From: Phoronis australis
Lineage: Eukaryota > Animalia > Phoronida
Reading direction: 5' to 3'
DNA: 64,000 nt
Assembly (NCBI GenBank): GCA_002633005.1
Contig: NMRA01000121.1
Span: 280,847-344,846 of the forward strand
Under the pieces are notes generated by a model. It searched no databases, had not been told where the DNA came from, and saw nothing but the letters and a program-made list of their open reading frames with translations. Position numbers and translations under genes: made by a program. This document shows, in pieces, positions 1 through 64,000 of this stretch (its first letter is position 1; each line of letters opens with the position of its first letter).

Positions 1-174
1 CAATGCTTTAATGTTATATAATTGAAAATTTTCATCTTAAGTTCAGTGTGAACTGTAACGTTCTCTGCACATCCTAGTAAAGTAACTCGCTATTACACTT
101 AGTCTAGTATCAAAAATGGTTTACTACATTCAACCAAATTAACCATTTGTCAAAAAGACACAAAGTTTCCAAAC

Positions 175-433
175 CTATGACCCTCCTTATTGCCAGCTGG
201 GAGAGACTGCTTTTTGTCCGAATCCACTTTCACCTCTTTGGGTGCAGGCACTACTTCAGGTTCAACAGGTCCATCCATCTTGGTGTAAAATGAATCCACA
301 TCTTGAGCAATAGAGGGCACAGCATCCGGTCTTCGCGTCGGACGCGTTCTTTTTTGCATCCTTGGTCGATCCTTGGTTACGCTGTGCAGTGTTTGGCTCG
401 GTGCAATGGCTTCAAATTCAAGACTGGCTGAGC
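175..433 (-). CDS. CARMIL: CARMIL exon 28 containing the capping-protein interaction (CPI) motif
   Basis: [20 protein letters not shown] fits the CPI consensus LxHxTxxRPK(x6)P; the donor position is uncertain (about 175-194). Confidence 0.85.
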
Positions 434-3400
434 CTGAAACAAAATACAGGTAAAGACTAAAGAATTTCCAACTATGTGCGAAATACATTTAGGAGCACAA
501 TGATGGATGTCTCACACAATGACTTACTAAGAATAATGATATTGAGCCAGGCTAATCCCAGGTTCTAGCAACTGACAGAAGGTGTATTTCACTCTATTTA
601 GCTGGCTAAGAAATCAAATTTGATTTAACTTTCACTCTACTAATAAAATTGGTCTCATAATATTCCTTGTCGTGATAAGATTCTATTTCCAATACCAACA
701 AGAACATCAAAACGATTAATGACCAACCTTAAAATTGCAAACTAAAAAACGGCACAAGTACGTACGACAAAAATGAAAAACTATCGCGGTAAGGAATTGA
801 ACAAGACAGATTTTATGAGCGTAAAAGGCTTAATTCGATTTTTACTTTAAAACCAGCTAAACAGGGAGAAATGCAGCGCTAAACAACTCAACATTTACAA
901 GCCAGTGAGGGCAGTTTTCAATTGGAAAAATAATGCGGAGTTTAATTTAGTTGACTGAGCAATCAAGAGCTAGATAATTGAAAAAAGATTTTTCATAGTC
1001 TCGCTGAAGGTATGAAGTAAGTAAAAATCAACTTACTCAGAGACTGAAGATTTAAGAATTCGAACGTTTCGGGACATCCCTTCACCATTCGTTGATAAAG
1101 GACTGTAGACTACAGTCCGAAACGTTCGAACTCTTAAATCTTCAGTCTCTGAGTAAGTTGACTTTACTTATTCCAAGAGCTAGACAGTTTTGACACCTTG
1201 TAAGACATACTAACATAAAGACTGTCAAAGACTATCATACCAACAATTTTCTTATTGTCCTTTTTCTCAGGCTTTGGTTGAGTCTTTGCTGGGGACACTA
1301 CTTTAACACTAGGTGGCGTCATTTCATTCATCACCTTTTCACCATCAGCATCTTTGTCCTCACCAACACTTGGTGACTTTGGTAATGACTCTAAAATAGG
1401 ATTAGCAATTACGATTTTTAAGTGCAACTTTTGTTCCAATTCCTCATTTTGAAATGTTCTATGGGACTTTTATAGCACTAACATTCAAAAATCAAGTTTT
1501 CATTCCTCAAATGATGACAAAATCCTACCACGGACGTCAATTTTCATAAATACTACATCACAAATAGTAAACAAACCCTGAAACAATGGTATGTAGTTTT
1601 GAATAACGATTCAATGAATAACAGGGTAAATTCCTAGACTTTGCAACATTTAGTATTAAGTTTTCTTCTAGACCCATGGTAAGAACTTTTAATGAAAACT
1701 GGAATGCAAAATCCAACGTACCCGAGATGAGCAAAAATGAAGCAGGATTCTTTTCCACTCAGTGTTTGGCAAATCAATAACATTTCACAATTTTGCTTAG
1801 TTGCTTCGGGCAAATTTTCAAAAAACAGGATACCTGGGGCCATTTTAATATGGGTGGGCTCGTTTATTTGTCAGTGAAGGTCTCGAAATGAGGTTGGTAC
1901 AGAACAGAACAAACTATGATTTTTTATCCTAAATGTCTTATTCTTTGCTCAAGTACATTATGATTAATGTGGACAAAATAAACTCCCCGAATACTGGTTT
2001 CCATTTTCAGGTAATTTTAGTTTACTCCCTTGGCACTAAGCAATGAGAAACAAAGAGTTCTTTTGAGAAATCAATTTTTATAGTGAACGAGTCTGAGGGT
2101 GACTTTCATTAGTAAGTGCCCATTTTAACAATGTGTGCACTTTTAAAGCACTGCAGAATTCGCTAACAGATTCAGAATATGTTATCCTTGGTGACAACCA
2201 AAACCACACGGACTCGAAACTGATCCAGTTTACACAATTGAAAGCACTCAACAAATATTTGGAGGAATAAGTTATGAGTGGGCACTTAATCTGAAAATTT
2301 TCAAAGTTAACCTGAATGTTTACGATACATCAAATTCCACTTTACAGAGTGAATGAACCATAATTTTGTGAGAGAACGTCTGTAAGAATTTGGCTTCTTA
2401 AAAACAAGAAAATAAATAAATTACATGGCTCTTTTTAGAATTAATGAGCAATATCTGGTTATCACATTCTAATTTTAATTTTGGGGAAGTTTCGTATCGA
2501 CAGACAAAGTTAAAATGGAGTTGTATCATCAATAATTAATGTAACGAGTTTCAACAATTATTATCAAAAGGAAAGTAAAATTATATTAAAAATGGACAGA
2601 TTTCTAAGTTTCCGAAGAGATGGCCAACAAATGACATAAAATGTACCCCATCATCCCTTACCATTGAATGTGTTAAGAGTAAAACTCTTTATTATTTAAT
2701 GGCCTTTCATGAGTGAATGAAACTTTATTGTAAAGAATTAATACTATAGGCCATGAGTTAAGTGTATAGTCATTGTTCAATATATGAAAAACAAAAAAAA
2801 AACAAAAATCAGCCAATAATTGACAAGTTGGAAATTAAACTAGAGAAAGTGCAAGGTGAATGCGTAAGAACCTACTAAAAATAAAATTAATAAAAAAACA
2901 GCTGACCTAGGATTTACAACTGAAATGTCAAAACCAAAGGTCACACGTACAAGAAAGGAAAAATATAAGACACTCGTACAAGTCTGAAAGCTGTTATTTA
3001 CCCACTCACCAGGTGTCTCTGAAGTGCCCTCATCAACCTCATCAACAGCTGGCCCAACGGGTTTCGATTCATTAATATCTATGTCAACAACTACACGACC
3101 AGCGTCTAGAAGGGTTGACAGAAGCGTACAATAACAAAATTTTCTAGTAAAAATGAAAAACACTACAAAGCGAAACAACAGAAATCAAATAAAATATGAG
3201 GGACAGATTTCACAAGTAGGTGATGAAATTTGAATATTCAGAATATATGAAACTTTGAGTTCTAAGACAATTAATCATACCACAGAAAGACGCCCGTTGC
3301 TAAGGAAACTTTCTTTACGAAGATTTTGATTACGCTGAATGTGAAACGAGTCCCATCATACATTTGAGTTATATACATTAAGACAAGATTGACTTTAAAA

Positions 3401-6400
3401 TTACATACACAATTAGTTTGAAGCAAGAGAAGCGCAAATCTTTGGATTAATTATGCACGTACAATAAAATTAATGAGCATTAAAAACGATCTGGTAAAAT
3501 GTTTGCAGAAAGAGTAGTTCTGCAAAAATGGAATTCTTATGCAAACACATTTAAAGCACAAAATAAGCAACAACAATTAACACCTAATTTTTAAAAGAAA
3601 GGATTTTTGTGAAGTTTTACCTCTAATACACGATTTTGGTCGCGTTCTACGATCCATCACACTGATTCTCTTGTTCTGTCGAGGGGTAACCTGAGAACAC
3701 AAAGAAGGTTAACAAATTTTGTCAGTACCAATGTACACAAAATTTGTCACAAAATTTCAAGAAATGAAATAAAATTCTTACTAATGCCTTTTGCAAAAAC
3801 AAATTATTGCATACTCTCCAAGGTACAGAAGTGAATAATTCTTATTATGCGGAAATGAGTTATTCACGAATTAGTTTTTCAAGGGAAAACCAGTTGTTTC
3901 TTTCTCAAAAGATTTCGTGCGTTTCTACGAGTCCCTCACCTAAAGCATAATTATTTGCTTTTGAATACCATTTTCTACATTGCAAGTTGTATATTTTCTG
4001 AAAACAGAGAATAGTAGAAACTATTTGGCTAACGTATACACTTAGTAAAAGATTTCACCGGCTCAGAGCGATCATCATCAGGAGTTTTCAACACAAATTC
4101 TTCTGGCCCCTGGGAGTCCATGGAGTCCACAGACTGTCTCTGAGGCTTTTCTTGGTTGGCCTCTGTCCGCTTCCTTAGCTCGTTCAGGTGATTGGTCTAT
4201 AAGCAAAGAGAAGAAGTTAAGATAATATCCTGTATCTTCTAAGGATCAAATTTCTTACAGGAAAATACTTTTTAAGCATTAATAGTAAACGTCTAATAAA
4301 ACTACATATTTTTAAAGTTGTTCGTGATCACCAAATATAAACATATACACAAATAAATTAATGTCCAGGTGTTTGCAATCAAGTGATAGCATTTTTTCTG
4401 AAAAACGATTTTTCAAAAAGATCACTTGTATGGAACATGTAACTGTTAGGTACATGACCGTGTCCGGGGTTTTCTTATGAGGCCTTTTATACCCAAGAAC
4501 TCGGCGTTTAAAATGAAGAATGAAGTCAACATTTCCTGAAAAATAACGACTTAGTAAGTTGCACACGTCTGGTACAACATGTAACAGATCGCCTGCATTA
4601 TTTTATATTTATTATAAATTTGACCCGGGGTAACGAAGGCAGTCTATTACCTTAAGCTATCTGGCAACCTCCACTACTACAAATCAAATTTCTATCCATG
4701 ACTATTTACCCGATAAGTAATTAAAAAAGGGAAACCCATGAAAACAATGAATCACATCATAATGTAACTGAAAATTATGCACAGAATCATCACGCAACTG
4801 CAAACCTTTTAAAAAATTGTCAATTTTCACCTGACCTAACTTACACAAGCAAGAATTTTTTTGCATAGAACTTGCAATTTAGTGTTTTTATTCCCACTAT
4901 TGATTACATAAGACCTTTAGCCCATTGGCAAGAAGTCTGGTGTTAAAAATGAAGATATTATAACACACTGAAAAAACAACCTGTTATTTTTGTGCACTTA
5001 ATACAGTTACTTGCAACAAATATGACAAGACACTATTTATCAAAATCTGAAATACGACACACTGGATGTTTAGCCTGACCACATGTAGACTGTTCACTGA
5101 ACACTTAGTAAAACAAGAGAGAGTAGTCACATACCAAAATCTTGTGGCTGTTAGTCAGCGAGTCCAAAACACCATCGTTAACCTCATCTGATACGTAGCT
5201 GGCCACAGCCAAGTTCACCTCACTAAAAGAAAGAAGTACAGAGTGTCTCAATATTGACAACGGTCACAAATCACAGATCCGGGTTGATTTTCCAGGCAAA
5301 TTAATAATTATGCAAAAACTTGGACAACACAAACCATCCAACTAAGAGGGAGAACAAGCTCACTTGACCACAAAATCCAAACTACAGCATTATCTAGCAA
5401 GATATTTTCAGAAATTTACAAATGACTAGCTGTCATCACAGTGATCTCAAAGCAGTCATAGTTTTTGTTATTTTTTGTATTGGAGTTGATCACTGTCTAT
5501 CAGCAAAACAAGTCAACGCAAAGAAATTTTGCATGCTTTCGACTCACCAATGAAAATACAAAATGTGAATCATTTCATAACACTGGACAAGGTCAAATGA
5601 ATAACAGCTTACAATGCAATGTGTTGAAAGGTCAAATGAATATAAGCTTACAATGCAAAGTGTTAAAATGCATTGAAGACTGCCCTGCAAAACAGTATGC
5701 TTCAGGGGAGTGTTTGTACAGTACTAGACTACAGCAATTCCCCACTTATTTTGTATAAACTACATTTTTCTGATAATCCGTCTTGTGCCAAATTAACCGA
5801 ATATACAGACTTCGTAGTCGACGGATGTGCAAAATTACTGAGCAAACCAACCGCCGCCAACTGCCCGTGTGTGTGAATTTTACGAAATTTGAGACACCTT
5901 TTTGAGCAAATTCTACAGACTTTTCACTTTCAGAAATATGTACTTTAACTGACTTTATATCAGCTGCAGTTTTTTAGACATTTGACTTGTCCATAAGGTC
6001 CTCCCTACACAGTCTCAATCACTGTACAAGCACACACAGGTAGATGATGGAATCCTGAATATATGCCACCACAAGTGCACAAAAAGCAGAATTGAGAAGT
6101 CGTGGGTGCCTTCAAACAGGAGAACCAAGAACACCTGATTGTATTTCTTTCTATAATTAGACAGACAACATGTTCATTTAGGCACCATAAGACTGAATGT
6201 CCGCCTGAGTCTGTTCATCTCAGACTAGAGAAGCAATGAGCGTGCTGGCCTCACCTGACTTTGTTCATGACATCCGTTCCTATCTGGTCAACAATAAGAG
6301 CATGACTGAAGTCTCCTGGGAGACCACTCTTCTCCTTGCAGATTTCTAGCATTTTGGATTTAGTGTCCTGGCAACAATAGCGCAAAGCATTAACCATCTC

Positions 6401-9400
6401 ACATCACAATTACAGTGAAGTTATTGCACTGTCTGTTCAATTGGTACACAATGAATTTGTAGAGTTTGAAATGGTATTCATCTGTGTACTGTGTGACCTA
6501 AATCTCAGTATTCATGCATGGGATATTAAGAGTTTGTAACGAGTGATGATCTTGTCAAATAATGAACAACTTAAACAAAGTTTGTTTGAAGTATGCAATT
6601 ATTTTCAGTTTCATGTTTAGTGTAACACTTACATCATCACCAAGTACAACAGGGCACCTTTCTTCTGCACAATGCACCATGTCCGTCACATTTTTCTGAA
6701 AAAAGGACAGAAACAGGCTGAAAAATCTTCCTTTAAGAAGAATGAACAACACTGCTTTCAAAATAAAATAACGTTAGAGGACACTTCAACTCCGCAAACA
6801 TAATAAAATCACTATAAACGGTAAAAAAGAACCAGAGATTTACAACATTTTGCACTCAACACCAGGAAGCGGACATCGCCGTTCTTTCGGAATTGAAGGA
6901 AGAAAAAGTGACACAGCACTCCACTTCAAATTAAATAAACGTTTACCCAAAACTATATTTTTTTAACAAATTTGTTGCTTTGTCTTCAAAGTGTTAATTA
7001 CGCAATCCAACTTTATACAGAACCCATTTTAGTGACCTCACACCGTTTAAAAACAGCTAGCTTCCATACTTTTTGATCGAATGATAAACCTTAGTTATCA
7101 CATGTTTAATAGTCTTTTGTATCACTTGTTTACAATAAACAGTTTCATCCTGCTGCCACCAACAAAACGTGCGGACAAACCTTCAGTTGATCTTCAAGCA
7201 CAACTTGTAGCTCCTTGGCCAATGACCTCAGTTTGACCTCTACATTGTTACCCTCGCACTCTGATTGTATAGCCACCTGCTGCAACTTGGGTAATAACTG
7301 AAAATACACAAAAATATCGGGAAAAATTATTAGAGATCACAGGGAAACAGGGAGACAGTAGTAATTAATTAGTGAAGACTTTGTCCAATGGTAATGTGTG
7401 GATGTGACTATAGTGTATGTGATAGACAGTGAACATGTACAACAAGAACACCACAATCTATCCATAGTTCCTTACATATAGGTTTCCTTGCACGCACCAT
7501 CGCAACACGTGACTATGCAAGTATACGGTACATTCAGTTTAAATTAAATTTCATTTACTGATGTCAACAAGGACCGTTAGGTTCTAAATTTCATAAAATA
7601 ATAACTTTTACAAAAATTTTTTTTTTGCTTCACAGAAATAAAGGTCTATTTTTTGCACAGACGCTGTCTATATAAATGTTTGGAGCTATGCACACACTTA
7701 AATGTGGGTTGGGTCAGGAGAAGCAAACCACAAACCTGTTTGTATGAACCGTGATTTATAGTATGCGTCGAGTAAGGAACAACGAGTGGACCAATACCTC
7801 TGGCATACTCCCACAATTCCCCACTTAGATACAGGAAGGTACACGATGTGCAGGCATTACACCTATGTGCACAGCTTCCATCTCAACGACACATGAAACA
7901 GATCAGACGCATCTTTTGGCTTAAACATTAAAACTGTCCGAGACATGACAGACAAATACTTCTGCGTTCAAATCAGGAAAATTTTCCTGACCACCGACCT
8001 GTTTAGAGTTGTCTGCATCCGTGATGAGTTTGTTTGCCAGTTGCACGTCCTTGGTCATATCAGCGTCACCATCATTCTTGGGATGGGACACCAGGGCATC
8101 TACTGTGTCCTGTACCTGCACCATCAGCTTGTCTACCAACTGAAACATAATTAGGGCATCCAGCTATATAGCCAACTTACAGTGCAAATTTTCAAGCAAA
8201 GAGTATGTGGTACGTTATTCACTTTCTCACTTTGCCATAAAAGTATACTAGCAGGATCAGTATGCAAAAAGCAGGCAACCGGACAAATGCTCTTAATTTA
8301 CATGCATACATTCCTCTCTCAGTTTACAGGAACACACGTCTCTCTTTACACGGATCCTATGAAAAATATCATTGGACTTGACAGACTTGATAGTTTGGCA
8401 TCAAATTCCAGACAGAGGTACAGGTCGGACCTCTGCATGAAACCCACCGTGTGCATCTTGAGCACAGATGACATATCGTCGACATTCAAATTGTGAGACA
8501 TACACCTCTCCCATGAATTGGACAGTGTCATTCTTGTAATAATTTAAAAACTTTGTACACCATCAAATTCAATTTTGAATGTGTACAAATGCATATTGAT
8601 TCAGTAAGAAGTCAATATTGAGGAGTGATAGTCACATGAGAGAAGTCGCCATGCAGGAGAAACCTGACCAACTTTCTTATATGGAGACGGGGGGTGAGCA
8701 CTACCCTCCAAACATCTCTTCATGAAATGATTTCATTAAACTGCTAAATATTTTGGACACCAAACGACAAAAAGAGAAAGACACAAGTAACGTACCACTT
8801 AGTTGGTGTCAGCTTTCAATGTATTTGCTCTGACTGATTTTCAAAAATTTTGTTCAATTTCTGGTTTAATACCAGCTCTTGACTCACAGTTAGACAAATG
8901 ATAAGTCATGCATTCAAAGAATAAACACTCTTATAATGTAAGTAGGCATCATGTGCAAGAATGATAAGATTCCAGAGGTGTATCCTGTAGGATCATAATC
9001 ACCCCAGACAGATGCAAATAGTGCCGCAACTCCAGTCACCACCAACTCTATTTCCTTGCTAATGTGGTCTTCAACTGTGCATCCACTGAAGGGAATGCAT
9101 TCACACACCATCAGCTACAGCCTTCAACTTCAGCACTAAACAAATGAGAACTTTTACATGCCTATGACTCATTCTAACATTGTAGAATGCACATGCCATG
9201 AATGAACGAATGAATGAACCAATGAATGAATGAATGAATGAATAAGCACAACCACCTTCTGCATAGGCTGCCAATACTGAATTAATAATGAGGTCCTTAT
9301 GAAAATAGCGTTGTCATCCAGATATCTGAGTGAGTTTCACTCGCTCGGACAGCTCACAGTCAGCAAACATTCGTAGGCACATGCCCCTGTGTCCGGAAAT

Positions 9401-12400
9401 GAGTTTTTCAAAGAACTGCTTTGGCTTTTAATAAAAACTTTTGTGCGTAAGCACACAACTATGCACCACTTGCAGAAAACCTTTATCTAGAACAATCTTG
9501 ATTTCATTAAGATAGATGTGGGAAGGTTTGTGAGAGTGTGCATGGTGTTTTTATAGTTACGTAAGATAAGTTTGGCTAACTTCAGAATGCAAAATTTCCA
9601 GAAACTGAGTGTCCTTTATACACACTGTTCTCCAAAATGCTGTTTTTAAAACCTCCCAATTTTGCATGAGGGACTATCAAAAAACAGAATTTATAATATG
9701 ATTTTTATGAAAAAAAATGAGTTACATAAAACAAAAACGAAACGGCAGCTTAGAAAACAGTAAAAACGTTTCTGAGATTTTATCTTGAACATTGATATCA
9801 TACAAGAATTTGTCATGTCAATTATCCTGTTGTTTTGCTATGATTGTGCCTTCTATTTCTGCTAAGCGTTCCTAAAAAGGCAAAGCCACTTGACCTAATA
9901 ATTAGTGTTAGATTGGCAAACAGTCAAAAATTGTACAGAGCTTCTACACTCAGAAAAAACATACATTTGCCTTGTTATATACTATCTATAGTTTTGTAGA
10001 TATTTGGCTAAAGTCCTACATAAGTTCAACTTTTACATATTTCCATCAAGGTACTTGAAGGAATAGTGTGTCAGTGCTCAGCTGGCCAAATACAGTCCAA
10101 AGGTCGATTACTGTTTTAATTCAGCTGATATTTCATAATATAGAACACAGTGTCAATGGCATAAGTTATCTTGAAAATGCTAGTAAAAATAAACCAACAT
10201 CAAAAATAGAAGTTTGTTTTATGCAATCATTTTACTTCATTTCTGTTATTGTCCTTTCACAACTATCACAATTATTATTATTATTATTATTATTATAATT
10301 ATTATTATTATGTTATTGTAATTATTATTGTAAGTGTTACCTTATTGTTTATTAGCATCATTATTACTACAAAAGCAATGTCAGTGTGAATATATATAAG
10401 AAAGAAATAGCAGGCAATAAAGCACACCATAGCCAATTCAATATCATGGATCAAACACTAATTCCCACATAAAAAAGATTACTTTGACTGTAGTTCTGCT
10501 AATGTAATATATCATAAAAGGAAAATAAATTTGTTTCCTATGAGGGAGATTCAACATTAAATAGGCCATTCTCAATACATAGAACCCAACCCAACAACCA
10601 GGAGACATGTGCTGCAGCCTGTGGTTTATTATTTTTCCAACAGGAGGCGCAGCTAACCAGAAAAATAAAAAGAGGTCAACTCTTGAAGTTCAAAATGTCT
10701 AATTTTAAGCAAACTAACACAAAACTCAGACTACAAATACCAGTAAAACATATTTGGGCAGTATACTCATGCATTATGACACCAATTACAGGGCAATTTT
10801 AGCTAAATCATATAAACACAAATTTTACCAGTTTAGAGTAAAGAGCTGCTCACTACTTAGACCACCCAACTCCCATTGTGTAGTTTGTCATCAGGTAGAG
10901 TAACTTCTTACCTGTGGACCTACGGGTCCGCTGACAACATGATGACTTCGGGTGATGATTCTTCCATGAATTACACACCTCGGGTGTTCAGGGGAGCAAC
11001 GACCCCTGGATTACTCTTGTCTGACTACCTATCTGATGACACCCTTTTTTATACTAAGCAAAAGCCTTCTGACACTGTGCCATACAGTGGCTTGTGCATT
11101 GCAATGGAATCTGGCCAAAACCTCGTGGGTAAGTACTTTCTGCACTACTGGACTCCTTCAATAATTCAAGTATGATTGCGTTGAATACTTGCACAATTTG
11201 GAGATCAACAACTACTTTGTAACTAATGTCCTTTGGTTCCTACCCAGGCTACCGAAGGTCCACCTTAAGGAACAGAGGTTTAGGCTGGCAGATAGCATGT
11301 GCTTTTGTCACAAAATTCAAGACTTCATTAATTTTTCCAGTAAATATAAAGTCGGCTTCACTTATTTTTTCGGAAAAAAGGAATGATTCAGACAATTGTC
11401 ATTTTCCCTGGTCAATTAAAACACGAACGCCAATAATAAACTTCAAGGTAATTAACCACCTTTGTAGCCAAAGATAAGGTTCATAAACAACTATTTTAAT
11501 AACTCAAGTTGTTAACGCATGAACCTTTATATTTTAAAATCTTTGACAGTATTGTGATACATTCAACTGCATTTGAAACTCTTGAAAACAAAGGGAAGAG
11601 AACGATATTCACATTTATTGTACACATGCCATAATCCCCAAACTATGCTTTTGGATCAATCAACCACTTAATTTTTGAAACACATCCCCCATCAAAACCT
11701 CTGGTTATCCAATCTCTCCAACTAAGTCAAAACTTAAATTCTTCCACGCAACAAAATTTCCTTCTTTTCTCATGTTTGAAAATTAGGACTCCTTTCTCCA
11801 ACCACTTATATGACAAGGCAAGAGACCTTACAAAGACATGAGGCTGGAGTTTATTCGTTGTATTCGAAATCAAACTCGAGATTATTTTGGTATTTTTCTG
11901 CTCTACTTTTGTGTGAACTCAAGATTAGTGGCTGGCAGTCTGTGCTCAAGTACATTATGGTCTATGCATGAGTTTCTAGTCCCACTTTGTACTTGATGAA
12001 CCCTATATTAGTGCTACGAACTTGAGTACAGACTCAAAATTTTCAGTTTAGGCTTGAACCTTTAGCCTTAAAGTTACGTAAGGCGTTATCAACTTGGCCG
12101 TGTATTCAGCCAAATATTTACAAAACTTTACCCCAGTAAGGTATAAATTTTCTGAAAGTAAAATGCTTGCAGAATTCAAATTTTCTTCAAATACCAATCT
12201 GCGATTCATTAGATCACATGACCATGCATAGCAAAACAATGGAATCGATAATATGACCCAATTTCATATGATATAAAAGTTCAAGATAAAATCTCTAAAA
12301 TGCTGTTACAGTTTTCTGAATTATCACTTCATTTTAGTTTTATGTAACTTTTGATTTTTTCATGAAAATCGTAAAAGTCATATTTTTCATAGTACCTCGT

Positions 12401-15400
12401 GCAAAAGCGGAAAATTCTAAAAACAATTCCTCACAGAGTTTTGAAGAACAATGCATAAAGCATGGTAGCTCAGAGTTTCATATGAATCCAACAAGTCATT
12501 TCTGAGACATGACTTTGCTACGACCTTCGTCAAAATTGGCCATTTTCAAGGGTCCTACCTACCCCTCATGCTGGGGTCATCAAGCGCAAAGTGAGATTGG
12601 AATGTTGTCCACGTAAGCCATTATGAACTCGAGCATTGGAATAGAAAATTATCTTGAGTTTCCACAAAAGTAGAATAGAAGATGCCAATAAGGATTTTGA
12701 GTTCGATTTTGATTAACAGATTAGAACCTGGATGCAGGCCACACAGCAATGACTGTAGCAATAACATGTGATGGTAAGAGAAAGTAACTGACATGATTAA
12801 CTTTTCCCCGACAACCTTCATGGACTGGATTATTACAAAATGTGAGGAACTAAATACTTCAACCACATACGTCTCGATACGCTGTGCAATAACCGTGTCA
12901 GGTGCCCATGTAATAACCAAGTTATTGTATGGTCACGTGTCACTGTCATAGCTGCACCGGAGTTGATGAAAAAATACGGATTGAAACTTAAGTATGCGGT
13001 ATAAATACTGAACTGACCAAGTATTTCACTCGGCCTTTGGCCTAATGAAAATATTTCTTCAACACACCAACCTCAGATAATCATATTCACCCATGAAAAA
13101 CAGACGCAGTTTAACACACATGTAACATGAGCTTCATTCAATGATAACAAAATGGGTCTAGGGCATCATTACTCAAACCAGGAGAGGAACTTAAAAATGA
13201 CATAATAAACTGTTAACCTTAAACATGATGCCTCTTGCACATGACCATCAGATACAGAAGACTAGTTGGACAACATGTACATAAGCCAAGGTCTCTATCA
13301 AAATTATCACTGCACTGGGTAAGTGAGACCACCATACAGCTTAACAAAGCTGATAAAATTAAAGCCATATTTAGACACAGCAAAGACAATATAAACAGAC
13401 TTATCAAAAGGTAATGATAGCAGAAACTCAAACGAGAAGTTACAAACAACAAAGGTTAGAAAATGAGGGCAACAAAAATATCAATGCCATAGGACTGGTT
13501 TAAATTAAAATACAAAACTTGTCTCTTGGGGCGAGTGACTATAGTACATGGGCAGCCAAAAAGGAGTACACATTACGGAACATACTTCCTTTTTTACATA
13601 TTTTGTCTGAAGATGACCGAGGCTTTCACTGAAGCAACAGACACTGCACACAAAGGATGGTTGAAGATGTAATGAGTCAAAGCCTCCAAAAACTGAGTAA
13701 CATTCTTCTACTTACCTGCTGCGTAGCACTAATAAGGAACCCTTGCTGTAGACGATAAGCTTGCTCAGTGGCGAATTTTCTTGGACTGTGATTACGGTGA
13801 AGACACGTCTCGATCTTCTCCAGAGCAATTCTGGTGCGATCGGGGTGAGACTTTAAGGCTTCAGCCGCGTCTTGGATGGGCGTTGGCATAATACGCACCG
13901 CAAAGTTTCTAAAAAATAAAATTGAAAATGAATGCAGCTGAAAATAATGACCTTTACATGGCTGAATTGACCGCAAATCTTTTTGAGTCTAATTTTACAG
14001 TCCATATACTTCTTTTTTATTTAGTAATAGTACCAACACTACCACAGTAAGAGTGGTACACGCACTCTAAATTGCGACCACCTTCAGGAGTGTATAAACA
14101 GTAAACTTTGGGGGAGGTTGCTCCTTGCATATGTTCTTGATGTCATAAAAACGCCAAAGTCATAATGTAAAATTCAATTGATTTTTCAAATAGATTGTTG
14201 AAATATAAAAAAGATCAATCTACTGTTATTTACCACTTCTCCTGAAGTGAAAAACAGCGCAAAAATACCCTCTGGTTTTGCCTGTGTTGACTTTAACCCA
14301 TAGCTCAAGTTTTGTGAGAAGGGGGAGGATCCACACATAGAAATTCAATCAAGTCCATAATTGACCTATCGCAAGCTCCGCCCCCTTGCGAAAAGTCGAC
14401 AAACAAACAATATGTTTTACTTGACAATATGTTGTTTGTGGAGAAAAATGATGGCTTGGAAACGAAGGTGTGTTAAGAATGCTGCGTTCTGATTGGTCAG
14501 TTAAGCTGTCACTCAAAATCTTGGCGATAGGTCAATTGTCAGTATTTCATACTTTAGCGCAAAGAGCAATTTGTGCTTTAGTCATGAAAGTGCACAGAAT
14601 GCTTGACCCAATATTGAATACTGCAACGCAGCTCATGGACAACAGTAACAGTAACTACAGTTTGAGGGCACACTTTAGCTGGGCACATTGAAAACGTCGT
14701 CTAAGGTATGTTTGGAAGAGCATATGACAAAACAGGCAGAATCAGGTGTGTCTTCATTAATGAACAGCTTCTCAAGAACTAATAGCTAACACACAGATTC
14801 AGCAGTTTATTATGACACGGCAGTTTACCTGATGAAAGTTGGCTTTGCTTATTAAACTGCTTCTAGTTTGGTTACAAATTCTATCTATTCAGAGTGTTGA
14901 AGAAATGCAGACAGACAATTATACACAACTACTGTCATATCGTGTTAAATGAGACTTGTATTGGAAAGGACATTCTACCAAATACTAAATATTGTATTCC
15001 ATTGTGTATTTTGATTTTATCACTCAAGTGGGACGTCAGCGATGCATTAGCATGTGACAGAGCGAGAATTGGTTGAAATCACAGAAACAAGGTTTAGTAC
15101 CTTTTTAAATCTGTCTACTTCTCCTTGACATAATATAGAAGATACATGTAACTCTGTATACCTCTCTATCACACAAAATTATGAATATACTAACTCTCCC
15201 TACCTCTCTCTCTCATAAGATTATGAATATATGTAACTCTCCCCACCTCTCTCTCACACAATACTATGAATGTCACTCACTTCTCTAGCGCTACTGCCAC
15301 ATCTTCAAATCCCTGTGCAGAAGTGTTGTTTCCATCCCAGTAAATTTCCTGCAGGCGTGTGTTGATCATCAAGGCCTTTGCCAACATTCGTGCACCAAAG

Positions 15401-18400
15401 TCACCCATCTGATTACCACTAAAGGAGAAAACTGAAACTGACAAGTATAGCACAAGCCGAAAGTATTCAGGCAAAATGACCCGAATTTCCCATCACGACA
15501 ATAAGGCAGAAGTCAAATTCGTTATCAGAGCAGTCTTTGGTCAAAACTGAGAATGAAGGGAATTAAAAAAAAAAAACAGTGCAGGTAGTCTGATGTCATC
15601 AGACGTGTGCAGGCCTCATGGTTGGGCCCATTGCACAAAACACCTGAGCAAAAGCACGAGAGCCCAATTATGGCTCCTCCTGAAGAAAGTTTCAAGTCTG
15701 CCAGTGTCCTTCAGGAAAACGGACAGATGTTTCCATTTGTTGCCATGCACTATGTGTTGTAGGCATGTAACAGTGCCATCCAGTAGGTTGCTCCTTAGCC
15801 TATAAAAAGCTGGGCAAGACTCTACCAGGTGTTTAGGAGATTCTACGTCAGTACCACACTCGGGACACACAGGGCTCCCCATATGCCCAGTAATGTGTCT
15901 GTGTCGGGCTAGGTTGCAGTGGCCCGTCAAAATTTGAATGACGTGTCTTATACCCAATCTATCTAGACTCAGAAGGCTTTTTGAACCTTCTGGTTCGATC
16001 ACGTTGGGAAAATTCTCCTTGGGAATTAGATGCCTAAGCCACTCTGTGATTAGAATTTTGTCACCCTAATAGATATTACCATAATTTTTGCTGTTGCCAG
16101 AATTAGCGGTCACGAAGCGAAACAGAGCATGATTTACTTTAGTGTTATACTGTATAGTCTTACAATCTCTAACACATACATTCAGTGTCATTTTACATAA
16201 AATCTCTAACACATGTATTCCGTGTCATTTTACATGCAGTCTATGGAAACTCATTACTTAGAAAACGCTTCGATCTTTGTTTCCTGCCTTCATTAAACAG
16301 CCGCGTGCACTTGAAACGTTAGCTTGTCACAATTCAGAAGTCCCAAGTTGTTTCGTCTACAAAAACTAACTGCTAACAATTGCTACTAACTCAAGTTCAT
16401 AGAATGTTAAAGGGACACATCGCTGCTGCTTATCTGTCAATATTGAGTTCTTCAACAAATGCTCATATGATCTTGAATTGTTGCTATATGAGCCGGTAAT
16501 TCAAGTCACAGGCAACGCGTATATATATATCCCTTTCAAATTTACAATTTAAGGGATGGCCAACCTCTACAACCTCTGAAGCTTTTCTTGAGACACTGAA
16601 TATTTTGATGTTCTTGTTGGTAATGGAAATAGAATCCTATCATGGTAAGGAATATTAAGAAACAAGTTTTATGAGAACAAAAGGCTCAACTCACTTTTCC
16701 TTTTTTAATCAGCTTAACAGAGCGAAATGCAGTTTTAATCAAAACAAGATGTGCCCACTGACTGGAAGATGATTCACAATGTATGGCTTTCAAGTCAGTT
16801 TTGGTTTCACACAGGCTAGCTAGAAACAGTTAATGAGTTTACATACTGCTAACTTCAACAAGGTGAAACGTTGATCTGTAAATGCAAACAGTCATTCCAA
16901 GCTCATTTGAAACAAGGACGACTCACACAGACAGTGTCTACTGTATCCTATATCGGAAATAGCTGAGAATCAAAGAAACAAATATCTTAAGCATATGCTC
17001 CATTTTTGAGACATTACAAAACTGTGAAGACCACTTGTATTACCTGACATCAAAATGAGTTAGGGTAGAGTTACTCCCTAAAGCACCAATAACAATGTGT
17101 GACTCCAACCTGAGCTTGGAATCGGCCAGTGACAGAGACTGCAGTTGCTGGAATGAGATTTTTATAATTATTAGTAGACAGAAACGTTCAGTGGCAACGA
17201 CAGACTATCATTCCAGGCAAAGCTAGAAAACAATACTAGTCAGAGTAAAAGCAGATTTTGCATTCAAATTGGGCTGCACTTCAACTACAATCTTGTGGTA
17301 CGTTGGAGCTATGAGAACAGGCTGAATGGAATGTAGAGAGTTCAGTCAGAAAACTCTAGACCTGTCAACAACTAATAGTTGTGGTAATTCTCCACAAAAT
17401 TTGCACAAAATAATTAAAGAAAGTGTATTTCCCCAATAGTTGAGGTGTGCCAAATAAACAGAATATACTGACTTCGTAGATGACAGGTGTGCGAAATAAA
17501 CTGAGTAACCAATTATTGCCAACTGCACCAGAGAGCGAATTTAATGAAATGCAGCCCACGGGAAGCCAATGTGATCCAATTAGCAGTAATTAAAATAAAG
17601 TTACTTTATCCAGTTTTAACATAAAAGCAGCTAATCCTGTCATTGGTGAAACACTTCTTAGCTACTCCTGACTCTCACAATAGTCTTCTAAATCACCCCT
17701 TGACCTCACGTTTACACCAGCATGGATATCTTTTGAAAATGGATGAACTACCCCCCCAGAAACTAGGTAGCAAGCTTGTGGCATAGATATGATAGATGGG
17801 CGTATCTGTTATTCGATTTGTTTTTCTTTCATATAATAAAGATAATGGCAAGCATTCATCGGTAACCGGCTGATGTGCGACCAAGGTATGATATCCGTGC
17901 GATCTGTATTGTTATGTCCAACAAAGAAGTAAGAAAGGAAAACAATCAACGTGTCCCATAGGTGATAACCATGGGCCGCGCTTACGCCAATCGCGTTGCT
18001 CTCGCAAATTAAACAATACCTTACGACCTCCATACGACGTCATTTGGCATGGGTAGCCCTAATTGGCATGCAAAACCTCACGTTTCATTCGACAAACGTT
18101 TTTCCTGCTAGACATTGCATTCTCATATGGGACATTTGAATGCCCCATGCTGGGCTTTTTTCAAGTACGCCATGCCACAATATGAATACCACATCGCGCA
18201 ATAGGGTATATTTGTGACATGTTTACAGAAAGCTAGTTTATAGCCGCTTCAAGGCAGGTGGTTACTATACAGTACATAAAGGCAGTTAAACGAGAGAGTC
18301 AAAACAGTCTAAAATGACTTACGCAGTCTTCATCCTGCATCATGTCTACTATAGCATCAAGGACCTGAGCTAAAGACCTACAAAGTGAACAAAATTTTTT

Positions 18401-21400
18401 AAAATTAGGACAGGTACCTTTTCAAACAGGTATCTTTACCAACGATCAATGCAATTCTCTTGCCATTACAAGTTATGAATTTTTACAAAAACTAGCCAGA
18501 AAACAGTAAAAATGGCCATCAGATGGCACAAAATATGTCGAAACCATTCAAAAATGAGAACATGTCATTGTTTCATTAATAGAAAGCTATTCACCAAGTT
18601 TCATAAAGATCCGTCCAGAAATTTCAGAGAAAGAGTAAAAATGAAATCGCCACAAAGGGTTACAACATTTGTCGGATCCATCCATCGATGTCGTCGTCAA
18701 CTTCATAAAAATACACTAGCTAAATGCAATGAAGATCCTGCAGAGGTTTTGGGAGATATAGCCATGGGCGCAAAAAAACTCCAAAGTCGTTGGAAAATCA
18801 TCCTCAGCCGTCATCTTCACAGTAGGAACATATATGCCAATTTTCACAACTATCCTTTGAGTGATTTGGTTGATAGAGGGGCGAATGCCAAAAACAGACT
18901 TGAAAACTGTAAAAATGGCCACTAGGAGGTGCAAAATATCTAGAATCCATCCAAAAATTGAAGCATAGCATCATCTCATTAATAGATGCCTATCTGCCAA
19001 ATTTTATGAAAATCCGTTGTCATATGACCTTTTCGGAGGTAAAATATGTAAAAAAATAAAATTGCCACCACGGGGCACACTGGTAGCCGGGTCCGTCCAA
19101 AACTTTGCTCATGGCATCCCATCCATGAAAAGAATAAATTTCATGAACACACATCAAAGAGTTTTGGAGATAGAGCAGTGGAGGCTGGCCAGACGGACAG
19201 GAATGACACCATAATGCGCCCACATATTTATATAAAAATTTGTCTGATGGTAGCTGAGGTACAAATATTGAGCAAAGTTATTGCTTAAAGTGCTTCACGG
19301 AAAAAAAATTAAAATTCACTAGTCAGCCATATTGTGTCCTGGATTGATGAGATTTTACCGTACTTAAAATTTATCAGAGTAAGAATGTGGACTTTGAACT
19401 TACTTTGATTTCAGACCACCGAAGTTCTTGCCGATGAACAAGTGCCTCAAACTTTTGTTTTTGCATACCCAGGGTAAGATATTCTTTAAACCAGCATCAA
19501 AGCCTACAATACATCAACACTGACAATCTATACAGCAATATAAACACTGTTAGCAAAAAAGGTTAACACTGTAGGAAAAAAGAAATACTGTTTAGTTAAC
19601 AATTTGAACGCAATATTCATTAACGTCACATTTTCATCAAACCTTGGATGAGAAATTTATTTCAAATTAAAATTTATTGGCTACTAAACATTTTTTGCCT
19701 ACTTTGAAGACACAAGAGTACAAAACAAAAGTAATGAGACAAAAAGACCGAGAATTCCCACTTCATGACAGTTGGGCACAAGCCCAATTCACCGTCAGAA
19801 GTCTTCCCTCATGATCAAGAATGAAACAAATTATCTTGAAAGTCAGTTAGGTGCTTAAGCAATTCTGTAATTAGAATTCCTTCACCATAATAGTTGTTAC
19901 CAGTCCTTTTTGCTGTTAACAGAATTAGCCGTCGTGACGGGAAAACGGCTTTTCGACTGTCACTTTTGTCGATTTGTGCTTTATTTTCAGCACAATACAA
20001 TAGTAACCATAGTAACTTAAAAATGCGCACAGATATACATATTTAATCACACATTTAGTGGTAAAACCAAATCTTCATTATACCAATTGCATGTTGGCTT
20101 AGTTCTTTTGGTACAAGCACATTTAAGGGGAAAACCACCTTCTTGCTTAGAAAAATGAAATACAGAAAGAAGGCTGTTGTAAAATGTATGCCTGACTCAG
20201 GCAACCTTCACATGAGCAAGACAAACACAATTTTGGATTTAAGACAACCAGTGAGTTGTACTTGTACAAAACCACCAAAACATTACGTTCTCTCTTCACG
20301 TTGACACACATACTGTCGTACCATTATCACTGATGTCAAGACTTGACAGATGTTGAATGTCCGCAATACAGCCACCTAACACTTGAGCACCTGTTGTCTT
20401 TAGTTCATTATTGCTGAGGTTAAGGGTCAACTCCTGCAGCTGTTTGTTGACAGAGATGCCTAGCAACAATTGCCTATAAACAGATGGATGAGACAGACTT
20501 ACATCATGATAATAACTCGACCATACCGACAAATTCAGTCCAGTTGATCTTGAAACATTTTATGTGTAGCGCTGTCGTATCCTGTTTGAGAAGAGTTCAA
20601 AACATTGTGTTCCACTTACAGGGAAATATCTTAAATTAACTCAACACTGACAAGACAAAGTCAATGTTACTTTCGGGAGATAATATTAAATGATGTAATT
20701 TTTCAGTATTTTGTACAAAAATAATCGCCAATTGGATAAAATTGTTACACCTTTCATTTTCAAAAGCCCAAATATCAAGACGTCACAAACTTTTCCACTG
20801 TCGCTGTATAACTGCAGTACAGTACAAGACTTAGTCAAATTCTGTTTTCAAAACAGTGAGCATAAGACACCAGCTCGTTTCGCCTACTATAATACCACGA
20901 CCAAAACAAAAGAATTAATAGGCTCTCCTTCATGTACCTGTTTGTCGAGACACTTGTCTGACAAAAGAAAAGTAAACTTTCCGACATATTATATGCTAAA
21001 TAGTTGAAGAATTACAAATAAAAGACACTACACATAACAAAATCATTACGTGAACATCCATTACTGAGCAGTCACTTACTTGACAGCTTCATCAGGGAGC
21101 CTGTTGCCGGCCAAGTTTACGTGCTTCAGTGACAACGCTGAGGAGAAAAACTGCTTCCATGCCTGTGGTACGTCACTGTTCTTCTTGAGAGTGAATGTAT
21201 TGTTGGAAAGGTCAAGGTCGCGTAGGTGGGATGTACAACCACGCGAGATGGGCGCAATGATAGTGTCGAGAGCGAGGCCTGACGACGATAACTTCAGATG
21301 AGTCAGGGCGTTTGGCTGCGCCAGGAAGTTGTACAGCGTCTGAAATGAAGGCAGGAGTGGATACCTAGCACACTTGTCAATCGACAAGATTAATAGTATA

Positions 21401-24400
21401 ATACCGTGAGACCGCATACATGTAACTTTCTGACTTTTAAACAATAGGTTTCAGTTGTAATGCTGCAGTTGATGGCGCTGTCAGTCACTTATGACAGGAC
21501 ATGTGCATGATGGCGTACGGCTCAACAACAGTGAAAAGAGTGGTTGATGATGCTGTTAATCGCCTATGACAGGTCATGTGGGATTAGAGGAGGCAGTGTG
21601 GCCTGGTTGATAAGTGCCCGCTTTCTGAACTCGAGGTCGTGGGTTCAAGTCCCACCAAGTCACACTGCTAAACCCTTGAGCCAGGTTTCTAGCTCCTCAG
21701 CACGGTTTTAACCATATATTAATAAAGCATAAAAATATTTCCAGGTGATCAGTGCAATGGGCCCACATGCGAGGCCTGCGCACGTCTGGTACAACGTGTA
21801 TCAGACCGCCTGCAATTATTTTATTATCATGTGGGATCTTTCTTAACGGTGATCTCTTCAACAACTCTCTCAGTGAAGGGTGGTAAGAAATATTGAAAAG
21901 GTCTCCCAGACGAGATTCCTGCAGAATGGCGACAAAAATATTTCAATTAAATGTCAGCAAAACTTTGGAGCAATTTTTTTTTTGTAGAGGTGTGGACCCA
22001 AGTGTGCGAAGTGTCTGGTGGTGAAATGTGTCATGTGGATTGCTTTTCAATACTAATGTTCCATATCAAGGCCCTGTCATATCAGCTCTGAGGGATCTCG
22101 AAGACACTAAAGAAAAGTGGAAATTTACTATTAAAGCGTATTGCAAACTGAGTAAGAACCACTCTCATGGGGTTACCACACACAAGGCAATATTTGCCAG
22201 ATTGCTATTCTTACCAGTCCGAGCCCATTTCATTAAGAAGTTAAGATGGGATGAGACATTTTGAAAATGAGTCCGCGTGACAGGACCATCAACAACCAGC
22301 AACTTCAACTACATAGTTACATAAATTGACCTGTCCTAAGCTCAATTTCTTTTTTAAAGCTTCATAAATCTAAATATCATGCTCGAACAACTTCAAAATG
22401 AGCTTTCTCTAACTCTACAGGCAAAGTGTATACTAGACTTTTTCATCAAAAAGTAATTGAACTGTTTATTTTTCCGTGACAACAGCTTGAACAAGGCTTT
22501 GAGTTCAATAATCCAGTGCCCCTCCCTGTGCCGATCCAATCTCTCAATTTTGGAGAGAAGTTCAGTTGAACGCCAGCTTAGGGCAAATGAATAACAAAAA
22601 ATGTACCCCAGTCTGCTACGAAACAAAATATAAGTCGAAATAATTGAAAAATAGTAAACCAACAATTTCCATGGACTATCACTAGACTAGTAGTGCTGAG
22701 ATCCAGCAGGTGGCGAAGCAAAGGCAGCCAGACAAGTGAAACTCCAGAGTAAAAAATCAAATAGGCCTACATTATAGCCACCAAACTGAAAAGTTTGTAT
22801 TTTGGAACAAATATATTTGTGTTTAACCTTTGAGTAATCAAGCAGCATTGATTACCTAAGCTGCTCGTGTGTCCGTTCGCACAGTTTGATAGCTTAAACC
22901 TTTCAACATCACTTTTCGGCTTAGAAGATGCCCAAAAATTGACGGGATAGTTTTCACGAGCTGCATAACGGATGTCGGAATTACACACGTCATATCAACA
23001 CCGTTTCACCATAGACTAAAGTAAGTTTTACACAACGTATTATTTGTCAGGTAAAATTGTGGCTTGGAACGCAGACGAAGGTGTCTCAACAATGCTGCGT
23101 ACTTATTGGTCGTTAAACCGTCAGTCGTAATCCTGGCGATAGGTCAATTGCTGATCCTTTCAGACCCGTCTAACACTCACAAATGAACTTACATCAAGAA
23201 AGTTACAGAATGCTAAGACTACATTTAAGTTACACTATCATTCATACCGTAGGCTCCTCCCCCTTGGCTAAGCTGTTGTCTGATAGGTCCAGGAACTGCA
23301 ATGTGGTGGCCATGAATTTGTTCTGACTCATGGCATCACAAAGTTTGTTCACACCCTTGCCCATCACGCCTGTCTTGGACAAGTTTAGATGTGACAAACC
23401 TTTGGACAGGTGACTTACTGGGCCAGATAGGTGGACAAGACCTGTGAAAAGAAATGTTATGTACTTATAAATTAAAAAAAATGGATGACATTCATCAAAA
23501 TTTCTCTTGAACTTGCTCATTCGTGGCAAAATTGTGAAATTCGAAGAAAATTGATTTAAATAACTAAAAAAAATAGCCAATCTTTTATGGAAACTTTGGC
23601 ATCAACATGAAGAAGTCCTGATGACAAAATCTGTGGTAACAGTAACTACACTTCACTTCCAAGTGTTCACATTACCAGGTTATCAGCTTATTTAAGACAA
23701 TTCTGTAGTGAGTCTACCTTAGCTTAGCTTAGCTCATATTTGTCATATCTTAACTTATAACCGATACTCATTATCACTGAAGAGTTTGAGCAAATAATAG
23801 TAACCGAATTTGCTCTCCAACTTAAATGCAGCGGCCATTTTGTACAAACAACATTAGTTTGAAAGAAGCAACATAGGCATGGATCTTAAAGCATATCAAT
23901 GTCTAAAAGTAATCTCTTTTAAAAATTTCATTTCTAAAAATTTTTCAAAGCTTTAAAGCCGATACTGACAGAAGCCAAATTATCCACAATTAATGTTGCA
24001 AGTATTTACAACTGGTAGGACATCTATTGGCCAGTTTGCTGACTAAGTCACTACACTGCTACATGTACAGTCGTGGCAGGTGTTGCCACTCTAAAGATAA
24101 ATTTACAAGAAAGTGGCTTGTGACGAGACTCTTGCAAGGTGTAGCAACCAGATCAACAACATAATACACAACGTACCTCTGTCCTCTAGAGAGTTCTTGG
24201 ACAAGTCTAATATAATCAGTGGTGACAGGGTATTAGAAAGCAATGCAGTGCTCAGTTTTTCAGCGAAGTCCCTAAAAGACACGATTGATGTTCTTACACT
24301 TAAAAAATATATCACATATTAGCTTTTTACCAAGTCATACCTTTAGCCAAAATTTAAGTTTATTACCTCAGGCCATTATACACTAGCAGGTGCAAAAAAA

Positions 24401-27400
24401 CAAACTGAAATAAACAAATATGGTAAGCACAACACGGTCAGTGTAGTAGATTAACACTTTGTGAAATTTAAACTCAAGAACAATATTTTAAATTACAAAA
24501 TTGTATGCACCTAGCAAAGGAACATAATAAACAATAACAAAACGAAAAGAATAAACAGCAGTGCTGTTAAAGGTCAACATTTGAATGACAGTAATTATGA
24601 ATCGAGGACATCTTATGTGTTATTATCCAACCTCTGCTGCCCAGACCTACCCCACTCACATCCTTACCTGCCTAGTCCTACTCCACTCACATCCTTACCT
24701 GCCCAGTCCTACTCTACTCATATCCTTACCTGCCTAGTCCTACTCCACTCAAATGCAACTCTTCTATACTGGAACCTCTCATCATCACAGTCAGGATCTT
24801 GGAAGCCAAGTCGGAATTCTAGTGCACACCGAAAACAAATGTTTAAAAATTGAAAAAGTTTGATAGTTAGTAAGAATGGTGATGATAAAAATCTTTCAAG
24901 GTTCAAATGGAAGTCTAACAATGACCAAAACAATACACGTAAAATGTGACATGGCACAAACGAATGAATATACTATGGCTTATTTCTTGTTGGTTGCATT
25001 TCAGGTGTAAACTGCAAGGCATTACTTAACTGTGAATTGATGACGTTTACCTCAACAAGTAAGTTCAGAGCAGCTAAATGTCATACCCGAAGACAGAATA
25101 TCACGATTATTGACATGAAATGTCAAAAATATGAATCCTTTGCGATCAAACACATGCAAAATATCACGCACGTTATGATTTATTCTCATATTCCAAGATA
25201 TTGTCATTAAAAATCAGCAAAATCTATCCTCTGCTTATTAGCATAATGTATCTGGTGTTCTACCTAAAAACCAACGTAATTCATCTTCAATTCATTTGCC
25301 TTATCGAAACTCTTAGGGTAAAAAATTAGTCATTTTCTGTTTAGCTGATCTTTTCACAACCAAATATTCTCAGTTATTTGTTGAAATATGATAGACATGT
25401 CCCACGTTTTCAGATAAATTAGATAATTTTCAAACTAAGTTAGAAATAACAGAATTTTTTGGTGAGAGTTATGGATTATGGTCTCCTTAGAACTAACAAT
25501 TACCAGTTTTGTGCCATTAGCCCTGAAGCTGGTGAACCATTGGTTGAATTCCAGCGCAGCTATGATGGGCACTAGGTCTCTGAAATAATAAAAGGACAGT
25601 ATCAATGATACACGTCACTACATTTTAGAAATTAGTTGTTGTCTTTATTCAAACTTTCCTTTAATAGATACCTATTTGCCAAGTTTTATGAAAATCTGTT
25701 GAGGACATTTGAAGATGCAGACTGTGGTAACAACATAAAAAACTAAAACTGCCACAAGTGGGCAAACCAGTAGTCAGATTCATCCGAAAGTTCGCTCATG
25801 CCATCCAATCCATGAAAGGAACAAACGCGCAAAATTTCATGAACATACGTCAACGAGTTTTGGAGATAGAGCAGCCGACACTGGATGCCGGACGGATGGA
25901 AGGATGGGCATGACAGAACAATGCACACACATAAAAAGCAAAGGATGATACATTGTAAAAGAGAAAAGTTCAGAAAAATAAGTTGACCCTATTTATTGGT
26001 AACTAAGCCAACTACTTACTTGTTGTCTAAATGGTCAAAGTCTCCAAGGCAGAGCTCTCTACTGTCATGAGACAGATAAATAGTGTCAATGTCCTGAAAG
26101 GCAAACATCAGTGACGACCTATTACAAACATATCCGTAGTAAGCTTTGCAATAAACAGTGTTATCACACAACACCTTTAGTCCAAGGTGCTTTGAGGTTC
26201 TCCTACTAAAAGAACATTGACCTGAAAATTACTAGCTCAAAAACTGTTATTGTCTTCTGAACCCAATAACAATAAAGAAATGCATGGTTATAAGTCACAT
26301 TACTAAGTTTCACAGACATTTCCATGGCTAGCACAATGTTTGTGCAATGAATTGTGGGAATTGTTAGCCCAATTGCAACTGACTATCATCAGGAAGAGAT
26401 AACCAGGAAGGGACAACTAGCTAAACCGCCGTTTTTGGCCTCCTTCCCCGGACTACTTTTAGGACTTAAGTTTCGTTTAAAAGGAAACAGATGATTTCAT
26501 CAGAGAGATTAAAGCTTTTTCTATAGAAGGATATCAAAAAAACTCACTTTGCAACCTTAAACAGTGGTGTAATTGTACTTTGAAAATATCGACTTCAGCG
26601 CACGCAATCGCAATTTCCCACACGCAGTCACGGGTATTTAAGCTTTTCCGTCGATGTATAGATGGCGCAGTAGTCAAGTACTCCCTCATTTGCATATCAA
26701 ATTTGCATGTGGGAGTTCTGAGACTCTCGTCAGTTGTTGGTCGAGCGCTTGAGTGGATAAAGCGGTGACCTCCCACTGAGAGCACGCGCTGATGAAGATA
26801 CCACTCGATCGCTTCGCAATCAGGAGGTGAAAACACTCTCATGACCGCAGTTCTGAATTCCAGCTAAGCAAGCCCTATTTCGAGGAGCGGACTTTGAATT
26901 GTTTTCGTCCCCTGACAGTGGATTGCAGAGATTAGAATGAGGTCAACATCAAACTTTCTGCGGCTACATGTCGTGTTGACAAAAGTTTGAAGTGTCAGAA
27001 CCATAGACGGAGCGTGCGGGATGTCTATGATTCCTGTTCTTCAGTTGACGAAAACATTGCTATTGGCATAAAGAATGGCCTTGGGAAATTAATTTTGAGG
27101 TGGACACCTGTATCCAAGAATAAATATTAATACTCTGTAATATCTCATCCTCCGCGTTTTGTTTCTTTGACGCTGTTTGAGGTTGCGGTATCGTGAAACA
27201 ACACTGTCGGGTGAGAGAAGTTGCACCGAATAATTGGAATTGGCTGCAGTTCTTCCTTTAGAATGCCCGGACTCAACTGTGTCGTTTTCTTGGCAAGTCT
27301 CTTGCCTGCCGAAATTTTTCTGAGCATTGAAGACATCGGCCTTCTCTTGCGCCAATCAACCTTTTATCTGCTCAGGCTACAAAAATGTTATGCCTAATTT

Positions 27401-30400
27401 TCTACCATTTTAGCACACTTTGTGGTTCTGCTACAGTTAGCACTGCCATAATCGTATTTCTTAATTCCGCCACAGTATGCATACTTGGAAGTTAGTTTTG
27501 CTAGGTGTTGTTCATCATTAAATGCCTCAAATTCCTTGACACCATGGACATTTCCGTCAACGCACCCTTGCCATTCTTAAAAATTCGTATATATGTGCTA
27601 TAATTGCTTCAAAGGACCGGCAGTAACCGTGGCTGGAATGTCGGTAGCTTCGCGACTAAGTATACAACTAACTCCTGTTGAAATTCTCCATACTTCAAAA
27701 TTCTTGTTTGCAGGTGCTGGTAATTGTCTTCAATGGTTTTCATAATAAGAGACTAGAAATGCGAGTTGTCACTGCCTTACATTTTCACTGGCCACCTTGC
27801 TACATTCGACTTGCGCAATAGCCGAATTAGTGTCCACATTTGTGGTCACGTGCCGGATACAGGCCCATGAGACAAGTTGCAGCAACAAATTCAGTACGAA
27901 TCTATAAACCCTTTTACACGCACAATTAAAGGTGAAAGCAACCTTTTTTCATGTCACTTTTAGTACAAATAAGGTTCGTTGATTATCCCAGACACATTTT
28001 TCACTTAATTGCAACTTTTCGTAATTTGATTAATTTCTCGTCATCTACTCCGGAAGTGACGTTTGGGGAGGCAAGAGTTTCGCGCCAATTTCTTTTCATT
28101 ATAGTCTGACTGTGAGAGCTGTCGAGTGAGTCATTGTTCTACCTCGGTTGTGATCAGTTCGGTCGTCGTTTGCTTTTGTTTACAAGTCAGTCAACATGCC
28201 ACGTCTCACACGCGCTTTGGGTACCTTGCGTCGCTTTCCGAAGGATGACACACTTCGCGTACTTGGCTAGCTCGTTCATGTGAAGAACGCAGAGTTACCC
28301 GTCCACGCAACGTACAAAGCAGTGGAGGGTTACCGAGTGTGTGGCAAGCATTGTCTGCCGTCAGATTATGACAGATATGCACGCTGAATTGATGAAGGTC
28401 CCTGCAAAACAACGCCTTAAGAAGGGTACCATACCGTCGCTGTCGATTCCCGGCAGTGCCCCGTCGCCAACCCCGAGAAGTGCGTTTTTGAAGCGAGAAG
28501 CCTTGGGAGCTGTGGCCACTATATACACTGACTGGAGGCACTTCATCTGCTGTCACCCGTGCCTCCGAACGTACCCCATTGCGTGCAATTTCGGAAACTA
28601 GCAGTGATTCGCCCTGTGCTGTTGTCTCTGAGCCCAGAGCCTGTAAGCAGTCCTGCAGCGATGTTGAGTAGTGGGAGTGAATACAGGCCCAGTTCGACAC
28701 CCAGTGAAGAGGACAGTTCGTCATCCAATGAACAGATCGGTGAGCCTAAGTTTGATAAGTTTATTGTGGACTTGTATTGGAGCTATTTGGAAGGTGCCAG
28801 GTGTGTGGCGAGGGAGTCACACGGCGGGATGCAAGCAACTTGGGTGCTCAGATCACTCTTCAGTGGGAGTGTGTCGCGGGACACTCGGGCAAGTGGGACA
28901 GTTCTTACTCTGTACGTGAGACAATAATGAGTACACCCCAGTACGCAGCAACAGCGTGGCATGTTGACTGACTCCTAAGCAAAAGCAAACGACGACCGAA
29001 CTTATCACAACCGAGGTAGAACAATGACTGACTCGACTGCTCTCAGTCAGACTATATGAAAAGAAATTGGCGCGAAATTCTTGCCTCCCAAAACGTCACT
29101 TCCGGAGTAGACAACGAGTAATCAATTAAATTACGAAAAGCAGTAAATAAGTGAAAAATATGTCTGGGATAATCAACGAACCTTATTTTTGCTAAAAATG
29201 ACATGAAAAAAGGTTGCCTTCGCCTTTAAACGCGCAAAACTGATACTGTATTTCTTAAACCTTTAATTTAATGCTCAAGCTATACAACGAATGCGTGTTG
29301 AAACACAACATTGACCTTGGACCAACGATGGACTCCTTGCATCAGGACCTTAGTAAGCGGGGGGAGGGCGAGTGCCACCCCAAAAAAATTGCATGCCTCA
29401 GGGTCAAACCATGGCAACCGACAAAGGTGTGGGGCTGGGGAAAGACAAAAAAGAAAGACTTCGAATACTGATCAGAGCGAAAATTCAAGAGAACATTGAC
29501 AACTCGGTATCAGTGTATGGCTTACCATTTGAGGGCCCTGGCCAGGACAATTGTTGTTAGGGTCTCCGTTTTTGCAGCATAGGTCGTCTAAGTGCCCTTG
29601 AAAATGTGCACTTAATCATTCATACATGTATTTCGAAAATTCGAGAAAATTTGTGAAGCAAAAGTTTTTCGGAGCGTATTAATTCAGTCCAAGTTTTCCA
29701 GTGGTCCATAGGCGGTGCACTACAGGGGGGCTGAGGGGGCTTTAGCCCTCACTTTTTTCAGTACTGCGCCTTCTGTACACCTCCGGCATGACACTACCAA
29801 CTACTCATGAGGGGAAGTTGAGATTCCAAATTCATCAAAAACACAAAACATTCGTGCACAGCACAGAAGCTGTCTTGTAAGAAATGGCGATGCGTCACTG
29901 AACTTAGTTGAAGCCTGAAGGCAAAAATTCGATCCATCATCAGACCACCATATCGCAAAGAAGGACCCTAAACGATAACAGGGGTATTTCTTGAATGTCG
30001 GGCAGCTCTAAATGCTTTATTGAATTAAAAACTAGACTAATGAAATTCAAAAATTTACAAACCGTAGATCAAAAAAGAAGTTCAAGTCATTGCTCATAAA
30101 TTTGGAAAGATTGTCTTTGCACTTCCTTGATGCTTGTAGTTCCCAGTATTGTGCAATGAATTTAGGTTCTTCTAGACCGAATCGTTTGCTTGCCATTCCC
30201 GTGCACACTGCAAAGGCTGGACACGTTGTGACTCAGTGACGCACCCACGTTAAAAATAAGGTGTAGTCATGCAGTAGAATCCGCGCACAGTGATTGACGG
30301 GGAAAGAACTTGAACTGCACTGAGGGGTTGAAGTGTGTGCATTTTTGGGACACGCGTTCATTTTCCCAGCCGCCCTGCAGAAGCTGGACCAGTGGCCGTG

Positions 30401-33400
30401 TTTCAACAAGGAATTTTGATACAGCTCTATAGGCCAAGGATTTCGGGATCATATCTTTCCAAAAAATCTTCAGGAAATGACCGTATTAAAATGAACTTTT
30501 CCCGAAACTGGGTCAAAAAACGACCTTGGAGCCAGAACACGGGTATAGGTTCGAGTTAAGCCGCACGTCTCAAATGAATCATAGCGGAGCTGACCAGCGA
30601 CTAGCATTAGTTCGTCGAATTGCGCATGAATCATAGCAGAGCTGACCAGCGACTAGCATTAGTTCGTCGAATTGCGCATGCATGGATCAGACTTCCCGGC
30701 GACGCCACGACACCGGCCACCGTGGCGGGAGCAGCTAATTTCTTGACTAACACCTGCTTCTAAATCTGGATTTAAGCAAAATGACGAAGTCCACGCATAC
30801 ACACATGCAAACGTATCCAAATACAATTAAATGTATTTTCATGTGAAACCATTCAATGTTCTTTGAACATTGACTTGTATGAGTTCTTAATTTTCTTAGA
30901 TCTGCCCAATCAGATAGAACTGCGTTTCAAGTCATTCACTATAGGCACTCGAGGGTTCAAATTGGAAGCTCGCGCCGTATGACGTCGTATGACGTAGACG
31001 ATGCGAGCCTCATTTGCATATATTAGTGACATCTGTTGGTTCAAAAAAGAGGATCATGCCCGAGTACATGCCTGGGAAGAGGCATCTTTTGGAAGGGTAA
31101 AACAAGTCATGTTCAAAGCATACCAGTGCCATTAATATGAAGTCTTTGGGGACAAAAGTGGTGTCATTTTATAGCTAAAGAGTTAAGCTTTCAAACACAA
31201 TGCTTGGATTCCAGACTACTTTAACATTTACTTTTGAAATCACCTTTGAAAATACGTTAAAATGCGCTTAAACAGTTGTCCCTTCCTGGTTATCTCTTCC
31301 TGCTATCATCTATCATGTGCCAGTGATGAGAAACAAATGAGTTGACCTTGATGTTCAGGCATTAATTTCAAATAGCTGTAAAAGGTCAATTTAACAGCAA
31401 ATTCGAAGAGAGGAACAACTTGGCAAACTAGTACTTGCTATAGCACAGATGAGTGTGGGTTAATTCCCTGACAAAACATTGCAGGCAAAAATTTGACTGC
31501 AGTAAACAAGTCCAAGATGGACACGAGATTACACGTACCCATGCCACTTCCTCCTGATGGCGAAGATCATAGTAGTCACACATACAGGCATACATGTGTG
31601 AGTAGCCACCACATGGGCCAGCCTCTTTAGTCTCAAGGTCTTTGATCGTGTCCTGCATCACTTTTAGACGCTCCACGGGCACGACGTCAATCTGACGAAT
31701 GATTTTCCTGAAATAGAGCGCAAAGCTTGAAGAGAACCGCCAAGTTGAATTCTTACAGCAGAATAGTGCAATACTCAATAGTTTACCAAACAAAATAAAG
31801 GAAACACCGACTCGCGTTCAGTGGATACCCAGATGCCCATTCGTATGCAAGATTGTACGAGAACCTACTGAAACCTAGTTACTGCCATTCACGAGCAAGC
31901 AGTGCGCCTGTAAACAGCATATAGTTGGCACGTACCAAAGCTGAAAAGGTACACTAGGCACATTTGTCAGTTTTGTTGAGCACATGGCCAATATTTCGGT
32001 TTTCATTTTAATTGATAATTTGCTGCAAAGCTGTATTGATGCATCGCTTGGCTAACCTTCATGCAAAATAGATGAAAATTATGGCAAAGTTACAAAAACT
32101 ACTCACATCTTCAAAACTGTCCCCACTTTTCTATTGTTCACACCTCGAAATTAGCCAAGCACAGAAATGGCATGTTTTTAGCGCTGGTGGTGGATTATGC
32201 ATTAAACTAAGAAACGCGTTACAACTTAGAACCCTACACAAAACAGGAGCACCGTTGTGGAGCCTTGAGAAGCTTAATTAAACTTTGCCACAAATTTGGT
32301 TGAAACTGAGGTGAGGAGTTGGGCATTTGGTGAAGATTGCGAAGTCTGATGTGGGGACTCACATTACCAAGGCCTAAAAAATTGCTATAGCTTACTCTAG
32401 TGGAACAAGAGGGAAAACAGCCTTGATAGCAGTGGTGATATGTAGAATGATGTCATCAACATCACTAGAGTCGACGTCCATTGACTGGAAGTGGTGACTC
32501 TTATCCTTCACAGTCAGCCAAAGCTGCAAGCACAAAGTATAAATTATTAAATCAATTTCCAGAAATTCATTCAAGTTTCGCAAAAAAGTTGTGTTTTTTG
32601 CCCAAAGGGACTTGGACAAATCAGTGAGAATGCATCAAAAATGCACACTGTATTGAAAATATCATTCACCACTTTGTACAAAAAATTTCAAAAGATCACT
32701 GGCATGTCAGATCTGGATCTCACATTTACAGCAAGAATGATATGACGAACATCCAAATAGCTTTCACTTTCATTTAGCATAATGATGCATTTTGAGATTA
32801 ATGACGATAGTCAAACGCCATTAATCATTACAAAGTAAACAATAATACGAAACTAGTAAACCATTACTCTATACCCTTGCTAAATGACATGTTAATGACA
32901 ACTGAACTAAACAACAGCAATGCGTCGAGCACTGATATTTACCCAGAGTGCATTGCGAATGGTATGTTTCTAGGGGTGCTATCATTTTCATGCAAAGTAC
33001 AAGGAGACAATAATTGGACCAATAGGGGGAGTTGCGATAGTCAGAAATGATAAAAGGTATTGCAATCTCAGCTTTTAAAACTAACATCAAATCAAATAAG
33101 TTTAAAAAATAAAGTTTTTATCATTTATAACAAAGAAATAAGACACGTCACAAAGAAACACAGCACTAGGCATCCAAAAACAAGCAGGTCTAGTTTACTT
33201 TTCCATGAGGTTTGGCAGATGCAAATACGGCAACAAAATGACATAATGGCCAAACCACTTGTTGGAATTTGCTCAGAACCGGCAACTGATATCTCCAAAA
33301 TAGAACGACCACTAGGTAGAACAACAGTTGTCATGACTGCCTAGAAATCATGAAGTATCCGAACATTGCCTTTACATACCTCTGCGTCAAAGTTTCATTG

Positions 33401-36400
33401 GAATCTGTCCATTGCTTTTCTAGACGTCATCCAGAAACACTCTTCTCCCAAAAAACCCAATAAGCACCTTGTCAAGAACAAAATGGCCACTAGCATGTGC
33501 AGCAGAGATGAAATTCATCCAAAAAGCAACTTTGGGTGGAGTATTGCCATCAGATGTCTCTGTGCTAAGTGAGTTTCATTGAAATCTATCAATCAGTTTT
33601 CCAGATATCTAGAACGCTTTTCCCAAAAATACTGAAATGCCCTGCCCCTGGTCCCAGGGCAAGGACACATTGAAAAGAGGCCTGCACTGCTTTAATGTGC
33701 CAAATTTCATAAAAGGCCTGCCCCTATGGCCCTAAAGGGCATGGGACAGATTGATAAGTGACATGCAACCTTCTAGTGATGCCCTACGCAGTTGCGTCAA
33801 ATTTCATCAAGATTCAACCAGGGGTTTTTGAGATATTGAGTGTAAACCCGGACAGAATGACGACATTATGCGATCATGCTATGTGGGTGCATAAAAAGGT
33901 TCTGCCACATTATGCTTCGGGGCAAGTAACCACTAAAATTCACTCAACACTCGAATCCAAAATTGAACAAATTTGGTATATCACTCGAAGTATGTCACGC
34001 GTTTGGTCCAACCTTGAGTCGAGTTTTGTGCAAAGCTCGATGGGCTCGAGCCCCTGAACAAGATAATTTATCCAATTTTACCTGATTTGGCTTTTTGCTT
34101 TCAATCGCTTGAATGTCAAGGAAGTGGAACGTCATTTCAACCTAGAAAATAATAAATCACAAGTTACCCGACTGCAAGATTAATGACAACTTAAAGTCCT
34201 TGGATCAGGGAACAAAGTCGATAACTTCCAAAAAAGATTACTATAAAGAGGCAGGAATGGAACAATTAAAATAACACAAAGACAAAAGGGAAGCACAAAT
34301 AACAAAAAATTAATTAAAAATAAAATTGAATGCAACCAATAACTGATAGTGAAGCAATACAATCAACAGTACTTCTGAGGACTGAGAAGCCGTCCGAACC
34401 ATATTCATTAATGAGTTGATGCCCGTGCAACCAAGAATCTTACTCACGAATTTCTAAACAAGGTTTCAAATTCCATCGTTGCACTGGGCTTAGCATGAAC
34501 TCGTTAATTCAGTTTCTCAACAGAACCATCCAGAGAGTTAACCCGAGAGATGCAAGAAGCCCTTCAGGGGGGTTTGACATAGTTTCAATTTAAAAATGAA
34601 TTTTTTAGAATTTCATATCTTGTATGAAGACTTTGGTCTTTGCATGTTACATATTTGCAAAAAATGTGGGCATCACTGAATGAGCTGTTCTGTAACTGTT
34701 GCCTAAAGAAAGGCACCTTTAGCAAAAATGTAGAATTTATACGAGTTACTGAAAAGCCACCTCTAATCACGTTAATGATTTAAAATCAGTTTAATTTCAT
34801 TGTCAGTTTTATGATGTGAGGACTTTAATCAATATATTTCCCGATTTACTGGTTGCGCTACGCTGGCATTAGTAAACAGTTTTTTTTTTGGATTTTGAGC
34901 AACTCAAATTTTAACATTTTGCCTTCAACACAGAAAGATACACCATTGAATTTTTATCTTTTAACGTTATATTTTGATGCCATTGCATTTTTTATGAAAT
35001 AAGAAGACAAAACTTTAAAAGCTATTTTAGCTCAAACCGCACCACATAAGAATTAAGTCATATCTAATGTTTACACTTGGCTTTCCTATTGCTTAGTATG
35101 ATGGCATTGTCGACTTTGATGTCGCGCCATTATCAAATGCCAAAAATCTTTAATAATAAGTTAATCAATCTCATAAAGTGACCGCTTTATTGACTTTTTG
35201 GCAAACTATGTCAAACCCCCTTAATACTGAAAGTTTTGAAGCTGCAGTGAATTTGAAAAAAAGGAGCAAAGTTGAGTGCAAAAAAGCACCGAGTATAAGC
35301 AATTTGCAAGTTCTTGAACATTTGCATTATATCATGTTAAAAACCAAGTAATGCATATAACCAAACACATAAAAGGTAACGCAACATCACATACAGTAAA
35401 ATATCACCAATATTGGACTAAAATAATGGCCAGAACTGATCATGTTTTATATTTCAACTTTGTTTAGAATAACCATATTACGTACTCAAGACTTCGCCTG
35501 ACGCCAAGCTATTTAATGAAACTTAAAACACGTAAAGCGTTGATATGGTGTTTGCTGTCTTTTACGAAAAAATTGGAAATAAAATTCTACTCCTCCACCA
35601 TATTGTGTCCTAAATTTGTAAGATTTCACCGTACGCATGTTTCTCCGTTTCAGAATAAGTGAGCGCATGAATTCATGACAGACAGTTTTCAGAGGTGTGG
35701 ATAATGTTCAAGAATAATAGATGCAGTAAAGACACTAGCAGCTATGACTCTGGACAGACAGTATGTAGCATGCGGGCTATGACACTGGTAGACAGAGGAG
35801 GGCTAGACATGACATAGAGATACATGCCTCCCAAGGCATATCGGAGATCTGCAAGAGTCCAATAAGTTATGACAGGTCACAAAATCAATATAAATCACAA
35901 GTAAAAAACACAATGCACCATAAAATTTTTGCAACGTAAATATGTGTACAAATCGAAGGTATTCAAAGAAATTAAACCATGGCCATACTTAAGGGTATCA
36001 CCATTCAAACCATCTGCAAATTAACATTAGCCAGTAACATGGTCACTAAATTTCATGACGATCCTTCTTGATATCGAGACAGGAGAAAATACTAGTGAAT
36101 CTAACTTATAATTAGGGAGACAAATCTTCGTCTTTCAATTAACCTTCATTCTTTGAAATTGTACAACTGGCGACAAAAATGAGGAGTTCCATATGGTTGA
36201 AAACACACACTGACAGGGTCACATATCAGTAACAGACTTTCTGGTATCAGATAGTACAGTGAAGTTAGTGATCAGTATTACCAGCTGATCCATAACAAAA
36301 GACAGGACACCAATGTTCAGCAACATGCATGGCATTCTAGTGATCACAGATACATTCACTACAGTAGTTCTATGACGGACACTTGGCCTGCCCTTCTTGA

Positions 36401-39400
36401 CCAGACACAGGAGAACAGTACAAGATAAAGAAGATTCGATGGTGACAACATAAGACTTCTTACAGACTTGTAACATCATGATTCATTTCTTATTCTCAAG
36501 CAAAATGTTAAAGTTTGTCTATAACAAAATAAAGTACCGATAGTTCTTCTACTGTGACAACTTTCATTTTTGACTATACCAAAAATGCCATTTCCCCCGA
36601 AATCAATCAGACCTGTAATTTACTTAGAATTGGTCGATTGAATCCTTAATCAAGCAAAATGACGTAAAAATAACCGGAAATGACAAAAAGAGATAAAATA
36701 TTGTAAACCTTAACCAGCACGATTACTGGAAAGATGTCCAAACCGAATATTGATAATTTAACAATTTGTGGCGTTTGTAAAATAGTAATGAAGTATGGAG
36801 GACAGAGTTGTACAAAGCTGACAGCACCAACCAATGACTGCATAGAACATGAAGCCCTGACATAACCGTGCTGTGACTGTGACAAGACAGATGAAGCGGT
36901 CATTACATGTCCCCATATAGTTACATTTAGTCTGATGTCCGGCCTCAAATCGCATTCTAACTCCTCCGTCGAGCTAGAAAACTCCCTGGACATTTCAACC
37001 AGAGATTTCCTGATCTTGGCCAGAGATATCCTAGGCTAGAAATCAAACACTTTCAGGATTAAAAGGTGGTCAATTTTTCCATTTTCATTTGATGTAACTT
37101 CACAGGGGATGCAAAAACAAAAACTAAAGCCAGCTTCTGGACTCTGAATCTATTACCCAGTTTACACAACAAATTTTTGTGTCAGTTTGAAGAACGTCTT
37201 TACAGTACAGGATTAACTGTAATCAGTTCAAGCCAAACCTGCTAGAGGGGTGTATTCAAGCTGAATTACCAAGTCTCAGTCGATACTAGTACCTACCGTA
37301 AACGTTCGGGTTAACGCCCATGCTCAGTTAACCGCCCACCCCCTACTTTAGGTGGATTTTCGATTTAACCGCCCACTGCTCGGTTAACCGCCCTCCCCCG
37401 ATTTTTTGGATTCGCCAATTTAACCGCCCAGGGCGTTAACCCGAACGATTACGGTATGTTGTAAGTGTAAACAGGCAAGCGCATCGTAACGAATCCTTCG
37501 ACTATTTTCCTGCACATTTTTTTGTGCCAGTGACGCATGTTTTTCTCAAGACACGATACACGATTACGTATAGACAAACAATACCGAAATGGCAACTGGA
37601 AAGAGGGAGAGACAATGATGCTACTCAAGATCTCAAGTGACATCAGTCTTTTCTGCAAAGGTAGCAAGATTGTTTAGCGGAATATAAAAATCTCAGTATT
37701 TAAATCGACTTGGTCTTGGTAGTGTAGACGAACTGATTTGAGCTGGTCGGGAGTAATCAGTTGTGAAGCGCAAAGGCAGAGATGTAGCAACTTCAAACAT
37801 AGGGCTACATGGACTTAAACTAACTTAAAGTCAACCTGAATTAATAGTGTAAATAGGGTAATTGTTATAACCCAATATGCTAGGAAGTACAGTCAATCAG
37901 TTGCTGCTATGCCACTTAGTTTGTAGAATGTTATATGTTCACACTAAAATGGTAAAACTATGGTATTGCGATTGTCTGACGGGCAAAATCCTGGCAAATG
38001 CTCTGTCCTGGCCTCCTCTAACTCAAAATACTGGATTCGCCCCTGCCAAGGACTGAATTTCTATGAAAGTATCATGTAATAGTAGACCCATAAAGCCATG
38101 TATTTCGAGAAAAATTTATACTATTATGTGCACAAAAACAATGCCCAGATGTTCATATCATATAATTGCGTTTTCTCTAAAAATCATGATTTTTTCATGG
38201 AGAATGCAGTATTTTACACAAACTAAGATCTTTTTAAAACTTGCAATTTCTGATACTTTAATAAATTAGCTACAAAAGCAAATGTTAATTGTCTTGATTT
38301 TCTTAGTCTGTTAGCCTGAGAGCTTGGCTGCCAAAAATCAAGACTTCTGTTTTCAAGGTACAATGAACTCTCCACTGTTTACAGGAGAGTTCTCAGGCCT
38401 TAAAAGAAAACCCCAAACACAACTTTTGTATTGAACAAAATAAATACACAAAATTTCCAAGTTTCCTGCCAAAAACTGCGACGAAAATTATAGCAATCTC
38501 CAGGAAAGTTGGAGATAAAAAATGCACCGACATAAATGTGAACATCTGTGCATTACTTATGTAATGATTTTTGATCTAGAAATTCAATCATTCATCATGA
38601 AGGTAGCCAATTTTGGTAAATCTCACCACATTCAGACAAAGAAATGTAAAACTTGCACTTTTTTAACCTAAGGCTTCAAACATTGTTTGAATGCTCACAA
38701 TGTTTCAAAATATTTTCCGTTGGTAGCTGTGGTACAGAACTTAGGTATGGCAACTTTTTACACCTGGGCGCCATATTTAACTGGTGATTTTGCCGTACCT
38801 TACAAAGTCAGCGATTTATGTGTAAAAATGGAATGAGGAAAATGTAAACTTTAGGCATCTGTAATTTACAAGGGACCTCCCATAAATTCCAGTTTCACTA
38901 TCTATTGATCCAAGCTGATATCATTGCACTTCCTGGTTGTAACACAACAGAAATAACACAACTGAACCACTCTCATTTACACAACTGAGAACTTTGACCT
39001 CAGGTTCAACATGCATTGTGTTATCATTCTGTAGAGCTGCATGGACTCATGCCAGTTTTGTTTCCTTGGCTAATATGAGAGCAGATGAGGGACAAAATAG
39101 GTGGCAGACCAGGTTGATAGTTTCAACTCATTCACTTATTACCATAACAACCTTTGATGATCCAGTGTGTCACTGCTCTGCAACGCCACATATTGTAACC
39201 ATATGGCCATCCCAACACCAACACTAATTTTGTCCCTTCCATGGCAGTGACAGGGTCAATCCAATTAGTTAAAAATGCAATCTCTGATGGTAGATGTAGC
39301 TCCTCCTTTGTGTTATGGGATGGGAGGGGGGGTGATCACGTCCCTCCAGTAAGTGAAACGTTAGAACTTGTAGGGATCTTTGACCCCATTTCTATCCCTC

Positions 39401-42400
39401 TTAGAATGCAAAAATCGACTAGGTCAATCACCATAGCCAACCAATGCATTATATATGGTGAGACATGCTCCACCCATCCTGTAGTCATGAATTCTGTCAC
39501 TCATCTGCTGCCATAAAGCTCAGGGTCCATCACACAAACGCACTGGAGTTTTAAACATTTTCAGTTCAGGACACAGTACAGGCAAAGATATTATAAAATC
39601 TTTAGTACAGGGGAAAAGGGATTTTTTCAAATTTATCACAAAACGTAATCGTTCGGGTTAACGCCCATGCTCAGTTAACCGCCCACCCCCTACTTTAGGT
39701 GAATTTCGATTTAACCGCCCACTGCTCGGTTAACCGCCCCCCTGCTATTTTTGAAGATTTCCAATTAACCGCCCACTGCTCGGTTAACCGCCCATCCCCT
39801 ACTTTTGACGATTGGTGATTACCGCCCTGTGCTAATAGGAAACGCGAATCCCCGACCTTTTAGATTAAGATCGATGATAACATTGAGTGCAACGACGGCC
39901 TCAGAGACCGCGGTTTAGCAATGTGAATTATGATACCAGTAACAAATTATTGTAACGGGTCATCGATTAACTTCAAAATGTAATACTTGAACACTTTGTC
40001 ACTTTCTTTTCTTCTCATGTTCGCAAACTTTAGGAACCGCGCTGGCGTCTACANGAAATCATATTAAAGGGACAGAATGCTTATATAGCCCTTCATTGCA
40101 TGCAACTATCTCCAATTTGTATTGCGTGAAATTTAGGAAATATGTACCACACCACGTAGAAAGCCTTTGAGAAAAAAGGAAAATGTCAATTTTAACAAAA
40201 TAAAGAATTGTGTTCCCAATTCACTTGTTCAAAAGGAAAAAAAATCAGTCATTACCGAGCATGCAGAACATTACCAATTTTCTGTTCAACGAAAAAAAAA
40301 AACGCCCAAGGGGATGAAACTGCAAGTTTTTCACTTGAAGGTATGTTGCTCATTTCATTTTCAGTTCTTGCCAATTATGCATTGTTTGTAAAGGCCATGA
40401 CTTTCATTTGCATCCTCCCAGAATGAGATTTCTTAATTTTGGCGACCTCAGATCCCCTGTTTGGCAATCTCGGAATTTCTACAGGTGGATAAGGCTAACC
40501 CTGGAGCCCTGTATTGGAAAAACAAATTGTTTAGAAATTACATATTTATCACCAAGAATACCAGGAAGGCAGTAATGATTATTAATCATTCCCAAGAGAA
40601 CTTTGAAGACCAAGCAGCAGCCCATTGAGCCCAGTATAAACAATCTGCATGGATGGTCAGTCATCCCATCAACCTCAGGCTGGGAAGTCAGGCCAATAAC
40701 GAGCAACCAAGGAGACTCAGTGATGGGCCTTGTCTGGCCTTGTCTGCACTCTCTCAATTCATTGGTGTACAATATCAGTACCACTGCCACAGAGATGTTC
40801 CAACACCATTTTTAGAGCTTCGAAATTTTGTATGAAGTCATACACTATCCTCCAAGTGTGTAGACAATGGTTCAGAAATCATAGTCAAAGAAAAATGGAA
40901 AAAGTTATTACACGTTGAGAATAATGGTCAATGACAACTATGGAAATTCTGTTTAAGACAACTATAATTGGTAAAATTAGTGTCAAAAGTGACCACATTG
41001 TTGTGAATACTCAAAATTTTACCATTTTTTTTCTGTGGCATGTTAACTTTCCTTTATTTTGTTTAGACATTTGATCATAAAACATTCCATGTGTGTAAAT
41101 TTTTACTGTACAATGAATTTGACTTTTTCAAATACCATATTTCACCAAACTCCATTGGTAAAATAAGTCGTGGCAACACTGGCTAAATTGTGATACCAAC
41201 CTTTACCAGAAATGTGGCAGAGTAATATTATATACATGAGGTCTGTGGGGAAATAGTTCATCAAAAGAGGACTCAAACTGAGATACAATTGTATGCAAGC
41301 AGGGCGTACACTTTTGTATCCTTGTGTACTTATTGATGTATGCGCACCTTGAAACACACCCAAGGTCAGTTTCTGTTTCAGTGGTAAAATGATGACACAT
41401 TCAATTGAGTGTTCACATCTGTGAAGATCCAACTATATTCTCTATAGTAAATACATAGAGGCTGAGGTTGGCCAGTAGTGAAATGTATTACATAAACACA
41501 GAAAAATCAGGAACCCCAACTGGCGGGGAATCGAACCATAGGTCTCTATATTCTCAACTGAGTATTCACATCTGTGAGGATTCAAAATATTCTCAATTTA
41601 GCGTACACATCTGTGAAGATTCAACTATATTCTCAATTTAGTGTACACATCTGTGCAGATTCACTATATTCTAAATTTAGTGTACACATCTGTGACATTC
41701 AACTATATTCTCAATTTAGTGTACACATCTGCGATATTCAACTATATTCTCAATTTAGTGTACACATCTGTGCAGATTCGCAATATTCTCACTTTAGTGA
41801 ACACATCTGTGAAGATCCAACTATATTCTCAATTTAGTGTACACATCTGTGCAGATTCGCTATATTCTCACTTTAGTGAACACAACTGTGAAGATTCACT
41901 ATATTCTCACTTTAGTGAACACATCTGTGAAGATTCACTATATTCTCACTTAAGTGAACACATCTGTGCAGATTCACTATATTCTCACTTTAGTGAACAC
42001 ATCTGTGCAGATTCACTATATTCTCAATTTAGTGTACACATCTGTGAAGATTCATTATATTCTCACTTTAGTGAACACATCTGTGAAGATTCACTATATT
42101 CTCACTTTAGTGAACACATCTGTGCAGATTCACTATATTCTCAATTTAGTGTACACATCTGTGAAGATCCAACTATATTCTCAATTTAGCGTACACATCT
42201 GTGAAGATCCAGTTAATAAATAAACCTGAATTTAGAGAACATTTCAGTGAATATCCAACTAATAAATAAACCTGGATTTAGTGAACACTTCTCTGATGAT
42301 CCAATTATAATTACCAGAATTTTGTGAATACTTATGCAAAGAATCAACTATAGACATCTAAATAAAATGTACACTTCTACGAAGATATACTTTGGGAGCA

Positions 42401-45400
42401 ACTTTTCCAATAAGCAGAATTGATTAAACGCACAACACTTTTCGTTGTTGTTGTATAAAGAGCCATAGACACCTGAATTTGGTGAACACTCCTGCAAACA
42501 TCTAAAGACAATCACTCTCATATGCTGCAAATTTCCATCAGAAAGTAACTGAATATAAAAATTATGATTATTGCACTTACTACAGTGTTATGATATTCTA
42601 TGAAGTTTTTGACTTCATTATTCCCTGATAATCAAAGTATAAAAGCAACCAGAATTAAAGATCATCCCATGGTCTAGAGAAACAGTGAGTGACATCTAAT
42701 TATAATCAAAACTCTGGGCAATGAGTCACACACACTAGATCTTGAAATGGGCCATAGGTCATAGGTCAGAGTCAAAAGCTTGTGTATGTACTTCCAGACT
42801 AAAATGGGAGGTACAAGTATTTTAAGTGGACTTTTGGTGGAGGAAAGGAAGAAGGCACATAATAAAAAGGTCAAACTTTACAAGCAGGAGTAATCTTATA
42901 GATTCAGTGATTACTGATAAATGAATTGCAAGTATGGAGCTTCAAAGTTCATTCATGGAATAATCAAACTCAAAGAGAGTCAAAACACATTGACTGGAAG
43001 TCACCTTAAAAACCAAAGTTTAGTAAATCAAAAAGAGAGGAAAACATAAAATCAAACTAAAACAGCTACAGAAATGTAACCTTGTACACTAAATATCTAG
43101 ATAAATGATTGTCTTAAAAGGGTTAAGCAAATAATTCAAATGCTACATGATATCTAGGCCAAGACAGCAAACATCACACTGGTATCTATTCAGGAAATAA
43201 ATCGTTTATTTGTACTGAACCCCGAGGTAAAACTGAAACTCTCAATGACACCTTTATAGCAAATGTTTCATCACAGAACTTTGAATCTTAAGAAGTAAAG
43301 AGCTTAAATTGCCAAATCATATACGCGTGTGCATGTACATTGGAAAGAAATCAAGTTACACTTTGGCAAGACAAACAACATGGTCAGCCAGAGTTATTTT
43401 AGAAATAATATAGATCGTAAGAGAAATGGAAATTCTGGTTCACATGATAACTTCAAATAACATTTTGCTAAGCACCCTAAGATTTTAAATTTGCCATTCA
43501 GCAAAATGATTACTGGAACTGTTTAACAAAATTTATAAAAAATATGACACAAGAATAATTAGTATTTTACTTTTAATTTACTTGTGCAAGTTATTTTAAT
43601 TTCAAAATCTCCTGAGACAAAAAATTAAGTTAATGAAGAAGGGAGATACAGGGGACATAATGTATATTGTTAAACGCTAACCAAACATACCTGTGATCGT
43701 GGTATCTTTGCAGACATCAAATACATGCGGCAAGGGGACATAACCTGTACAGAGATGAAAATAATGAGCACCTGAAGACAGACAGGGTATAAGTACAAGA
43801 CTATCACTATTCACCAAAAAGTGTTTCCACATTTAGTCTCAGAACACTGTAGTAGATACTGATATAAACAAAAGCAATACAAAGCATCGATATGGACACA
43901 CCTTGTGCATCGCACCAAGTGTAGATTCAACGGATGATCATTGTTCTAAACATTCTCACAAAAGGGAGCAATGCTGGTAATGTTAAATAACATTTAGGGG
44001 GTGCAAAGCAAGTTAGAAATGCCAAAAAAACTGACAGGAAAGTAATAACAAAAAATTGTTAAAGAAATGGTTGCTAGGTGGTTTACAATACATCCAGTCC
44101 ATCTGAAAATGAATAAGTGTCACTGCTTTTGTGAAAAAAAATTTCATGAAAATCTGCCAAAGAACTTTGAAGACATAGAGGAAAACGTAAAAAATCAATG
44201 ACTACAACTCAGTTTTCTAAAAAGTGGGGTTAAACCATAATTCTAGCAAGTAGCATACGTGGAACAAAGACTAGAGTCAAATGATGCGCGTATTTCAAGA
44301 TCAATGGAATAAAGACTCAAGCTTCAAAAGCACGACACATCAATCATCTCAAATGAACAGAACAAAACTGTGGCCAGTTACCTTGAATCTAAGTGAATGT
44401 TACTAAAGATAAGAAGATATGTTAGCTCTCGAGTTCCTATTTCAACATTGAATTGACAAGACAATTTAAAAATTTTAGATCATTGACATTGAATGTAAAT
44501 TCAACATTTTGGTTTCTCATTTGCTGTATCTAATTTAAACAGTTCCTACCATGGTCACTAGTGCTAAATGCAACAGGGAATTGTTTCTATTAGGGTATTT
44601 AAAGCTTTTCTTAATAAAATTAACGTGAAAATTGGAAAACAAAAAATCGGTGCAACGTAAGGGGCGGGAGATATGTCCATCAGTCTGGCAAAGTTACTTG
44701 CAATGGATTTGATCCAATTGTGAACAAATGTTTGTAGAATTCAGACTTGAGGGGAATTTTTTAATTACTTGAGGGGAATGTTTGAGCCTCATTAGGGGAA
44801 CTTCGCGTGATTTTTCAATATTTTTCAGAGGAGAATGAAGCTGATATTCGGCCAAAAAATCAAAAAATTGAGAGCCTTTATGATAACAAAAACTAACATC
44901 GTGGGAAAATGCTCCACTCGACTGGCAATGTTGAATATAGAACACAAGATCACAATCGTGCATTCTATAAATGACTTCACATGGTGGGAAATTAGAAAAT
45001 TTATAAAATTTCACTTTAAAATTTTAAATTTCCTGTTTATTTCATCATACTAAAGAAGCTGATTCAGTTTGATTTGATCAGCTACATCCACTAACTACAC
45101 AAATCAAAATAATTTCACAAACAAGTTGTCTCACCAGAATGCGTTCATCAAGTTTATCTGGTTTTAGTTCTACTCTCAACCTCCTCATTGAGACGGCCTT
45201 CACCTTGCTGCCCAGTGCATCACGAACACTACCTGAAATCATACATAATCATATCAAAGTGGATTTAGGAAGGAGCTAAAAATGAACATTGTCACCATGC
45301 CATTTCTAGGACTTAGGGGACATGTTCATTGAATCAAAATTTGTGATAGTCCCCTAATATGACATCCTAGATAAGCCAGTATACTGTTGTGTCGGACAGA

Positions 45401-48400
45401 TATATACCCTCCCAATATGTCAGGAATTTAGTGAATTGGAAATTGGCGAATTTTGACTATTTGTTGACATTATTTTGTGAGAAGATGAGCTGTAAGTGTC
45501 ATAGTAGGACCTGCATATAGGTCAGCAATATAGGTCAGCAATATAGGTCAGCAATGTGGGTCAGCAGCCTCGAGCTGCTATACATAAAGCAGCATCACAC
45601 CAGAAGGTGTTTTCTGTCAATAAACCCAAGTTTTGATTTAGGCCACTGACCATTATAAAATTGATCTCAAATCGGTCGTTTGTCAAAACAAGTATGATTT
45701 CTGTGCTTGGAAAGAGCTGTCAGTTTGTTATTTGCTCAGAGTGAACTGATAAATCTTCAGCCTAGAGAGTGAAGGACAACACACGATAATATTAAGTGGT
45801 CTGACTCAAAACGTTTTTTGATAGATTATACTAGGGATATTCCTGACCAGGTTTGAATCTGTGCCCTTTGGGCACACCTGATGATAAAAAGTGTGCCTTT
45901 TTCAAAAAGTTGTGCCCAGAAGTGGTAACATATGAAACAGAAACTTCAACGGTAATCGAAATAAGAACAAAGTCATGTTTTACCTGACTGGCTGTAAGTT
46001 GAATGGAATCTTGCATTTTTGGAAGAGTAATGTGCTTTATGCTGCAATATACTTGTGCTTTTTTATTTTTGTATGCGCTTATGATGCAAAGGCGCAGTCC
46101 AGAAATATCCCCTGCAGATACCATGACTTAAATCTCACTGTAAGCGACACCAATTCACGAGACCTGCCCATTTCAAAAGTACAAGTATGTAGCAACACCA
46201 CCAACAGAAAGTTACCAACTAACTTGGGTGAGTACACCATTGATTCCACTTCGTGTAAATCACTTTTTTCCCTTTACCGGGTACAATTAAGGGTTCAAAT
46301 TTTAGACAAACTGAAAGCTATCTTGGTCATATTCATTAAGTTGTGATCACCTTGGGTAAATCTGTCAAATGTCAAACAGAAGGAGACCTTTACAGGTACA
46401 GCATTCCAAGGGTGTGACTCGTGATTCTCTTTTGTTCAGAGATTCTCCACAGCTTTACATAGTATGTACCATGTAACATGCATGACTCAAACATTTGGAA
46501 AAACATTCTCTGAGCAAGGCAAGAGAATTTTGCGATAACCTATGACACAGGCTGGATCATTTTAGTTTCGGAAGATTGTCCAAAGTTACACATGACAAAT
46601 TCACCCAAGGTTGAGAGCGGTGGTCAAAATACCATAACTGAGCTACACATTCACAGAAATGAGCTACACACTCACAGAATACTGCAGAACTTTGTTCTAG
46701 ACACTCAGAGTAACAGTAACTATAAAAACAATTTGCTACAAATATTCAGTTTTAGTGAATGATTCATCACATTTATACACAAGTAAGACCATTCAAAACT
46801 AAACAACTAAATAAAATTTACAGGCAGTAAATAAAATTCTTCAAGGTTGGGTTGTATAGAGATTAGCAAAGTTCTGCAAATCCACTGGACTTCTAAGTCT
46901 TTATTGATAATCTATTTTGAAGATGTTAAGCTGTTGCTTCAAAAGGTCAAATGTTGTTTTTGTAACTACCAAGCTTAAAAGGTATGAGGATAAGACCAGA
47001 CTTGACATGGAGGACAATAGCAACTTCTAGTTGTCCAAAAGTTTTGAAGACCACTTTCACATAATNTCTGTGCCCTTTGGGCACACCTGATGATAAAAAG
47101 TGTGCTTTTTTTCAAAAAGTTGTGCGTAGCAGTGGTAACATATGAAACAGAAACTTCAACGGTAATCGAAATAAGAACAAAGTCATGTTTTACCCGACTG
47201 GCTGTAAGTTGAATGGAATCTTGCATTTTTGGAAGAGTAATGAGCTTTAAAAGATGCGCCCAGGGGCGCACTGCTGCAATATACTTATGCTTTTTTATTT
47301 TTGAATGCGCTTATGGTGCAAAGGCACAGTCCAGAAATATCCCCTGTAGATACCATGACTTAAATCTCACTGTAAGCGACACCAATTCACGAGACCCGCC
47401 CATGTCATATTTCAAAAGTACAAGTATGTAGCAACACCACCAACAGAAAGTTACCAACTAACTTGGGTGAGTACACCATTGATTACACTTTTTCCCTTTA
47501 CCGGGTACAATTAAGACTTCAAAGTTTAGATAATCTAAAAGCTATCTTGGTCATATTCATTAAGTTGTGATCACCTTGGGTAAATCTGTCAAATGTCAAA
47601 CAGAAGGAGACCTTTACAGGTACAGCATTCCAAGGGTGTGACTCATGATTCTGTTTTGTTCAGAGATTCTCCACATCTTTACATAGTATGTACCATATAA
47701 CATGCATGACTCAAACATTTGGAAAAACGTTCTCTGAACAGGGCAAGAGAATTTTGCGATAACCTATGACACAGGCTGGATCATTTTAGTTTCGGAAGAT
47801 TGTCCAAAGTTACACATGACAAATTCACCCAAGGTTGAGAGCGGTGGTCAAAATACCATAACTGAGCTACACATTCACAGAAATGAGCTACACACTCACA
47901 GAATACTGCAGAACTTTGTTCTAGACACTCAGAGTAACAGTAACTATAAAAACAATTTGCTACAAATATTCAGTTTTAGTGAATGATTCATCACATTTAT
48001 ACACAAGTAAGACCATTCAAAACTAAACAACTAAATAAAATTTACAGGCAGTAAATAAAATTCTTCAAGGTTGGGTTGTATAGAGATTAGCAAAGTTCTG
48101 CAAATCCACTGGACTTCTAAGTCTTTATTGATAATCTATTTTGAAGATGTTAAGCTGTTGCTTCAAAAGGTCAAATGTTGTTTTTGTAACTACCAAGCTT
48201 AAAAGGTATGTGGATAAGACCAGACTTGACATGGAGGGCAATAGCAACTTCTAGTTGTCCAAAAGTTTTGAAGACCACTTTCACATAATCAATAACAGGC
48301 ACTATTCAGTAATTGGTTGGTTCACAAAGTCATTGCTCAATAAAAGTGATCATTAACAAGTTAATGCAAGGATTGACGTTGTTAGTTATTTGGGTTATGT

Positions 48401-48887
48401 GGTTAAAAACTGAATCCAGGCTAATTTGCATTGCCAAAATGCAGGAGCACCAACAACAGTGGAGTTGAGACAATAGGGATAAACCTACTTTTACCAGCCT
48501 GCTTAACACAACAGTATATCAAAATTACAATAGGAATGTTCAGCCTGGTTGCAATTTAAATCTGTTAGTTATTGACTGTCGTGACAAGTCTTGTTATTCT
48601 GTTCATTTCTCACACAGTTCACACAAATGAATTTTAAATTATTTATGAAACTATTATATTAGGTATAAACACAGACTAGAAAAACATCATTAAACATCTA
48701 TAACGCATATCGATGTCTGTAAGACGTAGCCCAACAACGCCAATTCAATAACAATTCAAAATAATTTATCTATAAAAGCAGGAAGTGATTAGCTAGTAGT
48801 GGTAAGTAGTTTGACATTTGTTCACAGTTGTTGCAGAGTTGAGTACTCACTCTGAAGCTCCCGGGATACAACGCCGGTTGAAGTCAT
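175..48887 (-). CDS. CARMIL: CARMIL / LRRC16 (capping protein, Arp2/3 and myosin I linker; F-actin-uncapping protein), 28 coding exons in window, 3' end beyond left edge
   Basis: GT-AG exons with consistent phases: 48851-48887, 45135-45232, 43691-43744, 34082-34141, 32396-32523, 31539-31707, 26020-26093, 25504-25579, 24730-24818, 24177-24271, 23248-23441, 21080-21339, 20322-20473, 19404-19503, 18323-18377, 17044-17147, 15281-15418, 13716-13908, 7999-8139, 7181-7297, 6633-6695, 6255-6367, 5135-5222, 4059-4196, 3621-3690, 3010-3105, 1241-1390, ~175-433. Translation is colinear with recalled human CARMIL1: PH domain, [30 protein letters not shown], LRRs, EQAYRLQQG, helical domain, CPI motif. Confidence 0.95.
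1028..1161. repeat. Palindrome with 45-bp arms carrying hammerhead-ribozyme-like (Penelope-type) motifs
   Basis: Arms 1028-1072 and 1117-1161 (1 mismatch); internal hairpin GGACTGTAG-a-CTACAGTCC followed by GAAACG. Confidence 0.75.
1241..1390 (-). CDS. CARMIL: CARMIL exon 27
   Basis: [13 protein letters not shown]...[12 protein letters not shown]; tttag / GTATG. Confidence 0.8.
3010..3105 (-). CDS. CARMIL: CARMIL exon 26 (phase 1-1, possibly skippable)
   Basis: [31 protein letters not shown]; ctag / GTGAGT. Confidence 0.75.
3621..3690 (-). CDS. CARMIL: CARMIL exon 25
   Basis: [23 protein letters not shown]; ctcag / GTAAAA. Confidence 0.85.
4059..4196 (-). CDS. CARMIL: CARMIL exon 24
   Basis: [12 protein letters not shown]...TPDDDRSEP; open frame, AG/GT, phase 0-0. 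Confidence 0.85.
4561..4615 (+). mobile_element. 3' fragment of the same SINE family
   Basis: gcacacgtctggtacaacatgtaacagatcgcctgcattatttt is nearly identical to 21778-21822. Confidence 0.7.
5135..5222 (-). CDS. CARMIL: CARMIL exon 23
   Basis: [29 protein letters not shown]. Confidence 0.92.
6255..6367 (-). CDS. CARMIL: CARMIL exon 22
   Basis: [20 protein letters not shown]...[11 protein letters not shown]. Confidence 0.9.
6633..6695 (-). CDS. CARMIL: CARMIL exon 21
   Basis: [21 protein letters not shown]. Confidence 0.9.
7181..7297 (-). CDS. CARMIL: CARMIL exon 20
   Basis: LLPKLQQVA...[21 protein letters not shown]. Confidence 0.9.
7999..8139 (-). CDS. CARMIL: CARMIL exon 19
   Basis: [16 protein letters not shown]...[13 protein letters not shown]. 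Confidence 0.92.
9198..9243. repeat. (GAAT)n microsatellite
   Basis: atgaatgaacgaatgaatgaacc...gaatgaatgaat. Confidence 0.85.
10272..10330. repeat. (TTA)n microsatellite
   Basis: attattattattatt... Confidence 0.9.
13716..13908 (-). CDS. CARMIL: CARMIL exon 18
   Basis: [14 protein letters not shown]...[27 protein letters not shown]. Confidence 0.95.
14359..14537 (+). mobile_element. MITE family A (termini aattgacctatcgc...gcgataggtcaatt)
   Basis: TIRs present; related copies at about 23030-23149, 50608-50781 and 59832-60050. Confidence 0.8.
15281..15418 (-). CDS. CARMIL: CARMIL exon 17
   Basis: [45 protein letters not shown]. Confidence 0.95.
15566..16020 (-). mobile_element. 5'-truncated non-LTR retrotransposon (I/R1/Loa-group-like ORF2 C-terminus)
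   Basis: ORF 15616..16002 has [10 protein letters not shown] and a CCHC knuckle [18 protein letters not shown]; 8-bp direct repeat gggaatta at 15558-15565 and 16021-16028. Confidence 0.85.
17044..17147 (-). CDS. CARMIL: CARMIL exon 16
   Basis: [34 protein letters not shown]. Confidence 0.95.
18323..18377 (-). CDS. CARMIL: CARMIL exon 15
   Basis: [18 protein letters not shown]. Confidence 0.92.
18430..19238 (+). mobile_element. Dispersed repeat, Helentron/HINE (DINE-1)-like, with tandem aagtttcat-aaaatcc cores
   Basis: 18980-19235 is clearly homologous to 25660-25936 (aatagat.cctat.tgccaa.tttatgaaaatc...gagttttggagatagagcag...gacgga...ataaaa); similar cores at about 33290-33900 and 44040-44190. 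Confidence 0.55.
19404..19503 (-). CDS. CARMIL: CARMIL exon 14
   Basis: [32 protein letters not shown]. Confidence 0.93.
19865..19980 (+). repeat. Dispersed repeat shared with about 16048-16125 (+) and about 60555-60665 (-)
   Basis: attagaatt....cacc.taatag...tttttgctgtt..cagaatt.gccgtc.tgacggga. Confidence 0.55.
20322..20473 (-). CDS. CARMIL: CARMIL exon 13
   Basis: QLLLGISVN...[23 protein letters not shown]. Confidence 0.95.
21080..21339 (-). CDS. CARMIL: CARMIL exon 12
   Basis: [14 protein letters not shown]...[22 protein letters not shown]. Confidence 0.95.
21585..21826 (+). mobile_element. tRNA-derived SINE
   Basis: Pol III A box TGGCCTGGTTG and B box GGTTCAAGTCC; AT-rich tail; 11-bp TSD tcatgtgggat at 21574-21584 and 21827-21837. 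Confidence 0.85.
23030..23149 (+). mobile_element. MITE family A partial copy (3' half)
   Basis: acgaaggtgt...atcctggcgataggtcaatt. Confidence 0.6.
23248..23441 (-). CDS. CARMIL: CARMIL exon 11
   Basis: LRR: [20 protein letters not shown]...[11 protein letters not shown]. Confidence 0.95.
24177..24271 (-). CDS. CARMIL: CARMIL exon 10
   Basis: [31 protein letters not shown]. Confidence 0.95.
24636..24751. repeat. 31-bp tandem repeat spanning the CARMIL exon 9 donor
   Basis: catccttacctgcctagtcctactccactca, about 3.7 copies. Confidence 0.9.
24730..24818 (-). CDS. CARMIL: CARMIL exon 9
   Basis: [29 protein letters not shown]; AG|GTAAGG donor. Confidence 0.9.
25504..25579 (-). CDS. CARMIL: CARMIL exon 8
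   Basis: [25 protein letters not shown]. Confidence 0.95.
25660..25936 (+). mobile_element. Second copy of the HINE-like repeat
   Basis: Aligns by eye to 18980-19235. Confidence 0.55.
26020..26093 (-). CDS. CARMIL: CARMIL exon 7
   Basis: [24 protein letters not shown]. Confidence 0.95.
27930..29225 (+). mobile_element. Kolobok-like non-autonomous element (TTAA TSD, AGG...CCT ends, about 270-bp inverted termini, THAP remnant), nested in the 4.9-kb element
   Basis: TTAA at 27926-27929 and 29226-29229; inverted repeats 27930-28203 / 28955-29225; frameshifted THAP motifs [22 protein letters not shown], then CQVC...[13 protein letters not shown]. Confidence 0.85.
28196..28915 (+). pseudogene. 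Frameshifted, truncated THAP-domain transposase N-terminus
   Basis: Fragments in different frames ([21 protein letters not shown]; [13 protein letters not shown]; [19 protein letters not shown]; [10 protein letters not shown]...C..GH..W); no DDE core. Confidence 0.75.
30574..30680. repeat. About 53-bp tandem duplication inside the 4.9-kb transposon
   Basis: atgaatcatagcRgagctgaccagcgactagcattagttcgtcgaattgcgc, 2 copies. Confidence 0.9.
31539..31707 (-). CDS. CARMIL: CARMIL exon 6
   Basis: [14 protein letters not shown]...[27 protein letters not shown], a CARMIL signature. Confidence 0.95.
32396..32523 (-). CDS. CARMIL: CARMIL exon 5
   Basis: [12 protein letters not shown]...[11 protein letters not shown] within ORF 32392..32619; AG/GTAAG. 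Confidence 0.9.
34082..34141 (-). CDS. CARMIL: CARMIL exon 4 ([20 protein letters not shown])
   Basis: ttctag / GTAAAA; resembles LELTFSYLEIHGV. Confidence 0.9.
34567..35220. mobile_element. TTAA-type MITE (Kolobok-like GG termini)
   Basis: TIR gggggtttgacatagttt / aaactatgtcaaaccccc; flanks ttca (mutated) and ttaa. Confidence 0.75.
37296..37454. mobile_element. Tc1/mariner-type MITE with TA TSD and internal TTAACCGCCC subrepeats
   Basis: ta|ccgtaaacgttcgggttaacgccc...gggcgttaacccgaacgattacgg|ta. Confidence 0.85.
39644..40053 (+). mobile_element. Left part of a longer element related to the 37296 MITE, cut by the assembly gap at 40054
   Basis: cgtaatcgttcgggttaacgcccatgctcagttaaccgcccacccc and further TTAACCGCCC repeats; no right TIR before the N. 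Confidence 0.65.
41410..42210. repeat. Minisatellite with a 39-40-bp unit (tgtgaagattcactatattctcactttagtgaacacatc), about 17 copies
   Basis: Direct tandem repeats; these explain the repetitive ORFs at 41574-42223. Confidence 0.95.
43691..43744 (-). CDS. CARMIL: CARMIL exon 3 ([18 protein letters not shown])
   Basis: tacag / GTATG; resembles VLTSCRAFLVTARIPTK. Confidence 0.9.
45135..45232 (-). CDS. CARMIL: CARMIL exon 2 ([32 protein letters not shown])
   Basis: tttcag acceptor, GTGAG donor; PH-domain start. Confidence 0.9.
45858..48289. repeat. 1.2-kb direct duplication joined at a single N (47066), probably two haplotypes
   Basis: 45858-47065 versus 47067-48289, near-identical with a few SNPs and indels. 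Confidence 0.9.
48851..48887 (-). CDS. CARMIL: CARMIL exon 1 ([12 protein letters not shown])
   Basis: ATG at 48887-48885, donor A|GTGAGT; resembles human MTEESSDVPRELI. Confidence 0.85.
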
Positions 48888-49271
48888 TATTTTTATGTTT
48901 GGAAGAGCAATATCTCCTAAGCTCACAGTGACTTTTTATCAATGAAAGAAAACTTTTAGAGCTTTATCAGTTGCACACTTAGTAACAAAATGTTGCGGAA
49001 GTGAGCGAGGGAGTGTCCTTATACGCCATGATGTTGATGGTATACGTCATGCATGATGAACCACAAAAGCTTTTAAGTTCTGAAGAATCTGCATATTGTT
49101 TACTCATTTTTAGAAATTATGTGGCCTCTTGTCAACTGAAATTACAAACCAAATATTTGAATGTTGTAAATAAATAGGTAATTCTCCGGTTCAAGGGAAT
49201 AATTTTTAATTCTTAAAATATTACTTGCGTATTGAAGCGACATCTGTGTGTTGTGCTTGAAAGTTGACGAA
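48888..49271. promoter_or_regulatory. Putative bidirectional promoter / 5' UTRs shared by CARMIL (-) and COQ9/GLMN (+)
   Basis: Divergent ATGs at 48887(-) and 49272(+), 384 bp apart; ETS/GABP-type CGGAAGTG at 48996-49003 and a CRE-like ACGTCA near 49045. Confidence 0.7.
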
Positions 49272-49329
49272 ATGTCTCAACTGTGCTTGCGTTGTGTTGG
49301 AGTTCTCAGGCACCAAATTTATTCTCTTG
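49272..49329 (+). CDS. COQ9: COQ9 exon 1 (MSQLCLRCVGVLRHQIYSL), mitochondrial presequence-like
   Basis: ATG with A at -3; strong G|GTAAGA phase-1 donor that matches the phase-1 acceptor at 54533. Joined peptide MSQLCLRCVGVLRHQIYSLGLRHLSTTKLRCS is Arg/Leu/Ser-rich with no acidic residues. Confidence 0.78.
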
Positions 49330-52300
49330 GTAAGAATTGCGAAGCGCGAATGGTTGCAGAATGCCTTTCTATGCTTCAGAACTTTTGGGCTTCCTATTTC
49401 GTTACATTTTCGTTCACATTTATCGCCAACTGGCGAGTTCTTGTAACCCACCTCATTCGGCATTCACATGACTGGTGTGGCATGACGAGTCATGACCATC
49501 GGCATCGGCCGCTCGGCATCGCTTTCACAGACACAGTTCAGACTGTTCAGAGCCTTGTTGAGGACCACCAACCCTGCCTCATAGGTCAGGATTGGTAGAC
49601 AAAATACACCGGTCTCGGAAAACAGCCTTAACTCTTGTTGCTATGCATTTTATGCATGTAAATTACGTAACGTGGTTTTATTGACTTTTATTCAGTGGAA
49701 CTGGAAGCAAAGAAATGACTTCAGTTTTACCATCATTCATAGACATTTTCGCTGTCTTAACAGGCCATTGGGACAGTGAAGCTCCTACAGGCTATAGGTA
49801 CTTCCCACGCCGGAAGCTTTTCGGCAAATTATGCCTCACTCTGATTAAAACATCAAAGTCACATCGTTATAAGTACCTGTTGTGCATAGAGGGATACCTT
49901 AGCCGCCCTTAGGTCTTAGGAGGCTTTGAATGTATTTAATTCCTTCTAACTCGAACAAATACCCTTTTTCAAGCAGTCCTTTGTTCAGTAAATCAGTAAC
50001 TGGCCATTTTTAACTTTGCTAGCACTCCTTGATTGTAACGTGAGTATTTGCGTGAGTTGGAAGGAATTAGACATCGACGGCCTGCTGAGGACTGTGAGGT
50101 GTCCCTCTATGCGCAAAAGGTACTTATAACTACAGGGCTTTGATGTTTTAATCAGTATGAGGCATAATTTGCTGAAACGCTTCCGGCGTGTGAAGGCCCT
50201 ATAGATGCTTGAAATCTGTAAAATGCAGGATTACCTTTTTGTTGCTATTGCAACTTGCAAGCAACTTGACAGTCGCGGGTCACTATCAAAGCTTTTAGTG
50301 TACATCACTGACATCAATAACTTAAATTTTAGGAATTTTAAAAATTCAATTGTATTTAATTAATGATTTAATAGAAAAATTTATCCTCTATGAAAATATT
50401 CAGCATACAGGCGCATTTGGCAGAGTCTGTCAAAAGCTCCTGTGTTGTACATTCACTAGCAAGGAATCGGGCATCTAGAAAATTTCACGTCACCCTTCCA
50501 AATCTCAGATACCAAGAAACGAAACAGTTGTGTAGTCGTGTATCACCTTTTCATTTAAAATTCATCCAAGTTCATGGAGTGGTAAATTTAAGCAGTCACT
50601 ATGTTGGAACTGACCTTTCACAAGCTCCGCGCCCTTGCGAAAAGTCGACAACAATAGGCTTTACCCAACAATGCGTTGTTTGTCGGGTAAAATGTCGTCT
50701 TGGAAACGAAGGTGTGTGAAGAATGCGGCATTCTATTTGGTCAGTTAAGCCGTCACTCAAAATCCTGGTGATCGGTCAACTGAGGTGCTGAAGACTTGAC
50801 CAGTGGATGTATCAATGCTATTCGTTGCAACCACTTAGGACTGGCACATCGTTAACTGTGTGAGAGGATTGTTTCATGCCACAATTAGAAGGTGACAGCT
50901 TGTTGGCTACAGAATGACTTTCACTTGGACCCTCTTCATGTTGCAGGAATTTGACAGCAGAAAGAAAGAATTTGCATTACTTCAAAGTCGAACCATGGAG
51001 GATGACGAAGCTTATAGTTTACTGGCCAAGATAAAGCAAGAGTTGGCTGAGGAGAACATTGATGAGCTGAAGAAGATAATATTGAATGCTGACTGTCGAC
51101 AACACTTTGTTGCCATTGGGTGGGACTTGGTTCCAGAACTGTCTGCCTTCTTGACTGATCAAGTCAAATGTCGGAAACCGAATTTACTGTATGCCTGTGA
51201 GGATTTGCTAATCTGTGTTGCCACTTACGGCAATGCTAAGGAACTTCTGTTGGCGTATTTAGAACAGTTAGATCAGTTTAAAGAGGATGTTAAATTCAAG
51301 ACACTGCTTCAACCTCTTCAGATTTGTCTGGCACGGTTACCGGCTAAACGTCAGCACTCTTTCGATATCACCTTGGAGACTGTGTATGCACACTTGCTAG
51401 CACTGCCTAAACCTGAATATCATGACCTAGAAGGTGATGAGAAGGCATTGTTAGAAACTGATCCTGATGTTGTGCGAATATGTGAGGTGGTTTCCGCGGC
51501 GTTAGATTTTATCAGTCCATTTGTGGAGGAAGTGGAAACATGTAGGAGAGGGCTAGTTGATGAGACAGAGCTAGATTCCAAAGTTACGTTTCAACGACTT
51601 CAAATAGCAAGATTCTTGCTCCGTATTATTGATCACCCTTTGCGTTACACCAGTTTGGAATTAAGGGAGGGAGGTACGATTAAGAGCAGTATGAGAATTG
51701 TGTCAGAGACATTGATGGTGTTTCTTGCAAAATTGTTCGGTGATTTCCAGGTGATGATTATGGAGATCATTTCTAGTAATCACAAAATTGTGGAGAATCA
51801 CCTCGATAGTGACAATCAAGAGGAAAAAGTATTTGCCGAGGAAAAAATCAGCGATGTTGCTTTGGGGTGTTTCTTGTACCTGTTGCATCATGAGTTCATA
51901 TGCATTAATAGCTTTGCTTACGTCATCAGTAGCTGGAGTAGACTGGAAACAAGCTTGATTTACATAACAGCTCTGTTGTCGGATGATCATGCCTATGTCA
52001 CTGCTAAGGGAGTCTTGCTAGCACAGACACTAATTGGTAATATCGTCGATGGTGTTTTGCCCGAGTCTGTCCTTGATATGCCCAAGTGCAGCAGTTTTAT
52101 CCGTGCAATGATTCAGGTGATGACCTATTGCCCATCAAAAGAAGTGCGACAAAATGCAGTCAAGATAGTCCCTAATCTGATATCAAAGTTTTGCACCAGT
52201 GGTCGAGCCAAACTTCTCATCTTTGTTCTCAGCGTAGCTACTCATGCTGGGGTACTTGGATTTGCCATCAATCTACTGAAAGAGGAAATTAATCGCAGCT

Positions 52301-55300
52301 TGAACTCCTCTCCTGAAGACAGCATTCCGAATAAAACCATTAAGTTCTTCTTCCAGCTAGTCTTTCGTCTTCAGGACGGTGCAGCAACTGACCTTCTGGA
52401 CAGATCCGACAGAATCATGGCCGCTTTGAACCTGTTGCGTTTTCTAGTCATTCGTGACAGATCGAGTGAAGACCACACAGGAATATGGTCCATTTTACCT
52501 ACAGTGGAAAGAAATTTTCTTGAACCGCTGCGAACTGGTTTAGATATGTCGCGAGCCCACTATCAACTAGAACTAAAGGGTATACAGAATGAGAAGAATG
52601 ATGAACAAGGTCTGCAGATGTCGCTAAGTGTTGGAGGGCAAACCATGCCCAGTGTGGACAGTAAACAAAAAGTGGAGATGTTACAACTGGCCTTGCATAC
52701 CTTTGATATGATGGACAGTGTTCTGGGCCGTGTTAATGAACTGATAACATGTAATAAGAAGTCAGTTTAAGCTTAGAATGTTACTGAGTAGGGTATACTA
52801 GTTAGTTTTCCTGTTGACTGTATACGCATTTTGTACTATCCTGCAATAAACAGTATTTTTGTTCTGTTATTAATTGAACTTTTCCATGATGCCAAATTTT
52901 TTCTTCAACTAATTTGCATTGTCAAAAGTTAGAATTTCTAATTTTTCCCAACCTTTTGTTTGTTGTGATTTGCAAAAAACTCAATGTTTACTTTTGTCAG
53001 TATCATCGTTTGCTGTCAGTTCACAAACTCAATCTATTTGAATCTTTCAATAATAAATTAATCTGACTGTGCGTACAGTTTCCAAGGTATTGTTCGTAGC
53101 TACATAACTACTCTTTGACAATACGTCCTTTTTTAAACACTGCTTGCTGCAGGCAGCTATGGGTTGAGCAAATTTCCATGTCAGATGTACATGTTGGCTG
53201 TCAAAAATCAAGACCACTGATTCAGAAGTTTTCATGTAAAGTCGAAGTCTTTGATTTTTGACAGTCGAGTTCTTGGGCTCAAAGGCCTTAAAAAATCCCA
53301 GACACCGTTTTGTAGGTAATAGACCAAATAAACAGAATTTACTACAATCCTAGGAAAAAGTTCGACCTGTGGAAGTTATGGCGGTCTCCATGGAAAATCG
53401 TGATTTTTTACGAAAAACATCACGTGATTGCAAATGTTCGAGCAACATTTTCGTTTACATTACCGACTTCCTGATTACCATGGATACAAAATGGCAATCA
53501 ATATTTCAAAAGGTATTAAAAGAAACATGGCCCTCGGTAACCATGGTAGTCAGTTACCCTAATTCGAGTACAATGAACTTTCTTGGATGGATCAAAAACT
53601 ACATTTTATTGCTTTTATGACCATTTGTCACGCTATGGTAATTCTTGAGGATGAAAGCACAAGTCAAAAAAGGTTTGTCATCTAGTTTTATGAAAATGTT
53701 TCCCATTTAGGGATATTTTAGCTGAGAAACCTGCTACCATTTAAAGACGATTAAAGAAAAAAAATTTTGGAAAAACTTCATGTCCATCTCGGATATCTCC
53801 GTAGTTCGAGGCTAAATCACTTTTGCACGGGATTTTTGTTGTGTCACTAAAGCCCATTTTGCTCATTAAGCTAATTCTTCACCTATTTAACACATTTTAT
53901 TAAATGTAACGCATGTGTTTTTGATCAGTTTAGTAGAATTTCTAAACAAAAATAAATTTAATCCAGTCTCAGCATTGTCTCTGTCTAGACACCACATGGT
54001 TGATTTTTGGTCATTAGAACTGTAGGAAGGTTCATGTAGCCAGAATTAAGATGACAATTTTGCAGCGCGTTCTGTGCAAGATCCTTGAAGAATCACCATA
54101 GATCTGCTATTTTCTTAGTTTTAATGGCTGTGATTAAAGAGAAATGTTTAGAGATAAGTACCGGCCATGCTCTACTTATCGCCTACTCCTGAAATGTCCA
54201 AAAATTCAGTTGAGTGCCCGCTTTGGGTTACCCACCTTCAATTTAATGAGTTTTCCATTCATATTTTGAGGAAGCAGCATTTTTATGTTGAATTATATTG
54301 GAAACGTGTGTAACACATAACTGCCTCACTTTGTCAGCTGAGTTTGCCAACACAACTCTGTTAGAGCTTTGCGGATTCTCTTTTCTGAAATCAAGGAATG
54401 TTTCCTTTGGTTTTATGCAGGCAATCTGTTAACATTTGTTAAGACTGGATTTTTGTAACTGATTCATTTATTCGATCAGTATGTTATAGTTTTGAAAAAG
54501 TTTACAGTGCCTCTCAACTAAATTGTTTACAGGACTGCGACATCTGTCGACAACCAAACTGAGATGTAGCATAGATTCACAGACCCAGTCGGAAAACAAT
54601 AGTGAAGAAAAAGAAGAGCGTGTTAAAGAGACCATCCTGACGACCGCCCTGAAATACGTAGACAAACATGGCTGGACACAAGAGGCATTGTCTCTAGGTA
54701 TGTTGATGGTCGGCCAATCACTTGTCAGCTTTCACTTCAGTGGGCTCAGTCTGCCTAAGTCATCACCTTCCTTGCCTCCCATTGTTATGTTGATGGTCGA
54801 CCAAACACTTGAGAAATGTGGTAATAAAAGCTTTTTCACTTAAACTGTCATCAGTCTGTCGAAGTCATCACCTTTCTTGGCTCCCATTGTCATGTAAAAG
54901 TTTTGGTTACGTCATTTTTAAAAGTCGTCATTTTCACGTAACTCCTCGCTCAAAAGTAATCCCATGACTATATGCGAAAATTTTCGCCACATTGAACTTG
55001 TGCGCTGGTTATAAAATATTTTGCCAAGCACTGTTGATAGAAATTAAGAATCCCATGAAAAATACAATTTACTTCTTCGTATGGTTAACTCCTATAAATT
55101 TCGAACAAAAGTAATCGCCAAAATCACTCTCTCATTTTTCAAAGGCTTTAACGTTGTTACGAATGGCCACAATTTCTCAGAAGCATTTGTCTGATGGTGG
55201 CTGTGATATAGATCTTTAGAAATATGTAGCATTTATGTCGTGCTACTAATCTCTTATGAAAAAATGAAATTTCACTTGTTGGCCTTATTTGTAAGATTTT

Positions 55301-58300
55301 ATCTTGCTTAAGGACTTAACAAAATCAATGTGCCTGTTGGAATTTTTGCTGAAGTTTTTCACAAAAACGTGAGGACATGGGTTTAGCCATTCGTATCGTA
55401 CACTTGTTGAAAGACATATATTCAACCAATAATCCGTAATGTAGGTAGAGCAGTGGTAAGGACAGAATGGGTATGTGTGAATTTTATTATTAAAAAAATT
55501 AATCTCCAGTGTCGCACTTCATCCACAATTTGAAAATTATGAATGCACGTTACTGTACATCACTTCCTGCTGTGTGTCTTTCAGGTGCTGAAGAATGCGG
55601 TTACCCTGGCATTGCCCACGGTATGTTCCCTGATGGTGGAGTGGAGCTAGTCCACTTTGTATACAGAACCAACAACGAGAAGCTTGCAGACATACTGAGA
55701 AGTGAGGTGGCAGAGGCTGAACAAAACCCTGACTTGTACGTTAAGATTTGTCGGTAGTCTCGGTGCAATGACCACACAATTAGTTGGTGGAAAATGAAGG
55801 GAAATGCACTGGATTCATCCTAATATGCAGCTAGACCAGATACAATGGTGTTATGCTTTCTAGGGCTTTGTGAGCTTAACACAAATTATTGAACATCATA
55901 ACATTTCTGATTACCGCTTGAAAACATATTGTAAGATTAAGTTTCCTTTTAATGTTTTTTACGAAAAAGGCAATGTACTGTAATAAGTCTAGAGTTCGGC
56001 CCAGAAAGTACCAGATAGATTTTTCCGTATCTTTTTATACTGACCTGATATGAATACACTTCCTTGTTTCAATGGGTTTTGCAAAAATATGGACATTGTG
56101 TTTCTGTTTGATTCGTTTGCAACGGAGTGCTGAACTTGGCACACTGTTGAACTTTTAATTAATGAAACATCTCGTTGCTTAGATGTTGAACCATGGTCAC
56201 TCGAGTGGTTTTGCCTTTTCTAGTTTAACTGCAGAATGACTGTGTTCATCTCCATTCATGACACAATATCATCAATGAATGTTTGTTTACAGAAAGAAGT
56301 CAACTCAAAGATTTACTACAGATGCACTGAAAACTAGGCTGGAAATGACTATACCTTACCTAGACATATGGCCGCAGGTTGGTATGTTTCTTGGCCACTC
56401 GTGTCCCATAGGGAATGGATGTCCTGTTGGGATTACCAGCTGAGAATCCTTTGATCAATAGATGGAATGATGGTTTCATTGTAGACTAGTTGATAAGGTC
56501 TTGCATAACCTTAATACACTGAAATCAACCATGGTTTTCTTTCACTTGTATTTTCATCCGGTTTGATTGATATCGGTGATATACTGGTTAAAGCAAGGTA
56601 TTTATGCTGAACAGATTAAGTATCCAAGGAGTCGATTCCCTGGTCAGAGAAGCTGCTGTTTCCGGGATCTTCTGCAGAATTTCAACTCAGTTCATTGTGA
56701 AATCACCTCTTTGCTTAGCATAGTCCTATCCTTAACAACAAAAAATTCAGAAGTAACCATGATGATGGTCTTTAAATCATGGGCAGGTTTCATTTCAAAG
56801 GTGCACTGATTTGTAAAACCACCATTTCTGTAGGTTACTCTTTTGACCGTTGTTTGGTAATAGATACGCTATGCAAATCATGCTAAAAGCTATGTAAATT
56901 CTGCTGAGAAGTTATTTTTGTGGAGAAATTTGTCAAAATGAAATTTTACTTGTCCGCCATATTGTGTCCCAAACTGAAGAACTTTAACCAGTATTCATTC
57001 CCTCTTTTCATTAGTTGGTTTCATTCTGCTTTGGATGACCCCATCCCACAATCCTCTGTAATGTGACCTGTGTAGCTATCTGTAAAAAGGTCTATTATGT
57101 GTTGTTACTTACTCCACCTGCAGGCGATGGGACTAATGACTCTTCCACAGAACGTACCAACTGCCCTACAGAACCTGACACAGTTAACTGATGATATCTG
57201 GTACCATGCTGGTGACAGAGCAACTGATGTGGGTATTAAACCAATTGAAAGAGTACAATCATGTTTTTTTGTTGGGAAATGGCTTCGACTTGATTGTGAA
57301 GTATTGGGGGTAGTGTTATAATTTCTGTTCTGTAAGTCAGGTTAAACTGAAACTCAAATCTTCGCTACAACTTGTAGATATTACCTTATGAATTGATGGA
57401 CATTGTAACTAGAAAATTCACCCTTTGAACTTGTTCTTTTCTTTCTTTTGAAACTTTTGGACTAAAATGAAGTTTGTGTTTCACCATAAGTGACAAGTGT
57501 ATTACTTTGATGAGATAAAGCAAGTTACTGTACGTAGAGGATGCCATGCTGATAACACGGGCCTTGCTCATCATTTGCAGTTTACCTGGTACACAAAACG
57601 AGCGTCACTGGCCTTTGTGTACAAAACCTCGGAGCTATCTCTCATACAAGACAAATCTGAAGGGTTTAAAGACACGTGGGAGTTCATGAACAGGAGAGTG
57701 GAGGACGTAGTCACCGCTGGCAAGCGTTATCACCAAGTACGTGACAACAGAAAGCGGTTATTAATTAAAATAAATTGTCCATTAACGTGCATTTAGAGTG
57801 TGAATCTATTCCTAATATGAAATTACCTGACTTTCTAAGTTTTATTTCATGCACTTACCCTGTCGTGTAGGCGTGTTTCACATATTTTAAGTGTCCGTCA
57901 CAAACACACCCGCAGTCTTGCTTAACTTGTTGACCTTGATAAAAGTGATGACTAAACTTAGTGATGACATTTTCACAAATGTAGGCATGCAAGGAAGTGT
58001 GTCAACTTGTGCAGACTGACGAGTTGTCTGATGATGAGTTAAACAATTTGGTAGAGTGACGGTAATAAAAAAATTTATTTGTTTGACATTTTTCATTTGC
58101 TGCCTGTTTACTGTTCAAAGAGCAAAACTTTGGCCGAGACTGGACTTGAAAATTGGCCAATCTCGTTGTTTGGAATTTGAAAGTTTACTTACTTCAGTTG
58201 GTTAATGTTCGAGTGAAGCCTCGGGTGACGTTTGGTGATTGATTACTATCTTGCCAGGATTAGAAAGATGTTCTAAACAATTGTTCTGAACAATTTTGCT

Positions 58301-58825
58301 GTCTGCTTTGTTTGCCCTTTGGCTCACAGTATAGTCTAAGATTCTATTTTCAGGTTGGACAGTCGACAGAGGTGTTGAGCGAAGTTGTAAAAAATGCCAG
58401 TATAATAGTAAGATAAACAGATTCAATTTGCTGCTGTCAAAATCAATTAAACTTTAAATATGACCCCATAGGAATAGCTGTCTGACAGCATTCCATTGGA
58501 AAGAGGTTTTGCTTGGGTTCTACATTTCCTAGCTTGTGTTACACAACTTGAGTTTACTCTTGGGTTGTACCTACCATGCAGTCTGATTAACTTCTTGGTG
58601 ATAACAGTATTGCAATACCTAGGTGACATCTACTATATTGGCCTAGGGAATGAACATCACATTTTGATAAATTTTGACCTGACAATAGCCTGGATGCAAT
58701 ACAAGATGATACAAATGTGAAATGTTCTTTATTAACTTGCCTCTTGATTGCATTGATACTACAGCTGCTACATTTTGATTTTCCAGGTGAAGAATCTTAT
58801 TGGAGTTAATGACCGGAATAGGTGA
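49272..58825 (+). CDS. COQ9: Ubiquinone biosynthesis protein COQ9, mitochondrial (8 exons, 270 aa)
   Basis: Exons 49272-49329, 54533-54697, 55585-55735, 56293-56377, 57124-57228, 57581-57736, 58354-58407, 58787-58825. Phases are consistent (813 nt). Motifs ILTTALKYVDKHGWT, DDIWYHAGDRATDFTWYTKR, QDKSEGFKDTWEFM and C-terminal VKNLIGVNDRNR match recalled COQ9. Confidence 0.93.
49792..50204. mobile_element. MITE with about 65-bp imperfect inverted termini, in COQ9 intron 1 upstream of GLMN
   Basis: cacgccggaagc...gcaaattatgcctca..ctgattaaaacatcaaag versus ctttgatgttttaatcag..tgaggcataatttgc...gcttccggcgtg. Confidence 0.75.
50608..50781 (+). mobile_element. MITE family A copy (diverged)
   Basis: caagctccgcgcccttgcgaaaagtcgac...ggaaacgaaggtgtg...ggtcagttaagccgtcactcaaaatcctgg. 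Confidence 0.75.
50914..50946 (+). promoter_or_regulatory. Splice acceptor for the GLMN exon (branch-like TGAC, pyrimidine tract, ttgcag|G at 50946/50947)
   Basis: atgactttcacttggaccctcttcatgttgcag|GAA. Confidence 0.7.
50995..52770 (+). CDS. GLMN: Glomulin (FAP68/Alf4 family; RBX1-binding cullin-RING ligase inhibitor), single-exon CDS of 591 aa
   Basis: Within ORF 50914..52770; Kozak ACCATGG at 50995. Recalled glomulin motifs: IGWDLV, GNAKELLLAYLEQL, VMTYCPSKEVRQ, HAGVLGFAI, DLLDRSDRIMAALNLLRFLVIRD, TGIW, FLEPLRTGLDMSRAHY, ALHTFDMMDSVLGRVNELI. Length is close to human GLMN. Confidence 0.95.
   Translation: MEDDEAYSLLAKIKQELAEENIDELKKIILNADCRQHFVAIGWDLVPELSAFLTDQVKCRKPNLLYACEDLLICVATYGNAKELLLAYLEQLDQFKEDVKFKTLLQPLQICLARLPAKRQHSFDITLETVYAHLLALPKPEYHDLEGDEKALLETDPDVVRICEVVSAALDFISPFVEEVETCRRGLVDETELDSKVTFQRLQIARFLLRIIDHPLRYTSLELREGGTIKSSMRIVSETLMVFLAKLFGDFQVMIMEIISSNHKIVENHLDSDNQEEKVFAEEKISDVALGCFLYLLHHEFICINSFAYVISSWSRLETSLIYITALLSDDHAYVTAKGVLLAQTLIGNIVDGVLPESVLDMPKCSSFIRAMIQVMTYCPSKEVRQNAVKIVPNLISKFCTSGRAKLLIFVLSVATHAGVLGFAINLLKEEINRSLNSSPEDSIPNKTIKFFFQLVFRLQDGAATDLLDRSDRIMAALNLLRFLVIRDRSSEDHTGIWSILPTVERNFLEPLRTGLDMSRAHYQLELKGIQNEKNDEQGLQMSLSVGGQTMPSVDSKQKVEMLQLALHTFDMMDSVLGRVNELITCNKKSV
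52845..52850 (+). terminator. GLMN polyadenylation signal AATAAA (intronic relative to COQ9)
   Basis: AATAAA 75 nt after the GLMN stop, followed by T/GT-rich sequence. Confidence 0.7.
54533..54697 (+). CDS. COQ9: COQ9 exon 2
   Basis: tttacag|; LRHLSTTKLRC...ILTTALKYVDKHGWTQEALSL; G|GTATGT. Confidence 0.93.
55585..55735 (+). CDS. COQ9: COQ9 exon 3
   Basis: AEECGYPGIAHGMFPDGGVELVHF. Confidence 0.93.
56293..56377 (+). CDS. COQ9: COQ9 exon 4
   Basis: KKSTQRFTTDALKTRLEMTIPYLDIWPQ. Confidence 0.93.
57124..57228 (+). CDS. COQ9: COQ9 exon 5
   Basis: AMGLMTLPQNVPTALQNLTQLTDDIWYHAGDRATD. Confidence 0.95.
57581..57736 (+). CDS. COQ9: COQ9 exon 6
   Basis: FTWYTKRASLAFVYKTSELSLIQDKSEGFKDTWEFMNRRVEDV. 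Confidence 0.95.
58354..58407 (+). CDS. COQ9: COQ9 exon 7
   Basis: ttttcag|VGQSTEVLSEVVKNASII|GTAAGA. Confidence 0.85.
58787..58825 (+). CDS. COQ9: COQ9 exon 8 (VKNLIGVNDRNR*)
   Basis: ttccag acceptor; resembles human C-terminus LKNLTGLNQRR. Confidence 0.88.
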   Translation: MKNLIGVNDRNR

Positions 58826-59337
58826 TGGAAGGATGGATCAAGAAATATCATACTGGAAAGTTCAAGGTCTTTATTTTTGCATGACTTTTAAGCCCGTGGC
58901 ACTTGATTAGTGCGTTGCGCTTATGAAGATCATGTGATTGTGACTTGTTCAAGGAGTGGTTTGTGATCTGCTGCTCAGTTGGGGCACTAGTTATTGAAAA
59001 AAAGGACTTCTTGTGCACAGATAATCCTAATAATTATCTGTGTGGTGCACCTCATCAGGTCTCAACAGCTGTTCAGTGAACTTAGTATCTGAAGTGTGGT
59101 TGTTAGTGGACCTGTTCTGTAGCACTAGACATTTGCCATTAAAATCTATTACAACCTTATGCAGTGTTAGCTTAAGTCAAAGTGTGAAATGGACAATTGT
59201 GTTGATGACTCTTAAGGTTTTCCATTAATGTGTATACACAGGGTGACTTTGTTTGTATCACTAAACAGGATTATGAATCTTTGTAATGGAACATGCTATG
59301 TTACATTCATTAAAAGCTTAAAATTCACTGTTTTGTT

Positions 59338-59343
59338 AATAAA
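59338..59343 (+). terminator. Candidate COQ9 polyadenylation signal AATAAA
   Basis: AATAAA about 510 nt after the stop codon, with GT-rich sequence downstream. Confidence 0.5.
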
Positions 59344-59831
59344 ATTAAAGACAGTTCCAGCGTCCTTGATGACACTTTTTCAGGTGTGTTTTGATTTTGA
59401 TGTGGATGTTCATCAATGTTTGCAGTATTTTCAATCAAATTAGATTAACATTTTGTAAATAGTTTTGTGTGACCCCATGCAGTGCTAATTAGGTAAAGTT
59501 GACACTTGACAATGCGAGTCTCAAACAGGTAACAAGTCATATTTTGAGGTGATAAATCAAGCCATGCCAACAATTGACGAACTAACTCCACTCATTTCAG
59601 ATATGTGTAGTCTGTAAAAGATGAGGCACAACCATGACGCATTAAAAGCCTCTAAAAATGTTCCACACTAAACAAAAACCAAAACTAACTCAAGGTGATG
59701 CTGCGTGTGACTTGAGATAGATGCGCGGTTTTGTAAACTCCTGGCTCATAAAATCGATCTTGTAATATTCGTTACCATGGTAGGATTCTATTTCTGTTTC
59801 CAACAAAAACACAAACTTTAAGACTATCAGC

Positions 59832-60050
59832 AATTGACCTATCGCCAGGATTTTGAGTGAAAGCTTAACTGACCATTTAGAACGCAGCATTATGAACACA
59901 CCTTCATTTCCAAGCCCCTATTTTACTCGACAAACATGTTCTGGAGAAAAGGTTCGTCATTGGTCTCTAGAGGCATTGTAGTATGCGATTGTCACTTATT
60001 GTTTGTTGGTCGACATTACGCAAGGGGTTGGAGCTTGCGATAGGTCAATT
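59832..60050 (-). mobile_element. MITE family A copy
   Basis: aattgacctatcgcc...gcgataggtcaatt; interior is the reverse complement of 14359-14537. Confidence 0.8.
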
Positions 60051-60706
60051 CAAAAAGGGCTTCAAAGTTCATTGGGGTTTAGTTGGCCAGCCCTAAAATA
60101 GCAAATTCAGAAGTGGCACATGTACGCATTGGCTGTGACTCAAGTTACCAGCTCATTTGGCAACAACTGAAGATCGAATGGGCATATTTTTAAAGGCCCA
60201 AGCACTTAGGCTAAGAATGCAATGTTGACAGCTAAACAATGACAAGATGCCGTGAAACTAACTACTTGAACTACACTGACAATGTTTTGTTTTGGCAGCA
60301 CACATGGCCACATTGCAGGAGACCCAACTCTCGATTTGGCCCTATATCGTCAGTGAAGGGAACAATCATGGATCTAGAACCTAGTCAGGGTTCATGATGA
60401 CCACACTCAGTACCCTCCCTAGTTATGTTTTGTTGTGATCTTGTCTATGATTTGTTGTATATCATTGTCAATTGTCAAAAACTTAAAATTTACTTCAGAA
60501 AACATCCAGTAACCAAGAATTAGTGGCGAAAGTATTTCTAGTTGTTATACAGTACAAGACAAAAGTAATCGGACAAAATACCATCTTCCCGTCATGACGG
60601 CCAATTCTGTGAATAGCAAAAATGGAAGTTGACTATTATATGGCTGACAAAATTCTAATTGAAGAATGCCTTAGCCACCTTCTCGTAAATTCTCCTTCAT
60701 TCTCAG

Positions 60707-60908
60707 TCTTGAGCCACAATGACAGGTATTACTATTTCATTTTGTCCTCTTGAGCCACAATGACAGGTATTACTATTTCATTTTGTCCTCTTGAGCCACA
60801 ATGACAGGTATTACTATTTCATTTTGTCCTCTTGAGCCACAATGACAGGTATTACTATGTCATTTTGTCCTCTTGAGCCATAATGACGTATTGCTATGTC
60901 ATTTTGTC
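60707..60908. repeat. Tandem repeat with a 41-bp unit, about 5 copies
   Basis: tcttgagccacaatgacaggtattactatttcattttgtcc. Confidence 0.95.
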
Positions 60909-63900
60909 AGCGCCATCAGAATATCACATTGTATCAAGCCTACAAAATTTTGATGATGTCCTATTGGAGCTGCATCACTTCAGCATATGAGGGCTGCTCG
61001 TACCTCCACTGTATATTAAATAAAGGACAAACTCACAAAATTTTACTCCTATAAGCAAATGCAAAGTTGCACTTACCAAGACTCGCCATATCTAGACTTG
61101 AGCTTCAAGCTGCACACTGTCTCCATGTATCAATGCTATCTTGAAGGAAAAGCTCAATCTCATCATGCATTTTTCTATGGTTTGTACAGCAATATTGCTC
61201 GAGATAGAAATGGTTCAGGACTCGGAAGAACTATAAGTTTGTTAATGCCTACAACCTTGCAAGGTGCACAAAATGACTCGCGAGGTGAAACCAACTTTTT
61301 AGCGTAACCTGCAGCAACAATGGACCTACAGTTTTTCCAAAGTTTTGAAACTACTATTCTGGAGTTAGATACAACTTAAAAATAAATATTGCCTGCAAAG
61401 TCCCTTACCCTAAATCTTTAGTCATGTTTACAATTGGACTAATATGTGACTTAATTATTAGTCATGACTAGAATATTTGATGGTGTAACTAAAATATGAC
61501 TAGTACATGACTAAATAAATCGACATGATTAAAAAATGACTAGATCATCGATAGGGTATGTGATGGCATGACTAAAATGTTACTTAAGTGTCTTTGTTTA
61601 ATATGTGGATGTGACTAAAATATCTTTGCTTTGTTTGAATGTGTATGAATTATGACCTAGTTTTGGAGCTGATCAATGATTGGCCGATTTCAAATTTTAC
61701 AAATAAGGCAGCTGGGATAAACAAGGCTGTGTTCCAGGAGCTGAGATTTTTAACTCATAATATGAAGATTCGGGCAGATAGTGGACAACACTACATCATA
61801 TATTTCAGCAACAATATGTTGTGGACTGCATATGGTCAGCATGATTTTAAAAGAAACTAGTTACAGCCACAAGTGAAAGAACACCTTGACTTGACGGAGT
61901 TTGAGAGAAAGCCCGATTGTTCAAAGGGTTGGGACTGGTGTGAAAGCTTGGCAGTTTATTTTCATCATTCATTGAGTGCCAGAGCTGTGGAGAATTATTG
62001 ACAATGCAGGGGTTCACCTTTGGTATGGCAATACGAGTATGTGTCATTTTAATGTTAAAACTGGTTTTGGGGCTAGCTAAATATTTCTCTCAAAGAAACA
62101 GGGAATATATGTGTGGCCATTTATTGTAAACATAGCATTCATAGCTTGGGACTATGGGTGCCACATACGTATTTACATGGGTGTTGCTAGTTCTTTGGAG
62201 GATGTTATCTTATTTAAGAGATGGAAACCAAACCAATTTTAGGAAGGGTTACATGGACTAATTTAATCATTGACTACAGCATTAGCTGTGACTGACATAG
62301 GGTATGTATGAATCAAGTCACTTTTATGCTGGCTTGCGGCAGCTTTTAGTATTAGTAATTAAAAACAAGCTGTCGAGGCCTAAGTAACTAATCAGAACAC
62401 TTTGCATTTACAAGTCAGTCAGTTTTAAGTGTCACTTTTAAGACCTGCATCAACTATTAGTTACAGCCCCGAATCCTTTGCAGTATCGTGCCATCACTTT
62501 TCCTTAAGATATTGTCTGTAGAGTTTTTCTTCGGATTCGTTCTTGAATTTCGGGACAAAATTCACTCTAACAATCTCGCTGAACCCCTCAGCAAGTTTTG
62601 GCTCTGTGTACTTTGATCTGAAATAATCATAATAGGATTTGTTAATACTAACAACGCCACCTATGACCTATAGCCACTGAGAAGGATCAAAGGGGACAAT
62701 TCTTGACCAAATATAGCTGAAAATCAGCTTGTGTGTTCTGCAATTTAAACCTTACGCTTTTAACTCATCAAAAAACCTTTTCGAAAGGGAGAAATTTACG
62801 ACGTCGTAATCCCAAAGTGCAGAAATCAGCATTTTGATTATTAGAAAAGTTTCATAATTGCCTCTTTTTGTGCTCCCACACTAAGTAGGTGCATACTGCC
62901 GTCGTCTCTGTCTGGCGTCCGCAGGATAGTTGTGAAATTTGGCAGACGTAGTCCTACGAACATGACAATGGATGATGTCGACTTGCAGACAGAACTGACT
63001 ATTACCGTAGTTCCTTAACTGACTTTCATGAAAATTGGCAAACGGTTCTCTTGCAATTAAGAAGATGGCATTTATTTTCGCATGAATTCAACAAATTCTG
63101 TGCCACCTAGCTGCCATTTGCGTATTTGAGTCTGATTTTGGCATCAGCTTTTTATCCACCAAAGAATCATTAAAAATATGCAGATGTCTTCGTAAAGACG
63201 AGAGCACGATTGACATTGATTTTCGAATGTGTACGACTACTGTGGCACCCCTTAGTGACAATTCTGTTTTTCCATCCACAAATGTATTTGATAAAACCCT
63301 TGCAGGATTATTGTGTATTATGGCAAGTGTATTTCTACGAGAGTGACAACAGATGACGCTGACTTTCAGACAGATCTAAATACTAACTGCTGTGTCCCCC
63401 CTTCTGGCAAGTTTAGTTTTTTGCATTTGCCTACGGTAAAGTCGCGTGATTTTCGGACACTGAAAATTAATTCCAATAGAAAAAATTCATTCTTGGACGA
63501 ATCTCGCGAAATATCCTTTTGTGGTGCCCGAATTTGGCGACGCACAAAGACCGTTCCCAACAAGTATTGGTTCTTCTTTTCAAAGATGTGCTTTCTCAAT
63601 ATGAAATATTCGGCTTGCATTGCCGAAGCTCAAAAACCGTTCTCGGCAAGAGACGGAATCTTTTCAAAACTGCGCTATCTCACTTGAAATATCGGCCGGG
63701 CTGCGTTGTGAAGAGTCTTCCTGGTGACAAATATGGGCTTTTCAATGAGTGGGTCTGGTTTGCGTTGTTGACGCACATGAAACGTTACAGACAACCGATT
63801 CTCTTTTGTAAAAATGCGTGTTCTCAATAAATAATGTCGAGTTTGCGCTGTCAACGCATGGTTTCCCAATAAAAAGCTGGACTTGCGTATTCGGCGCACA

Positions 63901-64000
63901 AAGAGGGTTCCCGACCATCAAAACATGCGCTTTCTCAATTTTAACGAATTTTGCATTAAACGTAACAGTAATGGATGTGGGAACGAGTTCAGTGAAGAAA

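Follow-up and report, generated by a model that had tools for sequence, protein, structure and literature searches.

A coding exon of COQ9 is also upstream open reading frame sequence for a nested glomulin gene in the phoronid Phoronis australis

A glomulin gene inside the first intron of COQ9

The stretch of DNA analysed here (the window) comprises 64,000 nucleotides of Phoronis australis contig NMRA01000121.1 (assembly GCA_002633005.1, positions 280,847 to 344,846 of the forward strand). RNA reads from three stranded raw runs of one study carrying the same species label (X1 to X3), together with one contig run (X4), were mapped to positions 48600-59600, with about a fifth of each raw run being used. 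The exon joints in these RNAs define a COQ9 gene of eight exons encoding 270 amino acids, in which the Pfam domains PF21392 and PF08511 both lie in one open spliced frame (Table 1). After the methionine encoded by exon 1, the next in-frame methionine occurs at residue 88, beyond the COQ9_N domain. Therefore, COQ9 depends on the exon-1 ATG as its only usable start.

The predicted presequence, formed by exon 1 and the start of exon 2, has basic and amphipathic N-terminal windows and carries no acidic residue among its first 33 positions. By composition and hydrophobic moment, the COQ9 N-terminus thus looks like a mitochondrial presequence. An earlier note on this DNA, made from the sequence alone, had described exon 1 as the COQ9 targeting peptide. 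This description fits the composition when the start of exon 2 is included, but exon 1 supplies only two of the five basic residues located before residue 31. When exon 2 of COQ9 was used by itself to look for homologs, the single candidate did not score.

Two further features of the COQ9 transcripts were observed. At least five differences between reads and window are listed in the 151-nt exon at 55585-55735, four of them synonymous, as would be seen in a highly polymorphic species or with RNA from another population. The joint between exons 6 and 7 (57732-57736 to 58351-58354) has three reported versions whose ends are unusual, and one of these includes an extra A in 16 X3 reads. These ends are probably due to allelic differences at the end of the exon, and not to non-canonical splicing.

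Between COQ9 exon 1, which ends at 49329, and exon 2, which begins at 54533, resides a complete glomulin (GLMN) gene on the same strand, and the two genes are therefore nested. The predicted protein matches the glomulin family along its length (140.5 bits; Pfam cut-off 25). Its nearest relatives are the glomulins of annelids and nemerteans, at about 39-40% identity, and in a quick tree calculated from 34 selected glomulins it falls beside nemerteans and Lingula with a support of 87, which assigns the animal only loosely to the spiralians. Glomulin controls cullin-RING ligases, and the human gene has multiple exons. The gene is intron-free in the window and in a related locus (L001, described below), as an RNA-derived retrogene might be.

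Sense-strand depth over the glomulin gene is about 3-9, and all three of the read variants listed there are synonymous. Depth drops to about 2 in the bin 52637-53003, which in combination with an AATAAA motif suggests that an intronic poly(A) site ends the glomulin mRNA. Among the joints listed, none connects glomulin to COQ9 exon 2.

A divergent gene on the minus strand begins 384 nt from the COQ9 ATG (48851-48887, continuing toward the window start). It has minus-strand RNA coverage, and an X4 contig spans 48851-48944. A single promoter region may serve all three genes. Nearer the window start, open reading frames at 21076-31817 look like CARMIL/LRRC16, and a minus-strand open reading frame at 15616-16065 resembles, by eye, the terminal part of a protein from a non-LTR retroelement. 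The window also contains a tandem repeat array (41560-42220) and a duplicated segment (45800-48000) with near-identical open reading frames at 46514-46762 and 47738-47986 and an N at 47066. Short intronic repeats at 49830-50100, 50600-50800, 53250-53900 and 56900-56990 attract numerous reads that match them in part, from either strand, including some opposite-strand joints.

Table 1. Features of the COQ9/glomulin locus in the window, and glomulin-COQ9 protein models in other species.
Feature	Position	Strand	Basis or remark
Short transcribed 5′ leader of exon 1	49256..49271	+	Joint read; reaches at least this far
Shared coding exon 1	49272..49329	+	58 nt; codons 1-19 of COQ9 and one further base (phase 1); also uORF codons 1-19 on glomulin mRNA; RNA joints
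Intron spliced out in the glomulin isoform	49330..50946	+	GT..AG, 1617 nt; 11 joint reads, 3/3 raw runs
Start of glomulin terminal exon	50947..50954	+	Last two uORF codons and TGA stop (50952-50954); next base C
Spacer from the uORF stop to the glomulin ATG	50955..50994	+	40 nt in window, 36 nt in reads; AGAA x3 repeat at 50959-50970
Glomulin (GLMN) coding sequence	50995..52770	+	591 aa, intron-free; PF08568, E=9e-41
AATAAA, likely intronic polyadenylation signal of glomulin mRNA	52845..52850	+	Motif; falling read depth
COQ9 exon 2	54533..54697	+	79 joint reads from exon 1; COQ9_N PF21392; rest of predicted presequence
COQ9 exons 3-5	55585-55735, 56293-56377, 57124-57228	+	RNA joints, open frame
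COQ9 exons 6-8	57581-57736, 58354-58407, 58787 to stop at 58825	+	RNA joints, PF08511, open frame
Glomulin-COQ9 fusion models			P0107, P0163, P0171, P0172, P0174, P0175, P0177, P0185-P0187, P0195

One exon, two splice partners and a short upstream frame

In the window sequence, an ATG is located at 49272, a GT donor at 49330 and an AG acceptor just before 50947. The RNA data reveal that this donor is joined to two different acceptors. The joint from 49329 to COQ9 exon 2 at 54533 is present in 27, 28 and 24 reads of X1, X2 and X3, respectively (79 in total), and in one X4 contig. The joint from 49329 to the glomulin exon at 50947 is present in 4, 6 and 1 reads of the same raw runs (11 in total), and is absent from X4. 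All of these reads are in the sense orientation with GT..AG borders. The glomulin portion of the exon-1 joints is therefore 11 of 90, or 12% (95% CI 6-21%). The junction to glomulin and the sharing of the exon by the two genes had both been proposed in the earlier note, and both are borne out: 11 stranded reads from three of three raw runs cross the junction, each gene is identified by its Pfam domains, and both joints are seen in RNA. Thus, a single exon is coding sequence for COQ9 and upstream open reading frame (uORF) sequence for glomulin.

In both X1 and X2, one or more reads across the glomulin joint contain at least 61 letters on the exon-1 side and reach about position 49268, and therefore the upstream ATG is present on these RNAs. 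One X2 joint read extends at least 73 letters on the exon-1 side, to 49256 or further. In X1, 6 of 20 molecules terminate at 49268, which is 4 nt ahead of the ATG; trans-splicing at this position is ruled out, as judged by eye, by the absence of an acceptor there. Depth around the glomulin junction is low, with 14 reads at 50959. Eleven of these cross the exon-1 joint, and the other three have no exon-1 assignment. In the bin 50802-51168, mean depth roughly matches that expected from the glomulin exon alone.

Joining exon 1 to 50947 creates a uORF of 21 codons in the window sequence, terminated by the TGA at 50952-50954, exactly as had been read from the DNA. The uORF ATG has G at -3 and T at +4, a context of intermediate quality. 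The strong context previously claimed for the glomulin ATG at 50995-50997 is evident in its purine at -3 and G at +4. A scan of the joined glomulin leader from 49256 onward found no second ATG.

All 14 reads over 50959 (7/7 in X1, 6/6 in X2 and 1/1 in X3) lack 4 nt, or one AGAA unit, relative to the window. When this deletion is applied, the spacer is reduced to 36 nt, the glomulin ATG falls into the uORF frame, and this frame is open from the TGA to the ATG. Therefore, with the 36-nt spacer, the TGA of the window sequence is all that would block a fusion. The earlier placement of the glomulin ATG 40 nt downstream in another frame is correct for the window allele but not for the reads, and the 40-nt frame offset reflects either variation among alleles or a slip in the assembly, and is no fixed safeguard. 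The proposal that this offset shields glomulin from a mitochondrial presequence consequently has to be given up; the shielding falls to the TGA two codons past the junction. Glomulin is also not a guest protein that receives its host's targeting peptide in the manner of rps14/sdh2, since the TGA stops the frame after the 4-nt deletion as well.

The stop codon itself was covered to a depth of only 7, 6 and 1 reads in the three raw runs, and nearly all variant rows listed had, in one of the runs, contig depth or a minimum of 10 reads. A change of the stop codon in the sequenced animals would therefore probably escape variant listing. The uORF stop is shown for the window sequence.

The gene pair in other animals

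Among 207 proteins collected, 11 are public models that contain glomulin followed by COQ9. They come from 11 species, representing an oyster, a snail, wasps, ants, a butterfly and a stick insect. Two of the 21 models scanned fuse a whole glomulin to COQ9, namely P0163 from the oyster Saccostrea cucullata and P0107 from the butterfly Epargyreus clarus. When the COQ9 part of the oyster model was compared with long proteins, four of the 12 matches contained a glomulin domain (Bulinus, Odynerus, Vespula and Trachymyrmex) and a fifth, from Timema, contained glomulin pieces. Three others are fish models that join COQ9 to an RNA polymerase II subunit. Because such COQ9-polymerase fusions exist, fused models reveal adjacency and not nesting.

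Some of the models are more informative with regard to exon structure. Vespula maculifrons P0186 consists of 12 extra residues, COQ9 residues 1-16, glomulin and then COQ9 residues 20-283, and it is the only one of the 11 fused models with an exon-1 part ahead of glomulin. The ant models re-enter COQ9 at Gly18, which matches a phase-1 Gly junction like that at Gly20 in the window. Wasp and ant glomulins that are annotated separately start at their own methionine, without the COQ9 N-terminus, and a presequence filter applied to glomulin relatives flagged 2 of 153, both of which are fragments. Judging from these protein models, glomulin-COQ9 adjacency appears to be common to molluscs and insects, and the nested arrangement probably goes back to the protostome ancestor. 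The 11 fusion models are probably annotation errors caused by the nested layout, or possibly real read-through isoforms.

In Drosophila, we take CG30496 to be the fly glomulin gene. CG30493 is COQ9 (PMC5455201), and one P insertion is listed for both genes (PMC4978919).

A 10-row glomulin alignment was also used to search other DNA collections; an alignment of 37 rows contained no conserved stretch suited to this. At least one related locus, L001, was recovered among the 599 metagenome stretches listed, compared with 0 of 30 viral contigs and 0 of 39 prokaryote genomes. The glomulin of L001 has no intron and is preceded by an acceptor located 34 nt ahead of its ATG; in the quick tree of 34 selected glomulins it groups beside that of a snail with a support of 85. 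In the phase-1 frame, a stop is located directly past the junction, and stops occur in all three frames. L001 has no COQ9 match by tblastn, in which nothing scored better than E=1.5, and the contig ends about 0.7 kb past glomulin.

A filter for presequence-like phase-1 exons recovers only the true exon 1 in the 3.1 kb of the window to which it was applied, and two donors in L001, the better of which would create a 19-codon uORF with a 29-nt spacer. Since the settings of this filter were chosen with the data already in view, and it is also passed by 25 of 300 shuffles and by 5 of 40 window tiles, the L001 exon 1 is a weak candidate that serves as a lead only. A candidate presequence exon at 561-624 of L001 could also be a repeat; its start context seems to us to resemble the TISU/YY1 short-leader element. 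The earlier note had suggested conservation of the early stop and of the spacing as a check. The stop is found in two of two loci if the L001 intron is phase 1, but the spacer varies (40, 36 and 29 nt).

Our literature search found no report of the glomulin-COQ9 pair, and the co-mentions of GLMN and COQ9, judged by listing, are unrelated. CG30493 and CG30496 are absent from 12 of the 13 supplementary files of a survey of shared exons (PMC4528330), and neither gene is named in the main text of another article, whose supplements may list the pair (PMC3514665). Database annotations may already display the shared exon.

Possible consequences for glomulin expression and comparison with known systems

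The reading that we favour, and hold to be probable, is that shared exon 1 is spliced to glomulin in roughly an eighth of its joints and otherwise to COQ9, and that the 21-codon uORF steadily dampens glomulin, which is made by ribosomes that scan past the upstream ATG or restart after the uORF. The glomulin exon would then be an alternative terminal exon whose mRNA is ended by the intronic poly(A) signal. Ribosomes initiating at the shared ATG would halt after 21 codons on the glomulin mRNA, and this ATG should be equally efficient on both mRNAs because their 5′ end and start context are identical. Leakage past the uORF ATG would be helped by the short leader and the middling context. Reinitiation is also conceivable, as 21 codons would lie in the permissive range for mammals, where uORFs permitting reinitiation are usually shorter than 30 codons (PMC5972666). 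Given that the best spacing for reinitiation is about 78 bases (PMC6614817), the 36-40-nt spacer is suboptimal. Since the uORF stop is located in the last exon with no junction downstream, the glomulin mRNA should escape junction-dependent nonsense-mediated decay, which may explain why an intron-free glomulin is tolerated in this position. The expected effect of the uORF is a constant dampening of glomulin. The nesting may have arisen once, before molluscs and insects diverged, and may have been retained because glomulin needs the COQ9 promoter.

The earlier suggestion of stress regulation implies a more elaborate arrangement, wherein stressed ribosomes skip the shared ATG more often and thereby lower COQ9 and raise glomulin. 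In control of the CHOP/GADD34 type, a single uORF with a weak start context is bypassed under phosphorylation of eIF2-alpha. The locus presents a lone uORF whose start context is middling, followed by a main ATG in strong context, in a layout that appears old, and the early stop recurs in two of two loci provided that the intron of L001 is phase 1; moreover, the level of eIF1 alters initiation at suboptimal starts (PMC5972666). However, an early stop is likely to arise by chance, at about 6-7% per codon, and a spacer that differs in length and frame among alleles and loci (40, 36 and 29 nt) argues against tuning. A GCN4-type mechanism is rejected, because the joined leader from 49256 on has one ATG and no series of uORFs, and the two-uORF scheme with permissive and inhibitory members (PMC5972666) is thus inapplicable. 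Furthermore, with a 36-40-nt spacer, delayed reinitiation would tend to miss the glomulin ATG, and as the next six ATGs past it are all out of frame, such a delay would be expected to lower glomulin, not raise it. We regard a stress switch at this exon as unlikely. Similarly doubtful is a broader proposal in which one start codon has acted as a reciprocal switch since the protostome ancestor, with COQ9 made on one isoform and glomulin silenced on the other, so that start-codon stringency would trade coenzyme-Q synthesis against cullin-RING ligase control, and UGA-C readthrough in the in-frame allele could add a mitochondrially tagged glomulin.

Readthrough of the uORF stop, or its loss in a common in-frame allele, might by itself yield some glomulin with a 34-residue N-terminal extension that is partly mitochondrial. 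UGA followed by C is generally the leakiest stop context. That the base following a stop influences readthrough is described in the literature (PMC5972666), all 14 reads have the in-frame spacer with an open path from the TGA to the glomulin ATG, and a substitution in the TGA at depths of 7, 6 and 1 would probably go unlisted. Nonetheless, the window allele is out of frame, as is the candidate join in L001 with its 29-nt spacer and a second stop in the glomulin frame. Exon 1 would contribute only 19 residues with two arginines, and no full-length glomulin relative passes the presequence filter. Such an extended glomulin is very improbable in our estimation, slightly more so than the idea that the glomulin mRNAs actually translated lack the upstream ATG, because they start just past it or within intron 1, and that the uORF form is a poorly translated by-product. 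The X1 read ends that pile up 4 nt before the ATG could reflect scattered starts, some of which fall beyond it, and the three unassigned reads at 50959 could be such molecules. However, at least two joint reads include the ATG, 11 of the 14 reads join exon 1, and the depth in the bin 50802-51168 is roughly that of the exon alone, which make this idea quite improbable. Splicing noise into a decaying retrocopy is scarcely credible. While the window glomulin is indeed intron-free, its 591-residue frame is intact, its listed variants are all synonymous, 12% of the exon-1 joints lead to it through a normal acceptor, and it has the same neighbour in molluscs and insects; we reject noise on the basis of the intact frame, the joint share, the acceptor and the kept neighbour.

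The COQ9/glomulin locus is a clean, RNA-supported case of an exon that is coding for one gene and uORF sequence for another. From the adjacency in molluscs and insects, this pairing seems to predate by far the human cases discussed below. The split between these groups is usually dated to more than 550 million years ago. If the nesting holds across protostomes, fly genetics could be used to determine whether shared starts are regulatory or merely tolerated; insertions close to the fly COQ9 start would affect both genes, as one listed allele does.

This kind of layout is already known in humans, for other gene pairs (for general background, see PMC5470649 and PMC11694760). Human ZBED1 is located inside intron 1 of DHRSX (PMC3606216) and shares the DHRSX first exon (PMC2568002). 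Its mRNA carries a 40-41-codon uORF identical to residues 1 to 35-36 of the precursor of DHRSX, including the signal peptide, and the start of this uORF was detected in a ribosome-profiling initiation set (PMC3951408). Both loci have a guest nested on the same strand and a host first exon spliced to both genes, and the short frame begun by the host start codon ends ahead of the guest ATG; for COQ9/glomulin this is evident from the window sequence, with translation of the uORF being predicted. In the human pair, however, a signal peptide takes the place of the mitochondrial tag, and a domesticated vertebrate transposase that of the guest, whereas the phoronid locus combines a predicted mitochondrial presequence and a 21-codon uORF with an old cellular gene, in a pairing found in molluscs and insects.

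LEPR and LEPROT share two exons, and the uORF-bearing LEPR is a long multi-exon gene and not an intron-free guest. The promoter and first exons of these genes are shared, and a 36-codon uORF on the LEPR mRNA matches the first 31 residues of LEPROT (PMC3951408). As with COQ9/glomulin, a common first exon causes the N-terminus of one gene to be the uORF of the other. In grasses, rps14 is nested in an intron of sdh2 and is spliced onto the mitochondrial targeting exon of its host (PMC1543663). The outcome is the opposite of that described here, as rps14 uses the targeting peptide and glomulin is severed from it by a stop. In Drosophila, the unrelated conserved genes Su(var)3-9 and eIF-2gamma acquired a common promoter and first exon after intron insertion, and FlyBase was reported to contain 130 genes that share 5′ noncoding exons and 11 sets that share coding starts (PMC4528330). 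These fly pairs, as far as described there, share noncoding exons or in-frame N-termini, whereas the COQ9/glomulin exon is coding in one mRNA and uORF sequence in the other. The cholinergic ChAT/VAChT locus is an old, conserved example of promoter and first-exon sharing. Another is formed by the unrelated genes CPNE1 and RBM12 (PMC2568002). The shared exons of these last two pairs are noncoding and create no uORF conflict, unlike the exon shared by COQ9 and glomulin.

Follow-up and report, generated by a model that had tools for sequence, protein, structure and literature searches.

A first exon shared by COQ9 and an intronless glomulin gene nested in COQ9 intron 1 of Phoronis australis

The first exon of COQ9 in Phoronis australis is spliced either to a single-exon glomulin (GLMN) gene located within COQ9 intron 1 or past glomulin to COQ9 exon 2, and RNA reads confirm a shared exon 1 and one transcription unit with two unrelated messages. 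The fuller reading, in which this one first exon (49268–49329) is likely served by one promoter and the layout was likely inherited from an ancestor common with insects, is considered highly probable. Positions are those of the whole 64,000-nt stretch analysed (the window; NMRA01000121.1:280847–344846), in which the locus occupies 49272–58825 on the plus strand, and the RNA data comprise three stranded runs of one study (X1, X2 and X3). The coordinates given by an earlier sequence-only reading all hold (COQ9 ATG at 49272, donor at 49329, acceptor at 50946, glomulin ATG at 50995, ORF to 52770, AATAAA at 52845 and COQ9 exon 2 at 54533).

Gene organization

The features of the locus and of its upstream neighbour are as follows.

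48851–48887, minus strand: LRRC16/CARMIL exon 1, coding part (ATG at 48887, GT donor at 48845–48850, minus-strand RNA contig piece at 48851–48944)
49268–49329, plus strand: shared exon 1 (both joints leave from 49329; read pile-up at 49268)
49330–54532, plus strand: COQ9 intron 1, 5203 nt, containing the entire glomulin exon (GT..AG joint skipping 5203 nt, in reads and one contig)
49792–50204: MITE-like element (108-nt inverted arms, 86% complementary; reads on both strands)
50608–50782: dispersed repeat (further copies at 14359–14538 and 59831–59936)
50947–50994, plus strand: glomulin exon, 5' non-coding part (contains the uORF stop at 50952–50954)
50995–52770, plus strand: glomulin (GLMN) CDS, 591 aa, intronless (PF08568; 4f52_E; sense-only depth 2.7–11.3)
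52845–52850, plus strand: AATAAA with a T-rich tract behind it, a candidate signal for polyadenylation within the intron (sequence; read depth near zero from 52787)
54533–54697, plus strand: COQ9 exon 2, starting in phase 1, with the remaining presequence and the COQ9_N domain (domain match and RNA joints)
55585–55735, plus strand: COQ9 exon 3 (RNA joints; insect-built COQ9 profile, E = 3e-15)
56293–56377, plus strand: COQ9 exon 4 (RNA joints; insect-built COQ9 profile)
57124–57228, plus strand: COQ9 exon 5 (RNA joints; insect-built COQ9 profile)
57581–57736, plus strand: COQ9 exon 6, PF08511 (Pfam; RNA joints; insect-built COQ9 profile)
58354–58407, plus strand: COQ9 exon 7 (joint 58407→58787; upstream joint 57736→58354 in X3; open frame)
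58787–58825, plus strand: COQ9 exon 8, coding part up to the stop (RNA joint; open frame)

The glomulin ORF matches Pfam family PF08568 (E = 1e-40) and its residues 10–590 match the human glomulin structure 4f52_E (E = 2e-62), a full-length match to both profile and solved structure that places it in the glomulin/YBP/ALF4 family. Human glomulin binds RBX1 and inhibits cullin-RING ligases. The host gene was identified as COQ9 by PF21392 and PF08511, and joining its eight exons yields a 270-residue ORF ending at 58825. The two proteins are unrelated (PF08568 versus PF21392/PF08511), and COQ9 found no match below E = 1 among stand-alone glomulins.

The stop-to-stop frame of COQ9 exon 2 holds no methionine codon within the exon, the first being at 54700 in intron 2, and an upstream exon with an ATG is therefore required. 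Exon 1 carries the COQ9 ATG at 49272 and the first 19 codons of a predicted presequence, the joined N-terminus having five Arg/Lys and no Asp/Glu in its first 33 residues. As this is the sole available COQ9 start, the shared exon is host-coding rather than non-coding for both genes. The LRRC16/CARMIL gene, the downstream exons of which match the LRRC16A structures 4k17 and 9ec0 (E = 7e-10 to 7e-22), is arranged head-to-head with COQ9, with 384 nt separating the two ATGs; a bidirectional promoter between them is likely.

RNA evidence for exon sharing

Both joints leave donor 49329 with GT..AG borders in all three runs, in each case exclusively on the sense mate: the joint to COQ9 exon 2 (49329→54533) is covered by 27, 28 and 24 reads in X1, X2 and X3 (79 in total) and that to glomulin (49329→50947) by 4, 6 and 1 (11 in total). 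The glomulin-joint reads have four, four and one start places in the respective runs and a shorter side of 55–61 nt. The sequence-only reading, which had placed a 591-residue intronless glomulin in COQ9 intron 1 on the same strand, is supported by the joint to 54533 skipping the entire glomulin exon, and its proposal of an exon 1 common to both genes in one transcription unit by the 11 and 79 joint reads; the two joints are those that it had singled out for an RNA-seq check. Reads of both joints extend to 49268 in X1 (side 61), where six of 20 molecules terminate. Five further COQ9 introns are confirmed by joints and a sixth, 57736→58354, by 16 reads in X3.

Mean depth in X1, X2 and X3 is 6.5, 6.9 and 5.7 over glomulin against 21, 18 and 31 over the COQ9 exons, giving ratios of 0.31, 0.39 and 0.19 (approximately 0.2–0.4 overall). 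The glomulin share is 12% of the joints (about 1 in 8; 95% range 6–21%) and 16–28% of body depth (1 in 4 to 1 in 6), the lower joint share being compatible with a second glomulin start. All three samples contain both messages, and exclusion of one product by the other applies to single molecules only; the 'mutually exclusive products' of the sequence-only reading thus hold for each transcript and do not extend to a switch between samples.

Read depth falls to 0, 0.18 and 0.05 over 52787–52970 in X1, X2 and X3, and X1 coverage ends at about 52740, ahead of the stop codon, so that the glomulin 3' end appears to lie near the stop. Among the 15 listed read differences within the glomulin CDS, 11 are synonymous; the animals sampled for RNA carry many fixed differences from the window and therefore belong to another population or to a close relative.

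The two-strand reads immediately 5' of the glomulin acceptor originate from the repeat at 50608–50782, and sense reads at 50395–50578 (X2 and X3) and 54075–54442 (X3) are without explanation. Spliced-leader trans-splicing of an operon was rejected as the main route, although a minor leader could exist beyond the loose-end rows listed: of the 14 reads covering 50959, 11 run across a GT..AG joint into genomic exon 1.

Upstream ORF and glomulin start

The exon-1 donor is in phase 1 (TTG/gtaaga) and the glomulin acceptor ends at 50946, and on the glomulin mRNA the COQ9 ATG opens a 21-codon uORF with its stop at 50952–50954, 40 nt 5' of the glomulin ATG. Exon 1 is out of frame with glomulin in the window allele, a point absent from the sequence-only reading. 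All 14 reads at 50959 lack 4 nt there, 3' of the uORF stop, and in this read allele the two ATGs are in the same frame, yet the same stop intervenes. Because the uORF stops ahead of the glomulin ATG, no presequence would be fused to glomulin. In-frame use of exon 1 in both proteins was also considered and rejected, the stop following after 21 codons in the window and read alleles alike. The glomulin ATG at 50995 has A at −3 and G at +4. Under the NMD rule a stop codon in the last exon spares a message from junction-dependent decay, and the glomulin message, whose uORF terminates within its last exon, would escape such decay.

Use of the near acceptor at 50946 would lead to polyadenylation within the intron near 52845 and to the glomulin mRNA, and skipping of this acceptor would lead to the COQ9 mRNA. 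On the former, the COQ9 ATG, with a weaker context and a very short leader, would open only the 21-codon uORF, and glomulin would be made from its own strong ATG by leaky scanning or re-initiation, free of the mitochondrial presequence. The arrangement is most likely maintained as housekeeping promoter sharing, for which a regulated switch would be unnecessary; glomulin lacks a separate first exon at this locus, and splitting the genes would therefore cost glomulin expression.

Linkage in insects and other animals

Of 30 insect models (464–1477 aa) matching COQ9, 29 carry glomulin sequence ahead of COQ9 (16 from Lepidoptera, six from Hymenoptera, three from Coleoptera and four from Diptera), in a search with words taken from butterfly COQ9 that is biased to insects and silent on non-insect fusions. 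In the fused-model junctions examined the COQ9 part lacks its own start. Glomulin–COQ9 proteins number 96 in one Atlas cluster and are mostly arthropod. Fused insect models reveal order and strand, not the position of COQ9 exon 1. A homologue search with a single COQ9 exon as query produced no match.

COQ9 is CG30493 in Drosophila (PMC5455201), and a single P insertion counts as an allele of CG30493 as well as of CG30496, in line with FlyBase practice for overlapping genes (PMC4978919). CG30496 lies on the same strand and stops 1.1 kb short of the COQ9 3' UTR, and its transcription start site (TSS) identifier comes after that of COQ9 (PMC4528329). CG1399 is LRRC16 (PMC2375033). It is divergent and upstream of Drosophila COQ9, as CARMIL is in the window, and the CG1399–CG30493–CG30496 region thus resembles the window in having a divergent LRRC16 followed by COQ9 with an overlapping same-strand gene. 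No Drosophila glomulin was identified by name among the matches; CG30496 is presumably glomulin, its length of 635 codons being consistent with this. FlyBase gives each of the two fly genes its own TSS record and does not include them in its shared-exon lists (12 files, in which a positive control was found), and exon sharing may therefore not be conserved.

A quick mixture tree places the glomulin of the window among named spiralians (SH-aLRT 88 and 91), to which it is 35–39% identical, versus approximately 23–30% to full-length insect glomulins. Its spiralian placement has moderate support from these sequence comparisons; the AU test does not reject a grouping with insects (p = 0.17), and a protostome-old age is thus what we infer. 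The layout is probably ancient.

The comparison set comprised 22 metagenome glomulin loci from other animals (143,472 nt). Glomulin is intronless in 16 of these, as a single ORF of at least 599 aa, and multi-exon in L020–L022. Neither tblastn nor the insect-built COQ9 profile, which recovers five of the window's eight COQ9 exons blind, matched COQ9 in the 22 loci; downstream flanks are mostly short (0.4–5.8 kb, compared with a glomulin–COQ9 gap of 1.76 kb in the window), so that only L002, L006, L010, L012, L013, L014 and L017 (>2 kb) are informative as to COQ9 absence. Pfam covered 148 of 195 flank ORFs of at least 60 aa. In annelid-like loci an intronless glomulin lies beside PYCR or ACOT8 exons, each in one locus only, and the linkage to COQ9 is therefore not obligatory. 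An acceptor is present 12–19 nt 5' of the glomulin start in eight of 11 loci by an automatic filter, and those of L013 and L017, missed by the filter, are visible by eye.

In the window the glomulin CDS is one 591-residue ORF with reads free of joints, while other orthologues have introns. No A-tract is present in 52851–52900, 3' of the AATAAA, and no direct repeat flanks glomulin among the best 20 of 23 repeat families; both kinds of mark decay with age. Given a linkage common to four insect orders and a widespread intronless glomulin, any retroposition would be ancient, and a recent one is unlikely. Ancient retroposition is indistinguishable from a DNA move plus intron loss, and the sequence-only claim that a retroposed GLMN landed in the intron and captured the promoter goes further than the linkage in four insect orders and the 16 of 22 intronless loci allow.

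Alternative interpretations

The nested gene could be transcribed mainly from its own intronic promoter, as annotated in the fly, with the exon-1 joint a minor leak. FlyBase has separate TSS records for CG30493 and CG30496, the joint share lies below the body share, low sense depth occurs over 50395–50578 in two of three runs (0, 0.83 and 1.07 in X1, X2 and X3) and the repeat at 50608–50782 masks part of the upstream region. However, 11 of the 14 reads covering 50959 arrive through the exon-1 joint (the other three lack such an assignment), the three runs list no further joint entering at 50947 and the remaining intron bins outside repeats are empty or almost so (0, 0 and 0 over 49475–49658; 0, 0 and 0.1 over 50211–50394), making this reading quite unlikely. 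It is very improbable that glomulin–COQ9 fusion proteins are real, as many insect models state, and are made by the window too. The 29 fused models and the 96-member cluster would agree with such proteins, as would eight lepidopteran models of 466–473 aa joined at the same glomulin residue (∼199), but this residue falls in a conserved Gly-Lys, where the coding sequence can match a donor consensus, in keeping with a cryptic donor, and the same species also has a stand-alone 584-residue model. The longer fused models join at scattered sites near the glomulin C-terminus, as is typical of gene predictors, and among all nine joint rows of the three runs (threshold of three reads) none leads from within or behind glomulin to 54533.

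A lineage-specific glomulin retrocopy that entered COQ9 intron 1 and took over exon 1 independently of insects would account for an intronless CDS where multi-exon glomulin exists (L020–L022); glomulin does move, judging from the differing neighbours in annelid-like loci, and a second spiralian with the linkage was not found. It would require two landings in the same gene and strand, ahead of the same exon and beside a divergent LRRC16, which is improbable, and the protein is long-diverged and orthologue-like (39% identity to its nearest named relative), lacks an A-tract after the AATAAA and belongs to a widespread intronless type; we regard this origin as highly unlikely. The locus could instead be kept together by a regulated switch, through splice/poly(A) choice or the uORF, that alternates coenzyme-Q synthesis with inhibition of cullin-RING ligases, given the long-conserved linkage, a ready-made control point in the uORF and a glomulin:COQ9 ratio that varies by run (joints 4:27, 6:28 and 1:24). 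The counts are too low to call a change and both messages occur in every sample, no pathway is known to connect the two proteins, a literature search found no paper on both, and several annelid-like loci lack the linkage, which is not known from vertebrates; such a switch is unlikely. Also doubtful is a broader scheme in which, from the protostome ancestor onward, glomulin has been a promoter-less one-exon cassette of COQ9 intron 1, within a CARMIL–COQ9–glomulin block on one short bidirectional promoter, with the COQ9 start doubling as an output-setting uORF, a regulated splice/poly(A) choice tying cullin-RING ligase inhibition to coenzyme-Q gene activity and, in annelids, movement of the cassette with its acceptor into PYCR and ACOT8.

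Comparison with known systems

The preferred reading, a first exon shared by splicing in a long-inherited layout, offers a simple account of the fused 'glomulin-like / COQ9' insect models, in which the short COQ9 first exon was likely missed. Insertions, deletions and exon-1 knock-downs at COQ9 in the fly and other invertebrates may also affect glomulin, and the locus is suited to testing splice-versus-poly(A) competition and uORF control, the fly included. It suggests that a cytosolic protein can borrow the coding first exon of a mitochondrial gene minus the targeting signal, the host ATG being reduced to a short uORF. The literature searched contains no description of glomulin/COQ9 exon sharing or of an intronless glomulin, and the main text of an ancient-microsynteny paper (PMC3514665) does not mention the pair.

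The locus is probably a first-exon-sharing nested pair of the ChAT/VAChT and CPNE1/RBM12 kind, and probably ancient; it is a read-supported addition to a short list and probably among its oldest members. Most known pairs have been traced within vertebrates or insects, with ChAT/VAChT as the classic cross-phylum case. The ChAT/VAChT shared exon is non-coding, whereas that of the window carries the host start codon, and ChAT and VAChT act in one pathway, while COQ9 and glomulin have no known link. As in the window, a single-coding-exon gene lies in the first intron of an unrelated gene; the ChAT/VAChT layout is conserved across nematode, fly and mammals, with products arising from alternative promoters and splicing (PMC3053374).

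ITGA1/PELO and DHRSX/ZBED1 probably share a host-coding exon; a literature search on this for ITGA1/PELO found no paper. In CPNE1/RBM12, one of 24 human 5'-exon-sharing pairs that also include ITGA1/PELO and ZBED1/DHRSX and in which the choice is ascribed to splicing and polyadenylation, the promoter and first exon(s) are shared and the guest CDS occupies one large exon, as in the window, but the shared exons are non-coding and the pair is traced only to zebrafish (PMC2568002). The shared exon of the window is host-coding, and the linkage seems to extend from insects to a spiralian. The Su(var)3-9/eIF-2gamma pair and the FlyBase 'genes with CDS overlap', with two unrelated conserved proteins from one locus and re-fission in some lineages, are similar in that an intronic guest depends on the promoter and the first coding exon of its host. 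In that case the exon held in common is in frame in both proteins and contributes 80 residues (PMC4528330), whereas in the window the host ATG leads to a uORF of 21 codons and glomulin has a separate start codon.

Gene structure

The layout described in the sequence-only reading, with glomulin as a single exon inside intron 1 of COQ9 on the same strand, is borne out: a 591-aa ORF lies between the two leading COQ9 exons, and both genes give domain matches.

49272-49329, + strand: COQ9 ATG exon, 58 nt, upstream of glomulin
50995-52770, + strand: glomulin CDS, 591-aa ORF, Pfam PF08568 (E 1e-40)
From 54533, + strand: COQ9 exon 2, the glomulin ORF falling between it and the 58-nt ATG exon
48851-48944, with further upstream exons to about position 150, - strand: LRRC16/CARMIL exons, head-to-head with COQ9
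49792-50204: MITE-like element in COQ9 intron 1
50608-50782: dispersed repeat in COQ9 intron 1

The match to human glomulin (PDB 4f52_E) extends over residues 10-590 (E 2e-62). COQ9 comprises eight exons ending at 58825 and encodes 270 aa with matches to PF21392 and PF08511. No in-frame methionine is present in its exon 2, and COQ9 therefore requires the ATG exon upstream; residues 1-33 of the joined protein include five Arg/Lys and no Asp/Glu, the composition that would be expected of a presequence. The ATG codons of LRRC16/CARMIL and COQ9 are 384 nt apart, and about 300 nt of promoter would appear to serve three genes (LRRC16/CARMIL, COQ9 and glomulin). Elsewhere in the window there is a 41-nt tandem array (60666-60911), as well as a tandem duplication of 1.1 kb whose copies are 94% alike (45990-47065 and 47200-48289); it flanks an N at 47066 and is possibly an assembly join.

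RNA evidence for a shared first exon

Three stranded raw-read runs (X1, X2 and X3, in which order values are given) from one study under the same species label, together with one older contig set, were available; about a fifth of the reads of each run were mapped to 47200-61000, spanning the whole COQ9 locus, and to 49107-54625, from exon 1 to exon 2. Both junctions predicted from the sequence are present in all three runs. The joint from 49329 to 54533 (exon 1 to COQ9 exon 2) is covered by 27/28/24 reads and one contig, and that from 49329 to 50947 (exon 1 to glomulin) by 4/6/1 reads. The latter reads begin at 4/4/1 places, extend 55-61 nt on their shorter side and come from the sense mate only; the intron borders are GT..AG. 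Glomulin accounts for 11 of the 90 exon-1 joints (12%, 95% range 6-21%). Five further COQ9 introns are read as joints in 47200-61000, with the intron from 57736 to 58354 appearing only in a separate table.

The complete list for 49107-54625 contains nine joints over the three runs, two of which are splice joints while the other seven lie within repeats; none connects glomulin to COQ9 exon 2. Outside the repeats intron 1 is nearly empty upstream of glomulin (depth 0/0/0 in 49475-49658, 0/0/0.1 in 50211-50394 and 0/0.83/1.07 in 50395-50578), and the intron reads found on both strands stem from the MITE-like element and the dispersed repeat. Where the glomulin exon begins, 11 of 14 reads derive from exon 1 (depth at 50959, 7/6/1). 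The outcome that the sequence-only reading had named as fatal to a shared exon, with COQ9 starting from an exon between 52850 and 54533 or glomulin starting in 49600-50990 and showing no joint from exon 1, was therefore not seen in these runs. The nested glomulin sharing exon 1 of COQ9 is real and supported by reads: one first exon is spliced to two acceptors, giving two messages, both of them in every sample. Coverage of glomulin is sense-only, with a mean depth of 6.5/6.9/5.7 compared with 21/18/31 for the COQ9 exons, and drops off close to the stop codon (depth 0/0.18/0.05 across 52787-52970).

In X1, 6 of 20 molecules end at 49268, a pile-up 4 nt 5' of the COQ9 ATG that points to an unusually short 5' leader, although these are read ends and not a map of transcription starts. 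Sense reads at 54075-54442, in intron 1 just 5' of COQ9 exon 2, occur in X3 only (depth 0.68 and 2.36) and may stem from precursor RNA that is still unspliced or from a minor start within the intron. The RNA comes from a different population than the window's animal, or from a close relative, since many fixed sites differ from the window; a 4-nt deletion at 50959, for example, is carried by all 14 reads. Among the 15 differences listed within the glomulin CDS, from a table with 181 further rows, 11 are synonymous.

Translation and proposed mechanism

On the glomulin message the COQ9 ATG, joined to 50947, opens an upstream ORF (uORF) of 21 codons, whose stop codon (50952-50954) precedes the glomulin ATG by 40 nt. 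The context is G at -3 and T at +4 for the COQ9 ATG, and A at -3 and G at +4 for that of glomulin. The two ATGs are out of frame in the window allele; in the read allele, 4 nt shorter, they share one frame with the same stop between them, so that a single TGA, followed by C, separates them. From these features glomulin would be made by leaky scanning or re-initiation and would lack the presequence, which the uORF would keep off it.

The near acceptor, together with a candidate intronic poly(A) signal, would compete with the far acceptor and so set the ratio of the messages, as has likewise been proposed for CPNE1/RBM12 (PMC2568002). A regulated switch between the glomulin and COQ9 messages is possible, its support being limited to small differences among the three runs. 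The linkage would persist because glomulin depends on the promoter of its host.

Intronless glomulin at other loci

A metagenome scan yielded 22 glomulin loci, in 16 of which (L002-L017) glomulin is one ORF of at least 599 aa from the first Met; the others are partial (L001 and L018), split (L019) or multi-exon (L020-L022). Of 11 loci tested, 8 have an acceptor-like site 12-19 nt 5' of the glomulin start. COQ9 was found in none of the 22, many of which have short flanks. Two of these loci, L013 and L017, were included in the named-taxon tree, where they fall among annelids, and have other neighbours.

L013, 6326-8419, + strand: PYCR exons, 3.6-5.7 kb downstream of the intronless glomulin, same strand
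L017, 515-654 and 1243-1468, + strand: two internal ACOT8-like exons upstream of the intronless glomulin, same strand

The first coding (ATG) exon of PYCR itself sits behind an acceptor, so glomulin may lie within a 5' UTR intron of PYCR. The ACOT8-like gene is unfinished upstream of glomulin, so an ACOT8 intron may house glomulin; of the ACOT8-like donors, the first (phase 1) would join glomulin in frame. From the 16 intronless loci and these neighbours it follows that glomulin in the form of a single exon behind an acceptor is widespread and that its neighbours have changed. The glomulin retroposition into COQ9 that had been proposed from sequence is unlikely to be a recent event; an ancient one is indistinguishable here from movement as DNA combined with loss of introns. 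The sloth Choloepus didactylus has two entries, P0006 and P0010: besides the main glomulin there is a shorter 'glomulin-like' model on a different contig, possibly a retrocopy.

Linkage in insects and age of the nesting

A glomulin profile search gave 903 relatives at E 0.001. Among the 150 listed is P0133 (Epargyreus clarus, 844 aa), in which glomulin (1-581) is followed by COQ9 without its start. When its COQ9 part served as query against proteins of 464-1477 aa, 30 matched, of which 29 have glomulin ahead of COQ9 (16 Lepidoptera, 6 Hymenoptera, 3 Coleoptera and 4 Diptera), and an Atlas cluster of 96 mostly arthropod members carries the COQ9 domain in 95% and the glomulin domain in 85%. The fused models establish the same strand and gene order, and are taken to be gene predictions, or minor products of splicing, that lack the short COQ9 first exon. 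Eight lepidopteran models (P0162, P0164, P0165, P0167, P0171, P0172, P0174 and P0175) join glomulin to COQ9 at an identical point near glomulin residue 199, where a Gly-Lys is conserved; this may be a genuine splice, used at a low level, from a cryptic donor.

Drosophila CG30496, glomulin-sized at 635 codons, is presumably glomulin. CG30493 is COQ9 (PMC5455201), and one P insertion is recorded as an allele of both genes, the FlyBase practice for gene overlap (PMC4978919). According to FlyBase tables, CG30496 has its 3' end at 2R:7701878, and the 3' UTR of COQ9 covers 7702980-7703501 of the same strand; the TSS id of COQ9 directly precedes that of CG30496 (PMC4528329). These ids appear to be ordered by position. 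As in the window, a divergent LRRC16 gene, CG1399 (PMC2375033), lies upstream of COQ9 on the opposite strand. On the other hand, FlyBase gives CG30493 and CG30496 a TSS record each and does not include them in its shared-exon files, so exon-1 sharing in the fly may have been lost or may lack annotation.

Proteins from nemerteans and annelids share 35-39% identity with the window's glomulin, compared with about 23-30% for full-length glomulins from insects. Three trees place the window's glomulin with named spiralians (SH-aLRT 88 and 91) and set the insects apart (100 and 99); a grouping of the window with insects is not rejected by the AU test (p 0.17). The nesting is probably ancient: with the window's animal most likely a spiralian, it would date to the protostome ancestor, which lived over about 550 million years ago, and with a non-insect ecdysozoan instead it would still predate the insects; the window is the one non-insect case seen.

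Comparison with known systems

No description of the glomulin-COQ9 pair was found in the literature searched, subscription journals and the supplements of PMC3514665 lying outside that search. Genes that share a first exon include ChAT/VAChT (PMC3053374) and CPNE1/RBM12, a kind with 24 human pairs (PMC2568002). In the fly, 130 genes have a common promoter and non-coding exons, and ten pairs and one triplet, such as Su(var)3-9/eIF-2gamma, share in-frame coding sequence (PMC4528330). The COQ9/glomulin locus has the core features of this kind and adds a new example to it. Whereas the shared exons of the CPNE1/RBM12 type are non-coding, that of COQ9/glomulin codes for the host; and unlike the in-frame coding sequence shared in the Su(var)3-9/eIF-2gamma type, it is a uORF for the guest.
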